A stretch of 64,000 bases of DNA, taken from IMG/VR virus record IMGVR_UViG_3300017989_005288. The stretch is one strand, 5' to 3'. Of the stretch, positions 1 to 64,000 are shown piece after piece (within the stretch, counting starts at the first letter, position 1; each line of letters starts with the position of its first letter). This DNA comes from a virus. The position numbers and the translations under genes were made by a program. Under the pieces are notes generated by a model. It made no database searches, had not been told where the DNA came from, and saw nothing but the letters and a program-made list of their open reading frames with translations.

Positions 1-80
1 AACTCATCACTATTTCCTCGAAAACCAATGACAAACGAACTGGATGAACTGTTGCTTACAAATCCCACTCTGACCTTCAT
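1..80 (-). CDS. FVSNSSS-motif family protein (truncated at window edge)
   Basis: Hand translation from ATG at 80 gives MKVRVGFVSNSSSSSFVIGFRGNSDE; ATGA overlap with the HD gene stop. Confidence 0.85.
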   Translation of the reverse strand, partial: MKVRVGFVSNSSSSSFVIGFRGNSDE

Positions 81-589
81 AACGTCTCCTCCTGTTGTGC
101 GATTACCTTCAAAAGCTCTTGATGCAACTTTTTGTCGGCACCCTTCAAAGCCTCAGCAAGCAACTTGGACTCTTCCAAATAGAGTCGCTTGAAATCACTC
201 GGAGCACCGTTCATGTCTCGCAAGTTATCGATTCTGTCAAGCAGTTTGATAATTTTGGCTTCCTTTGATGCCTCTGCCAAATGCTTTCTATCCATTTCCT
301 TTCGCTCGGCTCTTGATTTCTTAGAGCCTTTACTGGGGTTGGTCACCTCTTGAACCAAATCAGCAATATTATTCCCGAAACGAATTTGTAGCTCTCTGAG
401 GGTGTGTGTTGAGTCTTCCAATACGTCATGAAGCATTCCGGCAGCAACTATTTCGTAACCGAATTTGAGTGCCCTTAGTCGATTTGCAACACGGAGTGGA
501 TGTGAAATGTAAGCTTCTCCATTGTACTTACGTGTCTGACCTTTATGTGCTGCGCGTGCGAATTTTTCGGCTTCTTTCAGGAGCTTCAC
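77..589 (-). CDS. HD-domain hydrolase, Mesh1/SpoT (ppGpp hydrolase)-like
   Basis: A.xAHxGQxRK, YIxHP, LHDVLED and DRIDNLRD motifs typical of small alarmone hydrolases. Confidence 0.85.
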   Translation of the reverse strand: MKLLKEAEKFARAAHKGQTRKYNGEAYISHPLRVANRLRALKFGYEIVAAGMLHDVLEDSTHTLRELQIRFGNNIADLVQEVTNPSKGSKKSRAERKEMDRKHLAEASKEAKIIKLLDRIDNLRDMNGAPSDFKRLYLEESKLLAEALKGADKKLHQELLKVIAQQEETL

Positions 590-629
590 TTTTTCTCTCC
601 GAAAGCTGTAGTTGTTTATTTAACAGCTT

Positions 630-929
630 TCAATCATCAAAGTCATCCGCACAATGATCAGAATAATTATAGGCTTCTGGAGGAACACAAATTGCTTTCA
701 AAAAACTCAACATGTCAAAATTGTCCATTGACGTATGACCCTCTATGCATATTTCATCTTCCTCAATTGGCCACCATTCTCCATCAAAATCTCCTTCCCA
801 ACGCAAAAATTCTTTTGCATAATACAAATGGTCTCTAATTGCGTCCAGCTGCCAATTGCTTATCTTTCCTTTCTCAACAACAAAGGAAGCCGAACTTGAA
901 TTAGAAACAAAACCTGATCGTAGTTTCAT
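630..929 (-). CDS. FVSNSSS-motif family protein
   Basis: N-terminus MKLRSGFVSNSSSASFVV. Confidence 0.85.
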   Translation of the reverse strand: MKLRSGFVSNSSSASFVVEKGKISNWQLDAIRDHLYYAKEFLRWEGDFDGEWWPIEEDEICIEGHTSMDNFDMLSFLKAICVPPEAYNYSDHCADDFDD

Positions 930-1198
930 TCGTCTTCGTAAAACGTATAGGCACGTTTTGGCAACCCAATCATCTGAAAAAATTGGAGCATCTCATCATT
1001 ATCCATCATCGTAAGGCCAATAATTTCCTTTTCTCTCACTATGATATCCCAATAATCACCAAAATCTATACGCAAAAATTCCTTTGAATACTTTTGATAA
1101 TTCTTGATTGCATCTTCTTGCCATAGCGAAAGAAATCTTCTCTTCACAACAAAAGAACCAGAACTTGAATTCGAAACAAACCCAAACCTAATCTTCAT
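926..1198 (-). CDS. FVSNSSS-motif family protein
   Basis: Start reassigned to ATG 1198 (MKIRFGFVSNSSSGSFVV); full-length similarity to 630..929. Confidence 0.85.
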   Translation of the reverse strand: MKIRFGFVSNSSSGSFVVKRRFLSLWQEDAIKNYQKYSKEFLRIDFGDYWDIIVREKEIIGLTMMDNDEMLQFFQMIGLPKRAYTFYEDE

Positions 1199-1631
1199 CG
1201 GTATAATCCAACAGCGACTCTCCGGTATCAATATCACAATATGACCCAAAACGTTCTATTTGCTCTTGCGTTGCTTCGACCCTTTCTTTGCAATCGTAAG
1301 AGCAATTCTTATTGCGTTCCAAACACCCACATGGAGTATCCCATCTATTTTTCCATTGATCTTGAGAGTAACGCATCCATCTCGCACACTTCTTTCGGAG
1401 CGCATCTTCCAATTCCTCTGCAACATAATGCACATGAAACTTCTTTGCAAATGCTTGAAACATCTCCTCGTCAACTTCCAATTCCTTACACCGGTCTTTT
1501 GTACGCGCAAGTATTTCATCATAGATTTGCATAATGCTATCAGGAGCATTTAGCTTCTTCAAACGAGTCCACCTAATCTCGCGTAGAAAACGTTTTCGAC
1601 AAACCTCAAGTTGCTCTGCTGTCAATTTCAA
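1188..1631 (-). CDS. hypothetical protein (Cys-containing C-terminus)
   Basis: ORF coupled to both neighbours. Confidence 0.7.
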   Translation of the reverse strand: MKLTAEQLEVCRKRFLREIRWTRLKKLNAPDSIMQIYDEILARTKDRCKELEVDEEMFQAFAKKFHVHYVAEELEDALRKKCARWMRYSQDQWKNRWDTPCGCLERNKNCSYDCKERVEATQEQIERFGSYCDIDTGESLLDYTDED

Positions 1632-2143
1632 TGGTGACTCACTTTCACATGAAACAAGTTATCAAATGTTCCCCCATGTTCCATTACACATCCAAAATCC
1701 CCGTCATCATCCCCATAAGTGAAACTGAAAAAATCCAATCCGGGATGCTCATGAAGCAGCTTGGCAGCAATGTCAGCCCCTCGTTTTGCAAGTTCAAGTT
1801 CATATTGATCCCAAGCTACACTATCAAGAGCAACACCTTCTTTCGAATCTCTCTTGAAATCGTCAAGATCAAATTCTCTTGGAAACCCGTCCCACACATC
1901 TGCATGCTCCAGCTCTTTTGCCATTTCACTTTCTGTCAATGGTTTAGTTTTCTGAAAATCATTCCAAACTTGTGCAGCAATAGCTTCCGTGCTTGCTTGC
2001 TTATCATAAATCTCTTGCACTTTTTGATTTCCAAACAGCATTTTTTGCATTTCCTTAACTGATCTTGGAAACTTGCCTCTTGAAAAGCCAACAATGAATG
2101 CACTGGATGAACTATTGCTAACAAATCCGAATCGAAGTTTCAT
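1628..2143 (-). CDS. FVSNSSS-motif family protein
   Basis: Start at ATG 2143 (TAATG overlap): MKLRFGFVSNSSSSAFIV. Confidence 0.85.
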   Translation of the reverse strand: MKLRFGFVSNSSSSAFIVGFSRGKFPRSVKEMQKMLFGNQKVQEIYDKQASTEAIAAQVWNDFQKTKPLTESEMAKELEHADVWDGFPREFDLDDFKRDSKEGVALDSVAWDQYELELAKRGADIAAKLLHEHPGLDFFSFTYGDDDGDFGCVMEHGGTFDNLFHVKVSHH

Positions 2144-2553
2144 TAGCTCAATCCCCACTCAAAAAGTTCGCTCACTCTACCAGACTCTTTCACAACTTTC
2201 CGAACCGTCTCTTGCCATAAATTCATTGCATCATAGGCATTCATCTGCTCACTATATTCACCGTCAGGCCGTGGTAGTTTACCTCCAGAAGGCTCTTCAC
2301 CGTCGTCAACATACTTACCATCCAAAGTGTGGTCAAACTCGTAAAAAGTATATGAATCTCCTCCCTGCGTATCCATATCACCCATATAGACAACTTGACG
2401 ACCAAGTAATACCGTTTCGCTCAACAGCTCTTTCATACAATCTTGAGCGTATTGCGGCAACTTCTTCATCACCTCGTCGTTGAGTTCCTTTACAACCACG
2501 GTGATAAAACAGGACGAACTGCTGTTTGAAACAAATCCCATACGCAATTTCAT
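2143..2553 (-). CDS. FVSNSSS-motif family protein
   Basis: MKLRMGFVSNSSSSCFIT. Confidence 0.85.
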   Translation of the reverse strand: MKLRMGFVSNSSSSCFITVVVKELNDEVMKKLPQYAQDCMKELLSETVLLGRQVVYMGDMDTQGGDSYTFYEFDHTLDGKYVDDGEEPSGGKLPRPDGEYSEQMNAYDAMNLWQETVRKVVKESGRVSELFEWGLS

Positions 2554-2563
2554 TGCATGCTCC

Positions 2564-2902
2564 TTACCAATCTGTTTCGTGAGTTAACACATCACCAGAT
2601 TTCGCAAAATCGTCAAACTTTTTACAAAAGACATCCCATGCATCCCAAGGCCCTTCTATTTCATCTGGAGGCTCACAATCAACTTCAATACCCTCCCAAA
2701 CATCTGAACCCGCATCATGCCATACGGAAACCGTAACAACATCTTTACCCAAAAACTTCTTTTGTACAAACCCCAACTCCTTGACAACTGCTGTCACGTA
2801 AGGATGAACAGCTCCCATTACTTTGTCAAAAACTTCTTTTGTCGTAATCACAACAAAGCTGGATGAACTGGAATTGCTCACAAACCCATTTCTGATTTTC
2901 AT
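2564..2902 (-). CDS. FVSNSSS-motif family protein
   Basis: MKIRNGFVSNSSSSSFVV. Confidence 0.85.
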   Translation of the reverse strand: MKIRNGFVSNSSSSSFVVITTKEVFDKVMGAVHPYVTAVVKELGFVQKKFLGKDVVTVSVWHDAGSDVWEGIEVDCEPPDEIEGPWDAWDVFCKKFDDFAKSGDVLTHETDW

Positions 2903-2914
2903 AGTATGACCCTC

Positions 2915-3226
2915 TCAAAATACTGTTACATGCTTCCCAAACACTTTGTCCGCAAAATTCCTGTTGCTCCACCACACACTCCAATTGTCAACGTCTTCCA
3001 AGCTCTTTTCCGACCCAAGATAGGCAGGGCCGTTTTTGTAGTTCCAGACACAAAGCGTCGCACCCGATTCTTTGTCCTGCACACACCACGACGCATCCAC
3101 TTTCGTTTTGTCGTCTTTGACATTTGGCTCACCAAGCAACTCAACAATGTCGCTGTAGTGCAATCCGTTAACTGAACCCATTCTGTGACTGCCCATTGAT
3201 TCTGTTTGTTCAATAAATTTAAGCAT
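2915..3226 (-). CDS. hypothetical protein
   Basis: Start reassigned to ATG 3226, preceded by GGAGG. Confidence 0.7.
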   Translation of the reverse strand: MLKFIEQTESMGSHRMGSVNGLHYSDIVELLGEPNVKDDKTKVDASWCVQDKESGATLCVWNYKNGPAYLGSEKSLEDVDNWSVWWSNRNFADKVFGKHVTVF

Positions 3227-3560
3227 TTTCGTCCTCCTCGAAGGCTTCTTTGATTTCTTCCCAAGAGTAGTAATGGTCATTGATATAGATTCCGGTTTGG
3301 TTCTCCTCAACATAATCGAGCAATGCCCCAACTCGCTCTGTTACGTTGTTTCTGGCCATCCTGATCACGCTAATAGCAAACCGTTTTGGGTCAGCATCCA
3401 AATGTTTTGCCAATTCCTCTTTCGGTCCAAAAACACAATAGTCTCCATCATAATCATCAAATATTCTAAACCCGTAATTCTTCTTATCCTTCTCGTCAGC
3501 AACAAGATTGTTGTCCAAATCAATGAATCGACAAAACTGAATAACAAGCCTGTTGCTCAT
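3219..3560 (-). CDS. hypothetical protein
   Basis: Coupled ORF. Confidence 0.7.
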   Translation of the reverse strand: MSNRLVIQFCRFIDLDNNLVADEKDKKNYGFRIFDDYDGDYCVFGPKEELAKHLDADPKRFAISVIRMARNNVTERVGALLDYVEENQTGIYINDHYYSWEEIKEAFEEDENA

Positions 3561-3856
3561 GATTCATCCCTGACCACAAAGGCTTCACTGTATATACCTA
3601 ACCACTTGAAAAAATTCTCAGTGTCGCCATTATCACAATCAATTTGACCTGTAATCGTGGGAAAGTCATCTACCACGTCACTCCACTCATCATGAAAAAC
3701 GCCTGTTTCTTTCATCCACTTTGATTTGAAACCATGCTCTTTTGCATATTCTGCATGATTCATTATGGCTCGTCTTTGACGTTCATTGATAAGCGGTATC
3801 CAAACAATAAAGGAAGCCGCACTGCTGTTAGAGACAAAACCTGTTCTTGTTTTCAT
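3557..3856 (-). CDS. FVSNSSS-motif family protein
   Basis: MKTRTGFVSNSSAASFIV; similar along its length to 630..929. Confidence 0.85.
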   Translation of the reverse strand: MKTRTGFVSNSSAASFIVWIPLINERQRRAIMNHAEYAKEHGFKSKWMKETGVFHDEWSDVVDDFPTITGQIDCDNGDTENFFKWLGIYSEAFVVRDES

Positions 3857-4128
3857 AACCCCTCTCTGTTTTTGCGTCTTGTTTCTGCTGCTTTCTGAGC
3901 AATCTTACTCATATAATCAGGACCACGCTCTTTACACATTGTTTCGTGTGCTTTGTCTGCCGCATTTTTCGCGTAATCCTTTCCGTACTTCTTCCGCATC
4001 GTCTTGTGCGCCTTCTTTGCAGCTTCTTTTGCATAGTCCTTTCCGTACTTCTTCTTCATTGTTTTGTGTGCTTTCTTTACAGCTTCAGAACGAATTTTTT
4101 TCAATTCATTTTCCTTTTTTGTTGCCAT
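3853..4128 (-). CDS. basic hydrophilic repeat protein, KGG/GsiB-like
   Basis: GGAGGG then ATG 4128; three 20-aa repeats KKAHKTMKKKYGKDYAKEAA. Confidence 0.7.
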   Translation of the reverse strand: MATKKENELKKIRSEAVKKAHKTMKKKYGKDYAKEAAKKAHKTMRKKYGKDYAKNAADKAHETMCKERGPDYMSKIAQKAAETRRKNREGL

Positions 4129-4834
4129 TGTTCCCTCCCTTTCGATTGTAAAAGAGGATCGTTCCCATTTTTGTAGCAGAATGGCTACCTTTCCCATCGT
4201 ATTGATAATAATGACTATGCATTTTCCAATTTCCAAACTGAAAAGCAAACTGTGCTTGCTCTGATTTTTCAACAGCTTTCAAGATAGCCGTTACCGGAAC
4301 ACTCCTCCCGTGCGCAGTCAAAACAAAATTCCCAACTATCAAAAGGTCTTCCCATCTTTTTTCCGTAGCCATTCGCAAAATACGAGGGAAATAATCAATA
4401 AACGTTTCTGGAAAATGAATACTGTCATAACAAATAACAGCTGGTTTGAAGTTTGGTCCACAGCTTAGCTCACTAAGAATTCTCAAAAAATCTCCACAAC
4501 GCCAATGAAAGCTACCATGTACACTTTTGTTGATTTCATGAATCTCCGAGTTCCCTTCGATTCCATAAAACTGACTTTGAAAGATAAACCCTTCTTTGAG
4601 CAACTGATCTGGTTCACATCCTTCACGAAGTTGCCCTGCTTTTTGTGCCTCTGGTTCATAACCACACTTTGCACAAAGTGTCACATACGACTGTTCCAAA
4701 GGGATATAAAAGCGGTTAAAAACCTGCCGATAAAAGTTAACAACCGTGTCTTGCCTCCATTGCCTTTTCTTTTGACAATGAGCGAAGTCACTTCGTGACT
4801 TTTCGAGTATCGTTCTAAGATGCCCGCGTTTCAT
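4106..4834 (-). CDS. hypothetical protein (possible degenerate Rossmann/methyltransferase-like fold)
   Basis: 242-aa ORF coupled to the helicase; the fold suggestion is weak. Confidence 0.55.
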   Translation of the reverse strand: MKRGHLRTILEKSRSDFAHCQKKRQWRQDTVVNFYRQVFNRFYIPLEQSYVTLCAKCGYEPEAQKAGQLREGCEPDQLLKEGFIFQSQFYGIEGNSEIHEINKSVHGSFHWRCGDFLRILSELSCGPNFKPAVICYDSIHFPETFIDYFPRILRMATEKRWEDLLIVGNFVLTAHGRSVPVTAILKAVEKSEQAQFAFQFGNWKMHSHYYQYDGKGSHSATKMGTILFYNRKGGNNGNKKGK

Positions 4835-7800
4835 GCTGGTCTTTCCTTACCAAAAAAGTCATACCAACTAATCCAACCCTCTAATTTTTGCGGCTCACAC
4901 TGCCAACCATATTGCTTTCTCTTTTTCTTGAACTCTGCAAAACTTTTAATTCCTTTACTTTGAACCTCTTTTTTCAACTCATCAAGTGTCAATTGTCTTG
5001 TCTTCTTCTTTCCAAGAAAGTCATACCAACTAACCCAACCTTTTTGTTTATCTGGATTAGAAGTCCAGCCATATTTCTTCCCTTTTTCACGATACTCTTT
5101 GGAGGTTTTAATTCCTTTACTTTGAACCTCTTTTTCCAACTCATCAAGTGTTAATTGTCTTGACTTCTTCTTCTTTCCAAGAAAGTCATACCAACTAACC
5201 CAACCTTTTAGTCCGCATAGATTAGAGGTCCAGCCATATTTCTTCCCTTTTTCACGATACTCTTTGGAGGTTTTAATTCCTTTACTTTGAACCTCTTTTT
5301 CCAATTCATCAAGTGTTAATTGTCTTGACTTCTTCTTTCCAAGAAAGTCATACCAACTAACCCAACCTTTTAGTCTACCTGGCATTGGAGTCCAGCCATA
5401 TTGCTTCCTTTTTTCGCGATACTTTTTGCCACTCCTAATTCCTTTGCTTTGAACCTCTTTTTTCAATTCATCAAGTGTCAATTGTCTTGTCTTCTTCTTT
5501 CCAAGAAAGTCATACCAACTAATCCAACCCTTCAAGTTGTGTGGCATTGAAGTCCAACCATATTGCTTCCTTTTTCTATGATACTCTTTGGAGGTTTTAA
5601 TTCCTTTACTTTGAACCTCTTTTTTCAATTCATCAAGTGTTAATTGTCTTAGTCTTGACTTCTTCTTTCCAAGAAAGTCATACCAACTAATCCAACCTTC
5701 TAATTTTTGCGGCATTGGTATCCAATTATGTTGCTCCCTTTTTCCATGATACTCTCTTTGACTTTTAATTCCTTTACTTTGAACCTCTTTTTTCAACTCA
5801 TCAAGTGTCAATTGTCTTAGTCTTGACTTCTTCTTTCCAAGAAAGTCATACCAACTAATCCAACCCTTCAAGTTGTGTGGCGCATATGTCCAACCATATT
5901 GCTTCCTTTTTCCATGATACTCTCTTTGACTTTTAATTCTTTTACTTTGAACCTCTTTTTTCAACTCATCAAGTGTTAATTGTCTTAGTCTTGACTTCTT
6001 CTTTCCAAGAAAGTCATACCAACTAATCCAACCCTTCAAGTTGTGTGGCGCATATGTCCAACCATATTGCTCCCTTTTTTCAAGATACTCTTTGCCACCC
6101 CTAATTCTTTTGCTTTGAACCTCTTTCTTCAATTCATCAAGTGTTAGTTTTCTTGACGTTAAAATCCAACATTTTTCTTTCAACTCTCTCCAAGTCTTAG
6201 TCCCAATCATAGGAGAAATATATCGTCTCAAGAAATCAGATGGGTCACATTTCTCTTCAAGCAAACCCAAATCAATTTCGCTCGTATCAACCCAATTCCT
6301 CGGCGGTAAAATGTGGTGCCCGAACATTACCTTCAAAGAAGCAATCATCTCCTCACAATGGTCTTTATCCTTCACACTTGCAACCAACTGTCTATTAGCT
6401 AATTTTTCAAACACTTTCCATTTCTTTTGTTTACTACCTTTATCAGGCATCTCCCTGATCAAATCATGCAAAATCTGAAGCTTCACATCGACAGAACTAC
6501 TTCCAAAATAATCAAACCATCGATCTCTGTCATTCTTCATACGCTTCACTTTACCCGTCTTTTTGCATCTGATTTTTACCAGTTTCGGTGGAAAGAAAAA
6601 CTCACTTATTGCCATTACAATAAGAATGCCCTTCAAATAGGAATTCAAACCTTCTCGTAATTTTCCCTTGTCCCAGTTTGAATACCCGACAACAGAAGGC
6701 AACAAATGATAAACAGCAGCATGGCTTTTCTTAGGATAATCACGAAGAGGACGACCCGCCATTTGAGCAACAAATGTGCATGACGAATGATTTCCAATAA
6801 TAATTTCCCGCGCCAATGGGACGTAATCAACACCTTCTACAAAACGTCGCAATGCAATAATAACATCTACATTGGGATTTTTTGACTTCCCACTCTTACG
6901 GATATAAATAGTCTTTTTTGCAATTGCGCGTTGGCTGCCTACAACAAGTTGATAGATTCGTCGCTTACGCCCTTTGATTTGCAACGTGTAGTATGGTTGC
7001 GTTTTCGACTCTTTTCCAATTTCAAACCGCTTGTCGGGATTCATCGCCCTAATCAACTTCTCAATCTCCTCGCGCTTCTTTTGAGAGCTTTCTCCACAAA
7101 CATCAGAGGACAAATAAACAACAGTCGGTTCAAACTTGTTTTTGAAAACACTTGTTATACCATCCAAACAATCATCTCTGTCGCAGATCAAAAAGTCATA
7201 GCTGAACGTTTTGAGCATTCGAACGCTTTTGCCTTTACTGTTTTTCTCAGTCATATAGTCAGCCATTGAAACAGTATGCGTAGTAAACTGTTCTTCATAC
7301 TCACGTTCAATTATACTATGATAATCACCTCGCATGTAAGTGCCAGTTGCCAACCCTACACGTTTTTTGTTATCCAAAAACCATTTCACCACTTTTCCAA
7401 GCTCGTTCGGTTCAGCTTCTCCGAATTCATACTCTGTCCATCTCAAGTGGTGTGTTTCATCAATCCAAAGTCCTACCTTACCAAAAAATCGTTGTTTCTG
7501 TCTTGATGTAAGCCGCTTGAAAAATTGTGCAAGAGTTTGGTGACTACAAATCTGAATCCTATCGCTTACGGAACTGCCTGCTCTTTCAAGAAACAAACGT
7601 AAATGATTGACAGTATTAAATCTGAAATTTGTTTCCGGTATGAAAAATATCTCTTTGCCATTCACCCTGACGTGGACCCTTTCATTGTAATTATCACCAA
7701 TAGCAATTTGAGGAACCGCCACAATTACCTTGTCAACAAGATTACGCGTTATATCGGAATGAGCGAGGAGAAGCATCAAAAGGGTTTTTCCGGAACCCAT

Positions 7801-7950
7801 CGGTGCTTTCATCAACCTCAAAGTAGCATCCAACAGTTTTTCAAACCCAGCTTGTTGATGCTGACGAAAATCATATGGCTTTGTCGGAACACAACAAAAA
7901 CTTCTATCAGCTTTTGTCCATCGGTTGTTGATAATTGTTACTTTTTTCAT
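4831..7950 (-). CDS. SF2 (DExH) helicase/ATPase with eight C-terminal integrase-repeat-like units
   Basis: Walker A APMGSGKT, motif II DETH, motif III ATGT, motif V EGVD, motif VI QMAGRPLR; C-terminal tandem repeats. Confidence 0.85.
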   Translation of the reverse strand: MKKVTIINNRWTKADRSFCCVPTKPYDFRQHQQAGFEKLLDATLRLMKAPMGSGKTLLMLLLAHSDITRNLVDKVIVAVPQIAIGDNYNERVHVRVNGKEIFFIPETNFRFNTVNHLRLFLERAGSSVSDRIQICSHQTLAQFFKRLTSRQKQRFFGKVGLWIDETHHLRWTEYEFGEAEPNELGKVVKWFLDNKKRVGLATGTYMRGDYHSIIEREYEEQFTTHTVSMADYMTEKNSKGKSVRMLKTFSYDFLICDRDDCLDGITSVFKNKFEPTVVYLSSDVCGESSQKKREEIEKLIRAMNPDKRFEIGKESKTQPYYTLQIKGRKRRIYQLVVGSQRAIAKKTIYIRKSGKSKNPNVDVIIALRRFVEGVDYVPLAREIIIGNHSSCTFVAQMAGRPLRDYPKKSHAAVYHLLPSVVGYSNWDKGKLREGLNSYLKGILIVMAISEFFFPPKLVKIRCKKTGKVKRMKNDRDRWFDYFGSSSVDVKLQILHDLIREMPDKGSKQKKWKVFEKLANRQLVASVKDKDHCEEMIASLKVMFGHHILPPRNWVDTSEIDLGLLEEKCDPSDFLRRYISPMIGTKTWRELKEKCWILTSRKLTLDELKKEVQSKRIRGGKEYLEKREQYGWTYAPHNLKGWISWYDFLGKKKSRLRQLTLDELKKEVQSKRIKSQREYHGKRKQYGWTYAPHNLKGWISWYDFLGKKKSRLRQLTLDELKKEVQSKGIKSQREYHGKREQHNWIPMPQKLEGWISWYDFLGKKKSRLRQLTLDELKKEVQSKGIKTSKEYHRKRKQYGWTSMPHNLKGWISWYDFLGKKKTRQLTLDELKKEVQSKGIRSGKKYREKRKQYGWTPMPGRLKGWVSWYDFLGKKKSRQLTLDELEKEVQSKGIKTSKEYREKGKKYGWTSNLCGLKGWVSWYDFLGKKKKSRQLTLDELEKEVQSKGIKTSKEYREKGKKYGWTSNPDKQKGWVSWYDFLGKKKTRQLTLDELKKEVQSKGIKSFAEFKKKRKQYGWQCEPQKLEGWISWYDFFGKERPA
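4840..6147 (-). repeat. eight in-frame coding tandem repeats of ~53-56 aa (~162-168 bp)
   Basis: Unit LTLDELKKEVQSKGIK..EY..KRKQYGW...P..LKGW(I/V)SWYDFLGKK counted 8 times; resembles the phage-integrase repeat unit (PF14882-like). Confidence 0.9.
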
Positions 7951-7951
7951 G

Positions 7952-9061
7952 CTACTCCCTGTCCAAATCGTAGGTCACACACTTACGACAACCATTCACT
8001 TGTGTCGCAAGCACTCTCTCACGAAACTTCTTAACTGCTGGACTATACCAAACATCCTCAAGAAAATCACCAGCATCAAGAACATTCACACACTCAACAT
8101 TTGACTCATCTTCCGAAAATGAACAATGCCAAAACTCACCTTTGACATTGATATACCCACTAAATAAGCTCGATTCACACGATTCACTCATCATGATAAG
8201 CAGCTTCTGGTGTTCCCAACTCAAATCCCCTCTCTTGACAGCATGTTCGAATTTCGGAGCTGAACACGAATCAAAACCAAACCGCAATTTGTTCTTGAAA
8301 CAGTAATCAACCAGCGAATGATATTGCTCGTTAGTCAACGAATGGAACCCATCCTTTGCCCTGCCTTTTGGCTTTACACCAAGAAAAACTACAGCATTAA
8401 GTTTTTCCAGACGTGAGTCAGTTTTCACATCTCGTAAAACCTCATAAACAAAATCAAGCGTTTCCTGACTCACCATCAAATGTATGTTGGTTTGCACTAC
8501 GCCTCGATCAGTGAACATTTTGACCGTATTGTAGCCTATGTCTTTGCCTGTGTTATACACACTAACCGCAAGACCACCAACCAACTTAGCAATTTGGTTC
8601 GCCAATTTCTCTGTGAGGTCAATACCGGTAAGTGTGAAATTCGGAATTATGCCATTAGCACGACATAGCTTTAACATCCGAATGAAATCTGGATTGGTTT
8701 GAACCCCTGTAATCCCAAATGCAATTTGAGTAAGCGTTTTGGGCATCTTATACAGGATCATGCAGAACTGTTCAAATGTCATGTTGGTTGGCGGAGTATT
8801 GGAATTCTGCTTGTAGCACCAGGGACAAGCATTAGGACATCCATTCACGGAAATTTCTAAGTCAAGAATTTCTGGTCCAATCGGACTGAACAACGGGTCT
8901 TCATCCCTGGTTCTTCCCCAGCGCATAAAGACGCCAGTGCTTTTCTCGAAAATGTACTTGTAGCTGTCCGACCAAACAGTTTTGACTTTGTCGTCTTCCT
9001 TTACGACAAACTCCTCGCCATTGACATGGTACTTTGCTTCAGTCGATTTTTTCTTAGCCAC
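7952..9061 (-). CDS. radical SAM protein with SPASM/twitch-like C-terminus
   Basis: CPNACPWC triad; C-terminal CES...GEFWHCSF...CRKC. Confidence 0.9.
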   Translation of the reverse strand: MAKKKSTEAKYHVNGEEFVVKEDDKVKTVWSDSYKYIFEKSTGVFMRWGRTRDEDPLFSPIGPEILDLEISVNGCPNACPWCYKQNSNTPPTNMTFEQFCMILYKMPKTLTQIAFGITGVQTNPDFIRMLKLCRANGIIPNFTLTGIDLTEKLANQIAKLVGGLAVSVYNTGKDIGYNTVKMFTDRGVVQTNIHLMVSQETLDFVYEVLRDVKTDSRLEKLNAVVFLGVKPKGRAKDGFHSLTNEQYHSLVDYCFKNKLRFGFDSCSAPKFEHAVKRGDLSWEHQKLLIMMSESCESSLFSGYINVKGEFWHCSFSEDESNVECVNVLDAGDFLEDVWYSPAVKKFRERVLATQVNGCRKCVTYDLDRE

Positions 9062-18709: not shown

Positions 18710-19569
18710 CCAAACAACCTGTCAAACAAGTCGTCATACTCTTTTGCTCGTTTTGACCAACACCAACCATCATTATCAAAACGCTCTCTGTTTCGTTTAC
18801 CAACAAACAAGGCCAAATCCAAATCAGTCATTAGCGTCATGATTTTTTCATTCATCTGTCTTACACACTCTGCTTCAGGGTATGGAGGAACAAGCCATTC
18901 TTCATCAACTAAATATCTCGTATCACCAACATTCGTTGCAACAACAGGAACACCACAAGCAACAGCCTCCATGATAGATTGACTCATCGCTTCATTCATA
19001 GAGGGATGCACATAGCAACGAAGTGAGCGCAAAAACTCTACTTGATCATCCCGACTTCTTCCTCGCACAAAAAACTCCTTACTCCAATCTGATTTTTCCT
19101 CAACCGGATACCAGATTCTCTTCAACAGATGATAACGTTTTGCATGAGTTTTATTGCCACTCCAACCCACCTTCACACCAAGAGCCGAATCGTATGTAAA
19201 AATTTTGCCGTCTATAGCTCCTCGAATATACAGTATTTTGTCCTTGTCAAGATTGTGTTCAGCCAAAACCTCTTCGTGAAGCTCTTTTGAATTCGTCACA
19301 ACAGCAACAAAATCATGTGGTCGTGCTTCTTCCCACTCTCTAAACGGAGAACGCAAACCACACACCGTTCTATCCAACGGAGGTTTGACAAGGCAATTAT
19401 CGTATTGCCTTGAATTCATCGTGAAAAAAACATCATACTTCTCAAAAATACTGGAACCAATCTCGTCCACCCGCAAATACTCAATCTGGTGACGAGAGTA
19501 AGCCTTCCAGCCACGAGCAAAGAAAGAAAACGCCCAACCGTACTCATCAACAATGATTAGTATTTTCAT
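18706..19569 (-). CDS. GT4-like glycosyltransferase
   Basis: PS.NEAMSQSIMEAVACGVPVVATNVG; start MKILII at 19569. Confidence 0.85.
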   Translation of the reverse strand: MKILIIVDEYGWAFSFFARGWKAYSRHQIEYLRVDEIGSSIFEKYDVFFTMNSRQYDNCLVKPPLDRTVCGLRSPFREWEEARPHDFVAVVTNSKELHEEVLAEHNLDKDKILYIRGAIDGKIFTYDSALGVKVGWSGNKTHAKRYHLLKRIWYPVEEKSDWSKEFFVRGRSRDDQVEFLRSLRCYVHPSMNEAMSQSIMEAVACGVPVVATNVGDTRYLVDEEWLVPPYPEAECVRQMNEKIMTLMTDLDLALFVGKRNRERFDNDGWCWSKRAKEYDDLFDRLFG

Positions 19570-20183
19570 AGTAGATAGAGATTGCACCTTTTTATTGGGG
19601 GTTTGCACCACGTCCACACGTTGTGCTTTCTGTAAACCTGTTCACACCGACTGTAGAATTCCAAATCATTATCGCATATGCCAAGAGAGACTCCCCTTGA
19701 ACACACCCGTTGGTAACCCTCTGGAAAAGACTGGTAAGGCACCCAGTTCATCGGAATAAAAATGTCACTAACCACAACAGGTTTTCCAAATGTCATTGCA
19801 AGTTGATGCACAAGAATATGATCAATGTGACCATATTCACCTATCGGATTATGTGTGAAAATGACATCATAATCAAAAGCATTGATTTCGTCCATCATAG
19901 TGCGCAAAGCTCTTGATAATGTCTCGCCACGTGTTTCCAACCGATAAAACCCTGAGTTGTAATTCAAACAAACAAATGGAATTTCAAGCTGATTCATCAA
20001 CTCAGTCAAAGCTTCCACACGATGCTTACACCATTCTCTTTCCGGATTGTCTGCATCATTACTACAAATAAAAACTTGCTTTTCTACTTCCTTATCCTGC
20101 AAAACCGGCCAACCGCAAATGATTTCGTCATCAGGGTGAGAGAACAACAGCAGAATTTTTTTGTCTTTAAGAAAGCTCTTCAT
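19566..20183 (-). CDS. PIG-L/LmbE-family deacetylase
   Basis: SHPDDE and THNPIGEYGHIDH. Confidence 0.85.
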   Translation of the reverse strand: MKSFLKDKKILLLFSHPDDEIICGWPVLQDKEVEKQVFICSNDADNPEREWCKHRVEALTELMNQLEIPFVCLNYNSGFYRLETRGETLSRALRTMMDEINAFDYDVIFTHNPIGEYGHIDHILVHQLAMTFGKPVVVSDIFIPMNWVPYQSFPEGYQRVCSRGVSLGICDNDLEFYSRCEQVYRKHNVWTWCKPPIKRCNLYLL

Positions 20184-20784
20184 GTTTTTTCCTCAATATC
20201 AACTCAAAATTCAATCCCCCATGCTTATATAGCTTAAAACTCTTACGAGTTGAACTAAGCACTTCACAATTTGATAAATGCTCTATCACCTCGTCAGGTG
20301 ATTCAATCATTATCGTTTCATATTCACCCATTCCTGTTTTCACACCTATGTTGAGCACCATAACCCCATTCGGTTTGAGAACTCTTTCAGCCTCCAATAA
20401 AACCTTTTTCAATTCATAGCAATGATCTAATGAGTTGCTGTATACACCATCAAAAGAATCATCATCGTGATGAAGATTATGAAAATCTCCGAACTCAACC
20501 AAATCCGACAAAGGATACAAGTCAACTCCAATTGCTCTTGCATAGCCAAGTTCACGCAATGCACGAACTTCAGTGCCTAACCGCGCACCCAAACACAAAA
20601 TGGATGAACCTGATGCTGGGGGAAGTAACCCCAACAAGCCACAAGTCTCAAAATAGTCTTTGAACCTCTGAAAACGGATTTCACTTTCATCCTTGAGAGA
20701 TTCGATCACAATTGGATCACTCGTTTTTTCAACCTGCTTTGCAACATAACTTTCGTAATTTAGCTGTTCTTTCTTTTGCATCAT
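20167..20784 (-). CDS. class I SAM-dependent methyltransferase
   Basis: LCLGARLG.E, GVDL, GDFH, RVLKPNG. Confidence 0.85.
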   Translation of the reverse strand: MMQKKEQLNYESYVAKQVEKTSDPIVIESLKDESEIRFQRFKDYFETCGLLGLLPPASGSSILCLGARLGTEVRALRELGYARAIGVDLYPLSDLVEFGDFHNLHHDDDSFDGVYSNSLDHCYELKKVLLEAERVLKPNGVMVLNIGVKTGMGEYETIMIESPDEVIEHLSNCEVLSSTRKSFKLYKHGGLNFELILRKKHEELS

Positions 20785-22070
20785 GAGTACTCAATCATTA
20801 TAGAATCTACCTGCTTTGCAGATAGCTTGTACGTCCCTGCCACTAAAAGCTCTCCATCCTGCCAATCATATTCTACAAGATTTTTTTCGATCATCTCCTG
20901 ATACGTTTCTGAGACAGGAATACCAATAAATCTCATAGCTCCCAAGCTTTGCAATGAATGAGGCTTTTTTCGTATTTCCCTAACAAAACGAAGCGTATTG
21001 ATTATTTCGTCCTTTCCTTCGTTCAAAACACCAGCCATAAATCCACCAAGCCACCAAAGGCCAACCTGCGCAAAAGTATCAATAGCTTTTCTGATATCAG
21101 CTACTGTAAATCCTTTTCTTATGTATGCAAGAGTAGAGTCGTTCGCACTTTCAAAACCACAGGTAACTCCAACACAACCTGCATCTCTCATCATGCGCAA
21201 CATGTCTTCATTCATGCTATCAATACGCATCTGGCAAACCCATTGAATTCCAAGATGCTTCAACCCAAAACACATATCGATCAAACGTTTCTTGTCTATA
21301 GCAAAATGGTCCTCGCGAAAATGGACTGACTTCGTGCCATACTTTTCTATCATTTCTCTAATTTCATCTATCACTAAATCAACTGAACGCTTATTGTATC
21401 GTCGATTCCAAATAGTCCTTGACGAGCAAAATTTGCAATCAAATGGACACCCACGAGTTGACATTACAATATCAACAGGTTCCAACAAAGGCATTGGTAA
21501 AAGATCACGCCGATATTTGGTCATATCCACAACGCTACGATCCGGCGCATTCAATTCATCCAAATTCAACTCATAAACAGGTGCCTCAATACTAACCGTA
21601 TTGTTTCTTCTATAGCAAACACCGCTTACCCCAACATCTCGCTTTCCTTTATCCAACTCATCCAAAAGTTGCTGAAATGACTTCTCAGCAAGACCTCTAA
21701 CTACATAATCAAAATGTTTGATATGTTTTTCTGGCCGCACAGTAGCATTTGGGCCACCATAAACAGTTATCACTCCTTGTCTCCGAAGTACCTTAGAAAC
21801 CTTAGCTGCTTGAGGCCATTCCGTAATTGTTCCACCAAAACCAACTACATTCGGACTCTCTTTTGCAATCCGCCTTATTAACTCGGCATTGGACAATTTG
21901 GAAATGTTATTGTCAATGTACGTTATTTGATGGCCTACCGTATTTGAAACCAAAGAAAGCATACCCAAAGAGATATGAGGACGAGGACGATATTCTACAC
22001 CAGCATGAGGGTGTGCTCTGAGCAAATCATCAAGCTCAGTTTGATTCGGGTATACTAAGACAGCCTTCAT
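20781..22070 (-). CDS. cobalamin-binding radical SAM protein
   Basis: N-terminal B12-binding-like domain (GGPNAT); RGCPFDCKFC; GFES. Confidence 0.9.
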   Translation of the reverse strand: MKAVLVYPNQTELDDLLRAHPHAGVEYRPRPHISLGMLSLVSNTVGHQITYIDNNISKLSNAELIRRIAKESPNVVGFGGTITEWPQAAKVSKVLRRQGVITVYGGPNATVRPEKHIKHFDYVVRGLAEKSFQQLLDELDKGKRDVGVSGVCYRRNNTVSIEAPVYELNLDELNAPDRSVVDMTKYRRDLLPMPLLEPVDIVMSTRGCPFDCKFCSSRTIWNRRYNKRSVDLVIDEIREMIEKYGTKSVHFREDHFAIDKKRLIDMCFGLKHLGIQWVCQMRIDSMNEDMLRMMRDAGCVGVTCGFESANDSTLAYIRKGFTVADIRKAIDTFAQVGLWWLGGFMAGVLNEGKDEIINTLRFVREIRKKPHSLQSLGAMRFIGIPVSETYQEMIEKNLVEYDWQDGELLVAGTYKLSAKQVDSIMIEYS

Positions 22071-22083
22071 CCTCTACCCACAA

Positions 22084-22815
22084 TCACAATAGCTTCTCTC
22101 TAAATTCCCGATTGAATCTTTCCATACATGGCTGGTGACCAACGTGCAAAGCTAATGGACGCTTTATATCCACAGTTCCAATACACGCAAGCCAATTCAT
22201 CGGCAAACAATAAGGAGCATGTTGTGTTCTCCAAATCGTTCTATAAAGCCCAGCTTGCCCACGCGAAGGGTGATTCAATTGTTCTTCAATCAATACTTCC
22301 AAAAACCAACCCCATTTTTGAAAATGATTGAACATTACACCCATATTCATTGCTGTCATGTATGAAGGCATCTCAGCAAGAAATTGTTTGTCATAATCTA
22401 AAACGTCTTCGCCAATATCAACATCTCCCATATCGCCTTCGAATGTCTTGATAAATGCTCGTTCATTCTGCACCAAGCATAATCCGTAATGTTCAGCAAT
22501 CTTAAACCCCTCGAAAAAGCCTTCGTGAACGATATATACGTCATTGTCAAGATACAGTGTTAAATCAAATGGAGACTCTTTCAATGCCATTAACCGCCAT
22601 AAGCTGCTATTTCTGTTTTCTTCCCTACGCGGATATTCAATCCGCTTATAATGTCTCAACTCCACGTCATGCGGCATTACTCCAAGTTTTTCTCCCGGAA
22701 TGTCATGGTAAACCAACACAGGCAAATCAGGTTTGAAATGTCTCAGCAGCTTAAACGACACATGAAAATGCGATATATCTCTCTCGCCAACGATCACATA
22801 AACAACACCATCCAT
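22084..22815 (-). CDS. GT-A nucleotide-diphospho-sugar transferase-like protein
   Basis: SPFDLTLYLDND (DxD). Confidence 0.65.
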   Translation of the reverse strand: MDGVVYVIVGERDISHFHVSFKLLRHFKPDLPVLVYHDIPGEKLGVMPHDVELRHYKRIEYPRREENRNSSLWRLMALKESPFDLTLYLDNDVYIVHEGFFEGFKIAEHYGLCLVQNERAFIKTFEGDMGDVDIGEDVLDYDKQFLAEMPSYMTAMNMGVMFNHFQKWGWFLEVLIEEQLNHPSRGQAGLYRTIWRTQHAPYCLPMNWLACIGTVDIKRPLALHVGHQPCMERFNREFREKLL

Positions 22816-23397
22816 TTACTTTCCTTTCGGAGTAATGTACAGAACGCCACGTCTATCACCTTCAGCAACCTCGTTATAATGAAAATCAAAACCCTTTCTG
22901 TAAATTGGCGGTAACAAATCTTGGACATACTGAAAACAAAGTATCTGGCCATTGTACTCGTCAAAACCAAAATCTTTCCCAGGCACTTGACAATCGTGAA
23001 TACAAATCACAGGGTTGCATACATTACTCTCTGCTATCACTCTCAGCTCATCTCTCAAAGGCCAATAACTATGCCAATGGGCATCAAGATAAAACAGAAT
23101 ATGATCCTTAACGTTTGACAAAATTTGTTTCAAAACATCAGGAGAATTACCGAGGAAAGGCAAAATTTTTGAATGCTCTACCAAATGTTGATTTGCTTTC
23201 CAAACCTCTTCATTCACTTCTATTGTGCAAACTGTTCCACTCTGACCCATCATCTCAGCAAGAGCAACCGCACTAACTCCCCGATTTGTACCTGTCTCAA
23301 CAATCGTTCTAATTTCATACTCTGTAACAAGTCGCTGAATTTCATCGCGAATATGCCAATCACCCGCAAACGCTTTGAAGTTCTTTTGCAAGTGCAC
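22816..23397 (-). CDS. class I SAM-dependent methyltransferase-like protein
   Basis: VETGTNRG, FYLDAH, IHDC. Confidence 0.75.
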   Translation of the reverse strand: MHLQKNFKAFAGDWHIRDEIQRLVTEYEIRTIVETGTNRGVSAVALAEMMGQSGTVCTIEVNEEVWKANQHLVEHSKILPFLGNSPDVLKQILSNVKDHILFYLDAHWHSYWPLRDELRVIAESNVCNPVICIHDCQVPGKDFGFDEYNGQILCFQYVQDLLPPIYRKGFDFHYNEVAEGDRRGVLYITPKGK

Positions 23398-24235
23398 GTA
23401 TCTGCTCCGCTCTTTTTTCTACTGTATGACGTTCTCGAATCATCTCTTGTGCGGTTCTTCCAATTGGCCTCCATTGGTCTGTTTGCAAAATTTTTCGAAT
23501 ATCACCTAAGTACGGTAATTCAAGATACGTTTCTCCATCAATAAAACCAAGCTCCTGCATATGTGGCATTCTAAAGCTCACAAGACACGCCCCACAAGCA
23601 CACACTTCATAGTATTTCGGTGGAATAAACCGATCATAAATTCCACCACTGAAATAGTACTTCGTAACTGCCAATGACTCTCTATATTTCTCGTTTGACA
23701 AAGGGTAGTCCCCAAATTTATTCGAACAAGACAAGACAAAGTCTTCTCGATTCATTGCCACGAGGTAATTGAATATTTGAGTACGCGAAGGATAGATCGA
23801 ACCTATACAACCTGAACACATTGCAAGAATTGTCTTCTCCTGATAACTTGGAACTTTCACAACAAACCACGGTAAGAATACAACTCTACATCCAATTTTT
23901 TCACCGAACTCAACCAAATCTTCAGGACAAGTTTGCAAACAACAAAGCAAATCCGGTTGGACAGCCTCCAACCATTCTTTTACTTTAGTTTCATTCCCAA
24001 TGTAGTCACTCAAAAAAGCATAAACAAATTTTGCAGGCTTCTTCTTTGGGACCGCCCACATATGACAATAAGCAATATCATAGTCGCCATCAACATCATA
24101 GGTGGTAACTCCACGAGGTAATGGCACCAGAGTGGCATCGCCAATAGCTTTTGGCAAAGCAATTCCTATTCCATCTGTCCAAAATGTCCAATGGTCACCA
24201 ACACTACTTTGAGCGTAATAAGAGACAACTCTCAT
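23360..24235 (-). CDS. glycosyltransferase (CgeB/Glyco_trans_1_2-like)
   Basis: KYYEVCACGACL...FIDGETY...HT...RA; start MRVVSYY at 24235. Confidence 0.7.
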   Translation of the reverse strand: MRVVSYYAQSSVGDHWTFWTDGIGIALPKAIGDATLVPLPRGVTTYDVDGDYDIAYCHMWAVPKKKPAKFVYAFLSDYIGNETKVKEWLEAVQPDLLCCLQTCPEDLVEFGEKIGCRVVFLPWFVVKVPSYQEKTILAMCSGCIGSIYPSRTQIFNYLVAMNREDFVLSCSNKFGDYPLSNEKYRESLAVTKYYFSGGIYDRFIPPKYYEVCACGACLVSFRMPHMQELGFIDGETYLELPYLGDIRKILQTDQWRPIGRTAQEMIRERHTVEKRAEQIRALAKELQSVCG

Positions 24236-24990
24236 ACCCTTACCTTTTGAACCAAAACCTCTTTCAGCTTCCCTTTGAAATGAAGAATCTTGTAGCACGT
24301 ATCTCCTACCCTGCTAAGAATATCCTTTTTGGATCGTTCAAACGATTTCGGATCATTATACTCGACACTTGGACAGTAGTTGTAATGAGCTGTCAAGCTT
24401 TTTACTCTGCAATCAAAAGGCAATTTATGGTCATGCACGCAGCAAAGAAAATCCTGATCACACCACCAATCCAATGGTCCATTATTTACTTCGTCAGGCG
24501 GATGTTGCCATTTTTCCTTGAAGGCAACATATGGTTTCCACGTCGAAGTTTGAATTTGCTCCACAAAGAAATCAAGAAAACGCTTTATCTTATCCCCGTA
24601 AACAAATCCCCACACACCACCATTCACAACATACCAGTATTCATAATGGCGTTCAGTCAAAAATAAATCAGCACCTTCAAGTGCACTAAAAATATCCCCT
24701 TGGAAATAGAGGTCCGTATCTAACACAAAAACTTTGTCTCCATCCTGAAAGGGCATAGATCGCAATCTCTCCACTTTACAAAACATACGCCGACCTACCC
24801 AATCTTCAGGAGACACATCAAAAAACTCAATTTTCCCGTTTGCCCAAAACTGTGCAAAGCTTTTGTGATCTTCAGACAAATCAACACCGTTAAACAAAAT
24901 GCTACACTTGTTACGTTTTACCAAAGATGAGAACAACCTTTTAGCAATCTCTTCATCCATAGTATCGCTAATCATATAAGCGTAATTCAT
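24232..24990 (-). CDS. GT-A nucleotide-diphospho-sugar transferase-like protein
   Basis: VLDTDLYF (DxD), VNGGV, DQDFL; start MNYAYM at 24990. Confidence 0.7.
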   Translation of the reverse strand: MNYAYMISDTMDEEIAKRLFSSLVKRNKCSILFNGVDLSEDHKSFAQFWANGKIEFFDVSPEDWVGRRMFCKVERLRSMPFQDGDKVFVLDTDLYFQGDIFSALEGADLFLTERHYEYWYVVNGGVWGFVYGDKIKRFLDFFVEQIQTSTWKPYVAFKEKWQHPPDEVNNGPLDWWCDQDFLCCVHDHKLPFDCRVKSLTAHYNYCPSVEYNDPKSFERSKKDILSRVGDTCYKILHFKGKLKEVLVQKVRV

Positions 24991-25769
24991 GGTACTATCC
25001 TTTCGCCCTCCCAAATATATCCCATTTGACGATACTTTTCCACGTTGTTCAATATGTATTGAGGATAGCTCTGATCGACAGAAACAACTGTTGTAAATTG
25101 AGTATTCAAATCGCAAAATGAACGCTTCCTCGCAATTGCCTGCTCCACAATAGCATGATGACCAGCTGTGTTTAGTTCTTGATGAGCAAATGCTTCAAGT
25201 TTCTTGTGAACTTGTTCGGGACCACCCAAATAAGAAAAATGCCAACCACCCTTTACTTTGTGGTTACAACCAGCATGGCGAAAATCCGACAACGTATTTT
25301 TGCTATTTTTGAAAACTCTCCAAGGAATCACATAGGCATGTGCCCAATCCCAGTTTGCCACAATATTGAAATAGTAATAATAGCAAACATGACCGATCCT
25401 AATAAAACGATTTTGTTTCATTGCCTTTATCAATGAATTGGGAGCAGAAATTTCATCTGCATCAGAAACATGGAGGAAATCACCATCCTTAGCATCAGTC
25501 AAACCGCGCACTAAAGCATTACGTTGATGGCGTTCTCTTACCCAATGGTCCTTATCTTGCGGGACATCATCCACAACTACATGAATAATCCTGTCCTTAA
25601 ACGCACTAAATCTTTCTTCGTTTTCCTTGAAATAGAGCGGTTTTGGCTTGTTGCTATGAGTCCGAGTACTCTCAGCAATAACAAATTTCCCAACAACATC
25701 CTTCAATATGTTCAAACGCATATCCAGGATTTCCAGCTCATTGAAAAAAGGAAAGCAATCATAGATCAT
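24987..25769 (-). CDS. GT17-family (MGAT3-like) glycosyltransferase
   Basis: YDCFPFFNELEIL.MR, W.RE.HQRN, SDADEI, GGWHFSY. Confidence 0.85.
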   Translation of the reverse strand: MIYDCFPFFNELEILDMRLNILKDVVGKFVIAESTRTHSNKPKPLYFKENEERFSAFKDRIIHVVVDDVPQDKDHWVRERHQRNALVRGLTDAKDGDFLHVSDADEISAPNSLIKAMKQNRFIRIGHVCYYYYFNIVANWDWAHAYVIPWRVFKNSKNTLSDFRHAGCNHKVKGGWHFSYLGGPEQVHKKLEAFAHQELNTAGHHAIVEQAIARKRSFCDLNTQFTTVVSVDQSYPQYILNNVEKYRQMGYIWEGERIVP

Positions 25770-26551
25770 TTTCTGTTACCCCATCGAGAAATGACACTGG
25801 GTTGATGTGAGGGGCCGTCATAAGGTATGATTTTGTCTGTAACCGCAAATTTGTCGTAAAAGGCAATTATGTCTTCAGACGGATTTTTAGCTTCATCCAA
25901 CAATCTCTGATCTGGAAGACCATCCACTCCAACAAACAGTTCTTGCTGAAATCTCGTCTCTTTCTCCACCATTGTCTGAATATCACGAACAAAACCATAA
26001 TGGTTCACTTGAACCTCAGAACGAAATTCTCTTCCTTGACCTCCCATCAAACCGCAGCCATCCATTCCACTTTGCCAACCCATTCCTCTTCGTGCAACTC
26101 TATGAATTTGGTCATACAATTTTCCGAGAATCTTTCGTTCAAGCGTTGCATACAAGTGATTAAACTTCAAAAGAACCACTCCAATTGCTGGAGGAAGTTT
26201 TGGAAGAACATCCCTCAGTTTGGCAGCTTCTCCAACCGGCATTACTTCATCCATATCAACCGACCAAAACCAATCTGATCTAACCGCATCAATCGCTTTG
26301 TTCGCAAGCCGTACCATGTTAACATAGTTCTCAGTTGGCGAAATTCTCCACTTGTCATAGAGCAGTTTCAGACGTCCACCAAACTCTCGTTCCAGCTCAC
26401 GACAAAACTCAACCGTGCTGTCTTCCGAATCCTCGCACACAACAAGTATGAATTCATCAGCACCCTCAAGTACGGACTCAATACACTCTTTCAATGGAAA
26501 ATCATACTTCACACCATTGAATATCTTCCCTATACCAGTAAGCAATGTCAT
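25766..26551 (-). CDS. GT2-family glycosyltransferase
   Basis: DSEDST, VDMDE, HYGFV. Confidence 0.8.
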   Translation of the reverse strand: MTLLTGIGKIFNGVKYDFPLKECIESVLEGADEFILVVCEDSEDSTVEFCRELEREFGGRLKLLYDKWRISPTENYVNMVRLANKAIDAVRSDWFWSVDMDEVMPVGEAAKLRDVLPKLPPAIGVVLLKFNHLYATLERKILGKLYDQIHRVARRGMGWQSGMDGCGLMGGQGREFRSEVQVNHYGFVRDIQTMVEKETRFQQELFVGVDGLPDQRLLDEAKNPSEDIIAFYDKFAVTDKIIPYDGPSHQPSVISRWGNRK

Positions 26552-26784
26552 GTTGCACTTCTCCGGTTAGCAACTGCTCGCGAGATATCACCTTCCTTAT
26601 CAATGAAATACAAAAAACCAGCCTCTTTTTCAACACCAACCACTTTCACTTTTTCTGGAGAATCCACTGGCGCAGTACTACCCCGACGAACCATTTTTGC
26701 TCGTGAAACATCCCCTTCCTTATCGAGGAAATACAAAAATCCTTTTTCCTTTTTCACACCTACTTCTTTTACTTTCTCAGCCAT
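26548..26784 (-). CDS. small basic two-repeat protein, Cc1-like chromatin/DNA-binding protein
   Basis: Duplicated VK.VGV.KE.GFLYF.DKEGD.SRA unit; family recalled from memory, not searched. Confidence 0.55.
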   Translation of the reverse strand: MAEKVKEVGVKKEKGFLYFLDKEGDVSRAKMVRRGSTAPVDSPEKVKVVGVEKEAGFLYFIDKEGDISRAVANRRSAT

Positions 26785-26788
26785 TATG

Positions 26789-27274
26789 CTACCCTTTCTT
26801 TTGTGCTGCAACAAAAAAACTGTAATCCTCGTGCTTTGCTATGGTCTCGACCACTTCAAGACTATCAGGCAACAGAGGCAAAAACTCTTCCAATATCCAC
26901 ATATGTCTATGCTCTACATTTGGCGTTGTATACAACACTCTATCAGGTAAATAGATCACAACAAAACCACCAGGAATTACTACTCGAACCATCTCCTCAA
27001 TCATGCATTGAGGGTCTTCAAGATGCTCTAAAAAATGACTGGAATAAACATAATCAAAGCTGTTAGAATTGAACAAAATCAAATCAAATACTTTTCGTTT
27101 GATGTTTACTACCGACAAATCCCTCCACTCTTTTACACCCTTATGAATAATGTCCATCCCAGCATCTATGCCAAGTGCTTCTTGACAAATTTTTTCATCC
27201 CCACATCCCAAGTCTATACCACACCCCTTGCAGTATTTTATAGCGATTGACCTAATTTTAGACGTTTCGTTCAC
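26789..27274 (-). CDS. class I SAM-dependent methyltransferase
   Basis: IDLGCG, YSSHFLEH, RVVIPGG; probable GTG start at 27274. Confidence 0.85.
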   Translation of the reverse strand: MNETSKIRSIAIKYCKGCGIDLGCGDEKICQEALGIDAGMDIIHKGVKEWRDLSVVNIKRKVFDLILFNSNSFDYVYSSHFLEHLEDPQCMIEEMVRVVIPGGFVVIYLPDRVLYTTPNVEHRHMWILEEFLPLLPDSLEVVETIAKHEDYSFFVAAQKKG

Positions 27275-28448
27275 GTAGTTTCTCTTTCCACTTTCGTTGG
27301 AGATAGAGCTTATTTTTTCGCTCACAACCATCTGTAAGCAGCTTCATTTCCTTACCAGACGATTTGCTGGTTTGCGAACCAATATGCTTTACATTAGCAT
27401 GCACTTCTTTGACCTTAAAACCATGATAGATCAAATTGGTAGACAGGTCTGAATCCTCGCAATACGCAAATTCTACTTCAGTATCAAACAACCCAAACCT
27501 CTTATAAATACGTCGAGGAATGACAAAGCACCAACCCTCAATATATGGACGTCTGGTTGGCCTACGAGTAAAGCTAAAATCCTTAGCAAGGTAAGCTATT
27601 GATGGACCAACCTGAGCCAGCTTCTTATCTGCTTTCAATTCATTCAACATATAAGCTGCCCAATCTTGCTTGACTATCGTATCATCATTCAATATACACA
27701 AAAATTCACCACGAGAAATTGCTGCACCCATGTTACACGGTAACACATAGCCAGCAAAATATGGAATACGAATCAAAAAATGGTTAGGATACAAAGACAG
27801 CAATTTAGCTGTCTGTAAAGCAAACCCAATATCAGGTGAATTTACCACGATAATTAGTTCATAATCCTCGGTATGAGCGCGAATACTATCTATACAGTTC
27901 TTCAGATGATCTAAACGCTTTGCCGTGGGAATAACAATGCTTAACTCCGGTTTTTCCTTGTTGGCTACTTGAGCACCAATTGTAGCAGCTTGAATATCTT
28001 GTTGAGGTACTGCAACGTGGTCGTCCTCCTCTTTCCCATAATGAAGTATGCAACACAACTCACCACGTTGAATTCTGCCATTCTGTCGCAACCACATATC
28101 TTTATGCAAAGTTGTCCCAAACTTAGCAGTCACTGAACTTCCATGTACGCCATCAGTAGAGTACAATTTGATTTCATAAGTACGACCTGGCACAACTTTT
28201 TGGTCAACAAGAATCAAATAGAACTGATTATCAGAAAGCTCAGATGCTTTGAAAGTAACAGATTTGAGAGATGTGGAATGCTCGTAAATCTCAAGCACCA
28301 ACGTACTGTTATTGCGTCTACAATACGTTGCAAACTCGATACTGACCGCTCTTAAACAGTTTCCAGCAGCAACAAAAGGCTGCTGGATTATTTTTCCTTT
28401 AATCAACTCGCCTGTCAATTGTGACGAGTCACCAAACCGTTCAATCAT
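27258..28448 (-). CDS. GT2-family glycosyltransferase with N-terminal beta-rich domain
   Basis: LSIVIPT, ILNDD, YCEDSD. Confidence 0.85.
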   Translation of the reverse strand: MIERFGDSSQLTGELIKGKIIQQPFVAAGNCLRAVSIEFATYCRRNNSTLVLEIYEHSTSLKSVTFKASELSDNQFYLILVDQKVVPGRTYEIKLYSTDGVHGSSVTAKFGTTLHKDMWLRQNGRIQRGELCCILHYGKEEDDHVAVPQQDIQAATIGAQVANKEKPELSIVIPTAKRLDHLKNCIDSIRAHTEDYELIIVVNSPDIGFALQTAKLLSLYPNHFLIRIPYFAGYVLPCNMGAAISRGEFLCILNDDTIVKQDWAAYMLNELKADKKLAQVGPSIAYLAKDFSFTRRPTRRPYIEGWCFVIPRRIYKRFGLFDTEVEFAYCEDSDLSTNLIYHGFKVKEVHANVKHIGSQTSKSSGKEMKLLTDGCERKNKLYLQRKWKEKLRERNV

Positions 28449-28452
28449 ATTA

Positions 28453-28755
28453 TCAGCCTCGTGCTGTACTACGCAAATATCTCAGTCTTCTATTAAGCTT
28501 TATGAAGTCTTCACGTCCCCACCCACGAAAAGCTCTTGTGCGAGTTAGATTACCAGTATCTCTCCCACGTGATGCAATTTCATCAATCTGGTTAAACAAA
28601 GTTGCTCTTTCTGGCATCGGCAATGGACTGCGTTGCAATTCAAAAAACCTTTTTGCAACTTCAGTATTGGTAACTTGTGACCCCGTTTGAACATACCCTA
28701 ACAAAAATTTCGCTATTCTAACAAGCTCACAAGCAATTTTACGTTCCATATTCAT
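28453..28755 (-). CDS. hypothetical protein with N-terminal IAxELxRIA motif
   Basis: MERKIACELVRIAKFLL. Confidence 0.7.
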   Translation of the reverse strand: MNMERKIACELVRIAKFLLGYVQTGSQVTNTEVAKRFFELQRSPLPMPERATLFNQIDEIASRGRDTGNLTRTRAFRGWGREDFIKLNRRLRYLRSTARG

Positions 28756-28764
28756 AAGTCGTCC

Positions 28765-29154
28765 TCAATAAAATGTGCCGTAGCACACTGTCATAATGTG
28801 AAACAGCCCATTCTCAATTTTGAAAGCTTTAACATACTCTGGAGTGAGATGAGCTGTGAACATATACCTCTTTGTTTTGTTTTTTCCATCCTTTTTTGTT
28901 TCCCACGAAACATCCGCAACGATATCCGGTCCACCAGTAAACTCGGATGTGAATCTCTTTCGAAGCGCTTTACATTCTTTTTGTCCACAATCCGTATCAG
29001 GCAAACCCGTTGGTGCTTCAACGATTGCACAAAACTTATGGACTTTGCCACCCGATTCATTCTTTTCAGAGCTATCGAGACGAACCCGTGCTACCTTGCA
29101 AGTCTCTGGCACAAGCTCAAAAATACTACTATATGCTTCAAAAGCAGAATTCAT
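28765..29154 (-). CDS. hypothetical protein
   Basis: ORF downstream of the AT-rich motif. Confidence 0.65.
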   Translation of the reverse strand: MNSAFEAYSSIFELVPETCKVARVRLDSSEKNESGGKVHKFCAIVEAPTGLPDTDCGQKECKALRKRFTSEFTGGPDIVADVSWETKKDGKNKTKRYMFTAHLTPEYVKAFKIENGLFHIMTVCYGTFY

Positions 29155-29165
29155 CTTTTTGTACC

Positions 29166-29190
29166 CTCTTCACTAATATGCAAATATTAA
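29166..29190 (-). promoter_or_regulatory. recurring AT-rich upstream motif (putative phage promoter)
   Basis: TTAATATTTGCATATTAGTGAAGAG. Confidence 0.45.
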
Positions 29191-29194
29191 ATAA

Positions 29195-29770
29195 TTATAA
29201 CCGCTCACAATTATATCGAGGGCGATCTTTGGTTACCTTCTTGAGAACCTCCAATTGATACTTCGGAAAGTTCTTATTCCCTTTCATATACTCAATTATG
29301 GCATCTGCAATCTTGGCAAGAACACAAGCATCAGCTTGGTTATCATCCTTTGCGTCAACTCCCCATTTCTTATATACCTCTCTTAAAATGAGACTTTTCT
29401 GACCAACTCCCTTTCCTGTAACGAATTTTTTAAGCTGACCTGGAGCTATTACAAAAAACGGCATACCCGAAACGAACAATGTGGTACGCATCAAAGTACC
29501 CAAGCCAACCAAATTGATTGCTGCACCAAATTGAAACTTGCTTTGGGGGATAAAATAGTCCTCAATGCAAATGAGAGACACATCTGGCGGGATACGAGTC
29601 ATTACACTATCAACAATATACATAATCCTGTTAAGGTCAACAGGATGGCTTTGTGGCGTTGTTTTTATAGTTTCCAATGAAACAACTGGGCCAGACAATT
29701 TACAAAACCCAGTCGAAGTCAACGACATATCCAAACCAACTGTACACTTCGTTACTGGGGTTCTATCCAT
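29195..29770 (-). CDS. RuvC-like Holliday junction resolvase
   Basis: VGLDMS.TSTG, CIEDY, LKKFVTGKG, DNQADA. Confidence 0.85.
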   Translation of the reverse strand: MDRTPVTKCTVGLDMSLTSTGFCKLSGPVVSLETIKTTPQSHPVDLNRIMYIVDSVMTRIPPDVSLICIEDYFIPQSKFQFGAAINLVGLGTLMRTTLFVSGMPFFVIAPGQLKKFVTGKGVGQKSLILREVYKKWGVDAKDDNQADACVLAKIADAIIEYMKGNKNFPKYQLEVLKKVTKDRPRYNCERL

Positions 29771-30011
29771 TTGTTTTACCTTCCAAAAGTTTCTCAACTT
29801 CTGAAATCAATCCATCAACCTCTGTATCGAGCTGTTCAGCCATACTTTCAAGCTCTTCTATTTCACAACCAAACTTCTCCTTGCACTCCGTTTCCATAAC
29901 AGTAAGACTTTTTTCCTGTGTTTCAATACGACCCGCTAACCGTTCCTTTTCAGCCTTTAGCTCATCCACCTTGCTACGAAGCTCATTTATTCTTTCCAAT
30001 TGATCACTCAC
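29763..30011 (-). CDS. small coiled-coil protein
   Basis: Heptad-rich, acidic sequence. Confidence 0.7.
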   Translation of the reverse strand: MSDQLERINELRSKVDELKAEKERLAGRIETQEKSLTVMETECKEKFGCEIEELESMAEQLDTEVDGLISEVEKLLEGKTNG

Positions 30012-30432
30012 TGTTCACCTCTTTTGGCATATCCCCAAGAATCATACCACCAAAGATTTCCTTCAACTTCACTTTTGAAACTCGAAAAATATCACCAAGG
30101 TTCGTCACCTTGTTTGCTGGTCCTAAACCACAAGCGCTTCGAAACGTAGCTTCATTCCTAACAAGTGTGCCACCATCAGTGACATAATAAACTCCAATTT
30201 CCTTCCCGTTGTCATCCACAACTGCCAACAAATCAAGTCCAGACTTAACACGAGGAACTATTTTCTTTTGACCACGAATCATGAAAAATGAGATATGACT
30301 CTTAATGATAGTCACAACATTGTCGCTCTCTTGAATTATTATTCTGTTCTGCTGGTCATCAATTAGAGTTCCTTGAATCGAGGTTCCATCAACACGAACA
30401 AAGACTTCTTGACCAATATGGTCCTTCATCAT
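30004..30432 (-). CDS. hypothetical protein
   Basis: Coupled ORF. Confidence 0.7.
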   Translation of the reverse strand: MMKDHIGQEVFVRVDGTSIQGTLIDDQQNRIIIQESDNVVTIIKSHISFFMIRGQKKIVPRVKSGLDLLAVVDDNGKEIGVYYVTDGGTLVRNEATFRSACGLGPANKVTNLGDIFRVSKVKLKEIFGGMILGDMPKEVNSE

Positions 30433-31739
30433 TCATTCTCCAAATGCCGATGAAAAGCAGCACAACCTGGATGAACTGGATTCAAACAGATTGGACAAAT
30501 TTCAATTGATTGAATTGCTTTATCCAGCTCTTTCTTAACCACTCGTAAATCAGACTGCACTCGATTAAGTTCTTGGTGGTTTGTGTTCAAAGCTTGCCGA
30601 CCAGAGCCATGCTTTGAATGCATGTCTACAGCTTCACGAGCAAGAGTATGGCTTTCATGAGCTTTTTTAAGCATTGTTTCTATAGCGCTCGTATCTCCTA
30701 TTGTTTCACATAGCTGCTGGTTTTCCTTTAATGCTGTGCTAACCTGTAAATGAATTTGAACAAGCTGACATGCTTCAACTACTTGAACTCTTTTCTGGCT
30801 TGTAGCTGTCAAAAGCCTTTCACACTCATCAAGATTCGGAAAAGATTGAGATTTCTTTTTGTTTGCCTGCTGCTCTGATACTGCTTTTTTCCAAACATCG
30901 AGAGAATTCGACATCTCATGAACAGCAGTAGCACCTTCAGTAACAACCTCAAGCTTTTTCACAATCGAATCAATATCTGGATATTGCATCAACTTTGCTT
31001 TATCATCTGCAAGCTGTCTGTTTGCTTCCTTCACAGCAACGTCCATCCTCTGAATTTCTTGTACCAGTTTTTCTCCTTCCTTTGCTTTTTCAATCAATCC
31101 CTCAATCTTAACAAGCAGCTTTTCAGTTCTATCAATCATATTTCGATCATGCAACTGTTCTTCCAAAGACTTGATGAGACTTTCAGTTTGTTTAATCTCT
31201 CGTGACGTACGAACATTGTCAAGACCTACCTGCCGAATCAACTCTTCCATTCCAGCTAAACCGCTAATCTCATCGATAATCTGTGCTCGAACAGAACCTG
31301 ATATGTCATCACCATCCATCTCAGCAAGAAGAAAGTGTCCTTCAAGCTGATCCATAACATTTGGTCTGATTGAGAAATTTCCTAACTGAACAACTCGCAA
31401 GCCAATAATATCCGCCGCTTCAGGTATGACTGCTTTACCGGGTTTGGAAAAGTACTGAGTCTTCCCACCAACTGGAGTAACCTCCCAATTGTTAATATTT
31501 GTACCTCTTTCAACCTGAACAGTTCCACGTTCCGTAGTCACCTTTAGCTTACACTTTTTTGTCCCAAGTCTAAGACTACGTGGGTCCCATTCGTTATAAG
31601 CCAGCAGTCGTAACGCTCTGATAATAGACGACTTACCAGCATTGCTTGGACCACATATCAAATTAAACCCCGCATCGAAACTGTCGATCACAGTATGTTT
31701 ATGGTTCTCGAAGTTGGTAATTTCGAGTCTTTGTAACAT
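30429..31739 (-). CDS. SbcC/Rad50-like ATPase, N-terminal half ending at the zinc hook
   Basis: LEITNFENH, Walker A GPSNAGKSS, coiled coil, terminal CPIC; no ABC signature or Walker B seen. Confidence 0.85.
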   Translation of the reverse strand: MLQRLEITNFENHKHTVIDSFDAGFNLICGPSNAGKSSIIRALRLLAYNEWDPRSLRLGTKKCKLKVTTERGTVQVERGTNINNWEVTPVGGKTQYFSKPGKAVIPEAADIIGLRVVQLGNFSIRPNVMDQLEGHFLLAEMDGDDISGSVRAQIIDEISGLAGMEELIRQVGLDNVRTSREIKQTESLIKSLEEQLHDRNMIDRTEKLLVKIEGLIEKAKEGEKLVQEIQRMDVAVKEANRQLADDKAKLMQYPDIDSIVKKLEVVTEGATAVHEMSNSLDVWKKAVSEQQANKKKSQSFPNLDECERLLTATSQKRVQVVEACQLVQIHLQVSTALKENQQLCETIGDTSAIETMLKKAHESHTLAREAVDMHSKHGSGRQALNTNHQELNRVQSDLRVVKKELDKAIQSIEICPICLNPVHPGCAAFHRHLENE

Positions 31740-31781
31740 CTCGAAATGTTATATGAAAAGCAGCGCTATGATTTATCTTTT

Positions 31782-32693
31782 TTACAGGTCTAACCGAACT
31801 TTATAGACATGACGGCCAACTTTTGCTTCACTCGGTCCAATCCACATAGCAGGAATGACAATCGTTTTACCTTTTTGCTTGGTAAATCGTTCACTTCTAA
31901 ACGTTCTGAAATGTTTGCGACGTTCATGTGGAGTAGGAGATGCACGTGATTCACCAGTAGGCTCCGACAACCCCATGACTTGCCGAATTTTCTTTGCGTT
32001 CAACAAGGTATATTGAGGACGATTGTGAGACCTTGGAATTTTTCTCTGATTTTCCTTCCTTCTTTTTGGAGTTTTTGCGGGACGTTTTTCCAAAACCCAA
32101 TTGTTTGGGCTATTGAAATACATTACTTCTTCAAAAGCAGCACTAATATTTTGCAAAGCAGCTTTACACCCATCTACCAATTCTGGAGTTTTGGCATCAG
32201 GACAAAACAAAACTCCCAACTTTTTATGAGCAAAGAACAGACGTCCTACATCACCACCATACCGCCATCTCTCTCTACTTGTTCCAATTTTGTCATACTT
32301 AAACCAACCACTGCTAATAAGACATGTTCCTTTGGGAAACACTTTTTGCATTTCCCTTGCAGCATCATGTAGACCATCTGGTCTAAAATTACTCAAATCA
32401 GCATCCATAGGAATACATTCAATAAACAAACGAGGTACACCAATTCCTTTCGCATCCTTCTCGATATCCTGCAAAATGACACAGCTTGCACCATCTTCAA
32501 TTGCTATGCAAGGAAAAGGCAAGAAAAAATTATCCCGGAGAAAATCTGCTTCCTCAGAGTCAATTTCTCGCTGAGGCAAGACTTCGTGTGCTTTGCCTTC
32601 AAAAACGAAAATTCGTGCATTGCGAAGAGTTTTCTTGACCTCCTCAGTACTTACATATCGTTCTACAATAGCGGCAAGTTTGTCGAATATCAT
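31782..32693 (-). CDS. hypothetical phage protein
   Basis: C-terminal SP.PHERRKH.R motif. Confidence 0.7.
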   Translation of the reverse strand: MIFDKLAAIVERYVSTEEVKKTLRNARIFVFEGKAHEVLPQREIDSEEADFLRDNFFLPFPCIAIEDGASCVILQDIEKDAKGIGVPRLFIECIPMDADLSNFRPDGLHDAAREMQKVFPKGTCLISSGWFKYDKIGTSRERWRYGGDVGRLFFAHKKLGVLFCPDAKTPELVDGCKAALQNISAAFEEVMYFNSPNNWVLEKRPAKTPKRRKENQRKIPRSHNRPQYTLLNAKKIRQVMGLSEPTGESRASPTPHERRKHFRTFRSERFTKQKGKTIVIPAMWIGPSEAKVGRHVYKVRLDL

Positions 32694-33325
32694 TAGTTCA
32701 ACGAAACCGAAACTTCTTGCTGTTCCGCTTCTGGCTTAAGTTCTTCCTTAAGCGCGTCCAATCTTATTCCAATTATTGGACGCAAATAAACGTGATAAAA
32801 AAGAAACCACATGAGGTAAGCCAAAAACAAAGTCGTTGCCAACACAAAATTGTCATGCATAAAAAAGACTACAACGCATGCAATTTGGCACAGTCGCCAT
32901 AACATTTCATACAAATACCTAAGAACGCCAGGATTTTTCGTAAAAGCCTTGTTCAACAAATAGGTATCGCGACTCCTAATAACATCCTTGTTTTTCTCCT
33001 CATCCCCATTCTTCTTTCTCAAATCACTTGCTGCAATCCAAGCAGCAGTTGCCAACATCATATGCAATGCTAAGAAAAGAATGAGCATAGTCCAAGTAAA
33101 AAGATTCCCCATCCAACCAAATCCTACTGCCACATTTTCAATGTGTTCATTCGGAGTCCACATCGTTAACACAAGCAAAACTCCAGCACAAGGAACAAAC
33201 ACAGAGCAAAGAGAAGCAAACGCCCACCTCCATTTTGCACCTTTATCTTCTTTTCGAAGCGAATTGACATACTTTTGCACATAATTCGGGTAAGAAGCAA
33301 TGATGTCTACGCTGGACCACCTCAT
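32693..33325 (-). CDS. membrane protein
   Basis: About four hydrophobic helices. Confidence 0.7.
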   Translation of the reverse strand: MRWSSVDIIASYPNYVQKYVNSLRKEDKGAKWRWAFASLCSVFVPCAGVLLVLTMWTPNEHIENVAVGFGWMGNLFTWTMLILFLALHMMLATAAWIAASDLRKKNGDEEKNKDVIRSRDTYLLNKAFTKNPGVLRYLYEMLWRLCQIACVVVFFMHDNFVLATTLFLAYLMWFLFYHVYLRPIIGIRLDALKEELKPEAEQQEVSVSLN

Positions 33326-33726
33326 TTCTTTTTCTCCTTCGGGATTACAATCTCATAATCGTCCAACTCACAAAAATCAAATACATCATCAAAATCCGAC
33401 AAATTGTCTGCTGGTTGTCTCCCCATAGCCCCTACTTCAATCATGTTGTAAACCACATTGCCAAAATCTTGAGTTTTCCTCAACCCCCACTCGTTGAAAA
33501 CCATACGTGCCAAAGGACCAAAAGCTCCAAACGCGGTTTCTTTAATGGACAAACAGAGCTCTTGACCTGTGACATGGCGTGGCTCTTTGAAAGAACTAAC
33601 CAAACATTGCAAGCTAAACAACACAAACTGATATGCACTTGCACTGTAGCGATTATCCTTAGCAAGAATCTCTTTCAAATGCACTGGCGTCACGATTCGG
33701 AACTCCCAGCACAAGTTTTTTGCCAC
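33322..33726 (-). CDS. Minf_1886-family protein (Planctomycetes/Verrucomicrobia-type)
   Basis: D.RY...AYQFV..SL, HVTGQEL, FGPLAR.VF.EWG...T.DFG.VVYNMI, DF..VFDF. Confidence 0.8.
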   Translation of the reverse strand: MAKNLCWEFRIVTPVHLKEILAKDNRYSASAYQFVLFSLQCLVSSFKEPRHVTGQELCLSIKETAFGAFGPLARMVFNEWGLRKTQDFGNVVYNMIEVGAMGRQPADNLSDFDDVFDFCELDDYEIVIPKEKKK

Positions 33727-33950
33727 ACAATTGCTTTTGCAAATGTGCTCTTGTACTCGTCAAATGCAGTTTGTAAATCTTCGGGAAGCTCTGATTTTTG
33801 AGCCTTCTCTTCCAAAAGGCTTAGTAAATTTCGACGTTTCTCATACAAATGTGCTTCCGCATGCATTTGAGCTCCTTGAGCTGGACTAAGACTCAAAATC
33901 TCCCATACATGCTCCAAATCCTTCTTACAAAAGGGACAGACATAATCCAT
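33690..33950 (-). CDS. hypothetical protein with C2H2-like finger
   Basis: CPFC...H...H. Confidence 0.6.
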   Translation of the reverse strand: MDYVCPFCKKDLEHVWEILSLSPAQGAQMHAEAHLYEKRRNLLSLLEEKAQKSELPEDLQTAFDEYKSTFAKAIVWQKTCAGSSES

Positions 33951-34276
33951 CAGCTTACCTTCTTCAAAATTCGTTCAGAGCACTTAGGACATCGATCCAA
34001 AAGAACCTTAATCGACTTCTCTGCATCAATCGGTTCTCCAATCACCTTACACTCAAATTCAGGAAGTGGAGAAGAATGATTATACCCACGATTTTTCATT
34101 TCAACAACGAGTTCATCGTGACGTTTCTTCAAAGACTGCGGCTCCAACAACCCATTCAAAAAACCAGCAATCGATTTCCCTTGTTGCAGCACACCAACAG
34201 TCATATGAATCTCAAAATGTTCACCAAGCAAATGCTGGCGACACATCAATTTAGGTGGAACCATCCACATCCGCAT
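33950..34276 (-). CDS. pyrimidine-dimer DNA glycosylase/endonuclease V-like protein
   Basis: MRMW.V....LCRQHLLGEH.E.H...RHD.LV.EM..RGYNH.SP. Confidence 0.8.
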   Translation of the reverse strand: MRMWMVPPKLMCRQHLLGEHFEIHMTVGVLQQGKSIAGFLNGLLEPQSLKKRHDELVVEMKNRGYNHSSPLPEFECKVIGEPIDAEKSIKVLLDRCPKCSERILKKVS

Positions 34277-34280
34277 TTTG

Positions 34281-34505
34281 TTACTTCGCTTTTGCAAGTC
34301 CTTGAAAAACTTCGCGAGCATCTTCCAAGCGGTCTTCTGCAAAGCCGAGAGGAATCGAATCCAAGACATGAAGACAACTTTTGTTTTCCAGCTCGACTGC
34401 CTTCATTCGAATAGGCACGATTTCATCCAACAAAGCATTGATTTTTCGACTCAGTTCCAACATTTTCTTTTTTGTAAATGCTCGTTTTTGTTTTTTCTTA
34501 GCCAT
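34281..34505 (-). CDS. hypothetical protein
   Basis: Likely start MAKKKQ. Confidence 0.6.
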   Translation of the reverse strand: MAKKKQKRAFTKKKMLELSRKINALLDEIVPIRMKAVELENKSCLHVLDSIPLGFAEDRLEDAREVFQGLAKAK

Positions 34506-34516
34506 CTGATTTGTCC

Positions 34517-36499
<1,983 letters not shown>

Positions 36500-36540
36500 C
36501 TAACCTCCTTCATATTATATAACAGACTCAATGTCGAATT
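36500..36540 (-). promoter_or_regulatory. putative promoter and RBS of ligA
   Basis: TCGACA...TATAAT..AAGGAGG on the minus strand; similar TCGAC...TATAAT upstream of rmlA. Confidence 0.4.
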
Positions 36541-37715
36541 GGAGACAAAAAAGCATTATGCTCTTGTTTCTCTTTCTTGTCAGCTTTGTTACAAAAGGCA
36601 ATAATCCAAAACACAGCTTGCGTAGCAGCCATAACAGCTATCAACACCAAATAATTCCACCAAGGTGGCTCAATGCTAATGTAGCTGAACTTCTCCCATT
36701 CCTTGATCACGTAATTAGCTTTGATTTCTTGCTCAATCTCCGGTATCAACTCCGTGCTAACCTTGTTCTCCATCAGAATGGTTTCAAGATTACGCTTGAC
36801 AATCTCTTTCTCTGTCCAACCAAAAACAAAACTCCACGTTGTTTTATCTCCATCTGAGCCATAGCAAAGCACAAGGTCATTTTTCTTGCCACCAATCCAA
36901 GCTGCTTGTTGCCATAATGCTGCTTGTTTGTCTCGTTTGCCAAAACCAATCAAAATGACATTGACTTTCCAAAATGGCCCCAACCGAGAATTCATTCTAT
37001 CCCATTCCAGAATATTGACCTTGCTCGCTTGTCCTATCAGTCTATTTGATTTCCGCCAATTTTTGTTTGCTGGGTACTTAAACGTTTTTTCTGTTTTGGG
37101 CACCTTTGCAAACTGGAAAACACTTGGAGCAGCTTTGATTCGGTTTTCAAAAGCGTAAGTTTCAACAGCCGGATAGATATACCCTGTATGATTACTCGCA
37201 GAATAATCATATGGATCACCAGAATGAAAAGTGCCACTCATGTGTGAACATGAACGATAGCCTTTCAGCTTGTCTATTTTGCCACCAAAATTCTTGACAA
37301 TCTCGTCGTAAAACTTTTTGCTAATGTTTCTGGCTTGCTCTTTTTTGCCAAAATCAATATCACAATTCCAATATTTCGAATGTGTTTCATAATGCGTTGT
37401 TGTATGTGAATAAACACGACGAGTATGAGTCTGTCTGTTTTTACCATAGCCCGTTGTATAGGTTTCAGTTCTATAATGTTTGACTGTGTATCTTTCAACC
37501 CATTCCGGATGGTAAGTGGCCTTGACAATTTGACCCGACCAAGTTTCAGCATCACGTGTCAATCCAGCGAAAGCAATAGCGTGACAAATACCAGCCGTCA
37601 AAAATGCAATAGCCACACCGATTAGCCATTCCCACCAAACAATGCGCTTGGAAACCACCCACACAATTGCACCGAAAATAGCTGGCAGACAAGCAAGCAG
37701 ATAGAAGAAAATCAC
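36528..37715 (-). CDS. membrane protein
   Basis: Two N-terminal and one C-terminal hydrophobic helices. Confidence 0.75.
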   Translation of the reverse strand: MIFFYLLACLPAIFGAIVWVVSKRIVWWEWLIGVAIAFLTAGICHAIAFAGLTRDAETWSGQIVKATYHPEWVERYTVKHYRTETYTTGYGKNRQTHTRRVYSHTTTHYETHSKYWNCDIDFGKKEQARNISKKFYDEIVKNFGGKIDKLKGYRSCSHMSGTFHSGDPYDYSASNHTGYIYPAVETYAFENRIKAAPSVFQFAKVPKTEKTFKYPANKNWRKSNRLIGQASKVNILEWDRMNSRLGPFWKVNVILIGFGKRDKQAALWQQAAWIGGKKNDLVLCYGSDGDKTTWSFVFGWTEKEIVKRNLETILMENKVSTELIPEIEQEIKANYVIKEWEKFSYISIEPPWWNYLVLIAVMAATQAVFWIIAFCNKADKKEKQEHNAFLSPIRH

Positions 37716-38329
37716 GGTATATCCTTTCTGACTTCCATGCTGTTCAAATCAACAACGCCAACGGGAGACCAATTATCGTCATACTCTCCCCAATAATCAA
37801 AACTACCATTGTATTCCCAAAGCGTAATGAAGACAATGCGCTTTGGTTCTATTGGACTTTTTCGCTGCTTTATCCGAAGCTTTTCAAGTTCTGTATCAGC
37901 CACTTCTTCTTTATCTTCTATCTGTGCTAACTTCATTGCTACCTTTTCCAAATACTCAAAGCATCCATCACAAACTTCTCTCCAGCCGTTTTCATCCCGA
38001 AGAACGCTAATCATAGAAGGTTCACAGCAAACATACCCTGCGCTCTGACAAACAAGAGGCCCAAATTGAAAACCAATGGTGTTTTCGGTGAACTCTGTAT
38101 CAGGTGTGTCACTGTTGGTGGTACTTCCCTCAAATTGAAATTTGCAACCAATTTCTTCATCAGGCGTATGAAGAGAAGAATTTAACGGTTTCTCAGCACT
38201 CACTATTTCACAAGTTACTTCTTCCCAGCCCTTCTTGAACAATACGTTTTCACTGTCCAAGAAAGAAGCATTTTCCTTGTCGCCTTTTTTGTAAAAGTAT
38301 GCTGTGACTTGAATCAAGCAGTCATTCAT
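37712..38329 (-). CDS. hypothetical protein
   Basis: Coupled ORF. Confidence 0.65.
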   Translation of the reverse strand: MNDCLIQVTAYFYKKGDKENASFLDSENVLFKKGWEEVTCEIVSAEKPLNSSLHTPDEEIGCKFQFEGSTTNSDTPDTEFTENTIGFQFGPLVCQSAGYVCCEPSMISVLRDENGWREVCDGCFEYLEKVAMKLAQIEDKEEVADTELEKLRIKQRKSPIEPKRIVFITLWEYNGSFDYWGEYDDNWSPVGVVDLNSMEVRKDIP

Positions 38330-38901
38330 TGTCCACTCTTTTTGTCCTTCTCTTTCTTTTTGAACACATCAACATCGTCATCAGTACCAGTTTGCATTGC
38401 CTTTTGAGAACGACTTGACGTAATGATAGTGACGTTGATTTTCTGTCTTCCAAGAATGCTACAGACCATGCTACCGGGAAACACGTCAATCAAGTTGTCG
38501 TGTTCTCGCTTCAAATCCAATAGCTCTTTTTGTCGCATAGTCCAAGCATCCCGAGACCCTGTTATGATATTCTGCAAATTGTTAAAAGTCGATGTATCCA
38601 CGTTTGGTACTGACTCATGTATCCATTTCATCAAAGTGCCACCCCCAACATTTCTGGCTTGTGCATGTTGAACAAAAATCTCTTTGAGTGCATTTTTCTG
38701 CGCATCAGTTACCTGCGCCACTTGGGAGATTTTCTTCCACATGTTGTCAAACTCGGACTCGTTGTCTTTTTGTTTTGCTGTGATCGTATTTCGCAATTTG
38801 ACTTCACTATTCATAGTGCTGACGAAAAATGCACCACAAACAATGACAACGATCAACAGCACCACACCCGCAGCAATCGCAACCATGCATCCTTTGTTCA
38901 T
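38326..38901 (-). CDS. membrane-anchored coiled-coil protein (LemA-like topology)
   Basis: N-terminal TM helix followed by a helical domain. Confidence 0.65.
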   Translation of the reverse strand: MNKGCMVAIAAGVVLLIVVIVCGAFFVSTMNSEVKLRNTITAKQKDNESEFDNMWKKISQVAQVTDAQKNALKEIFVQHAQARNVGGGTLMKWIHESVPNVDTSTFNNLQNIITGSRDAWTMRQKELLDLKREHDNLIDVFPGSMVCSILGRQKINVTIITSSRSQKAMQTGTDDDVDVFKKKEKDKKSGQ

Positions 38902-38928
38902 TTTTTTGCTCCTTTCTTGTTTATATTC

Positions 38929-40872
38929 TCAAACATACCACCACTCATTTTTTGCATACCACTGCACCACCTGTTCAAAAGTATTATCGAGCGTATGAGT
39001 TTGTTCCCAGCCAAGATTCCGAATTCTGCTGGAATCAATTGCATACCGCCTATCGTGACCTGGGCGAATCTTGCTATCGTCAATGAATTGAATCATATCA
39101 TCTGGTTTACCAAGCACTTTCAAAACCCGTTTTGCCAGTTCAATATTCTCCATTTCTTCACTGCTGGCAACGTGGTAAATCTCACCAATTTTTCCTTTCC
39201 CAATCAAAAAGTAGATCGCCTTACAATGATCCAAAACATAAAGCCACATACGTCTATGCTTACCATCTCCATAAACAGGTAGAGGCTTATTCTTCATTGC
39301 TTTGTGCACAAATGTTGGCAAAACTTTCTGCGGATGTTGAAATTCTCCATAGTTGTTTTCCGTGCGGGTAATAATAATAGGCACACCGTATGTATTGCAG
39401 TAAGACAAAGCTAATAAGTCTGCCGCTGCTTTACTTGCAGAATATGGATTTTTTGGTGCTAAAGGTGAAGTCTCGGTATGTGCACCCTCAAGTATCGAAC
39501 CATAGACTTCATCAGTTGAAACCTGGATAAACAATTTCGGTTTGAACTTTCTCGCTTGTTCCAACAGGTTAAAAGTTCCAACCAAATTGTCACTGATGAA
39601 CGGCTTTGGCTCTCGAATGCTGTGATCGACAAAAGTATTATGACAGACAACATTACCCATACCACAAGCAAAGTTATGTGAACCTTCCACCTCCAAATCA
39701 TACACCCATCCATCATAATCAACATCTTCTTTTGTTTTCTTGTTCAAACCCCTGTGAAAATTTGAAAGAATTCGAAATTGCCAAATATCATTCCAGTTTT
39801 TCTTCTTGAGTTTTTGGCAGCGAACAGTAAAAGGCTTCTTCTGCATCGCCAATAAAAGGCTCAACTGATGCGCAAGTTTTGTTGAAGTCGTTCCGTATCT
39901 CTTGAAATCTTTTGTCCCGTCACCTTCACAAAGACATTCCCAAAAATATTCACGAAGAGAAGGTTCCAAATCAAAAATGAAATTAGGAAGATGCTTTTGA
40001 CCTGACCCCTTACCACAATTTTTAATCATTCTACGATAAAAAGTCTTATTATTCACTTCTAAGCGATAAACTCCTGCTTGTTTTTTCTTAGACACATAAG
40101 GCAAAAGACCATATCTTTTGCTTATATCCTCCGCGATTTGTTCTAACCACTTTCTATCATTTTGAGCAATAACCACAACATAATTTCCATTGGCCTTGTT
40201 AAAACACGCACAGCCTTCTGTCACGTATGCAGCTATAATCCTAAGAAAAGACTTGCTGACCTTCTTGTATGATTTCTTGTTCTCATTGATTTGACGGATA
40301 ACAAGAAGTTCAGGATTTTTCTCTGGTGTTGAAAGTTCTAAATTGGAAGCGTAAACAGAATGGTTTCCTGTAGCAGTAACACTTCCCCACTTTTGCGAGA
40401 GTTTCACAAGTTTCCCTTTGAACCTGTGACGCATAATTGACCTTATCGGCATCCACTGCCCACCATTCAAAAAACTCAAAGCCCTCGTTTGTTTTCCCCT
40501 CAATTTGATAACTTCGTATTGGCCCTTTTTCCGTGGCTTATTCTTCTTACTTTGCTGTGTCCAGAGTTCAGAAAAAGTCATGCACCGTGTTCCCACCACA
40601 GATTGTATAGGAACATACTCCTCCTCTGCAATACTCTTGGCAGCAAAATTCACAACTACGTCAATACCTTCAAGAAGCTCACTGATATCTCCTGTTAAAT
40701 CTCCAAATACAAGTCTAAAACGTGAACTGTTTTCAACCCATTCAAGCCGTTGCTTATTTCTTTGATTCGTATTCCGACCAAAACCAACAACAGAATCATC
40801 AGTAGCTTCCAAAACATGCTTGACAAAATGACTACCAATGAAACCAAAAATGCCAGTCACCAAAATTCTCAT
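38929..40872 (-). CDS. rmlB: dTDP-glucose 4,6-dehydratase containing an intein
   Basis: GIFGFIG, NFAAK|TFVDHSI, STDEVYG, YSASKA, PVYGDG, RPGHDRRYA. Confidence 0.9.
   Translation of the reverse strand: MRILVTGIFGFIGSHFVKHVLEATDDSVVGFGRNTNQRNKQRLEWVENSSRFRLVFGDLTGDISELLEGIDVVVNFAAKSIAEEEYVPIQSVVGTRCMTFSELWTQQSKKNKPRKKGQYEVIKLRGKQTRALSFLNGGQWMPIRSIMRHRFKGKLVKLSQKWGSVTATGNHSVYASNLELSTPEKNPELLVIRQINENKKSYKKVSKSFLRIIAAYVTEGCACFNKANGNYVVVIAQNDRKWLEQIAEDISKRYGLLPYVSKKKQAGVYRLEVNNKTFYRRMIKNCGKGSGQKHLPNFIFDLEPSLREYFWECLCEGDGTKDFKRYGTTSTKLAHQLSLLLAMQKKPFTVRCQKLKKKNWNDIWQFRILSNFHRGLNKKTKEDVDYDGWVYDLEVEGSHNFACGMGNVVCHNTFVDHSIREPKPFISDNLVGTFNLLEQARKFKPKLFIQVSTDEVYGSILEGAHTETSPLAPKNPYSASKAAADLLALSYCNTYGVPIIITRTENNYGEFQHPQKVLPTFVHKAMKNKPLPVYGDGKHRRMWLYVLDHCKAIYFLIGKGKIGEIYHVASSEEMENIELAKRVLKVLGKPDDMIQFIDDSKIRPGHDRRYAIDSSRIRNLGWEQTHTLDNTFEQVVQWYAKNEWWYV
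39637..40635 (-). mobile_element. 333-aa intein with LAGLIDADG-type endonuclease domain
   Basis: Begins Ser (SIAEEEYV), block B TGNHSV, AAYVTEG and LCEGDG blocks, ends YDLEVEGSHNF...VCHN before Thr. Confidence 0.9.
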
Positions 40873-40880
40873 CTCTCCTC

Positions 40881-41276
40881 CTATGCTGCCAGCGCTACCT
40901 TTCTCAACTCCCACCATTGCTTACAACGGTCATCGCAATGCCATCTGTAAGCAGTTGTAACTGCAAATATCAACTTTCTTTGCCAATGACCAATTTGTTC
41001 TTTTGTCGCTTCTGGCATATCACGCAACGGACAACTTCCTGGTTTGTTTTTGTAATAGTCAAAGCATGGCTCTCTGTATGCTCTGAAGATTTCGCAAAAC
41101 AGAAAATCAACAGCGGAATGGTATTCGTCTATTTTACAGCCATGCTTATGTTCAGCAAGTTTTCGAATTGCATGCCAATGATCTGAATTCTCTTGCATGA
41201 ACATTTCGACCTCTGGAAAAAGTGACAGACATAGTTCTCGAAGTTGCATTTGTTTGCAACACAACGACATTCTCAT
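40881..41276 (-). CDS. hypothetical protein
   Basis: ATGA-coupled start at 41276. Confidence 0.6.
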   Translation of the reverse strand: MRMSLCCKQMQLRELCLSLFPEVEMFMQENSDHWHAIRKLAEHKHGCKIDEYHSAVDFLFCEIFRAYREPCFDYYKNKPGSCPLRDMPEATKEQIGHWQRKLIFAVTTAYRWHCDDRCKQWWELRKVALAA

Positions 41277-41542
41277 CTTGATTTTTCCTTTGCATACTTG
41301 GTGATTATTTTTTCGAGGTTCCTTCTCTGAGACAACCAACTCGGTGTATCCACCTGCATTTCTTTTTCCTCAAACCACTTATTGAATTCACGCCAAATTT
41401 TACGCCAGTTGAGCTTTCTCCGATACTTCTTTTCCACAAGCTCTCTGATTTTGTTTTGCTGTGATCGCCATGGTCTCCAATCCCAACTATCATCGAGCCA
41501 TTTGCTGAACTCTTTCCACAGACTTTTCCAATTACGCTTCAT
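41273..41542 (-). CDS. Trp-rich two-repeat hypothetical protein
   Basis: NWKSLWKEFSKW / NWRKIWREFNKW. Confidence 0.65.
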   Translation of the reverse strand: MKRNWKSLWKEFSKWLDDSWDWRPWRSQQNKIRELVEKKYRRKLNWRKIWREFNKWFEEKEMQVDTPSWLSQRRNLEKIITKYAKEKSR

Positions 41543-41547
41543 TGTCT

Positions 41548-41697
41548 TCACTCCCACTTACATAAAATCATCAGTGCTTTGTCAAGGTAAATTCCGTTAC
41601 TCGTCCGCTTTGCCTGCTTGATTAACCGAAAGACTTCTTTGCAATCGGTTTTCAACTCGTGGTTATCCTTCTTAAGCTCCTCAACATTACAGCTCAT
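41548..41697 (-). CDS. small hypothetical protein (49 aa, absent from the ORF track)
   Basis: Hand translation MSCNVEELKK...LCKWE, preceded by GGAGG; fills the gap. Confidence 0.5.
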   Translation of the reverse strand: MSCNVEELKKDNHELKTDCKEVFRLIKQAKRTSNGIYLDKALMILCKWE

Positions 41698-41708
41698 TTA
41701 CCTTCCTC

Positions 41709-42236
41709 CTACAGCAACTTCTTTGGAGCATCAAAAGCTCCATTCACTGTATTCCACTCTTCAATCAACTCATCATAATCCTTGAAACCCCAACGAGTTG
41801 GGTCATCTTCAATACAATTCAAGCATGCCCGTGTTTTACGTTTTGCCATTTTGTCAAAACGTACAAACGAGTCATTGGCACAAACCCTCAAACCACATGC
41901 ATAGCACTTACAAGGAGCCGTTTTAAGCGGTTCCAGGTTGGCTGGGTAGTCACAGTAATCCGAAGACACTACACAGGGTCCTTTTTCACTCTTATGCTTT
42001 TTGGTGGGTATTTGACGTGCTGCCAAAAGCTGAATGTAGCGCTTATTATCCTCTTTAAGCTTTTTGATTCTGGCGCGATTTTGCACAATTTTTCGCTTAG
42101 CAACCTCTACAGGATTGTGCTGAGAACAATACCATTTCCCTTCGTATACAACCACCGCTTTACGCCTGCATTGTCTCGTGCGGTAAAACTGCATTCCTCG
42201 ACACTGAACTCGCTCATCGCACCTTTTCATTGCCAC
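41709..42236 (-). CDS. Cys-rich hypothetical protein (Zn fingers)
   Basis: C..C...WYCSQH and CYACG..VC...CLNC. Confidence 0.65.
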   Translation of the reverse strand: MAMKRCDERVQCRGMQFYRTRQCRRKAVVVYEGKWYCSQHNPVEVAKRKIVQNRARIKKLKEDNKRYIQLLAARQIPTKKHKSEKGPCVVSSDYCDYPANLEPLKTAPCKCYACGLRVCANDSFVRFDKMAKRKTRACLNCIEDDPTRWGFKDYDELIEEWNTVNGAFDAPKKLL

Positions 42237-42693
42237 AACCTTTCTTCAGCACTCTTTCTTTCCATTGTTCTTCCGTCAACATTTTTGTTGCACCAAGAAC
42301 TCTTACCGGAATATCACCCTCTCCTTCTTTGGTAACGAATTCTCCTTTGCACCATTTGCCAAACATCTCAAGAAAATCCGCACGACAGCTTTTGCAACAA
42401 GTTTGACTGAACATTGACATTTCAACGAGTCTGATGTCACCACACGGAACTTGTTTGGTGTCAATTCTGGTCGAATTTGGGCCAGTTTTGACACAGGAGT
42501 GCTCATCGCGAGTACCATTTTTGTAGCGTCTGGTGATACCCCAAATCGAATCGTTCTCGTCAACTTCATTGAAAATCTGAACTTCTTCGATGTTGGGAAC
42601 AACTTCATTCACAGCGTAGAAGCATTCGACTGCAACGTGTCGAGTGTCTTCCATCTCTCTTTTGCAGATTGGACAAATTTTATCAGTCATCAT
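42214..42693 (-). CDS. hypothetical protein
   Basis: CPIC...CCKSC. Confidence 0.65.
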   Translation of the reverse strand: MMTDKICPICKREMEDTRHVAVECFYAVNEVVPNIEEVQIFNEVDENDSIWGITRRYKNGTRDEHSCVKTGPNSTRIDTKQVPCGDIRLVEMSMFSQTCCKSCRADFLEMFGKWCKGEFVTKEGEGDIPVRVLGATKMLTEEQWKERVLKKGCGNEKVR

Positions 42694-42889
42694 TCTCCCC
42701 ATCCATAATCTCTTGAGCAATGACTTGCGGGTCACCATCAAGATTTTCAGCAGTTTCGGAATCCCCTCGCTGAACAGCAGATTTCTTCATGGTTTCGACA
42801 ATCGTAACCAGCAACTTTTTTTGCCTGTCTTTTGGAAGCGGCTTTTCCAACCCTTCTTGAATAATCCTTGCGGTCTCTTCGTCAACCAT
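42683..42889 (-). CDS. hypothetical protein
   Basis: Coupled ORF. Confidence 0.6.
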   Translation of the reverse strand: MVDEETARIIQEGLEKPLPKDRQKKLLVTIVETMKKSAVQRGDSETAENLDGDPQVIAQEIMDGENDD

Positions 42890-42890
42890 C

Positions 42891-43166
42891 TCAATACTCC
42901 TCTATTTGCTTGCCAAACATCTTTGTAAAAGTTTCATCATCCTTCATCCTATCTGAAGGAATATGCAAGCTTGTGGAACCCGTATCCAGCATTTTCCAGC
43001 CATCTTGACGGACAGCAATCATGCCAGCTGATTCTGCCATCTCACCCTTATTAACCAAACTGGCATGCCCGCCACCAAAGCCCGTTACAGCAACAAAACG
43101 ATACTGTCCGCCTACTTGGACATATTTGAAAACGCCACCCTGTTTGACTTTTTGGAGGTCAACCAC
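42891..43166 (-). CDS. hypothetical protein
   Basis: Coupled ORF. Confidence 0.6.
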   Translation of the reverse strand: MVDLQKVKQGGVFKYVQVGGQYRFVAVTGFGGGHASLVNKGEMAESAGMIAVRQDGWKMLDTGSTSLHIPSDRMKDDETFTKMFGKQIEEY

Positions 43167-43341
43167 TTTGTGGCCCCTCTATAGTGATGAACCCAGCATC
43201 TTCCAACTGACGAGCAGCTTCAAACACATCATTGCCAAAGCCTCCTTCGATTTCTCCATCGACTTCAGCATCACGTGCCCATGACAAAATCTTCTCATCA
43301 GACACAAGTTTTTCTTCTGGATAAAGAAGTTTGAATTTCAT
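43159..43341 (-). CDS. hypothetical protein
   Basis: Coupled ORF. Confidence 0.6.
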   Translation of the reverse strand: MKFKLLYPEEKLVSDEKILSWARDAEVDGEIEGGFGNDVFEAARQLEDAGFITIEGPQSG

Positions 43342-43574
43342 GTTACCTCCTCTGGAGTCTGTTCGCGGATCAACTCGTTCGCCTCACTTAGTTTTCCGCC
43401 GGACTTCTCACAGTCGAGGGATGTCAGCCGCCATTGTCCAACAACAGAATTGAAAAAAGTCGGCAACAGCTTCGCCGCCTGAAGCAATACTTCAATATGT
43501 TTACGCTGCTCATTTGGCATCTTTTGAAGCTCATGCTCCGTCATTTCAATCGCTTTGTTGAGTTTAGATTTCAT
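43338..43574 (-). CDS. hypothetical protein
   Basis: Coupled ORF. Confidence 0.6.
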   Translation of the reverse strand: MKSKLNKAIEMTEHELQKMPNEQRKHIEVLLQAAKLLPTFFNSVVGQWRLTSLDCEKSGGKLSEANELIREQTPEEVT

Positions 43575-43885
43575 TGCCTTTCCTCGTTTTCAATAGCAAA
43601 AGCAAGAGCATCCCTTAAGCTTTTTGCTCCATCAAGAGAAAGATTTGCCCAAAAATAATTCTCTTCAAACTCCTGACTTTGAAAGTAAAGGTTAATGCCG
43701 TAGTTATTATCAACACGGCAATATATCAAATCCGTTGTGTCTCCATGTTCATCCCCTACTTCACCAGTTTTGTCCACGAGCTCTTTCACCGAAGGAATTG
43801 GCTTTGTAGAAATGGGCATAGCCCCTTTGCTTTTCACGTTGACTGCTCTTAAAACATTCATTCCGTAAATTTCAAAACAAACCAT
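43571..43885 (-). CDS. hypothetical protein
   Basis: Preceded by a triplicated RBS. Confidence 0.6.
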   Translation of the reverse strand: MVCFEIYGMNVLRAVNVKSKGAMPISTKPIPSVKELVDKTGEVGDEHGDTTDLIYCRVDNNYGINLYFQSQEFEENYFWANLSLDGAKSLRDALAFAIENEERQ

Positions 43886-43934
43886 TTCTTGCTCCTTTCA
43901 ATTTCTTGCTCCTTTCAATTTCTTGCTCCTTTCA
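43884..43934 (-). repeat. three perfect 17-bp tandem repeats, each containing a Shine-Dalgarno
   Basis: (ATTTCTTGCTCCTTTCA)x3 on the plus strand; TGAAAGGAGCAAGAAAT on the minus strand. Confidence 0.9.
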
Positions 43935-43979
43935 ATTATAAAACAGGAGCGAGTTTTGATTTTCGACAAAAACTCAAAA

Positions 43980-46397
43980 TTATTCCACTGCAACTGATGC
44001 GATATATTCATCTTGTTCCAATCGCTTAATTGCTGTACCACGAGCAGCCCTACCTTGCTCTGACACCTCTGTAAAACGTGTCCGAATAGCAATATTCTGA
44101 TTCGTAATGGCAAACAAACTCGTATCCTCGTCTGGAACTATGACCTGACCAAACACCAAGTAGTCGCCTTTCATCAACTTGACTCCAATAACTCCCGTAC
44201 AACCTCTGCCTTGTTTTGGATAATGCTCCAGAGCAGTTCTCTTCGCAACTCCTCTTTGAGTGATTGTCAGCACGTATCCATTTTGATATGCTACTGACGC
44301 AGAAAGTGCCTCATCATCAGCAATCGCAAACCTAATGCCTTGCGCTCCTGCCGACTCCCTACTTGCCACTTCTCTAATGTTTGAAATCGCTGTACGCAAA
44401 ACACGTCCCATTTTGGTAACAATCACAACATCAGCATCCTTCTTTGCCACTACTGCTGATACCAATTTTCCACCAGCATCAACAGGGTAGAACTTTGTGG
44501 TTTTGTCTCGTGTTCTGTTCACTATAGAAGCCTGCATTCTGCAAAGCTTGCCTTTCGAACCAAGCATTACCAATGACTCGTCATCATCCAAAACCGATTC
44601 GGTAACAGATACCACACGTTCACCCTGTTGAAACTCTGGAATATAGCTTTGCAATGATTGTGGCTTTCTGCTACGATCCAAAGCAGGAATCAAATGCACA
44701 GCCAGTCGGTAACGGTTACCTTGGTCAGTAAATACCATCACATCATCGTGTGTGTTCGCTTGTGCAACATGGACAGGCACAACCCCGTCTGGAACTCGGA
44801 CTCCGCTTACTCCTCTACCCCGTCTTTGTTGAACTCGATAATCATCAATTGGAGTAGACTTGACAGTTCCATCTGACATAAAGATTAGAGCAACTATCTG
44901 CTGCTTGACTGTGTCCTTGGCCTCAATTGATCCGAAATCCGTAACAACATGAGTACGACGCACATTGCCAAACTGCTTTTGAATTTCCTTGACCTCTTCA
45001 TGAATGACCTCATCTACCTTTGCTTTGTCCTTCAGAATTGCATCCTGCTGAACAATGAAACTGGTCAATTCTTTTTGCTCCGCATCCAACTTATCGCAAT
45101 CCATTTTTGACAACCTTCGCAAAGGCATATTGAATACGTGTTCAGCTTGTCTTTTCGTAAGCTTTATACGACTCTGCAACTCAGTAACAGTCTTGTCCGC
45201 ATCACGACCATTACGAACAATCTCTATCACTAATGCCACTTGTGCGTTTGCCACAAGCATTCCATCCACTATCTCTTTACGTGATTCTGCCTGCTCTTTC
45301 CTGTAAGCAGTTCTCTTTCTAACTACTTCACGCCGAAACGTTATAAACTCGCTTAATACCTCTCTCAAACCGACGTTTCTTGGTTGGTTCTTACAAATAG
45401 CAACCGCGTTGAACTTCATATGGCACTGCAACCTCGTATGCCTGAATAAGCTGTTCAACACAGCAGTATGGTCTGCACGAGGAGCAACCTCAATGCAAAT
45501 CCGAATTCCTTTTTTGTCAGACTCGTCTCTGATTTCCTTAATTCCATCCACTTTGCCATCATTGATAGCAGCAGCAACTTCCTGCAAAATGTTTTCCTTG
45601 TTAGTAGCATACGGAATCGATTTGATAATGATGCTTTTGCTTTTACCCTCGGTCTCGAACTCTGTCAAGACTCGGTAAAGAAAAGTTCCTCTGCCATGCT
45701 CATAAGTACCATTACCACCAGACTTCAAAACTCCACCCAAAGGAATATCTGGCCCTTGAATGATGCGGCACAACTTTGCAACATCAATAGTTGGGTTGTC
45801 CAAGAAAGCAAGAGTAGCATCGCATACCTCGTTCAAGTTGTGCGGAGCAATATCAGTCGCCATACCTACCGCAATACCACTTGAAGCAGTTAGCAGTATC
45901 ATCGGAATTCTGGCTGGAAGAACAACTGGCTCTTTCTCCAATCCATCATAGTTATCAATAAACCTAACCGTTTGTTCTCCAATATCAGCAAAGTAAACCG
46001 CCTCGGCAAACTTGTGTAGACGCGCTTCCGTGTATCGGTACGCAGCAGCAGGTGAACCATCAACACTTCCAAAGTTGCCTTTACCATCAACCAATACGTT
46101 GTTCAAGACGAATGGTTGAGCAAGACGCACCATTGATTCGTATGCAGACCCATCTCCATGCGGATGGAATTTACCAATCACCTCACCAACAATTCTTGCA
46201 CTCTTTCTGTACGGTGAATTGCTCTTATATCCAGCATTCCACATAGCCCATAGAACACGTCGGTGTACGGGTTTCAACCCATCCCGCACATCAGGAATAG
46301 CTCGATCACAAATCACATACTCTGCATAAGTGAGAAAGTTCTCTTTCATTTCATCGCAGATGTCTGTGATCTTAACGTTTGTCATTTGCTCAGTCAT
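43980..46397 (-). CDS. gyrA: DNA gyrase subunit A
   Basis: PDVRDGLKPVHRR, FHPHGD, AAYRYTE catalytic Tyr, GyrA-box-like QQRRGRG, C-terminal pinwheel repeats. Confidence 0.9.
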   Translation of the reverse strand: MTEQMTNVKITDICDEMKENFLTYAEYVICDRAIPDVRDGLKPVHRRVLWAMWNAGYKSNSPYRKSARIVGEVIGKFHPHGDGSAYESMVRLAQPFVLNNVLVDGKGNFGSVDGSPAAAYRYTEARLHKFAEAVYFADIGEQTVRFIDNYDGLEKEPVVLPARIPMILLTASSGIAVGMATDIAPHNLNEVCDATLAFLDNPTIDVAKLCRIIQGPDIPLGGVLKSGGNGTYEHGRGTFLYRVLTEFETEGKSKSIIIKSIPYATNKENILQEVAAAINDGKVDGIKEIRDESDKKGIRICIEVAPRADHTAVLNSLFRHTRLQCHMKFNAVAICKNQPRNVGLREVLSEFITFRREVVRKRTAYRKEQAESRKEIVDGMLVANAQVALVIEIVRNGRDADKTVTELQSRIKLTKRQAEHVFNMPLRRLSKMDCDKLDAEQKELTSFIVQQDAILKDKAKVDEVIHEEVKEIQKQFGNVRRTHVVTDFGSIEAKDTVKQQIVALIFMSDGTVKSTPIDDYRVQQRRGRGVSGVRVPDGVVPVHVAQANTHDDVMVFTDQGNRYRLAVHLIPALDRSRKPQSLQSYIPEFQQGERVVSVTESVLDDDESLVMLGSKGKLCRMQASIVNRTRDKTTKFYPVDAGGKLVSAVVAKKDADVVIVTKMGRVLRTAISNIREVASRESAGAQGIRFAIADDEALSASVAYQNGYVLTITQRGVAKRTALEHYPKQGRGCTGVIGVKLMKGDYLVFGQVIVPDEDTSLFAITNQNIAIRTRFTEVSEQGRAARGTAIKRLEQDEYIASVAVE

Positions 46398-46405
46398 CGT
46401 TTACC

Positions 46406-48298
46406 TCACACAATGTCATCAAACTTCAATGCCTTTGCCAAAAAGTCTTTTCGTGCTTGAATATCTTCACCCATCAAACGATCAATGACCTCACGAGCCT
46501 GAATCTGGTCTTCAATCTGCACCTGTCTCAGCACTCGTGTGTTTGGATTCATTGCTGTCTCTTCAAGCTCATCAACACTCATTTCACCCAAACCCTTAAA
46601 CCTGCTTACTTCGATCCGTGCATCTTTGTGCTCTGTTTTGAACTCATCCAGAGCAGCAGCATCTTTTATGTACTGACTTTTTCCTCGACACGTCACTCTG
46701 AACAAAGGCAAATCGCAAACATACAAGTGACCTGCTTCAATTAGTTTGCGCATGAACTTGTGGAACATTGTCATCAGCAAACAAGTGATATGTCCGCCAT
46801 CCGGATCGGCATCGGCAAGCAGTATCACTTTGTGATACCGCAGATCGTCTATCAAAACATCTCGCGGCGTTACTGTCACATTCAACGCTGCAATGAGCGT
46901 ACTGATTTCTTTGTTTGTCAAACAACGTCCCAACGGTCTGCTATAGACATTCAGAGGTTTACCACGTAAGGGCAAAATCGCTTGAAATTGTCTATTGCGT
47001 GCATCCACGGCAGTTCCACCAGCACTGTCGCCTTCGACAATAAATAATTCACACAGTGTTGGGTCTTTGCTCGTACAATTTTTCAGCTTTCCTGTTAGTA
47101 CAGATACAACGCTCTTCTTTCTTTGGATATCACGTGCTTTCCGTGCTGCATCACGTGTTTTGATTGCATCAATGATCTTCACAACCACCGTATCAGCAAA
47201 CCGTTTGTCCTTTTTGAACTGCTTAGTAATTTGCTTTTGAATCCACTCACCAAAAGGCCAACGCAAATCTTCATTGTTCAGTTTGGTTTTGGTTTGTCCA
47301 CCAAACTGAGGTTCTTCAACACGTACACTGACAATCAATGTCAACCCTTCCACCACATCACTCTTGTTAACCTTCAGTTTGAGCCTTTTGAGCTCTGAAG
47401 ACGCATGATCTTCAATCGCTTTGCAAAGCGCATCCAATGCCGCATTGTAATGCACTCCACCTTCATGTGTAGCAATATTGTTGGCAAATGAATGAATTTG
47501 ACTTTCAAACTGATCATCATACACAAATGCTACATCCACTTCACAGCCTTCGACATCGGTAGATTGAATGCGAATTGGTTCGTGAATCAATTTGCTATCA
47601 CGCGTCAAATACTTCACATATCCATTCAAACCATCAGCAGAACAGAATTCTTCCTCGGTTCCATCAAACCAAAACAGCTTGATTCTCAACCCTGCATTCA
47701 AAAAAGCCAACTCTCTCAAACGTCGTTGGATAACCTCCTTGTCAAACTCACAACGCGAGAAAATCGTCTTGTCTGGCTTGAATATGACCTCTGTACCCGT
47801 TTCTCGCTTAGGACAACTACCAACCACATCCACATCTTTCTTGGTGGGCTTTGCACGTTCATACTCTCGCACATAGATTTTGCCATCACGCTTGATGGTA
47901 ACCATCATATGTTCTGAAAGCGCATTGACAACAGCTGCACCAACTCCATGCAAACCTCCGGAAGTACGATAGCGAGTATCGGCTCCGCCAAACTTACCAC
48001 CAGAGTGAAGCATTGTTAGCACAACATCTACGGTTGGGATTTTCTCAGTTGGATGATTCTTAACAGGAATGCCTCGACCATCGTCGACAACTTGCACTCG
48101 GCCATCAACAGTAAACTTGATCGCAATGTTTTTACAGAACCCCGCAACCGCCTCATCAATCGCGTTGTCTACAATTTCCCACACGAGATGATGAAACCCA
48201 CTCGTACTCGTATCACCTACATACATTGCGGGACGCTTTCGTACACCCTCTAACCCCTTCAACACCTTGATGGATGATTCATCATATTTGGCTGTCAT
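46406..48298 (-). CDS. gyrB: DNA gyrase subunit B
   Basis: EIVDNAIDE, GGKFG, SGGLHGVG, VEGDSAGG, PLRGK, DADPDG, KGLGEM. Confidence 0.92.
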   Translation of the reverse strand: MTAKYDESSIKVLKGLEGVRKRPAMYVGDTSTSGFHHLVWEIVDNAIDEAVAGFCKNIAIKFTVDGRVQVVDDGRGIPVKNHPTEKIPTVDVVLTMLHSGGKFGGADTRYRTSGGLHGVGAAVVNALSEHMMVTIKRDGKIYVREYERAKPTKKDVDVVGSCPKRETGTEVIFKPDKTIFSRCEFDKEVIQRRLRELAFLNAGLRIKLFWFDGTEEEFCSADGLNGYVKYLTRDSKLIHEPIRIQSTDVEGCEVDVAFVYDDQFESQIHSFANNIATHEGGVHYNAALDALCKAIEDHASSELKRLKLKVNKSDVVEGLTLIVSVRVEEPQFGGQTKTKLNNEDLRWPFGEWIQKQITKQFKKDKRFADTVVVKIIDAIKTRDAARKARDIQRKKSVVSVLTGKLKNCTSKDPTLCELFIVEGDSAGGTAVDARNRQFQAILPLRGKPLNVYSRPLGRCLTNKEISTLIAALNVTVTPRDVLIDDLRYHKVILLADADPDGGHITCLLMTMFHKFMRKLIEAGHLYVCDLPLFRVTCRGKSQYIKDAAALDEFKTEHKDARIEVSRFKGLGEMSVDELEETAMNPNTRVLRQVQIEDQIQAREVIDRLMGEDIQARKDFLAKALKFDDIV

Positions 48299-48528
48299 CT
48301 ACGCACGCCTTTCGTTTCCCAGACTGCATCGACATCTTCGGAGTTGTAAATAGGTGGATCACTCCAACCCCTACCATTCTTGTCAACCCCGTTCGCAAAA
48401 TCCATCAGAGCCTTCTTTGCCACCTTGTGCGAAACCTTCGTGGGAGTCCACCATTCAAAGATTGCCCCGTTAGACATCCTACACTTCCAAACGAAACCTC
48501 GGATCAACGCTCTCATCAAATCAGACAT
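48295..48528 (-). CDS. hypothetical protein
   Basis: Coupled to gyrB. Confidence 0.6.
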   Translation of the reverse strand: MSDLMRALIRGFVWKCRMSNGAIFEWWTPTKVSHKVAKKALMDFANGVDKNGRGWSDPPIYNSEDVDAVWETKGVRR

Positions 48529-48680
48529 AAGCTTTCTCCTGTCATTTTTATAACAGAGCTAAGTCCAAAAGTCCTTCCAAAAATCTTGTAACTATTTGTC
48601 CTTACATACTGTTATATAGATAGAGAGCATTGATTTTAACGAAAAATTGACATTTTCGAAAGGAGGGCGAAAAACTTTTA

Positions 48681-49079
48681 CTATTGAGACTGTTCAAAGC
48701 TGACGGAACTGGAATCCCCACACATTTTTCTTTTCCCGTCTGCCATCTCAACATATCGAACAGCCTCTTTCGTGACTTGAACAACGGAAATCTGAGCAAT
48801 CTTAGTACCAGGAACAATATCATATTGTTTCGCAGATAATGATATTGCTAACAAAATCAATTCACCCAACAAAGTAGGTGTGGCAAATACAATCAGATCA
48901 TCATGCAATGTCTTTTCCACACGCAATTCACAACCATCAGGAAGTTGCAATTTCAAACCAGTATGAATCACAACTACCCTCTCTGCTACACTAATCTCTT
49001 TACTTGCAACAACAATGAATGGGTTGTTGGCAAGCGCCGGAACATGTTGTTCACGTTCATACGTTATCGTCTTCATCAT
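48681..49079 (-). CDS. degenerate dUTPase-fold protein
   Basis: IHTGLKLQLPDG and PGTKIAQ retained; RSG, GxID.DYRG and C-terminal GFGSTG motifs absent. Confidence 0.6.
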   Translation of the reverse strand: MMKTITYEREQHVPALANNPFIVVASKEISVAERVVVIHTGLKLQLPDGCELRVEKTLHDDLIVFATPTLLGELILLAISLSAKQYDIVPGTKIAQISVVQVTKEAVRYVEMADGKRKMCGDSSSVSFEQSQ

Positions 49080-49593
49080 TCAAAGCTTCTCCTAACTGTT
49101 CCTTGATTAGCCTTCCAACCATCTTCTTTGCGTTTTCAACCAAAAACTTCCCTCTCCCCTTAATCTCAATCATATCGGACGAAGTTGGTCCATGGCGTGA
49201 ATATACCATCATCGGCGATACTTTTCTCTTATCCTGCTCATCCAATGATGCTACAGAAACAAACACCTTAAAAGTTTGATCTGGCCTAACCAATGGAGGC
49301 AGTGGGTCACGAGCAAGAACTTGTTTAACACGGGAGTCAGTCCTACAATCGTATTCTCGACATACTTTCGGACGTTCATCCCAAACCCTACACTTTCGAG
49401 TTCGAACATCAAAATAGTAGCAAACACCATTTTCATGCGCTACAATATTGATATTTTTACGATTTTGTATTGCAGGTTCGCACTTGAATTTACCAACCTC
49501 ATCATCCTCAAGCTGAACCCTGACCGCACGACAACAAAAATACTGATTGCTACAATTTTCACAGTCAAGAAGCACTTCTTTTTTGTCACACAT
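49057..49593 (-). CDS. YkgJ/CxxCxxCC-family cysteine-cluster protein
   Basis: CENC....CC, C..FD....KC.VW..RP.VCREYDC. Confidence 0.8.
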   Translation of the reverse strand: MCDKKEVLLDCENCSNQYFCCRAVRVQLEDDEVGKFKCEPAIQNRKNINIVAHENGVCYYFDVRTRKCRVWDERPKVCREYDCRTDSRVKQVLARDPLPPLVRPDQTFKVFVSVASLDEQDKRKVSPMMVYSRHGPTSSDMIEIKGRGKFLVENAKKMVGRLIKEQLGEALNDEDDNV

Positions 49594-49649
49594 TTTTCCT
49601 CGCCTTCCATTGCACACTTCTATTCCAAATTTCGTCTATGCTCACAAAT

Positions 49650-49940
49650 TTAACCTACTTTTGCTTTTCTTTTTGCCATTTCCTCTCTATATTGTGCAGT
49701 GGAAGTACAAGGATTATCCTCCTCCGCTATAAACATTCTAACTTCCGTTGATCCAGCATGGCACATGACTGGAATGGTTATATTCCCACAAACAATGCCC
49801 TCCTCGTCTTCTGGAAGTATTTCACCAGCTATGTCTTTGAGACACTCCCGCATAAATTCTTTAGCTTCCTCCTCACTATCCAAACGACCAGTTACCATTG
49901 TTCCCATTTCCGATTCTTCAACAACCAAAAACTTTTTCAT
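49650..49940 (-). CDS. hypothetical protein
   Basis: ORF with RBS. Confidence 0.6.
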   Translation of the reverse strand: MKKFLVVEESEMGTMVTGRLDSEEEAKEFMRECLKDIAGEILPEDEEGIVCGNITIPVMCHAGSTEVRMFIAEEDNPCTSTAQYREEMAKRKAKVG

Positions 49941-49960
49941 CTCTTTCTCCTTTCGAACGT

Positions 49961-50329
49961 TTACAGGTTAACCTCCATACAACCTTTTCCACCATGAGGC
50001 ATATCAAATTTCTCAAGACTTTTGGACATGCATTCCTGCTCAATCTGTTTTGCTTGATCTTCAGGAATGACCTGTGTTATTCCTTCGTCGATATTTCGTT
50101 CAATATTCTCAAAAGTATCCCAGATAGGCATCCCGGAACGCGCTGCTTCACCTGTTCCTCCCAACATCACACATTTCACCTTTTTCACTTTCTTACCCAG
50201 TTCTTCAACCTCTACTTCTGGCCCAATAATCTTGTAAACACACTCACCAAATTTGTCTTCCAAAGTTTTAGTTTTAACTTTGATAAAACTGCCAATCGAG
50301 ACTCTCTGCGCCATTTTCCCCTCCTTCAC
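49961..50329 (-). CDS. hypothetical protein
   Basis: Coupled ORF. Confidence 0.65.
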   Translation of the reverse strand: MKEGKMAQRVSIGSFIKVKTKTLEDKFGECVYKIIGPEVEVEELGKKVKKVKCVMLGGTGEAARSGMPIWDTFENIERNIDEGITQVIPEDQAKQIEQECMSKSLEKFDMPHGGKGCMEVNL

Positions 50330-51291
50330 CTTTTCACAACTGTAATGTCCTTCGTGTTATTGAAGAAACGGCCATCACCATCCTCAAACTTCTGCAATGG
50401 AATTGCTACAATATGCCCTTTCTTTACATCACGAGAAAATTTCATAAATGCATTGTTCCAAACGTAAAATCTCATTTCATCCATATCATCGCTAAGCGTA
50501 ACAACCATCATCTCATTACCATTTTTAGACGTTTTTCTGGTAATACGGTCTATTCGTCCAAACACATATGGCGATTCTCGCTGCTTTACTTCACCAATTG
50601 TACACCAGCGATTATCCTTAATTTGCTGTGCATATTGTAGTAAAATCGGCTCTCGTGTCAAGCAAATCCCAACTGCCTCTGCCTCTTTTTCTTGCCATTC
50701 ATCTTCTTTCAATAACTTTGGTGCAGTTTTTTCCTTACGCAATTCAATATACTTCTCTAAAACATCATTACGCTCACCAAAATCATCAAACGCACCTGCG
50801 GACAACAAACTCATAACCACTCGTTTGTTAATCTTACGCTTCGGAATTCGGGTAAAGAAATCTTCCATGCCAGAAAATGGCTGCAACCCTTCAATCAAAT
50901 CAGCTGATTTTCCTACCTGCTTTATATGACTCAACGCAAACCTGATATTTCCATTATCATCAATTCGAAACTTAACACCACTTTGATTCACTGATGGACT
51001 GACTACTTTGATTCCCATCTTCCTTGCGTAATTGATGTATTTTACATGCCCAGGCAAAGCTCCTTTTCCACCTGAAGTCGAAGCATTATTCATCAAAGCA
51101 GTCAAATACTCTGTTGGGAAATGATATTTGAACCAAAATTCAGCACCACTTATTGCGGCGTATTCGAACGAGTGAGAATTGCTCACAACTACGCCATTTG
51201 CATAAAATACATGCTCATCACTATCTACAGTGATATCTCTGGTTTTCGTTTTTCCAACAAATCTTACCTGAGAAATCTTTTCAGCATGCAC
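50326..51291 (-). CDS. dnaE: DNA polymerase III alpha, C-terminal half, with split-intein C fragment
   Basis: After VVSN: SHS..YA..S...WFKYHFP.EY.TALMN, FALSHIK.VG, HhH, terminal OB fold; probable GTG start at 51291 after GGAGGT. Confidence 0.88.
   Translation of the reverse strand: MHAEKISQVRFVGKTKTRDITVDSDEHVFYANGVVVSNSHSFEYAAISGAEFWFKYHFPTEYLTALMNNASTSGGKGALPGHVKYINYARKMGIKVVSPSVNQSGVKFRIDDNGNIRFALSHIKQVGKSADLIEGLQPFSGMEDFFTRIPKRKINKRVVMSLLSAGAFDDFGERNDVLEKYIELRKEKTAPKLLKEDEWQEKEAEAVGICLTREPILLQYAQQIKDNRWCTIGEVKQRESPYVFGRIDRITRKTSKNGNEMMVVTLSDDMDEMRFYVWNNAFMKFSRDVKKGHIVAIPLQKFEDGDGRFFNNTKDITVVKR
51178..51291 (-). mobile_element. split intein C fragment (~38 aa)
   Basis: KISQVRFVGKTKTRDITVDSDEHVFYANGVVVSN followed by Ser. 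Confidence 0.9.
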
Positions 51292-52204
51292 TCCCACCTC
51301 CCAGCATTGCATTCAATTTTGCAATCACTTCTTGACGATCATTGATAATGTTGTCCTCCCAGAAACGTGCTACTCTCAAACCTTGCTTTCTACTGTAATC
51401 ATCCTTTTTGATATCACGAAACCAGTTGACTCTTTGCGTTTTTGTCTCAGGACCTTCAGGATAAAACTTCGGGTTGGAATGAAAATAGTCACCATCAACT
51501 TCTATATAAAGTCCAACCATAGGTACGAAGAAATCGAACACAAACTTCCCTTCTTGTTTCTCCTCAATGTAGGAAACATGCAAATCATCCAATATTTGAG
51601 CAACTATTCTTTGCGGCTTAGATCGAAGCTGCGAAAAAACTCCATCCTTGATTTGTTGCAATGTTGTCTGACGAATCTTGTTTTTTGTTTCTTCAGAATG
51701 CTTATGACCAGTATGTCCATGAACCTTTCTCTTCTTTGCAGATTGTGATTGCTTCTTCCTCGTATCTTCTGATGCTTTTAAACCCGTAATTTTTTTTGCA
51801 ATCCTATTTACAATCGTATTAGTAGCACGTGTTTGCCCCTTGTTCCATGACTCCTTACCAAACATAGGATTGCCTTTACCTACTCTATCACGTTTCATCC
51901 TTTCGATATGTGCAATCCATTTTGGATCGCTACGATCTGCATGCCCCCTAACATATCTCATGAATACCAATTGTCTACCACTGTTATTCACTTTTATTCG
52001 TTTTCCACACCCACAAATGCATTTCGGAATTTCCAACCCACAGTATTTTTCAAAGTAGTCCTCAATTGATAGCCCATGTTTCTTGATGTGGGAGACAAAA
52101 CGCCAGCACCAATACCTGCCCTCCTCATTTTTCATATCTTTTACCACAGTGTTGCAGATCACACATCTCTCCCAATATCGTTCCTCAACAACTGCATATT
52201 GCAT
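51281..52204 (-). CDS. free-standing homing-endonuclease-like protein (Zn finger, NUMOD3-like, Vsr/DUF559 domain)
   Basis: CVIC..H..H, CICGCG, GKGNPMFGK / HSEETKNKI, DFFVP...IEVDGDYFH...RFWE. Confidence 0.8.
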   Translation of the reverse strand: MQYAVVEERYWERCVICNTVVKDMKNEEGRYWCWRFVSHIKKHGLSIEDYFEKYCGLEIPKCICGCGKRIKVNNSGRQLVFMRYVRGHADRSDPKWIAHIERMKRDRVGKGNPMFGKESWNKGQTRATNTIVNRIAKKITGLKASEDTRKKQSQSAKKRKVHGHTGHKHSEETKNKIRQTTLQQIKDGVFSQLRSKPQRIVAQILDDLHVSYIEEKQEGKFVFDFFVPMVGLYIEVDGDYFHSNPKFYPEGPETKTQRVNWFRDIKKDDYSRKQGLRVARFWEDNIINDRQEVIAKLNAMLGGGSAC

Positions 52205-52227
52205 CGTGTGAACTCCTTTCCAATTAT

Positions 52228-52259
52228 GTTCACTATATGCAATATGCAAGAATATAAAA
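52228..52259 (-). promoter_or_regulatory. AT-rich motif upstream of the endonuclease gene
   Basis: ATATTGCATATAGTGAA resembles ATATTTGCATATTAGTGAA at 29170..29188. Confidence 0.4.
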
Positions 52260-52269
52260 GAATTATGTA

Positions 52270-55215
52270 TTATTCGTCCTCACAAATAACCTTATGATCT
52301 CCTTCTAACACTTCCTCTAACCGACGCTTAACTCCATCTTCACAGAGGTATTTATGATTCATTGACGAACTGATCGTCTTGCCAGACTCTAAAGTGACTT
52401 CCCAAACTTCCTCCTCTGAGTCCATGACGTCAACAACCTCAACAAATTTGCAACCACTCTCCCCATCTGGCGCTTTCACTTTATCTCCAACAGCTATATC
52501 TCCAAATAGTCTCATCCCATCTGGAGTCTCAACAACACAATCAAGTGTCAAGCAGCGGTTGAAGCCATACTCTGCAAAAGCCTTACACAACTGCCACCAA
52601 TCTTCAACCTCTCTCTGAGTTACTTCCCCAGCTTGTATTCGCTGCTGAGCACCCTCTAAAAATTTCTCGTGCAATACATCAAGCGCTTTTGCATCTCCTT
52701 TTCCTTTGATTAACGCTTTGCGCAATCTATTTGCATCAATTGCATCAAAACCAGAGAGAGCTTGTGCAATCTTTTGCACCTGTTCTTGATAAACAATAAT
52801 CCCATGTGTTTCCTCAAGCGCTTCTCTCAAACATACCGGTACAGTGTACCTTTTCCTCTTGTGCTTTCTTTCTGCGTATTCTCTATCCATTCCCATATCA
52901 CGCGGACCTGGTCGAATCAATGCTGTTACAGCACTGATATCAAAAATGCTTTCCATTTTTACAGCATCAGCAATCGGCTTAGTTGCTGGATTTTCAAATT
53001 GGAATATCCCAACCAAATCGTGCTTCGAACTGATTTGGATTGCTTCCTTCTCATCAATATCCACATCCCTTTTTCCAAGCCTCTTTCCACGTCTCTGTTC
53101 GATATAATCCACTGCATCCTGAATGATATCAAGATTGTTCAACCCTAAAAAGTCGTACTTAACCAGACCTACTGCTGACAATTCATGAGTTGCTAATCCT
53201 TCTGTCCAAGCAGAGACTATTTGATCACTTTTGTCCCGATAGACAGGAACCTGATTCTGGATATCCAAATTGGAAATGATCATGCCACCAGCATGTTTCC
53301 CCATATTTTTGACTTGGTTACGCAAAATCATAGCGTGCTGGTAGACTTCAGGGTATTTTCTGAAATATGCTTCCAAATCCGGATAATGCTTAAACAACTC
53401 ATCAAATTCCATCTGGTCAACACGCTCTTGATGACTGTCATCCCCTTCCCCTACTTGAAAACTGGCAAGAGCATCGATCTTTTTAGTTACTCCCATCGCT
53501 TCCCAAACATCCAAGCCCAATGCTCTTGCAACATCAATAATCACAGAAGCTGTTTTGTAAGTTGAGTACGTTCCTATTGAGCATGTATGTTTTTCACCAA
53601 ACGTATCTACGACATGCTGCTTAACCCAATCACGTACGCGTTTTTGGAAATCCAAATCAATATCTGGACAATCATCCTTTCTACCGTAATCCAAAAATCG
53701 CTCAAACAGTAATCCGTACTGGATTGGGTCAAGGTCTGTTATACTTAAGCAATATGAAACTAAACTCCCTCCTGCACTACCACGACCCCAGCCTACCGAC
53801 CATTCCCCAAACTTCTTTTTCGTATCACCTACGACCTTATCCACAACAAGGAAATAGTCTGCATAGCCTAACTCTGTAATAACCTTCAACTCAAACTCAA
53901 GACGTTCTTCATATTTTGGAATTGAATCAAGCCCGCGTTTTCTCAAACCTGCTCTTGCTCGTCTACACAGCTCATTGTTCGAATCTTTGTACAAACGAGG
54001 CAATTTGAAAGATGAATCCAACTCAATATTCTCAGTACCAATTGCAATGCGGCGTGTGTTCAAAATTGCTTCATTCAAAACTTCTTCAGTAAACACCGGA
54101 CTCTTGTACTTCTCTTTCCATAATTGTCTCAACTCTACCTCTGTCCGATAATACAAATTTCTCACATCAAACTGCCAAACTTCTTCAGGCTTTTCAACTT
54201 TATCGAGTATCGTCTTGCCTGTTCGAATCAACATCAACAAATCATGCGTATCAGCAAATTCTGGGTACAAATAATGACTGTCAAGCGTAACAATAAGTGG
54301 TGCACCCACTTTTTGAGCAAACTGAATAAGCTTATGATTAATCGCAACTTGCTCATCCCACTCAATCATTACCAACTCGATATAGAATTCGTCAAAAGCT
54401 TCTGTATATCGATCATATGCCACCTTTGCTGCAAGAAAATCATCTTCAGCAAGAGCTTGCGCAATTTCTCCCGCATAGCAAGCTGACGACCCTATTACAC
54501 CTTTTCCATACTTTTTCAGGTTTTCATAGTTGCATCTTGGCATGTAGTAAAAACCATTCAGCTGTGCATCATTATGCAACCGAACGATATTGTAAAACCC
54601 TTCAAAATTTTTCGCAAGCAACAAGAGATGGAAATTACTACGATGCTTTTTTCTTTCCTCTGGGTCATCTCCCCGGTAGTCATTGACGTATGCTTCCATT
54701 CCAAAGATTGGCTTGATTCTTGCCTCACGACATTGTTTATACTGCTTAATCCATCCACCCACCGCACCATGATTTGTTACTGCACAAATGGTCTGATTTC
54801 TGCTTTCCAATAGTGCAAGCAAATCATCAACTCGGCCAAGCCCATCTCGTATTGAAAACTCGTCATGATGGTGCAAGTTAATAAAAATATCTCCACGAAC
54901 TTCTGCTACTTTCTCCAACAATCCTGGACTTGTTTCTCCATCTCTCCACCAAGGCAATTTTCTCGTCAAATTGCAATCAATTTGGATTGCCAACTTTGCT
55001 CTACTTGCAGCTATTTCCTGCATCAAAATGTCATAAGCTACGGATTTGTCGTCTGATTTTGGATATGTAATTTCGTACTGAGTTTTATCAAGCAAAAATT
55101 CCGATACTACTCTCGTCAAATCATAATCTTTCTGAGAGCAAATAAACAGAACAGGCTTACCGCACTTCAGTCTATCCTCAACTTCATGCTGTTCATAAAG
55201 CTCAGTTAATGCCAT
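52270..55215 (-). CDS. dnaE: DNA polymerase III alpha, N-terminal half, with split-intein N fragment
   Basis: PHP NLHHHDEFS.RDG, GRGSAGGSLV.Y, PDIDLDF, H.GG, K.DFLGL, YQEQ, FAEYGFNR. Confidence 0.92.
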   Translation of the reverse strand: MALTELYEQHEVEDRLKCGKPVLFICSQKDYDLTRVVSEFLLDKTQYEITYPKSDDKSVAYDILMQEIAASRAKLAIQIDCNLTRKLPWWRDGETSPGLLEKVAEVRGDIFINLHHHDEFSIRDGLGRVDDLLALLESRNQTICAVTNHGAVGGWIKQYKQCREARIKPIFGMEAYVNDYRGDDPEERKKHRSNFHLLLLAKNFEGFYNIVRLHNDAQLNGFYYMPRCNYENLKKYGKGVIGSSACYAGEIAQALAEDDFLAAKVAYDRYTEAFDEFYIELVMIEWDEQVAINHKLIQFAQKVGAPLIVTLDSHYLYPEFADTHDLLMLIRTGKTILDKVEKPEEVWQFDVRNLYYRTEVELRQLWKEKYKSPVFTEEVLNEAILNTRRIAIGTENIELDSSFKLPRLYKDSNNELCRRARAGLRKRGLDSIPKYEERLEFELKVITELGYADYFLVVDKVVGDTKKKFGEWSVGWGRGSAGGSLVSYCLSITDLDPIQYGLLFERFLDYGRKDDCPDIDLDFQKRVRDWVKQHVVDTFGEKHTCSIGTYSTYKTASVIIDVARALGLDVWEAMGVTKKIDALASFQVGEGDDSHQERVDQMEFDELFKHYPDLEAYFRKYPEVYQHAMILRNQVKNMGKHAGGMIISNLDIQNQVPVYRDKSDQIVSAWTEGLATHELSAVGLVKYDFLGLNNLDIIQDAVDYIEQRRGKRLGKRDVDIDEKEAIQISSKHDLVGIFQFENPATKPIADAVKMESIFDISAVTALIRPGPRDMGMDREYAERKHKRKRYTVPVCLREALEETHGIIVYQEQVQKIAQALSGFDAIDANRLRKALIKGKGDAKALDVLHEKFLEGAQQRIQAGEVTQREVEDWWQLCKAFAEYGFNRCLTLDCVVETPDGMRLFGDIAVGDKVKAPDGESGCKFVEVVDVMDSEEEVWEVTLESGKTISSSMNHKYLCEDGVKRRLEEVLEGDHKVICEDE
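52273..52554 (-). mobile_element. split intein N fragment (94 aa)
   Basis: CLTLDCVVETPDG...VGDKV...SSSMNHKY then an acidic tail and stop. Confidence 0.9.
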
Positions 55216-55283
55216 TATAGGTCCCGTGTGTTCAAATACCACGAAATCAAAAAAGTTACAAAATGCCTACCATAATCGGGAGC

Positions 55284-56222
55284 TCATTCTTCATCACTAC
55301 CTCCTCTTTTTTGCATGTACCATCTGTCGTACCTAAAAACAGCCACTTTATTATATTGCTGTGCTACATCCTTTTTACAAGAAATCGCAACTCGCCTGTT
55401 TGACAGAACTTGCCAGAACCGAATAAAATCCCACGCATCATTATGGTCTAAAGAACTCACAATTCTAATCGTCACTTTTTCGCTATCGTCCTTAACATAC
55501 TTCTTGAACTGGTCAGTACTTGATACCTCTACAGGACAACAACCACAAGCATATCTCCACGAAGCAGACAACCCTGGAAACAATGAATCCACACCAACTG
55601 GAGAAATCAAATACACACACGAACAATCAGGCTTCTCAGCAACAAATATCCTATCAAAAAAACCATCATCACGCAGTGACGTGTAACGTTCATTTACAAC
55701 AGGAACTCCCAAAGAACAATAGCGAGCCATTTTTCCAACAGCGTCGCCTTCCAAATTCTCTTGAAACTCCTCCCCCGACTTATCTCCTGGAAAAGGCTCT
55801 AAAAACCACAACCGGCGAGGCGTAACATTTTCCCCTTTTTCCAAAAGATTCTTGAACAGATAACCCAACGCTACTGCCGCATCTCCCAATGCCAATGCGT
55901 ATGTCTTAGCTGTGTGAAACTGATCCAACACTTTCGGAATAGGCCGATCTACAAATGCTATATGTTCCAAAGCATTAGGTGCCTCTTGAATTTCACAAAA
56001 GAAGTGTGTTCTCTTAAAAAAGCGAGAAGCAAATAAGCGCCCATCTGGTAAGAAAATCGATATCCATCCCAAAAATCCACAAGTCAATTGAGCCGCCAAA
56101 ACCATAGCCTCTTCGGGTGAACACGGGGGTGCTTCAAGACGTGATTCACGACCTACATAATGAATATCATCTGTATACTCAAACAGATGTCCCGTTTGGC
56201 TATCATAACCACAAATCATCAA
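55284..56222 (-). CDS. hypothetical protein
   Basis: 312-aa ORF; weak UDG-like segment WFLEPFPG... Confidence 0.65.
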   Translation of the reverse strand: MMICGYDSQTGHLFEYTDDIHYVGRESRLEAPPCSPEEAMVLAAQLTCGFLGWISIFLPDGRLFASRFFKRTHFFCEIQEAPNALEHIAFVDRPIPKVLDQFHTAKTYALALGDAAVALGYLFKNLLEKGENVTPRRLWFLEPFPGDKSGEEFQENLEGDAVGKMARYCSLGVPVVNERYTSLRDDGFFDRIFVAEKPDCSCVYLISPVGVDSLFPGLSASWRYACGCCPVEVSSTDQFKKYVKDDSEKVTIRIVSSLDHNDAWDFIRFWQVLSNRRVAISCKKDVAQQYNKVAVFRYDRWYMQKRGGSDEE

Positions 56223-56446
56223 CTACCATTTCGCGAAAGCCGAATAATTTGTTGAAGAGTCATTCCTTGACGCTGTAAACGCTGAACTTCATTTAATCGA
56301 CTAACTACTCCTGGATCATATAAACGATGTCCTGCTGCTGTACGAGCCTTTTCGCTAATCAATCCCAGCAATGTATAGTTGTGGATTACCTGTCGAGACA
56401 ACCCTGTCTCTCTAACTATATCTTTCATTTTCAGCAGATTATTCAT
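56219..56446 (-). CDS. MerR-family HTH protein
   Basis: IVRETGLSRQVIHNY..LGLI....RT.AGHRLYD. Confidence 0.85.
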   Translation of the reverse strand: MNNLLKMKDIVRETGLSRQVIHNYTLLGLISEKARTAAGHRLYDPGVVSRLNEVQRLQRQGMTLQQIIRLSRNGS

Positions 56447-57630
56447 GCAGTTTTTTCCATCTCCTCTTTGATCCTTTGTATGAGTTTCTTAAGAGTCTCT
56501 TCACTCTTGTTACGGCCAATCTCCCCCAACTCAACTAAAATCTTAGCAATCAGTGGTGCGTACTCGGCAGGACTACTTTTTGACGCAAGAACCAATTTAG
56601 TATACAACCTTCCAATTGCAATAAGCGGTTTGGAAGCAAGCTGTTGTTTTGGATCAAATTCTTTGATTTTCTTCAGCTCACCAACAACCTCATTCAAATA
56701 GGTAATCGCACTTTTCAACACTTTGTCAAACTCTGTTCTGGTCATATCTTTCGACCATTCAACCGCTGCACCAATAAAACCCTTCAAACCAATAACCGTC
56801 GTCAGATATTTTCCCCCACCACGACTGCTGGTAGGCGAAACTTCAAACTGCAAATGCAATCCATGAACTTGTGTGCTTAGCAAGGAAACAATAGCAAATT
56901 CAGATGCTCCAGCTTTGACTTTGGCCATTTTTTCATATAGCTTATCACGCTCAACATCTTCAACCGCAGCACCTTCTGTCGCTTTTAATGCCCTATGCTC
57001 AGCTCTTTCCAAACCTTGGATGCTACGACACTTGTTTGCATAGATAGCTGCATCACGAGCTTCTTGCGTAGTATAGTTCCGAACCTCAATCGGCACCTCA
57101 GTTTCTGGCCCAAACATCAAAGCAAGAAATGTCAACCTATGACGTCCTGACCAACATTCAAAATTCTTACTGCCGTCTTTTAGTTTTGCAACATTGATCG
57201 GCATCCAGGCACGACCAATTTCAAGAATCTGAACACCAACATTTCTGACCTGGCCAATGCTAACTTCAGCCGAAAGGTTAACCGTGTTACGAATAGGAAG
57301 TTGTTTTGCAAGTTCATTCAAAAGTGGATCACCAGGTTCATCGCTGATAAAAATCCCGATATCTTTGATCTTCATTGTTTGTCCACTATGATCGACAAAC
57401 AACTGCTTGATAGTTGGAGGTTTTTCACAACCCGCTCGATGCATGATAGACTCAATAAATTTTTCCTTTGCTGACAATTTTGGCTTTGGAGGTCTACCAC
57501 GCTTTGCTTTTTTCTTTTCTTCCTTTGGCTTTTCCTCTCCATTTTCCGCTTTTTTAGCTCTTTTCGGCTTTGAAGGCGTTGATAATTCCTTCCTGAATTC
57601 AGCAAACTGATCTTCTTTCCCTGCACTCAT
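56443..57630 (-). CDS. ParB/Srx-like domain protein
   Basis: ECWSGRHRL (GxxR) motif followed by a helical region; AAAGGAGG RBS. Confidence 0.6.
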   Translation of the reverse strand: MSAGKEDQFAEFRKELSTPSKPKRAKKAENGEEKPKEEKKKAKRGRPPKPKLSAKEKFIESIMHRAGCEKPPTIKQLFVDHSGQTMKIKDIGIFISDEPGDPLLNELAKQLPIRNTVNLSAEVSIGQVRNVGVQILEIGRAWMPINVAKLKDGSKNFECWSGRHRLTFLALMFGPETEVPIEVRNYTTQEARDAAIYANKCRSIQGLERAEHRALKATEGAAVEDVERDKLYEKMAKVKAGASEFAIVSLLSTQVHGLHLQFEVSPTSSRGGGKYLTTVIGLKGFIGAAVEWSKDMTRTEFDKVLKSAITYLNEVVGELKKIKEFDPKQQLASKPLIAIGRLYTKLVLASKSSPAEYAPLIAKILVELGEIGRNKSEETLKKLIQRIKEEMEKTA

Positions 57631-57698
57631 TTGCAATTCCCTCCTTTGATTAGGATAATACTTTCGACACGATAGTTATAACCTTGTCGCACATAAGA

Positions 57699-58622
57699 TT
57701 ATGCTCTTTTTGCTAAAATATAGTTGATTACTGGCTTTCGTACCTTCCTCTTTTTTGCAGCCTTTTCAAGCATATCAAAAATATCCTCTGAGGTAGCCTC
57801 CAACTCACGAATGCTCTGAACAAATTCGCTTGTGTCAACCATTTCTGGTCGCTCTCGAATCTCTTCAAGCAATGTTTTTGCGAACACTTCATCGCCCGAT
57901 CTCACATTGTTCAGTTGGATTTCCTCAACCTCAACTCGCTTACCCAAATTAACTTCTACAACACCAACTCTAACTACCCTGGTTTTTTCATTGATTGCTT
58001 GTCTTGCCAAAGCCCCTGGCGACCAAACCAACGTCTCATTCTCATCATAGTATGGCCGCATTCCAAAATGAAAGTCACCAAAAATTACAGCGCTATATTT
58101 GCATGGTAAAAAATCCTCAAGCAGATATGTCTCAAAAGGCACCGTATTGCGAGTAATCAGGTGATGTGCTACAAGAATGGATTTCTTTTTGCGTGTAATC
58201 GGTTTTTGAAATGCTGGAAGAAATTCATCATAGCAATGACAAGGATACAAAACAACGTCATCAAATTCCTTCGGTTCCCACATTGTTTCAAACCGTGGAC
58301 AATGACGTTCCATGAAATTCAGTGTTGATGAACGATAGCTATCAGGGTTATATCCAACTGTATCATGCTGACCAACAATCGCATAAGTAGTCAAACGACT
58401 GCTGCAAATAATATCCATAACCGAATTGATTATCTCGTAATTGAAAATCCGATGACTATTGAAAAAGTCACCCATAAACACAACAAAATCAACCCCTTTT
58501 TCGATAGCCAAACGATATGTCTCTTCAAGCTTAACCAAAAGACTTTCCGAAAAATTGTCTATTCGATGTTCAGGTCTTTGGCCTGACATCTGCAAATCGG
58601 AATAAGCCAGAAATCTTGACAT
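57699..58622 (-). CDS. SbcD/Mre11-like metallophosphoesterase
   Basis: SDLQ, GDFF, GQHD, AHH, GDFH, PGAL.R. Confidence 0.85.
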   Translation of the reverse strand: MSRFLAYSDLQMSGQRPEHRIDNFSESLLVKLEETYRLAIEKGVDFVVFMGDFFNSHRIFNYEIINSVMDIICSSRLTTYAIVGQHDTVGYNPDSYRSSTLNFMERHCPRFETMWEPKEFDDVVLYPCHCYDEFLPAFQKPITRKKKSILVAHHLITRNTVPFETYLLEDFLPCKYSAVIFGDFHFGMRPYYDENETLVWSPGALARQAINEKTRVVRVGVVEVNLGKRVEVEEIQLNNVRSGDEVFAKTLLEEIRERPEMVDTSEFVQSIRELEATSEDIFDMLEKAAKKRKVRKPVINYILAKRA

Positions 58623-58660
58623 CTTGTTAGATTATATGGTCACTTCACACAATTTTTGAC

Positions 58661-58693
58661 AAAAAAAGAAAGACGCCAAAAAGACGTCTTTCT
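58661..58693 (-). terminator. rho-independent terminator
   Basis: AGAAAGACGTC-TTTTT-GGCGTCTTTCT stem followed by a T run on the minus strand. Confidence 0.8.
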
Positions 58694-58716
58694 CTAAGCA
58701 AAGCAACCAATTGGAC

Positions 58717-59136
58717 TCAAATGTAGATTCGTTCACACCCTGTTTTGCGTTCTTGCTCACCATTATTGTCTTGAGTTGCGGTATCTGTAAACGTATAAGT
58801 TCCTGAATATCCTGGCCCAGTTTCGCTTCTCACATGAACTCCCAATACTTGCGGAGCAGGAATTGTTTGGTCACAAATAGTATTTCTACCTGTTAGGCGA
58901 ACCCTTACATGATGCAAACCATGCTGTAGCCCAGCGTTGTCAACAATAGCTATGCCTGTCTTAATTGGAAACTCAAGAGGCCAATTTTGAGCAAGTTTCT
59001 GCGACTCATTGATTGTTGCAGGAGCAGCTTCTCCAGGAGTAAACCACTCCCTATTCGCTTGCGCTGCTGCATCTTGTAGAAAATATTCCTTGTCGTCCAA
59101 AATAGTCTCGATACGCTCATTATCAGCCATGATCAA
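58717..59136 (-). CDS. hypothetical protein
   Basis: Last gene before the terminator. Confidence 0.65.
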   Translation of the reverse strand: MIMADNERIETILDDKEYFLQDAAAQANREWFTPGEAAPATINESQKLAQNWPLEFPIKTGIAIVDNAGLQHGLHHVRVRLTGRNTICDQTIPAPQVLGVHVRSETGPGYSGTYTFTDTATQDNNGEQERKTGCERIYI

Positions 59137-60092
59137 CCTCCCGGTTTGATGTTGCTAATCGTGTAAGGCTCACCCAACTTGTCTTGAGAACCATATCCGC
59201 CATGCTCTTTACGAAAGAATGCTCCACGCTTTACATAGGGTTTTGCTTTTTCCACAATGCTCTCAAATTGCTCAGGATTCAACTGTTGAAATGCCTTAGC
59301 AATTGCAACATTTTCTTCAAGTTGAGGCACATTATCATGTCCAACAATCACTGTACTCACTGGACAAGACATTGCAAGTGTAAGTGGTTCCCAAGCAGTT
59401 GTAATACCTTTCGGATGAAAAATATGTCCTTGTGCAAAAGCTTTCATTCCTACAACACCCATGTCACGATCCATTGCAGAAGCCATTACTGAATAGAATG
59501 ACTTGTCCATCGCAATATCAGCCGAATTTGCTGGACACAACACCGTATCGAAATCAAATCGATTCATCATCTCCATAAGTACATCGGGAGACTCATGCCC
59601 AGTAAATCCGAGATAACGAACTATGCCTTGGTCCCGCATTTCAACCAAAGCCTGCAAAGCTCCACCTGGCTTTACAACCTCGTCTATCTCATCAACATTA
59701 GTAAGACTATGAATCTGCCATAAATCAACATAATCCGTTTTCAACCTCTTCAATGATTTTTCAAGTAACGCAAGAGACTTATCACGACTGCGCTCATGCG
59801 TTTTTGTAGCCAAAAAAATCTCATCGCGAAACGCAGGAATTACATCTCCGTACAAATCCTCTGATGGGCCATAAACTGGAGAAGTATCAAAATAGTTGAT
59901 ACCCAACTCATATGCACGCCGAATAATATCACGACAATTTTCTGGATTACCACGTCTTTCCAGTGCACCTTGGCCACCAAGTGAAAAGATGCAAACATCA
60001 AAACCTGTTTTACCAAGTGGCCTTTTTGAGATTGTAGCATTGCTAAGCAGCAACTTAGCAATTTCTTTTATTTCGCGTGCAACATACTTCAT
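59133..60092 (-). CDS. aldo/keto reductase with phage-type N-terminal leader
   Basis: RPLGKTG, GINYFDTSPVYG, LATK, SL.RLKTDYVDLWQIH, GMK. Confidence 0.9.
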   Translation of the reverse strand: MKYVAREIKEIAKLLLSNATISKRPLGKTGFDVCIFSLGGQGALERRGNPENCRDIIRRAYELGINYFDTSPVYGPSEDLYGDVIPAFRDEIFLATKTHERSRDKSLALLEKSLKRLKTDYVDLWQIHSLTNVDEIDEVVKPGGALQALVEMRDQGIVRYLGFTGHESPDVLMEMMNRFDFDTVLCPANSADIAMDKSFYSVMASAMDRDMGVVGMKAFAQGHIFHPKGITTAWEPLTLAMSCPVSTVIVGHDNVPQLEENVAIAKAFQQLNPEQFESIVEKAKPYVKRGAFFRKEHGGYGSQDKLGEPYTISNIKPGG

Positions 60093-61465
60093 CGTCTTGG
60101 AGTGCCTTTTCCCCCAATTCGAGCAATTTCATCCATCCTTGATTCAGGAACACCTAATTCGCCCAAAACTGTATACACAACCAAGTCGGGTTGATTTTCT
60201 GCGCTATCCAGCTCTTTATCCAACTTATAAAGCCCACGATGAACAACACTATTCGACTTCATAACACGGCTAAGCATTTCGTAGCCATGTTCGAGATTTT
60301 CTTGTGGAATCACATCAAGAACCTTTGACTTTCCAATCACTACACAAGCTGCTATAGAAGCAATGTTCAAATCCAATTCCGCAACCAATATGTTCCTACG
60401 CAAATTGTCACGAATAGCATAGCTAATATCCGTAGCACTATCCCATTTTATCAATGGTGTTGCTCCAAAAGTAATCACACCGCTGGTAAGAACTCCTGCC
60501 AAATCAGACCTGTCAAACGTAGTTATCGCATTCTCGCCTCTTGTAGCAGCAATATTGTTAAACAGGTGAAACAAACCACTAATGCTTTGATTAGCCACAC
60601 CCCAAAACTGCGTCACAGGCAAACCTGGGTATAGCTTGCTGATACGGTCATTGTCAACGATAATCAAAGGCGAAATGCTTCGGCCCGCTATTTTGCCTTT
60701 GTCCCTTCCTACTTTCCCAAAAAGCATAGTCAAAACGTTGTGCGCGTTATAGTTGACCTTTTGTCCTTCGCCAGATTGAGGCATAGATACCAGTACACCA
60801 ACAACAGGAGGTTGACCAGGACCACCCTCAAGCTTGAAAGATTCAGCAATATCATGACTGATATCAACAAGCGTCTCTACAGAACCACTGCCTGTTCCTC
60901 CTCCAGCTCCAATGCAAATCAAAATACGCTCCCAATCTTTCCCAAAGCTCCTTTTCATCAAATCGTAGACGTCTTCATAATACTGTTTGACTGCCTGCTT
61001 TCCTTTTTCCGGTTCTTTTCCTGCACCACCTTCACCAATATCCATCACCAGCTTATTCTCTTCTGGAATGTTGATTGCTGTTAAATCCTGACTATTTGTG
61101 TTAATCGCACAAACACGCCGATAGCCTAACTTGTAAAAAGTTTCTACCATTCGTGCGCCAGCTTGACCTGCTCCAATAAACGCAAATTTGAATGCTACAT
61201 CGCACTCATCATGGACAACTTCTCTTTCCTCCACATCAGCAGGCATCGGAATGTTTGGAACAACAAATCCACTCTGGTTTTCCATGGGAGTTTCTCCTTT
61301 AGGTTTATCTTCTCCGGTATCCATACCGGCACTCAAAGCATTCACATCCAAGTCCAACTTCTTTTTCCCCATAACTCTTTCTCCCGTGCTTCGCTCGACG
61401 TCATCATCAATCACTATTTCAACTTTATTGCCAACCCTCCGAAGCATGAACCTTTTCAGTTGCAC
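60089..61465 (-). CDS. tubulin/FtsZ-superfamily GTPase
   Basis: IGAGQAGAR, AINTN, GEGGAGK, signature GAGGGTGSG, DND, FDRSD. Confidence 0.88.
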   Translation of the reverse strand: MQLKRFMLRRVGNKVEIVIDDDVERSTGERVMGKKKLDLDVNALSAGMDTGEDKPKGETPMENQSGFVVPNIPMPADVEEREVVHDECDVAFKFAFIGAGQAGARMVETFYKLGYRRVCAINTNSQDLTAINIPEENKLVMDIGEGGAGKEPEKGKQAVKQYYEDVYDLMKRSFGKDWERILICIGAGGGTGSGSVETLVDISHDIAESFKLEGGPGQPPVVGVLVSMPQSGEGQKVNYNAHNVLTMLFGKVGRDKGKIAGRSISPLIIVDNDRISKLYPGLPVTQFWGVANQSISGLFHLFNNIAATRGENAITTFDRSDLAGVLTSGVITFGATPLIKWDSATDISYAIRDNLRRNILVAELDLNIASIAACVVIGKSKVLDVIPQENLEHGYEMLSRVMKSNSVVHRGLYKLDKELDSAENQPDLVVYTVLGELGVPESRMDEIARIGGKGTPRR

Positions 61466-62265
61466 TACTTTGTCTTCTTTGGCCCCTTACGCCACTTAGT
61501 GGTCCCCTCCACATAATCCTTCAATGAAGCACAAAAAGCCGCTGGATCGGTTACTTTACCAGCCATATCTTTCATGCACTTTGTGGCTTTATGCTTGGCA
61601 TCGCCAGTAAGAGTAGCCCAATACTTCAATGCGCTTTCACGTGTCCAACCACGAGGAAGTTTCTCCCAAGCTGCACGCCGAGAAGGACCACGCCAATAAG
61701 TAGTTCCTTCGATCATATCACGCAATGAAGCACAAAAAGCTGCCGGGTCAGTTACTTTACCAGCCATATCTTTCATGCACTTTGTAACCTTATGTTTAGC
61801 ATCACCAGTAAGAGTAGCCCAATAGCTTTTGACGCTTTCCATCGTCCAACCGCGAGGCAAATCTTTCCAACCCAATGCTGTTCTTGATCTAACTCGATCT
61901 AACACGGCACGAACCTGCCATGGTTCAAGACCCGTCATCTCACAAACATGAGTTCCCAAACTTGCCTTTTTCAAACCAGAGCTATGCCAATTCTTACGTA
62001 ATTCAGTTACTGCCTTCTTGATTTTTTGAGTCCACTCCTTCAAATCACGAGGTGTGTAATCAGCCGCTGCCTTTTGCATGATTGTGTCTCGCACAGCAGA
62101 CAACTTAACTGACTTAACATGCAATTCACGCATTTTGGCAGCGCAAGGAGCACAAATTTCTTCCATTTCGTTCGCTGTAATCATGCTATCAGGAAAATCT
62201 TGCACTAATTGATCGATAGCAATTCTCATAATCATTTGCTCAGCTGCGACCCTTTTTAATGACAT
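61465..62265 (-). CDS. hypothetical protein with two 67-aa repeats
   Basis: Likely start MSLKRVAAE (GGAGGA RBS); duplicated W..LPRGWT.ES...YWATLTGDAKHK.TKCMKDMAGKVTDPAAFCASL. Confidence 0.75.
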   Translation of the reverse strand: MSLKRVAAEQMIMRIAIDQLVQDFPDSMITANEMEEICAPCAAKMRELHVKSVKLSAVRDTIMQKAAADYTPRDLKEWTQKIKKAVTELRKNWHSSGLKKASLGTHVCEMTGLEPWQVRAVLDRVRSRTALGWKDLPRGWTMESVKSYWATLTGDAKHKVTKCMKDMAGKVTDPAAFCASLRDMIEGTTYWRGPSRRAAWEKLPRGWTRESALKYWATLTGDAKHKATKCMKDMAGKVTDPAAFCASLKDYVEGTTKWRKGPKKTK

Positions 62266-62377
62266 TTTCTTATCCTCCTTATCCTCTTCTTTGTCATCGC
62301 GCAATCCGTAATCATGTCGCCTACGGAGTGGTTGAATTGGCATAACAACTTGTCCTATAATGTTTTATGTTAAACTC

Positions 62378-62402
62378 CTTGGAGGAATTGCTTTCCTCCA
62401 AG
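62378..62402. other. perfect 10-bp inverted repeat
   Basis: CTTGGAGGAA-TTGCT-TTCCTCCAAG. Confidence 0.7.
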
Positions 62403-62455
62403 AAAATCAGCTCTTTCGTATAAAGCCAAATATAAAAAAATTATGGCATGAAAAC

Positions 62456-63007
62456 CTAAGAAATGTACTCAAAAACAGCTGGCAAACGAGAATCGCCTGT
62501 CGTCTCTATCACCTTAAATGGCAATCCCCATTCGCGCAGCACACCCAGCATGAGACTATGAACACAAAACTGATACCAAGGATTGACTGTTCTAACCTGA
62601 TTGCTCTCCAAAGGAACAAGTCCCCACGGGCAAAAAATAAGATGTGTGTAAGTTTTTGCATGAGAACGACATGCAGCAACAACAGCATTAACCTTGTCTG
62701 GGTGGTGGTGTAGCTCAGCAATTGCATAGGCTGCTAAATCAATACTGGTACGGTCTGTCACGAACGACTCATGCTTTTTTTGTACCTCAACCGTTCGTTT
62801 CAATATCTCATCTTGGCACTCTTCTAATGCTAAAAACTTTTCAACATACACTCCACCAGCCCAATCGTACTTTCTCTGATTCAGTATTGGACGAGTAATG
62901 TCTTTCGCGGGCAAAAAAGGAATTTCAAGCTTAGCAGCAATATCACGACCTAAACCGCTTTTCCCTGTACCCGCAGACCCTACAATCCCCACACGCAATT
63001 TCTTCAT
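62456..63007 (-). CDS. P-loop nucleotide-kinase-like ATPase (AAA_28-like)
   Basis: GSAGTGKS and TDRT..D. Confidence 0.75.
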   Translation of the reverse strand: MKKLRVGIVGSAGTGKSGLGRDIAAKLEIPFLPAKDITRPILNQRKYDWAGGVYVEKFLALEECQDEILKRTVEVQKKHESFVTDRTSIDLAAYAIAELHHHPDKVNAVVAACRSHAKTYTHLIFCPWGLVPLESNQVRTVNPWYQFCVHSLMLGVLREWGLPFKVIETTGDSRLPAVFEYIS

Positions 63008-63876
63008 ACAAGTCTCCACGCATCCATTTTCAAACTCTCAAATCGGAGTCTTGAAAACCACTCCAATAGAGGTCCTTTCTCACGAGGTCTACAGCGAAAC
63101 GCTGGCAAATTATCAATCTCATCCATCTTCTTCAACGACTTAGCTAAACGCAGCCGTGGTTCATTGTCAAGAACAGCTTGCTCTTTTTTGCCACGTTTCT
63201 TCTTTTCTGCTAACCCTTTCAAAACTCCATCAATATCCCCAAACTGCTTGACAAACTTTGTTGCCCACTTTTCTCCAATGCCAGGCACTCCATGAATGTT
63301 ATCAGATGAATCACCCATCAATGCTCCACAATCTACCCACAGTTTTGGGTCAAACCCGTAAGTATCCACAAAAGATTCTTTCGTCCAATAGTTGTTCTTC
63401 ATAGCATCGAATATGATAACACTGTCACTAAGCAATTGATAAAAATCCTGATCTGACGTAACAATTACTGTCTCCCCGCCATTGTTTTGCTGAGCATATG
63501 TATTGATAATATCGTCTGCCTCAACTCCATCAACCCGAACTTGCAAAACCCTAACCAGTTTCAAGGCTTCTTTCAGCAAAGGCATTTGCTTAAACAAATC
63601 TTCAACTTCGGGAGGTGGTTCTTCTTCACGATTTTCTTTATATCCTGATGGAATAATTCCCTCATTCACAGCTTTCTTTGACTCAGCTTCCCGACGTTTA
63701 TAACCTCCGTCCCATACCACAACGCATAAGTGTGCAGGAAACTTCTTTTTGAATGAGACAAGACTACGAAAAAATCCATACAACAAAGAAACCGGCATAT
63801 CATCACAAGTCAAATGCTTGTGTGTCCAATGAACTCTATGGGCAAGATTATTTCCGTCAATAAGCAAAACCTTCAT
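63004..63876 (-). CDS. 5'-3' exonuclease/flap endonuclease
   Basis: LIDGNN, VVWDG, EADD, SDQDFYQL, GDSSDNI.GV.GIGEK.A. Confidence 0.92.
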   Translation of the reverse strand: MKVLLIDGNNLAHRVHWTHKHLTCDDMPVSLLYGFFRSLVSFKKKFPAHLCVVVWDGGYKRREAESKKAVNEGIIPSGYKENREEEPPPEVEDLFKQMPLLKEALKLVRVLQVRVDGVEADDIINTYAQQNNGGETVIVTSDQDFYQLLSDSVIIFDAMKNNYWTKESFVDTYGFDPKLWVDCGALMGDSSDNIHGVPGIGEKWATKFVKQFGDIDGVLKGLAEKKKRGKKEQAVLDNEPRLRLAKSLKKMDEIDNLPAFRCRPREKGPLLEWFSRLRFESLKMDAWRLV

Positions 63877-64000
63877 TTAATCTCCTCGACAGTTACCTCT
63901 TCTTCTTCGGTACTCTCATCAAGTATATTCGTGTCAAGTTCGGGAAGTTCTTGCTTTGCCTTTCCCACCACTGGTTTAGTTATCTTTCCATCGTCTTGCT
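63873..64000 (-). CDS. C-terminal acidic tail of a truncated gene
   Basis: Hand translation ...ELDTNILDESTEEEEVTVEEIK*; ATGA overlap. Confidence 0.6.
   Translation of the reverse strand, partial: QDDGKITKPVVGKAKQELPELDTNILDESTEEEEVTVEEIK

Follow-up and report, generated by a model that had tools for sequence, protein, structure and literature searches.

A phage SF2 helicase with a mosaic tail of eight INT_rpt-like units and a predicted methyltransferase-fold partner

The gene P0001, studied here in a 64-kb window (the whole stretch of viral DNA that was analyzed), is predicted from its translation to encode an SF2/ResIII-type helicase, a motor for translocation or unwinding, whose C-terminal end carries eight tandem units. 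Profile comparison places these units in the Pfam INT_rpt family (PF14882, "Integrase repeat unit," formerly PHINT_rpt) as a shortened subtype. We propose a model, which we consider moderately probable, in which P0001 serves a two-gene phage module as its ATP-driven motor and the basic tail of P0001 tethers the pair formed by the motor and the neighboring gene product, P0002, on nucleic acid. The design of a helicase followed by an INT_rpt tail is itself ordinary and common, and the repeat family is already catalogued; what is new here is the methyltransferase-fold partner family beside this helicase family. The source phage is large and uncultured. The features discussed below are as follows.

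4831 to 7950, minus strand: whole gene P0001, 1,039 amino acids (aa), SF2 DExH helicase ending in INT_rpt units (open reading frame list and translation)
7882 to 7932, minus strand: N-terminal peptide INNRWTKADRSFCCVPT of P0001, aa 7 to 23, predicted docking site of P0002 (interface residues of the complex model)
6571 to 7872, minus strand: helicase motor core of P0001, aa 27 to 460 (motifs from the translation)
6154 to 6570, minus strand: motor-to-tail region of P0001, aa 461 to 599, family specific and within the family profile (hmm 3 to 594)
4834 to 6153, minus strand: INT_rpt-like array of eight units, aa 600 to 1039 (Tandem Repeats Finder, translation, hhalign, and AF2)
5986 to 6153, 5818 to 5985, 5650 to 5817, and 5488 to 5649, minus strand: array units 1, 2, 3, and 4
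5326 to 5487, 5161 to 5325, 4999 to 5160, and 4834 to 4998, minus strand: array units 5, 6, 7, and 8
5737 to 6071, minus strand: tandem 167-nt copies (5905 to 6071 and 5737 to 5903), 2 nt apart, seen in the self-comparison at offset 168
4106 to 4834, minus strand: gene P0002 of an uncatalogued family, 242 aa; its predicted fold is that of class I methyltransferases (Rossmann-like)

A preliminary description of this DNA had called P0001 an SF2, Res-like helicase, and this assignment holds: P0001 matches ResIII of Pfam at 30 bits (cutoff, 22.5), and the SF2 hallmarks are all intact, i.e., Walker A (APMGSGKT), the DExH motif II (DETHH), motif III (TGT), and motif VI with its arginines (QMAGRPLRD). 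In the helicase family alignment A7, the columns G54, K55, D164, E165, H167, H168, T202, R207, G208, and D209 are invariant and Q396, G399, R400, and R403 nearly so, the RGD of the core being a family-specific motif. The family profile matches MDA5/LGP2, XPB/Rad25, LlaBIII/LlaGI, and UvsW in the PDB (E values of 2e-7 to 2e-4). The Pfam search returned no match for aa 461 to 599, and no nuclease domain of P0001 was matched in Pfam or NCBIfam, sequence profiles that a diverged nuclease could escape.

The 242-aa gene, to which the preliminary description had coupled the helicase, proved to be a true partner. The stop codon of P0001 (4831 to 4833) overlaps the ATG of P0002 (ATGA), and a member of the P0002 family adjoins the helicase of the P0001 family at 11 of the 11 loci with DNA, the two genes standing in either order and frequently with such a stop/start overlap; two loci of the same helicase family (L003 and L005) have no adjacent partner. 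P0002 has no match in Pfam or PHROG, and Pfam is likewise empty for eight members of its family. Its AF2 model is of moderate quality (pLDDT 71.5, pTM 0.76), and the 50 matches listed by Foldseek against the PDB are all class I methyltransferases (E values from 1e-4). VIA gave Z scores of 10.4 to 9.0 to RlmCD, PH1915, METT-10/METTL16, and RsmD, the best being RlmCD (Z 10.4, rmsd 3.8, 174 aligned residues), and the Atlas's own model of P0002 reaches TM scores of 0.54 to 0.62 to Methyltransf_11/25 clusters. Judged by these models, the uncatalogued family to which P0002 belongs folds as a class I methyltransferase. The family does not contain the GxGxG motif I; in its place stands Y-x-T-L-C-[AG], and the loop that comes next is modeled with low confidence. 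It does conserve an acidic residue behind strand 2 (G-[IV]-[ED]), and at the motif IV position its sequence is [NC][YC]D...[FM]P, in which D137 is invariant. Because the Gly-rich SAM loop is replaced by TLC[AG], P0002 may be no active methyltransferase, and an enzymatic role remains a putative one drawn from the fold.

Modeling of the P0001-P0002 complex supports binding of the two proteins. The ipSAE was 0.71 (0.77, 0.01, and 0.71 in the individual runs, one of the three thus being 0.01) against 0.00 for the best of three controls; of 80 solved complexes, 58 attain this mark, as do 2 of 110 mismatched pairs. The contact agreement between runs was at least 53% and the pLDDT of the partner at least 74. 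According to this model, the first ~25 residues of P0001 and an adjacent surface (aa 89 to 130) would dock P0002; the Trp of the N-terminal peptide is kept in the consensus of alignment A7. A helicase with a P0002-type subunit, predicted to clamp its N terminus, would be a new two-gene module of large uncultured phages. The arrangement recalls Type III (Res-Mod) and Type ISP restriction-modification systems, in which an SF2 ResIII-type motor also stands beside a methyltransferase-fold gene, and the helicase profile weakly matches the Type ISP enzymes LlaBIII (E value of 7e-5) and LlaGI (E value of 9e-5). However, no nuclease domain was detected in P0001 by the sequence profiles, P0002 shows neither an N6_Mtase match nor the (D/N)PP(Y/F) motif nor a recognizable target-recognition domain, and the module lies in a phage rather than in a defense island. 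Possibly it modifies nucleic acid while translocating, and such an activity would be relevant to how phages protect their genomes or handle RNA.

The tail is a single array in Tandem Repeats Finder (4846 to 6155, period of 168, 8.0 copies, 86% matches), with units of 54 to 56 aa starting at residues 600, 656, 712, 768, 822, 876, 931, and 985. These 440 C-terminal residues have a net charge of +62 and a pI of 10.1. In the AF2 model of three units (pLDDT 93.1, pTM 0.55), each unit is well folded, with helices H1 (5 to 14), H2 (20 to 30), and H3 (45 to 48) and a 3-10 turn (36 to 38), while the arrangement between units is uncertain and the linkers are of lower confidence. This suggests beads on a string and not a rigid DNA-tracking solenoid. 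The unit model has no significant match among solved structures (Foldseek E values of >1; best VIA Z score, 3.8), and the fold therefore gives no clue to function.

The preliminary description had likened the repeats to those found on integrases, and the profile-profile comparison bears this out. The eight P0001 units align by hhalign with 16 canonical INT_rpt units of related helicases (97.6%, E value of 3.7e-12, 49 columns), and the related helicase P0007 reaches PF14882 itself (31.9 versus a cutoff of 26.5 bits); in Pfam, PF14882 matches neither P0001 nor its tail nor single units, even at E values of ≤10. Against a profile including the canonical units, the eight units score i-E values of 1e-17 to 1e-21, which are partly circular since the P0001 units are in the profile, and in the Atlas feature search the tail falls among INT_rpt clusters. 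Patescibacteria and phages commonly encode SF2 helicases that end in INT_rpt arrays. These helicases share with P0001 a ResIII/DExH motor followed by 4 to 12 tandem units of ~55 aa, the unit pattern ...EA..FV..LGLKS..EW...P..P...Y..GW..W.DFLG, and the same most variable positions. In contrast, the P0001 units are about three residues shorter, do not have the conserved Tyr of the P..P...Y loop, carry LTLDEL where others have FEEA, and are unusually alike and unusually basic; moreover, P0001 is phage borne and paired with a methyltransferase-fold subunit.

Tails of the INT_rpt type occur very widely, and many of the proteins that carry them are phage or ultra-small-bacterial helicases and nucleases. 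A search with the INT_rpt profile recovered 9,205 protein clusters (E values of ≤1e-3) with arrays of up to 17 units. Among the best 53 arrays, Pfam found 13 Helicase_C, 9 ResIII, and 9 Mrr_cat_2 domains, with single GIY-YIG and NUMOD-like matches, and about 30 of the best 150 belong to SF2 helicases with 6 to 12 C-terminal units. Our literature searches found no functional work, on binding or enzymatic activity, for INT_rpt proteins. By analogy with these fusion partners, which are all nucleic-acid enzymes, and from its strongly basic character, the P0001 tail most likely binds nucleic acid. A target other than nucleic acid, such as a phage or host protein or the surface of a compartment, with the variable patches as protein contacts, has in its favor that no solved DNA-binding fold matches the unit and that protein contacts are often made by arrays of small helical repeats. 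Nevertheless, we regard it as unlikely, given the recurrent fusion of the family to helicases and Mrr nucleases, the charge of this tail, and the net positive charge of 95% of the 153 INT_rpt family arrays.

In the proposed tether model, the tail would be a basic string of eight three-helix modules joined by Lys/Arg-rich linkers, probably flexible, that most likely binds nucleic acid multivalently and so keeps the motor-enzyme pair on its substrate or loads it there. In the same-family helicases P0008 and P0009, INT_rpt is replaced by HA ("helicase associated," PF03457) repeats, which form a separate Pfam family, and other members carry two further repeat types at this position; because relatives carry HA or other repeats there, the tail of this helicase family is an exchangeable module.

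The preliminary description had also reported variation concentrated in two short windows on a nearly invariant scaffold, and all the strings that it quoted were found. The windows correspond to codons 18 to 25 and 33 to 40 (24 nt each, 48 nt together) of the 159-nt unit core and hold 40 of its 64 segregating sites (hypergeometric p = 2e-13), while the C-terminal scaffold (codons 41 to 53) has 0 to 1 differences among units 1 to 7. In window 1, KSQREYHG occurs in units 2 and 3, KTSKEYRE in units 6 and 7, and RSGKKYRE in unit 5; in window 2, TYAPHNLK occurs in units 1 and 2, IPMPQKLE in unit 3, TSNPDKQK in unit 7, and TPMPGRLK in unit 5, with PQKLE shared by units 3 and 8 and PHNLK by units 1, 2, and 4. 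The variable positions fall on the outer face of helix 2 (unit positions 19 to 21, 24, and 25) and in the proline loop before GW (34, 35, 37, and 38). The same description had made burial or neutral evolution of these residues the point on which its reading would fail: both windows look solvent exposed, which speaks against burial, and are weakly constrained, their evolution being compatible with near-neutrality. Variability within arrays peaks at the same columns in 149 other arrays (Spearman 0.44, p = 1e-3, against the P0001 array). An independent high-identity array (array B of locus L012) gives a pN of 0.31 and a pS of 0.36 in the windows and 0.075 and 0.25, respectively, in the scaffold. 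The two hypervariable patches are thus a trait of the INT_rpt family, being the most variable positions within its arrays in general.

Positive selection on the windows, for which dN/dS across units had been the suggested check, is not supported. The dN/dS over the whole windows is 0.37, below 1, and synonymous sites are also strongly diverged (0.61 in the windows versus 0.18 in the scaffold). A post hoc choice of the nine codons that vary most gives a pN/pS of 1.17, a ratio biased upward because they were chosen for varying, and their diversity is highest at codon position 2 (0.60 versus 0.43 at position 3). Units 6 and 7 differ almost solely in window 2, with eight of their nine nucleotide differences inside 18 nt and seven of these eight changing an amino acid, a pattern poorly explained by purely neutral duplication and drift.

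These data bear on the idea of a programmable reader, in which each unit would recognize a base or a short DNA word through its two windows, as in TALE or PPR proteins, and shuffling would retarget the array. Hypervariable positions fixed on a near-invariant scaffold, variation of other arrays at the same columns, the ratio and codon-position bias of the nine codons, the unit 6/7 pattern, and the recombined units all agree with it, and a scaffold of this kind with concerted evolution is also what likens the array to TALE, PPR, and Pumilio proteins. Unlike in these, however, reading of one base by one unit has no support, no rigid superhelix is predicted (pTM 0.55), there is no structural similarity (PPR10 at a Foldseek E value of 1.2), and dN/dS is not above 1. 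Moreover, the high synonymous divergence, a mosaic of units 1 to 3 that one duplication can produce, and the exchange of the INT_rpt tail for three other repeat types in related helicases stand against such a reader, the last fitting a generic tether better. Altogether, we consider a programmable reader quite improbable, and the earlier suggestion of a sequence-reading array is not sustained by units that are individually well modeled (pLDDT 93) in an uncertain mutual arrangement. A bolder extension, very improbable in our view, is that INT_rpt units are modular nucleic-acid readers in general, with specificity set by the two patches, and that eight differently "programmed" units direct a translocase-bound methyltransferase to certain sequences or structures. 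Unit duplication and gene conversion would then re-sort specificity, and a function would be given to about 9,000 protein clusters, maybe with a new programmable binding scaffold. No close relatives in which to look for retargeting were found.

Targeted hypermutation, by a diversity-generating retroelement or a similar system writing the two windows, could likewise produce substitutions as strongly clustered as those of the unit core or of units 6 and 7. It appears extremely unlikely, as the 64-kb window has no unit-like DNA outside the array that could be a template repeat, the substitutions comprise all types rather than being adenine specific, and four public runs share the sequence at 0 to 1 differences.

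The units are a mosaic, as the preliminary description had claimed, and the PHI-type test confirmed their recombination (observed, 0.23; permuted mean, 0.42; 0 of 5,000 permutations as low; p < 2e-4). Units 2 and 3 have the same window 1 but differ at 12 of 24 nt in window 2, whereas units 1 and 2 have the same window 2 but differ at 9 of 24 nt in window 1. The array self-comparison revealed the origin of this pattern in a recent, unit-length duplication of 167 nt (including a 94-nt exact match), which is out of register and joined between the two windows. Unit 2 is therefore a hybrid with window 1 of unit 3 and window 2 of unit 1. The mosaic of units 1 to 3 requires just this one out-of-register duplication, and short conversion tracts explain the remainder. 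Hence, the shuffling envisaged earlier calls for no dedicated mechanism, since ordinary tandem duplication and gene conversion suffice. Returning to the tether model, the array mosaic would arise from duplications of the length of a unit, of which at least one was out of register, and short gene-conversion tracts would homogenize the scaffold and stop at the diverged windows.

The source being a metagenome assembly, public contigs from four runs of three studies were compared with the array. Short-read assembly through a tandem repeat with exact scaffold repeats of up to 94 nt could have created the mosaic or the copy number, and no contig spans the whole array in the four runs, all of them breaking inside it; the copy number of eight is therefore that of this one assembly. 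On the other hand, these independent contigs reproduce pieces of the array and its flanks at 0 to 1 differences, and the reading frame is uninterrupted across all eight units, so that an artifact seems very unlikely. For units 4, 5, and 6, both windows of a unit lie on one contig, so that the combinations of windows within units are real. With a mean unit identity of 0.75, the P0001 array ranks second of 153 arrays; being among the most self-similar, it separates the fixed scaffold from the two varying patches and represents a favorable test object for INT_rpt function.

The minus-strand gene at 4831-7950 encodes P0001, an SF2 DExH helicase of 1,039 aa, and is followed by the gene of its partner, P0002:
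aa 7-23 of the 4831-7950 (minus strand) product: N-terminal peptide
aa 27-460: SF2 DExH motor with motifs APMGSGKT, DETHH, TGT and QMAGRPLRD
aa 461-599: family-specific region, no family match
aa 600-1039: repeat tail of eight units, 54-56 aa each
4106-4834, minus strand: partner gene P0002, 242 aa, overlapping the helicase stop (ATGA)

The helicase scores above the cut-off for Pfam ResIII, its motif residues show no or almost no variation across the helicase-family alignment, and the closest solved sequences to the motor are MDA5/LGP2, XPB/Rad25, LlaBIII/LlaGI and UvsW (E 2e-7 to 2e-4). Tandem Repeats Finder detects a single array (4846-6155, period 168, 8.0 copies, 86% matches). Pfam matches on the tail to Fur_reg_FbpA, UPF0175, PTS_2-RNA and others were discarded as short and with scores inflated by the eightfold repetition. 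The nearest helicases are 27-30% identical to P0001 over the motor, and a truncated helicase (L001) reaches 40% over the N-terminus. No close relative was found among metagenome contigs searched with P0001 or, for the window, in IMG/VR; in the phage collection, megablast returned no match and the best tblastn match was 26% identical.

The P0001 units were not directly recognized in a Pfam search. The helicases nearest P0001 have the same architecture, with 2-5 units in the tail of the canonical form F-S-[FY]-E-E-A-[KR]-x-F-V-...-L-G-L-K-S-x-x-E-W-...-I-P-x-x-P-x-x-x-Y-...-G-W-x-x-W-x-D-[FW]-L-G, and one of them matches Pfam PF14882 (INT_rpt, "Integrase repeat unit") above the cut-off. Profile-profile comparison of the eight P0001 units with 16 canonical ones gave a 97.6% probability (E 3.7e-12, 49 columns), and the P0001 units are thus a shortened INT_rpt subtype, lacking ~3 residues, among them the Tyr that is conserved in the P..P...Y loop. 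The assignment of this repeat to INT_rpt is new here and bears out the likeness to integrase repeats advanced in the preliminary description. Searching 1.84 billion representatives with a profile retrieved 9,205 clusters (2,676 with E<=1e-30), with arrays reaching 17 units. Of the best 53 arrays, 13 matched Helicase_C, 9 ResIII and 9 Mrr_cat_2 in Pfam, with single matches to GIY-YIG, NUMOD-like and SNF2; in the best 150, SF2 helicases bearing 6-12 units at the C-terminus account for ~30. Both this kind of repeat and its combination with a helicase are already known and common, though uncharacterized. In our literature search PF14882/INT_rpt occurs only in lists, with no role described, and the Gamma-Mobile-Trio paper does not treat the repeat. 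A lead toward ExoI_C (the Atlas and faint Pfam marks) was abandoned, as aligning the INT_rpt profile with E. coli exonuclease I in hhalign gave a probability of 0.13%. The self-similarity of the P0001 array is the second highest of 153 (mean identity 0.75 versus a median of 0.48), and the array is among the most basic (net charge +62, pI 10.1), 95% of arrays being net positive.

As the preliminary description had correctly observed of this array, with every string that it quoted present in the units named, variation is concentrated in two 24-nt stretches of the unit: when the 53-codon unit cores are aligned by codon, codons 18-25 (window 1) and 33-40 (window 2) hold 40 of the 64 segregating nucleotides (p = 2e-13), and the C-terminal scaffold shows 0-1 differences among units 1-7. 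The mosaic of units is statistically real, with a PHI of 0.23 versus 0.42 upon permutation (0/5000 permutations as low) and 284 of 703 informative-site pairs incompatible, incompatibility growing with distance. Logan contigs of four public runs from three studies (sediment, seawater) matched the flanks and pieces of the array with 0-1 differences, single contigs covered both windows of units 4, 5 and 6, and no variants were seen in these contigs, which break within the array. Since no contig spans it, we take the count of eight units and their order from the original assembly.

Self-comparison at offset 168 showed that the 167-nt segment 5905-6071 recurs at 5737-5903 with 2 mismatches, its junction lying between windows 1 and 2. 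One out-of-register, unit-length duplication thus made unit 2 from the window 2 of unit 1 and the window 1 of unit 3. The "shuffling" proposed earlier holds in that the units have recombined, but the process is ordinary tandem-array recombination. The N-terminal scaffold is identical between units 3 and 8, which also share half of window 2 and nothing more. A retroelement (DGR-type) mechanism is argued against by the absence of a template copy of the unit elsewhere in the 64,000 nt and by substitutions among units that are not adenine-specific.

Substitution levels among the eight units (Nei-Gojobori counts)
Two windows: pS 0.61; pN 0.35; dN/dS 0.37
Scaffold: pS 0.18; pN 0.03; dN/dS 0.16
Nine most variable codons: pS 0.42; pN 0.49; pN/pS 1.17 (biased upward because the codons were picked after the fact)
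Other 44 codons: pS 0.32; pN 0.065; pN/pS 0.20

The two windows are also older at synonymous sites, and homogenization acts on the scaffold, not on the windows. Taken as a whole, the data are consistent with exposed positions evolving near-neutrally while the scaffold evolves in concert. Weak diversifying selection is possible: the near-duplicate units 6 and 7 differ at 9 sites, 8 of them inside 18 nt of window 2, and this clustering hints in that direction. Among the nine most variable codons, diversity is greatest at position 2.

Modeled with AlphaFold2 from an alignment of 62 three-unit segments, units 2-4 had a mean pLDDT of 93.1 and the linker blocks 80-88, the mutual arrangement of units not being confident (pTM 0.55). 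Each modeled unit comprises helix 1 (5-14), helix 2 (20-30), a 3-10 turn (36-38) and a short helix (45-48). Because modeled helix 2 spans 20-30, window 1 would correspond to its N-cap and first two turns, with variable positions 20, 21, 24 and 25 forming a stripe of spacing i, i+1, i+4, i+5 on the side facing away from the conserved E22, Y23 and K26; at window 2, the model has the proline loop preceding the GW motif. Judging from this periodicity, we infer that the variable residues are exposed. Against solved structures, the unit gave nothing below E 0.48 by sequence profile or E 1.2 by Foldseek, and its best match in a VIA-wide search (Z 3.8, among small helical domains) was at noise level.

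Variation at these two patches is a recurrent trait of the INT_rpt family, which is also new here. In 149 other arrays of at least 6 units, mean within-array variability per profile column peaks where that of the P0001 array does (Spearman 0.44, p 1e-3), namely, at the x positions of L-K-S-x-x-E-W-x-x-Y and of I-P-x-x-P-x-x-x-Y. Moreover, an independent array of high identity and the same LTL..LKK...WISW.DLFG subtype lies on a 194-kb contig (L012), with pN 0.31 and pS 0.36 in its windows and pN 0.075 and pS 0.25 in its scaffold.

The partner P0002 had no match in Pfam, PHROG or NCBIfam, and its family none in IMG/VR; profile search retrieved 22 homologues. The coupling of this gene to the helicase, suspected from the start, was upheld, as a helicase of the P0001 family immediately adjoins the partner gene in 11/11 loci with readable DNA, in most of them upstream, stop and start overlapping, and in three downstream. 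With the AlphaFold2 model of P0002 (pLDDT 71.5, pTM 0.76), class I SAM methyltransferases made up 50/50 of the Foldseek matches listed, and VIA gave Z 10.4-9.0 to RlmCD, PH1915, METT-10/METTL16, RsmD and RlmM. The independent Atlas model has a TM of 0.54-0.62 to methyltransferase clusters and, for a viral cluster comprising 483 unnamed proteins, of 0.69. A putative enzymatic activity is plausible from the family alignment, since an acidic residue following strand 2 is kept, as are the invariant D137, N169 and Y212, though the GxGxG loop is absent. Complex prediction with helicase aa 1-600 scored 0.71 (three runs: 0.77, 0.01 and 0.71) versus 0.00 for the best of three controls; the mark of 0.71 was attained by 58/80 solved complexes and 2/110 mismatched pairs, and the runs had at least 53% of contacts in common and a partner pLDDT of at least 74. 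The predicted interface sets helicase residues 7-23 and 89-130 against partner residues 181-213, including Y212, and the model lends support to a putative binding of the two proteins.

The helicase tail varies between these loci. INT_rpt units lie on the helicase itself in five loci (8 in the window, 2 in L002, 5 in L004, 4 in L007 and 7 in L015) and in separate ORFs in two, L012 (4+4, placed between the helicase and partner genes) and L014 (4, at a greater distance downstream). The L010, L002 and L013 tails carry two other, undescribed repeat types of ~60 aa: ENKKxLLxMA...G...YDxxFDxxIRxxRPxWF (at least 9 copies in L010 and 5 in the related helicase P0005) and NNGGILPSxxWLxxNGxxWL...KxPxKFxHI (in L013).
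L012, 3196-4080 and 4059-4931: ORFs of four INT_rpt units each, with a similar ~65-aa head (…RYTKEQ…WWR.TPERW.W…)
L010, 1047-4703: helicase with other repeats in the tail
L002, 8001-11027: helicase with other repeats in the middle of the tail
L013, 2954-6004: helicase with other repeats in the tail
The separate L012 arrays are either a split or a frameshifted version of the tail. Two family members without partner, P0008 and P0009, have HA repeats (PF03457) as tail. A conserved motor plus methyltransferase-fold module with an exchangeable repeat tail, in large uncultured phages, is new here. In L004 and L013 the gene directly upstream of the helicase is of homing-endonuclease type (L004 290-1366, LAGLIDADG_2; L013 2150-2863, faint GIY-YIG match).

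We propose, as a reasonably probable mechanism when its three parts are taken jointly, that the basic repeat tail would tether the translocase-enzyme pair to nucleic acid, that the exposed patches of the units would be contact surfaces under weak constraint, and that duplication and conversion would keep the scaffold uniform. A sequence-reading code carried by the array, as initially suggested, is possible but unsupported, and we regard it as very improbable.

The window is a stretch of an uncultured phage contig with every gene on the minus strand, a GC content of ~41% and no tRNAs. Genes around the helicase include:
9054-9443, 3557-3856, 2564-2902, 2143-2553, 1628-2158, 926-1249 and 630-929, minus strand: small proteins with a common N-terminal tag
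7952-9061, minus strand: radical SAM/SPASM enzyme (phrog_7293, 3.4e-85; Radical_SAM and SPASM weak)
10232-10990, minus strand: sugar-1-phosphate-type nucleotidyl transferase (Pfam NTP_transferase, 2.2e-58)

The tag, MK[ILV]R.GFVSNSS[SAG][SA][SCA]F[IV][IV], stands at or near the start of at least 7 small proteins flanking the helicase module, and the helicase-partner pair sits midway within this gene set. The radical SAM/SPASM gene is directly upstream of the helicase gene and falls outside the conserved module, because it is absent beside the helicase in related loci. The nucleotidyl transferase forms part of the case for a possible sugar-nucleotide pathway in the phage. Finally, 77-589 (minus strand) encodes a 170-aa protein containing ...AHKGQTRKYNGEAYISHPLRVA...LHDVLEDS..., which, judged by eye, resembles a RelA/SpoT-type HD (ppGpp hydrolase-like) domain.

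Follow-up and report, generated by a model that had tools for sequence, protein, structure and literature searches.

A fractured gene encodes its host enzyme in two ORFs on the same strand, of which the first ends with an in-frame IntN and the second opens with an IntC, and a free-standing endonuclease gene lies between the two intein halves, after a short non-coding spacer. Such genes have been described from phage metagenomes, and those of Dassa 2009 (PMC2677866) already include three DnaE loci and Vsr-like nucleases, one of these DnaE loci being accompanied by a nuclease of the Vsr-like type; spacers of 27-51 nt and nuclease-IntC overlaps of 6-69 bp are given there. The split DnaE inteins of cyanobacteria (Ssp, Npu) occupy PolIII alpha insertion point a, where the extein consensus is AEY|CFN (PMC8484483). 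Among the nucleases, I-Bth0305I (PDB 3r3p; PMC3239194) is the EDxHD prototype; a group I intron of recA carries its gene, and the protein has NUMOD2-like motifs. According to a 2025 survey, the Vsr-like nucleases known in inteins are confined to split inteins and antisense ORFs.

The locus analysed here lies in a 64,000-nt stretch of DNA (the window) of IMG/VR virus record IMGVR_UViG_3300017989_005288, and it is very probably a fractured phage dnaE in which a mini-intein was broken by a free-standing homing-endonuclease gene, with trans-splicing, a hairpin-held nuclease and homing as its proposed behaviour. The dnaE of this large uncultured phage consists of two ORFs with intein halves and a homing-nuclease gene in between, all on the minus strand. 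The DnaE-N ORF (N-extein plus IntN) runs from ATG 55215 to the stop at 52270 and encodes 981 aa, the nuclease ORF extends from ATG 52204 to the stop at 51281, and the ORF of IntC plus DnaE-C starts with GTG 51291 and stops at 50326 (321 aa). Longer versions of the three ORFs appear in the ORF listing (990, 322 and 328 aa), but the shorter starts are favoured by the relatives and by database gene calls; ATG 55215 agrees with a 981-aa database gene call and with the starts in two diverged alleles of the locus, L004 and L006.

As described in Dassa 2009, DnaE-1, DnaE-2 and DnaE-3 have the same three same-strand ORFs and a short hairpin-bearing spacer before the nuclease start, and the fractured genes share with our locus a nuclease 3' end that overlaps IntC and a Vsr-like nuclease with NUMOD motifs. 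The DnaE host gene and the phage-like origin are also common to both, the comparison being one of layout. Our spacer is longer (65 nt vs 27-51 nt), and whereas the earlier DnaE loci lay outside the five fully assembled ones in that description, the present locus comes as a complete gene within its genome context. The layout is of a kind known since 2009, dnaE included, and how such elements work is understood no differently after this locus; the element is a new sequence member and, judged from its sequence, probably active. What it adds is a complete, independently assembled DnaE fractured gene, in which the two extein ends and the two intein halves are all present and the EDxHD nuclease is intact, together with a set of diverged alleles.

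The N-extein (52555..55215, 887 aa) comprises an N-terminal extension of about 110 aa followed by PHP, the Pol III alpha catalytic domain and the finger. Pfam searches detected PHP, DNA_pol3_alpha and DNA_pol3_finger on the first ORF and HHH_6 and the tRNA_anti-codon OB fold on the third, in which the C-extein (50326..51177, 283 aa plus stop) begins SHSFEY; all Pol III alpha domains are accounted for across the two pieces. As the initial annotation had claimed, DnaE-N ends FAEYGFNR and continues into a Cys-initial IntN of 94 aa (52270..52554, including the TAA stop), and on the other side an IntC ending VVSN is followed by SHS; the length of this IntC, given there as about 38 aa, is exactly 38 aa (51178..51291). 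Its statement that joining of the exteins restores GFNRSHS also proved correct. When joined in silico, the exteins gave YGFNRSHS with neither gap nor duplication, the N piece covers positions 37-793 and the C piece positions 793-1055 of the phrog_405 profile so that position 793 is reached from both sides, and the joined DnaE aligned gap-free at the junction to the one-piece DnaEs of a related contig (L005) and of phage GBK1. The DnaE relatives in named phage records are less than 35% identical. None of the named phages shares the cassette, and phiT1 has its dnaE split elsewhere and without such a nuclease.

The cyanobacterial site AEY|CFN (PMC8484483) had been placed four residues upstream, which we could confirm, and an assignment as cyanobacterial site-a allele was rejected since the insertion follows GFNR, four residues downstream. 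Host protein and finger-domain hot spot are nevertheless the same in both systems, as are Cys1, the C-terminal Ser-Asn, an acidic IntN, a basic IntC and a similar IntC length. In contrast, the cyanobacterial inteins insert at AEY|CFN with Cys+1 and have their halves at distant loci, whereas the halves in the window are inserted at GFNR|SHS with Ser+1 and are adjacent, with the nuclease gene between them; sequence similarity is low.

All motifs of a class 1 split intein are present in the two halves. IntN starts with Cys1, contains block A (CLTLD) and block B (S-x-x-H, here SMNH), ends with ICEDE and has a net charge of -14. IntC has a basic N-terminal half, block F (TRDI..V.S..H.F.ANG), block G (VVVSN) and the terminal Asn38, and Ser is at position +1, as had been noted from the sequence. 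In the penultimate position the intein has Ser instead of His, a feature common to cyanobacterial DnaE inteins such as Npu. Sequence matches of IntN in the PDB were the DnaB intein 6bs8 (E = 1.3e-6), the DnaE intein 7qil (1.4e-4) and gp41-1 (6qaz, 2e-4). IntC could be aligned over its full length to that of Npu DnaE (4qfq_B residues 4-37), the E value reaching only 0.24 because the sequence is short. Two IntC-like tblastn matches at 5523 and 5034 lie inside the tandem-repeat tail of a helicase and were discarded as chance. When the complex of IntN and IntC was predicted, ipSAE was 0.71 against 0.00 for the best control, although similar complexes have been solved and likeness alone may explain this value; in the calibration, 51 of 78 solved complexes attained this mark, as did 2 of 108 mismatched pairs. 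The partner pLDDT was 75 and contacts agreed from run to run by at least 94%.

Like the pair described here, gp41-1 stems from a phage fractured gene and its IntN is similar, but its host is the gp41 helicase instead of DnaE. The combination of Cys1 and Ser+1 is found in gp41-1 and likewise in the natural split inteins NrdJ-1 and IMPDH-1; the IntC of gp41-1 carries an H-x-FYAN motif and its penultimate residue is His. As solved inteins were matched only distantly (best PDB E value 1.3e-6), the pair is worth considering as a candidate orthogonal split intein of the Cys1/Ser+1 type.

The gene between the halves (51281..52204) encodes a 307-aa protein with an N-terminal Cys/His cluster, NUMOD3 repeats and a C-terminal EDxHD/Vsr-like domain at about residues 198-300 (51613..51305), the NUMOD-type DNA-binding region being located N-terminal to the nuclease domain. 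NUMOD3 (26 bits vs a cut-off of 20.4) and DUF559 were detected by Pfam, and the ORF matched PHROG HEN families. As a single sequence the nuclease gave no match in the PDB and a homologue profile was required; the family profile then matched I-Bth0305I (3r3p, 6.9e-9) and Vsr (1cw0, 1.6e-8). An AF2 model of the nuclease (pLDDT 93.7) had 3r3p_A, again I-Bth0305I, as its top Foldseek match (TM 0.82 by target, rmsd 2.9 A). Among 47 homologues D224, G238, H242 and D264 were invariant and E235 was nearly so, the motif being IEVDGDYFH. Altogether, cluster, repeats, profile and fold are in good agreement with the Zn-finger/NUMOD3/Vsr-like nuclease named in the initial annotation, and on the conserved residues this protein is a member of the EDxHD/Vsr-like family with the putative catalytic Asp, Glu, His and Asp kept. 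It has the catalytic-domain fold and these four residues in common with I-Bth0305I, as well as NUMOD motifs N-terminal to the nuclease domain. Unlike I-Bth0305I, which is intron-encoded and NUMOD2-like, it is free-standing in a split intein and combines NUMOD3 with the additional N-terminal Cys/His cluster.

Between the IntN stop and the nuclease start lies a 65-nt spacer (52269..52205). Spacer and nuclease 5' leader together (52192..52269) contain a strong hairpin (52249..52192), in which the nuclease AUG (52204-52202) is paired in the stem and the Shine-Dalgarno sequence is located in or beside the loop. The fold was predicted at -26.3 kcal/mol with a z score of -4.55, and 0 of 200 shuffles were equally stable. 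An analogous hairpin of different sequence is found upstream of the nuclease in L004 (z -2.4). The nuclease had been credited with its own ribosome-binding site and a promoter-like motif; the former is present (GGAAAGGAG), but the latter did not hold up, as the promoter scan found no sigma-70-like site in the spacer, and such sites were no commoner in the region than in shuffles. The spacer motif had no repeat within the window, and the late-promoter box TATAAATA was absent from the sequence at the locus. At its other end the nuclease gene overlaps the start of IntC by 11 nt (51281..51291; 22 nt in L004), and the ribosome-binding site of IntC (GGAGG) is part of the nuclease coding sequence.

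From this arrangement we propose that two polypeptides would be made, DnaE-N with IntN (981 aa) and IntC with DnaE-C (321 aa), and that the acidic IntN would pair with the basic N-terminal half of IntC to form a single Hint fold. Class 1 splicing by Cys1 thioester formation, Ser+1 attack and Asn38 cyclisation would then release a DnaE of 1170 aa, in whose finger domain GFNR and SHS would be natively joined; like the initial annotation, we infer that the polymerase would need trans-splicing. The hairpin over the start codon would keep the 307-aa nuclease down. When produced, the nuclease would act on co-infecting relatives whose dnaE lacks the intein and cleave that allele near the insertion site, and repair would copy the entire IntN-nuclease-IntC cassette, in which the downstream half would take its ribosome-binding site and start codon from the nuclease 3' end.

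Alternatively, the intein halves might no longer splice and serve only as a non-covalent clamp between the DnaE pieces, a situation known from the fragmented Aeh1 NrdA. The penultimate His is indeed missing, and an additional break of the same dnaE without any intein is tolerated elsewhere in L004 and L006. However, 35-50% of positions differ between the window, L004 and L006, yet Cys1, SxxH, block F, the terminal Asn and Ser+1 never vary, and neither half is truncated (94 and 38 aa). Moreover, L019 has at the same site a contiguous mini-intein of this family (139 aa), which must splice in cis for a working DnaE. We consider loss of splicing improbable. Even less probable is a decaying dnaE pseudogene that was disrupted by a selfish nuclease in a phage replicated by another polymerase. 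The contig measures at least 96 kb, of which the window covers 64 kb, so a further polymerase may lie outside, but a scan of ten other large ORFs revealed no second DNA polymerase, the set of Pol III alpha domains is complete, none of the three ORFs is disrupted and their ribosome-binding sites are good, and the same three-ORF layout is kept in alleles that are only about 50-60% identical.

Hardly credible is an artefactual split, from a misassembled or frameshifted one-piece intein, or a split undone in RNA if a self-splicing intron carrying the nuclease interrupts a mini-intein: DnaE-N and DnaE-C do share one reading frame and I-Bth0305I itself is intron-encoded, but contigs from four runs in three studies span the locus without joints and show 0 differences, Rfam, searched up to E = 1 over 50900-52700, detected neither an intron nor another RNA family, only 65 nt upstream and nothing downstream of the nuclease ORF would be left for an intron, and stop, ribosome-binding site and start are retained in L004 and even in the nuclease-depleted L006 and a further relative, L018. 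As the independent contigs are identical across the locus, the misassembled contiguous intein that had been raised as a concern is ruled out by this comparison, which was made at the level of assembled contigs and hence of majority variants.

The fractured dnaE of the window could be compared with relatives at the same site. In L004 and L006, both from metagenomes, the intein halves are 49-66% and the exteins 48-60% identical to those of the window, and IntC has 38 aa in all three, starting with ATG in both relatives. Since the inteins have diverged about as much as the exteins, long vertical descent is indicated and not recent homing, and the nuclease may therefore have lost its mobility; most of the gene is already deleted in L006 and L018.

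The exact GFN(K/R)/SH site of DnaE is widely occupied by inteins in metagenomes, and roughly 30 loci at it are available for comparison. A first scan of viral contigs with the C piece gave L003 as the sole match, which turned out to be an unrelated IntC-like sequence, and no mention of the native extein sequence CFNKSH turned up in the literature searched. At the viral DnaE GFN(K/R)|SH site, empty sites, large one-piece inteins and the contiguous mini-intein were found, as well as split inteins with a free-standing EDxHD nuclease, as in the window, and IntN-nuclease fusions. The remaining variants are split inteins with only a nuclease remnant and one-piece inteins that contain an EDxHD domain in frame. 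The in-frame EDxHD-domain inteins would be an undescribed intein type, because the 2025 survey limits Vsr-like nucleases to split inteins and antisense ORFs. This allelic series at one site offers material on free-standing nucleases that break inteins, are fused to them and are then lost. Tentatively, we suggest that the site might preserve every stage of the intein/homing-endonuclease life cycle for one nuclease family; if so, the series would make the gene-breaking and domain-capture model of Dassa directly testable.

The dnaE gene of the window lies on the minus strand, like all genes around it, and reads as three consecutive ORFs (55215..50326). The first (ATG 55215 to stop 52270, 981 aa) encodes the N-terminal part of DnaE with PHP, DNA_pol3_alpha and DNA_pol3_finger domains; after FAEYGFNR it continues with 94 residues from Cys (CLTLD) to ICEDE, the N-terminal intein half (IntN), and stops. 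A spacer of 65 nt leads to the nuclease ORF (ATG 52204 to stop 51281, 307 aa; ribosome-binding site GGAAAGGAG), which matched NUMOD3, DUF559 and PHROG homing-endonuclease families. The third ORF, preceded by GGAGG, starts at GTG 51291, 11 nt ahead of the nuclease stop, and ends at stop 50326; it comprises the 38 residues of the C-terminal intein half (IntC) up to VVSN, followed by SHSFEY leading into HHH_6 and an OB fold. An ORF listing gave an earlier start for each of the three. The shorter versions, those used by the initial annotation, are supported by the database gene calls (981, 307 and 321 aa) and by the ATG starts of relatives.

The set of splicing residues was complete (Cys1, block B SMNH, block F, Asn38 and Ser+1), and the penultimate intein residue is Ser, as in Npu. 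Among solved inteins, IntN matched the DnaB intein 6bs8 (1.3e-6), the DnaE intein 7qil (1.4e-4) and gp41-1 6qaz (2e-4). IntC aligned end to end with Npu DnaE IntC, terminal Asn included, though its E value (0.24) is weak owing to the small length of the piece. IntN carries a net charge of -14 and IntC is basic in its N-terminal half. Complex prediction gave an ipSAE of 0.71 versus 0.00 for the best control (in calibration, 51 of 78 solved complexes and 2 of 108 mismatched pairs came up to this mark), a partner pLDDT of 75 and at least 94% agreement of contacts between runs. The model supports pairing of IntN with IntC; since similar split-intein complexes have already been solved, the pass may reflect likeness only.

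The phage DnaE profile phrog_405 was matched by the first ORF up to position 793 and by the third ORF from position 793, tblastn matches to phage DnaEs extended no further than residue 896-897 in the 990-aa frame, and the exteins joined in silico aligned without gaps to one-piece DnaEs over YGFN(K/R)SH. Judged by these alignments, the break in dnaE is seamless. The cyanobacterial split DnaE intein has the exteins AEY and CFN (PMC8484483), and the insertion site of the window therefore lies four residues downstream, as had been claimed from the sequence. Novikova et al. 2016 (PMC4760082) located an intein hot spot of PolIII alpha within 75 residues of its finger domain.

The nuclease comes from a large family, for which 3411 cluster representatives were counted at an E value of 1e-3 or lower. 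In an alignment of 47 homologues D224, G238, H242 and D264 were invariant and E235 nearly so, and the family profile matched the DUF559 protein 3hrl (1.4e-9), I-Bth0305I 3r3p (6.9e-9) and Vsr 1cw0 (1.6e-8). The AlphaFold model (mean pLDDT 93.7) found the I-Bth0305I catalytic domain as its top PDB fold match (TM 0.82 by target, rmsd 2.9 Å), with Vsr next. The nuclease is a member of the EDxHD family, which was first observed in the fractured genes of Dassa et al. 2009 (PMC2677866) and owes its definition to Taylor et al. 2011 (PMC3239194). Its leader forms a hairpin (52249..52192; -26.3 kcal/mol, z -4.55) with the AUG inside the stem, and an analogous hairpin of unlike sequence occurs in L004, a contig with a related locus. 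A promoter-like motif had been proposed ahead of the nuclease; the spacer contained no sigma-70-like promoter.

Misassembly, named beforehand as one thing that could overturn the split layout, was addressed with contigs of four sequencing runs belonging to three studies; these contigs bridged IntN, nuclease and IntC with zero differences and zero joints. These runs are sediment and seawater metagenomes; two of the four are possibly one data set, and some are possibly the source of the window. Additionally, proteins identical to those of the window were found on contigs of separate assemblies. On the evidence of these sequences the split layout is not an artefact. An Rfam search over the insert matched no family, and hence no group I or II intron.

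Altogether, the observation of a naturally split-intein dnaE with a nuclease between the halves was confirmed, and its interpretation supported. According to Dassa et al. 2009, exactly the same arrangement occurs in 26 metagenomic loci, with hairpins, nuclease-IntC overlaps and Vsr-like nucleases noted; three of the 26 are in DnaE, outside the five fully assembled loci, at insertion points differing from the cyanobacterial one (PMC2677866). The window resembles these DnaE loci in layout, the feature compared. This kind of fractured gene is already known, and the window adds a new, complete locus. Its fractured dnaE is probably functional, and we infer splicing, cleavage and hairpin control there.

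L004 has the same cassette at GFNK/C...SN/SHA, with a 38-aa IntC starting at ATG and a nuclease 48% identical to that of the window by BLASTP (50% in a separate pairwise alignment). In the contig L006, the same split intein is accompanied by a 150-nt gap alone where the nuclease gene would be expected, and this gap still encodes the last 49 nuclease residues in frame (37% identity, E 9e-11); L018 retains a nuclease remnant of 73 aa. Both remnants fit the idea that the 3' end of the nuclease gene persists because the downstream half has its translation start there. Between the window, L004 and L006, identities were similar for intein halves (49-66%) and exteins (48-60%) and every splicing residue was invariant, which indicates long co-descent under selection.

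Scans of viral and metagenome contigs revealed GFN(K/R)/SH as a heavily used intein site. It harbours inteins in one piece (357-433 aa), mini-inteins (139-201 aa, where the 139-aa one in L019 is of the same family as the window's intein) and additional split alleles accompanied by free-standing nucleases (L020, L021/L022, L023, L030, L034), and it is empty in L005, L012, L016 and L038. The full series of states, which also takes in one-piece inteins with an in-frame EDxHD nuclease domain (P0126 and P0108, below), is possibly more novel than the locus itself.

Other breaks were seen in related dnaE genes. The dnaE in L005:1-2213 (C-extein 55% identical, empty GFNK-AHA site) is fractured about 60 residues upstream (YQEQ/C), where a further split intein is accompanied by a Vsr-like nuclease that differs from the window's. 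In L006:2610-9218 dnaE is spread over four ORFs, with a one-piece LAGLIDADG intein in PHP (GSSA/C), a second split intein at GRG/SAGGS without nuclease, an intein-less break and the split intein at GFNK/SH with the nuclease remnant only. The intein-less break lies directly before the catalytic PDIDTD motif (L004:2880-3230 and L006:6090-6480); the upstream ORF bears a short extra tail (TFEL or TFEV) and the downstream ORF an extra leader of about 95 aa repeating a GSL..L...DPI motif from the upstream side. The window's dnaE is unbroken at this position.

Two proteins, each seen on two contigs, are one-piece DnaE inteins with NUMOD3 and an EDxHD/Vsr-like domain in frame between the splicing blocks: P0126 (L043:1527-4976) at GFNK/SH and P0108 (L044:3001-8217) at the cyanobacterial-type Y/SFN. 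In a 2025 preprint (10.1101/2025.01.02.630785), split inteins and antisense ORFs are the only intein settings given for Vsr-like nucleases, and such one-piece in-frame inteins are absent from its listing. In the metagenomic proteins P0041 and P0120, DnaE-N-IntN runs directly into the nuclease with no intervening stop, and a third, P0070, a single polypeptide with an HhH region after the nuclease domain, looks like a nuclease-DnaE-C fusion. These three look like intermediate fusion states, with sequencing errors as the alternative.

Elsewhere in the window, all on the minus strand, an ORF of dTDP-glucose/GDP-mannose 4,6-dehydratase type (38929-40917) matched Intein_splicing and LAGLIDADG_3, so the genome has a second, one-piece intein. 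A ResIII/DEAD-type helicase (4831-7950) ends C-terminally in about nine tandem repeats of about 40 aa (..LTLDELKKEVQSK..GW.SWYDFLGKKK), and a protein of similar repeats lies directly upstream of dnaE in L004 (476-1342). The replication module around dnaE (34517-36496, 43980-48298, 57699-58622 and 60089-61465) includes an NAD-dependent DNA ligase, GyrB, GyrA, a phosphoesterase resembling SbcD and a GTPase of the tubulin/FtsZ family, in keeping with a large phage genome of sediment or seawater origin.

Follow-up and report, generated by a model that had tools for sequence, protein, structure and literature searches.

There are two models for tubulins encoded by phages. PhuZ of the Chimalliviridae (phiKZ, 201phi2-1) is a jumbo-phage tubulin that handles phage DNA and is found with a nucleus shell, and the TubZ of the large Clostridium phage c-st is part of a partition system, a lysogenic cassette in which its partners are TubR and TubY. 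TubZ/RepX of Bacillus virulence plasmids (pBtoxis, pXO1) is a type III partition GTPase, and CetZ of the Euryarchaeota is an archaeal cell-shape protein. The Planctomycetota are, to our knowledge, a phylum that has no FtsZ. Reviews speak of two phage tubulin representatives (PMC7824862, PMC7950403). The FtsZl1 proteins described by Makarova and Koonin in 2010 (Pfam Tubulin_2) combine an FtsZ-like domain at the N terminus with a long coiled coil and, C-terminally, a helical domain (PMC2875224).

The DNA analyzed here, a stretch of 64,000 nt catalogued in IMG/VR as a virus record (the window), encodes a complete tubulin/FtsZ-superfamily GTPase with intact nucleotide-binding and T7 motifs (Table 1). 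It belongs to a viral tubulin lineage, large and previously unstudied, that is distinct from PhuZ and FtsZ and apparently also from classical TubZ. Our main reading, to which we assign a probability of about 60%, is that the protein is a tubulin of a third viral lineage that forms filaments with GTP and organizes phage DNA in an uncultured jumbo phage infecting a bacterium of the PVC group. The tubulin would bind GTP and form dynamic filaments during infection; the filaments would position or partition the replicating phage DNA, and they would act within the replication module and without a chimallin shell. Polymerization and the DNA-organizing role are both predictions. If they are correct, a tubulin family encoded beside the replicative helicase, without a shell protein, would represent a third way for large phages to organize their DNA.

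Table 1. Coordinates of the features discussed (positions in the 64,000-nt window).
Feature	Position	Strand	Size, basis or remark
Upstream spacer	62344..62455	-	112 nt; sequence and fold energy
AT-rich promoter-like stretch	62426-62445		20 nt; in upstream spacer
Hairpin	62376-62404		12-bp stem without T-run; -30.2 kcal/mol, z = -3.84
Repeat protein	61465..62343	-	292 aa, all-helical; two tandem 65-aa modules
65-aa modules of repeat protein	61669-61878 and 61468-61668	-	
Tubulin/FtsZ-superfamily GTPase, TubZ-like viral clade	60089..61465	-	458 aa counted from first GTG; Pfam, motifs, model, trees
Candidate tubulin starts	GTG 61465; ATG 61447 (M7); ATG 61372 (M32); ATG 61285 (M61)	-	M32 preceded by GGAG-N8-ATG, M61 by AAGGAG-N7-ATG
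T4 motif GGGTGSG	60884-60904		residues 188-194
T7 motif DND	60647-60655		
Aldo-keto reductase (AKR)	59133..60092	-	Pfam Aldo_ket_red, 5.5e-32
Hypothetical protein	58717..59136	-	139 aa; 49% identity in locus L080
Intrinsic terminator	58665..58695	-	13-bp stem and T-run; closes block
ORF matching TIGR04138	33322-33726		117 bits
Second leader-tagged gene	28453-28755		30 kb away

The tubulin matches the Pfam Tubulin domain (PF00091) with 41.8 bits (cut-off 33), and its T1 loop reads GAGQAG. In an alignment of 30 family members the GTP-binding loops and the T7 DN(D/E) loop show no variation, the invariant columns being G98, G100, Q101 and G103 of T1, G146-K150 of T3, G186-G194 of T4, and D271 and N272 of T7; residues D271, N272 and D273 line up with the T7 loops of TubZ and FtsZ. 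The protein stops 8 residues after a conserved C-terminal helix (residues 441-450), in a short basic stretch, and a Pfam search found no FtsZ_C domain. The first-pass annotation of this DNA had described an intact GGGTGSG signature and the lack of an FtsZ-type C-terminal tail, both of which are borne out. Its N-terminal extension of about 90 residues holds as the longest possible reading of the frame, but probably not as the actual length, for the start codons M32 and M61, each preceded by a Shine-Dalgarno sequence, are likelier. The real start is likely to be one of these two, and the product has between 398 and 458 residues depending on the start used. A start at M32 gives 427 residues, which is the exact length of the relative at viral locus L080 (66% identical), and the relative at locus L002 (64% identical) has just 10 residues ahead of the conserved motif. 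That motif, V-P-[DN]-I-P-[ML]-P ... D-E-C, marks the only part of the N-terminal region conserved throughout the family (residues ~66-92), and residues 23-67 are disordered in the structural model. The family keeps a variable charged tail and a pre-core motif. In the architecture we envisage, a tail at the N terminus that is disordered, charged and variable leads through a conserved pre-core peptide into a two-domain core of the TubZ type, which is followed by a C-terminal helix with a short basic stretch at its end. The product has no long coiled coil and helical C-terminal domain of the FtsZl1 kind, and Tubulin_2 matches on its homologs are weak.

The best solved match, in both sequence and structure, is TubZ/RepX. 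With the AF2 model of the window tubulin (pLDDT 84.6, pTM 0.80), VIA Z scores were 37.8 for TubZ-Bc (343 residues aligned, rmsd 2.8), 35.1 for CetZ2, 33.4 for TubZ-Bt, 31.0 for c-st TubZ, 29.7 for FtsZ, about 27 for tubulins and 20.8-22.0 for PhuZ, and the Foldseek ranking of structures agrees with this order. RepX is found with an E value of 5e-12 from the single sequence; the family profile, searched against PDB sequences, gives matches along the full length at 2e-21 for RepX, 3e-18 for M. jannaschii FtsZ and 8e-15 for TubZ-Bt. PhuZ is not among the best 60 of 141 matches of the family profile, and is absent from the 43 PDB matches of the single sequence at E<=10. The window tubulin and TubZ have in common the T1 GxGQxG and T7 DN signatures, which FtsZ and PhuZ do not share, and a C-terminal helix with a basic end behind the core. 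Many homologs, including 26% of the nearest protein-atlas cluster, are annotated with a TubZ-like_C domain, which was not reported on the window tubulin itself at E<=0.01 (PF22453 or PF21493). However, identity with TubZ/RepX is only about 21%, the window gene has neither tubR nor a centromere upstream, its C-terminal tail is very short, the N-terminal tail and pre-core motif are additions, and the gene is part of the replication module of a phage. The tubulin of c-st likewise has the GQ T1 and DN T7 loops, but it is reached by the family profile at 2.4e-10 with its N-terminal domain alone, and it matches phrog_17961 and phrog_4733, whereas the window tubulin matches no PHROG. CetZ ranks second among the structural matches (Z 35.1 and 32.1); its length is similar, and it also has no FtsZ tail. 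In sequence it is more remote (profile E 2e-12 to 2e-10), and no CetZ_C Pfam match was found on the window tubulin.

The window tubulin is neither FtsZ nor PhuZ. It scores 57.2 bits in the FtsZ equivalog test TIGR00065, far below the cut-off of 295.2, and it lies outside an FtsZ clade supported at 100/100 (99 in a larger tree) and outside a PhuZ clade supported at 100/99. Its T1, T4 and T7 motifs differ from those of PhuZ, and no PHROG matched it at E<=0.01, so there is no match to phrog_4733 (PhuZ), a profile that recovered phiKZ PhuZ at 4.6e-118 and c-st TubZ at 1e-14. The branches leading to the TubZ references measure 4.9-6.0 changes per column and attach with support of at most 36/62; because of their length the sequence trees cannot place these references or join them to the window protein. 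The first-pass annotation had raised a distinct clade as a possibility and had called for a phylogeny, with grouping inside host FtsZ as the contrary outcome; in the trees run with FtsZ, PhuZ and TubZ, the protein belongs to a separate clade, away from FtsZ and PhuZ and, as far as the long branches allow, from the TubZ references.

This clade is abundant in environmental DNA. More than 385 IMG/VR loci carry a member, with 187 representative clusters at E<=1e-30, and the protein-atlas clusters of the family are 87-100% viral. A tblastn search with the protein and a megablast search with 14 kb of DNA against 50,697 phage records gave no match; hundreds of members come from environmental DNA and none from a cultured phage. 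Six representative homologs contain full inteins, inserted exactly in the T1 loop (after GQGG) or the T4 loop (GGG|TGSG). Their position independently implies strong constraint on these sites and on the gene in these phages. We found no report of inteins in this superfamily, nor an earlier description of this viral clade, in the literature searched, which is not proof that none exists.

Gene neighborhood points to replication. Most family members lie within a replication module composed of RecA/UvsX, tubulin, DnaB, primase, exonuclease and DnaE: in 34 viral loci the tubulin gene lies upstream of DnaB, at a median distance of 37 bp, RecA/UvsX is nearby in 38, and primase, a PD-(D/E)XK exonuclease, DnaE and TerL are also found in the vicinity. 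The TerL, DnaB and DnaE genes that adjoin the relatives, together with the IMG/VR record, support the earlier assignment of the tubulin to a phage. In the subclade of the window, the tubulin lies between FEN and a kinase on one side and SbcD and DnaE on the other, and HMMs of the main-clade neighbors (ORFs of 93, 127, 138 and 658 aa, and TerL) matched nothing in the window or in loci L001, L080 and L002. Complete relatives differ from PhuZ phages in having a DnaE-type polymerase and no chimallin: phrog_4795, which was detected in phiKZ and 201phi2-1 as controls, was not found in two relatives of about 200 kb that are 100% and 93% complete. The search for chimallin suggested with the original annotation therefore indicates that no chimallin-type nucleus accompanies the family in complete relatives. 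CheckV estimates a genome of about 340 kb for the phage of the window. Its IMG/VR record holds about 14% of the genome, so this particular phage may still encode a shell protein or be lysogenic. An identical tubulin protein is also present on a 96-kb assembly.

A different function, which we consider unlikely although it is the strongest competitor, is that of a type III, TubZRC-like partition motor that segregates an episomal low-copy prophage or pseudolysogen at host division, as in c-st. The nearest solved structures and sequences are those of TubZ/RepX, the short basic C-terminal end is TubZ-like, and a complete relative has direct terminal repeats. The position inside a lytic replication module, beside DnaB in those 34 loci, is not that of an autonomous cassette. 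No TubR-like adaptor or centromere repeats were identified at the window locus, in a spacer search for repeats that was not exhaustive; Pfam, PHROG and NCBIfam detect no HTH family on the neighbors of the tubulin in the window, neither Pfam nor PHROG assigns the small ORFs upstream of the tubulin in the main clade, and the partner genes differ even inside the subclade. A further explanation, that the tubulin is a captured host gene, carried by a provirus or a host island and without any role specific to the phage, is very improbable. IMG/VR does label the records of the window and of L080 as proviruses, and the record of the window is cut directly after the tubulin, yet on both sides of the cut coding stays on a single strand, the GC skew stays constant and phage replication genes continue, L080 retains synteny across it, and the protein belongs to the viral clade rather than the cellular one.

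The closest cellular relatives of the tubulin come almost all from Planctomycetota metagenome-assembled genomes. They are chromosomal proteins of Planctomycetota and Omnitrophota without FtsZ, 33-42% identical over their full length, and form a separate clade (support 94/95), so that viral and cellular homologs are divided in the trees. They resemble the viral protein in tail, pre-core motif, core and C-terminal helix, with the same T1, T4 and T7 motifs, but differ from it in their very basic tails, tandem paralogs and housekeeping neighbors. The tandem genes are often a short and a long paralog, the long one ending in a sigma-54-activator-like lid and HTH, and one cellular paralog is fused to a Fis-type HTH. 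The Fis-type fusion and the very basic N-terminal tails suggest DNA-linked functions, and they would also suit the partition motor. We found no description of planctomycetal TubZ-like genes in the literature searched, where absence is not proof. The cellular sister clade places tubulin homologs in some members of a phylum known for its lack of FtsZ, and the tandem genes offer Planctomycetota cell biologists a concrete pair to test.

A planctomycete or other PVC host for the phage is plausible, judging from these nearest cellular relatives and from an ORF in the window that matches TIGR04138. Among the genomes sampled, this family occurs in 130 of 151 from the phylum Planctomycetota, in none of 151 from the phylum Bacteroidota and in none of 14 controls. 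A search for it in five related viral records found nothing, which limits the PVC signal to this phage. The window contains no tRNAs that could serve as a host clue. The planctomycete host proposed in the first-pass annotation is accordingly plausible as an inferred host only. Its picture of a phage cytoskeleton in an FtsZ-less cell needs the qualification that such cells are not all tubulin-less, given that some Planctomycetota carry chromosomal relatives. A probable PVC host and chromosomal relatives in FtsZ-less bacteria could also be taken to mean that the viral protein is a host-takeover factor that disturbs, copolymerizes with or replaces a host TubZ-like cytoskeleton, or reshapes the cell. 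This is improbable: only 6 of 301 sampled genomes of the phylum contain any match, mostly distant, so that most potential hosts would offer no target; viral and cellular homologs fall into separate clades, and synteny indicates replication.

The four ORFs of the local block (62343 to 58717) abut or overlap by 1-4 nt. The claim of a discrete operon is supported by this tight packing, the terminator and the upstream hairpin, but not as a conserved functional unit, as the partners vary. The AT-rich stretch once described as a boundary motif was not found elsewhere in the window at up to three mismatches; with one occurrence it is not established as a recurring motif, and we rejected it as a recurrent promoter. 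The repeat protein does consist of repeats, as first described, its two modules being 78% identical (E 1e-37). Its N terminus bears a conserved peptide (QPLRRRHDYG), an internal Shine-Dalgarno sequence goes with a Met at residue 27, and the AF2 model of the protein (pLDDT 74) shows three-helix modules. In metagenomes, 16 proteins of 162-503 aa carry the module as well, and L080, unlike L002, has a homolog of the repeat protein upstream of its tubulin. A role as DNA-binding adaptor is not supported, as Foldseek found no PDB match at E<=0.001 and there is no recognizable DNA-binding fold.

In the AKR directly downstream of the tubulin, the normal AKR start is preceded by an amphipathic N-terminal leader of about 22 aa, VAREIKEIAKLLL; the residues of the D-Y-K-H tetrad can be made out in the sequence, and the NCBIfam AKR matches of the protein are all below their cut-offs. 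The 139-aa hypothetical protein has no Pfam, PHROG or NCBIfam match. It is conceivable, though even less probable than host takeover, that the filament is a scaffold or track that recruits cargo with such a leader, e.g., the AKR. The gene directly downstream of the tubulin carries the strict leader both in the window and in L080, where it encodes an unrelated 140-aa protein, and the strict leader occurs on only 1 of 1,749 ORFs from all related loci retrieved. These are two lineages only, however; the third subclade member, L002, has no leader-tagged gene, and the window has another leader-tagged gene far from the tubulin. Returning to a DNA-organizing filament, we hold at somewhat below even odds a fuller version of it, in which a third, environmentally widespread viral tubulin lineage forms a replication-coupled cytoskeleton without chimallin and shares ancestry with unrecognized tandem or HTH-fused chromosomal tubulins of FtsZ-less Planctomycetota and Omnitrophota, and in which the filament may, at this locus, recruit leader-tagged proteins.

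The AKR has no counterpart in any of the 81 related viral loci, and for this reason, and because it retains D-Y-K-H, a KidO-like role as tubulin regulator was rejected. Nine Planctomycetota loci do have an AKR close to the tubulin; seven of these loci represent one syntenic lineage, whose AKRs have twin-arginine export signals. Past the terminator, a promoter-like site (TTGTCA...TATAAT) precedes the next gene.

The tubulin/FtsZ-superfamily protein of the window is most likely a polymerising, DNA-positioning GTPase that acts without a shell, as argued by its intact nucleotide pocket and T7 loop, its TubZ/CetZ-like fold, the site beside a helicase and the targeting by inteins. The GGGTGSG signature reported in the first-pass annotation is indeed intact (residues 188-194 of the 458-aa translation), and the protein scores 41.8 bits on the Pfam Tubulin model (cut-off 33). 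The T1 GxGQxG, T3 GGAGK, T4 GAGGGTG.G and T7 DN motifs are invariant in a 30-member family alignment, and T1 and T7 are of the TubZ type. The AlphaFold model (mean pLDDT 84.6, pTM 0.80) has a core mostly above 90, with residues 23-67 modelled as disordered. It ends in a helix (441-450) followed by only eight mostly basic residues, so the protein lacks an FtsZ-like linker and C-terminal peptide, as had been noticed.

Among solved proteins, B. cereus-group RepX/TubZ matches best by sequence (5e-12 with the single sequence, 2e-21 with the family profile), followed by archaeal FtsZ, TubZ-Bt (matched over the full length), CetZ and c-st TubZ; PhuZ is absent among the solved-structure matches listed. 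Structural Z scores against the model were 37.8 for TubZ-Bc, 35.1 for CetZ2, 33.4 for TubZ-Bt, 31.0 for c-st TubZ, 29.7 for FtsZ, about 27 for BtubA and tubulins, and 20.8-22.0 for PhuZ, and Foldseek agreed. A partition motor of a c-st-like episome is an unlikely alternative. The sole strong BFVD match is an uncultured-phage 'FtsZ', followed by PhuZ models at TM 0.45. No PHROG matches the window tubulin; phrog_4733 is matched by both phiKZ PhuZ and c-st TubZ. An identity as FtsZ was rejected: the equivalog model for FtsZ gives 57 bits, its cut-off being 295.

The trees combined sequences of viral and genome loci with public-record references: FtsZ of E. coli, Flavobacterium, a gammaproteobacterium and two archaea, PhuZ of phiKZ and 201phi2-1, and TubZ of pBtoxis and c-st; the set contained no CetZ, Btub or eukaryotic sequences. 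A quick tree of 75 rows gave SH-aLRT values of 98 for the viral group, 92 for the cellular group and 99 for FtsZ apart from them. In a careful 38-row tree support was 100/100 for FtsZ, 100/99 for PhuZ, 94/95 for the cellular clade, 63/67 for the viral clade and 100/99 for the window with the viral relatives L080 (66% identical) and L002. Grouping within host FtsZ, one of the contrary outcomes named in the first-pass annotation, was not seen in either tree. The TubZ reference branches, at 4.9-6.0 changes per column, are too long for firm placement. One change per label suffices on the 38-row tree. The viral-clade member L006, labelled 'Flavobacterium', is a 16.5-kb contig with a DnaE of phage type; it was treated as phage DNA that had been binned into a MAG.

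The family is large: a word-indexed search returned 823 proteins at E<=0.001 (45-71% identical among the matches listed), IMG/VR holds more than 385 loci on contigs up to 211 kb, and representative clusters number 187 at 1e-30, 434 at 1e-10 and 1,109 at 1e-3. The protein-atlas clusters are 87-100% viral. A passenger host gene is a hardly credible alternative. Among 50,697 phage records no cultured phage carries this tubulin. Clustering of 1,749 neighbouring ORFs showed that the main clade keeps one gene order, with TerL and a 658-aa unknown protein near the tubulin, RecA/UvsX and three small ORFs upstream, DnaB next after it (median gap 37 bp), and primase, PD-(D/E)XK exonuclease and DnaE further downstream. 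The polymerising GTPase would be expressed along with replication genes, and its filaments would position or partition phage DNA without a shell. Chimallin, for which the first-pass annotation had proposed a search, was not found in two relatives (100% and 93% complete), the same search being positive in phiKZ and 201phi2-1. Six representative homologues contain complete inteins with LAGLIDADG nucleases, in one at T1 (after GQGG, Ser at +1) and in five at T4 (between GGG and TGSG, Thr at +1). These homologues, all outside the window, are P0138, P0141, P0169, P0173, P0181 and P0254. The literature searched contained no mention of inteins in tubulin/FtsZ proteins.

When one genome per species was scanned, 77 cellular loci at 33-42% identity came up, overwhelmingly in Planctomycetota (Pirellulales, Phycisphaerae, Sedimentisphaerales) with some in Omnitrophota; on a closed 2.96-Mb chromosome the relative lies among housekeeping genes. 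Interference of the phage protein with a host tubulin is improbable; the cellular family is sporadic (6 of 301 sampled Planctomycetota-phylum genomes). No canonical FtsZ was found in four genomes with a cellular relative. The cellular N-terminal tails are extremely basic, K/R/S/T-rich and up to about 230 aa long, whereas those of the phage clade are of mixed charge, and the pre-core motif is IPTLDLEQYE in the former and VDVPDIPMP in the latter. TubZ-like genes form tandem pairs at 18 loci. In the pairs on Planctomycetota chromosomes the short member has about 380-430 aa and the long one about 520-650 aa, the latter ending in a sigma-54-activator-like AAA lid and a Fis-type HTH; FtsZ is absent from those genomes that were checked. 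No description of such planctomycetal pairs was found in the literature searched.

The planctomycete host proposed for the phage gained some ground. One window ORF matches TIGR04138 (Plancto_Ver_chp; Minf_1886 family) at 117 bits, and this family was found in 130 of 151 sampled Planctomycetota-phylum genomes, in none of 151 Bacteroidota-phylum genomes and in none of 14 controls. The window copy and this skewed distribution support, although they do not prove, a PVC host; the gene was not found in the related viral records.

The discrete operon of the first reading stands as a local arrangement, its four ORFs (292 aa, tubulin, AKR, 139 aa) abutting or overlapping between a hairpin and a strong terminator, but the unit is not conserved. 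In L080 a homologue of the repeat protein with one module lies upstream of the tubulin and a different 140-aa gene takes the AKR position, L002 has neither of these two genes, and the AKR is absent from all 81 related viral loci. The 292-aa protein consists of two 65-aa modules, 78% identical to each other and predicted to fold as three-helix units; a structure search found no solved counterpart, and 16 further metagenomic proteins, differing in length, carry the module. An amphipathic N-terminal leader, [VI]AxE[LI]xx[IL][AG]xxL[LIM], is borne by the gene directly 3' of the tubulin in both the window (AKR) and L080 (the unrelated 140-aa protein). The motif occurs in only 1 of 1,749 ORFs across all related loci examined. 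A scaffold for leader-tagged proteins is a quite improbable role for the tubulin.

Coordinates of features in the window and in related loci
Feature	Position	Remark
Tubulin ORF	60089-61465(-)	
Tubulin upstream extension	61285-61465	in frame
292-aa gene upstream extension	62266-62343	in frame
Hairpin		12-bp stem, in 112-nt spacer upstream of block
Terminator	58695-58665	13-bp stem and T-run, downstream of block
AKR	59133-60092	leader
Second leader-bearing gene in window	28453-28755	leader
Leader-bearing gene in L080	L080:11240-11662	leader
TIGR04138 match	33322-33726	
397-aa protein	56443-57636	
312-aa protein	55284-56222	
MerR-like HTH ORF	56219-56446	75 aa
Tandem pair, example	L015:9956-12993	
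Further tandem pairs		L004, L010, L016, L022, L025, L037, L038, L069, L072, L073 and others
Basic cellular tails	L052:5732 onward	also L054, L060, L007

The N-terminal extension of about 90 aa is an upper bound, and what is conserved family-wide ahead of the core is the pre-core segment V-P-[DN]-I-P-[ML]-P ... D-E-C. Shine-Dalgarno sites are in use in the window phage, and two internal candidate starts are preceded by AAGGAG-N7-ATG (M61) and GGAG-N8-ATG (M32). Translation from M32 would yield 427 aa, and the L080 tubulin is exactly as long; the L002 tubulin has ten residues only ahead of the conserved motif. The pre-core tail ranges from 0 to about 140 residues in 120 homologues, and an in-frame Met of many long-tailed forms sits where short forms start. 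Since several long forms have short N-terminal peptides in common, e.g. VLHGS[RH]xQ, initiation may be dual or the N-terminal peptide may have a function. The upstream extensions of the tubulin and the 292-aa gene each have a basic peptide at their start, LRRV... in the tubulin and QPLRRRHDYG in the 292-aa gene (the latter kept in L080), and end with a strong internal SD and Met, a layout that may reflect dual initiation. The same layout is seen in many tubulin homologues, with conserved leader peptides VLHGS.., NWRRV.. and SGNAHPY...

The minus strand carries all long ORFs of the window; GC content holds steady at 41%, and the skew stays strongly negative over the whole length. The window encodes a DnaE-type polymerase, flap endonuclease, type II topoisomerase pair, NAD ligase and SbcCD-like nucleases, together with a large glycan-synthesis cluster. 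CheckV rates L001, the 47.5-kb IMG/VR record of the same DNA, as 14% complete, which implies a phage genome of about 340 kb. IMG/VR labels both L001 and the L080 record 'provirus', and the L001 boundary falls exactly at the tubulin stop codon, with phage-type genes going on beyond. This trimming looks to us like an artefact caused by the AKR and glycan genes, which are host-like, because replication genes, strand bias and GC skew carry on across the cut and the gene order across it is retained in L080. Between SbcD and DnaE lie a 397-aa protein, with homologues in L080 and L002, and a 312-aa protein, with a homologue in L080 only; neither could be assigned. The former is rich in lysine at its N-terminus and contains the motif SGRHRL, reminiscent of ParB/Srx domains, but no profile matched it. 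A MerR-like HTH ORF is situated between the two genes.
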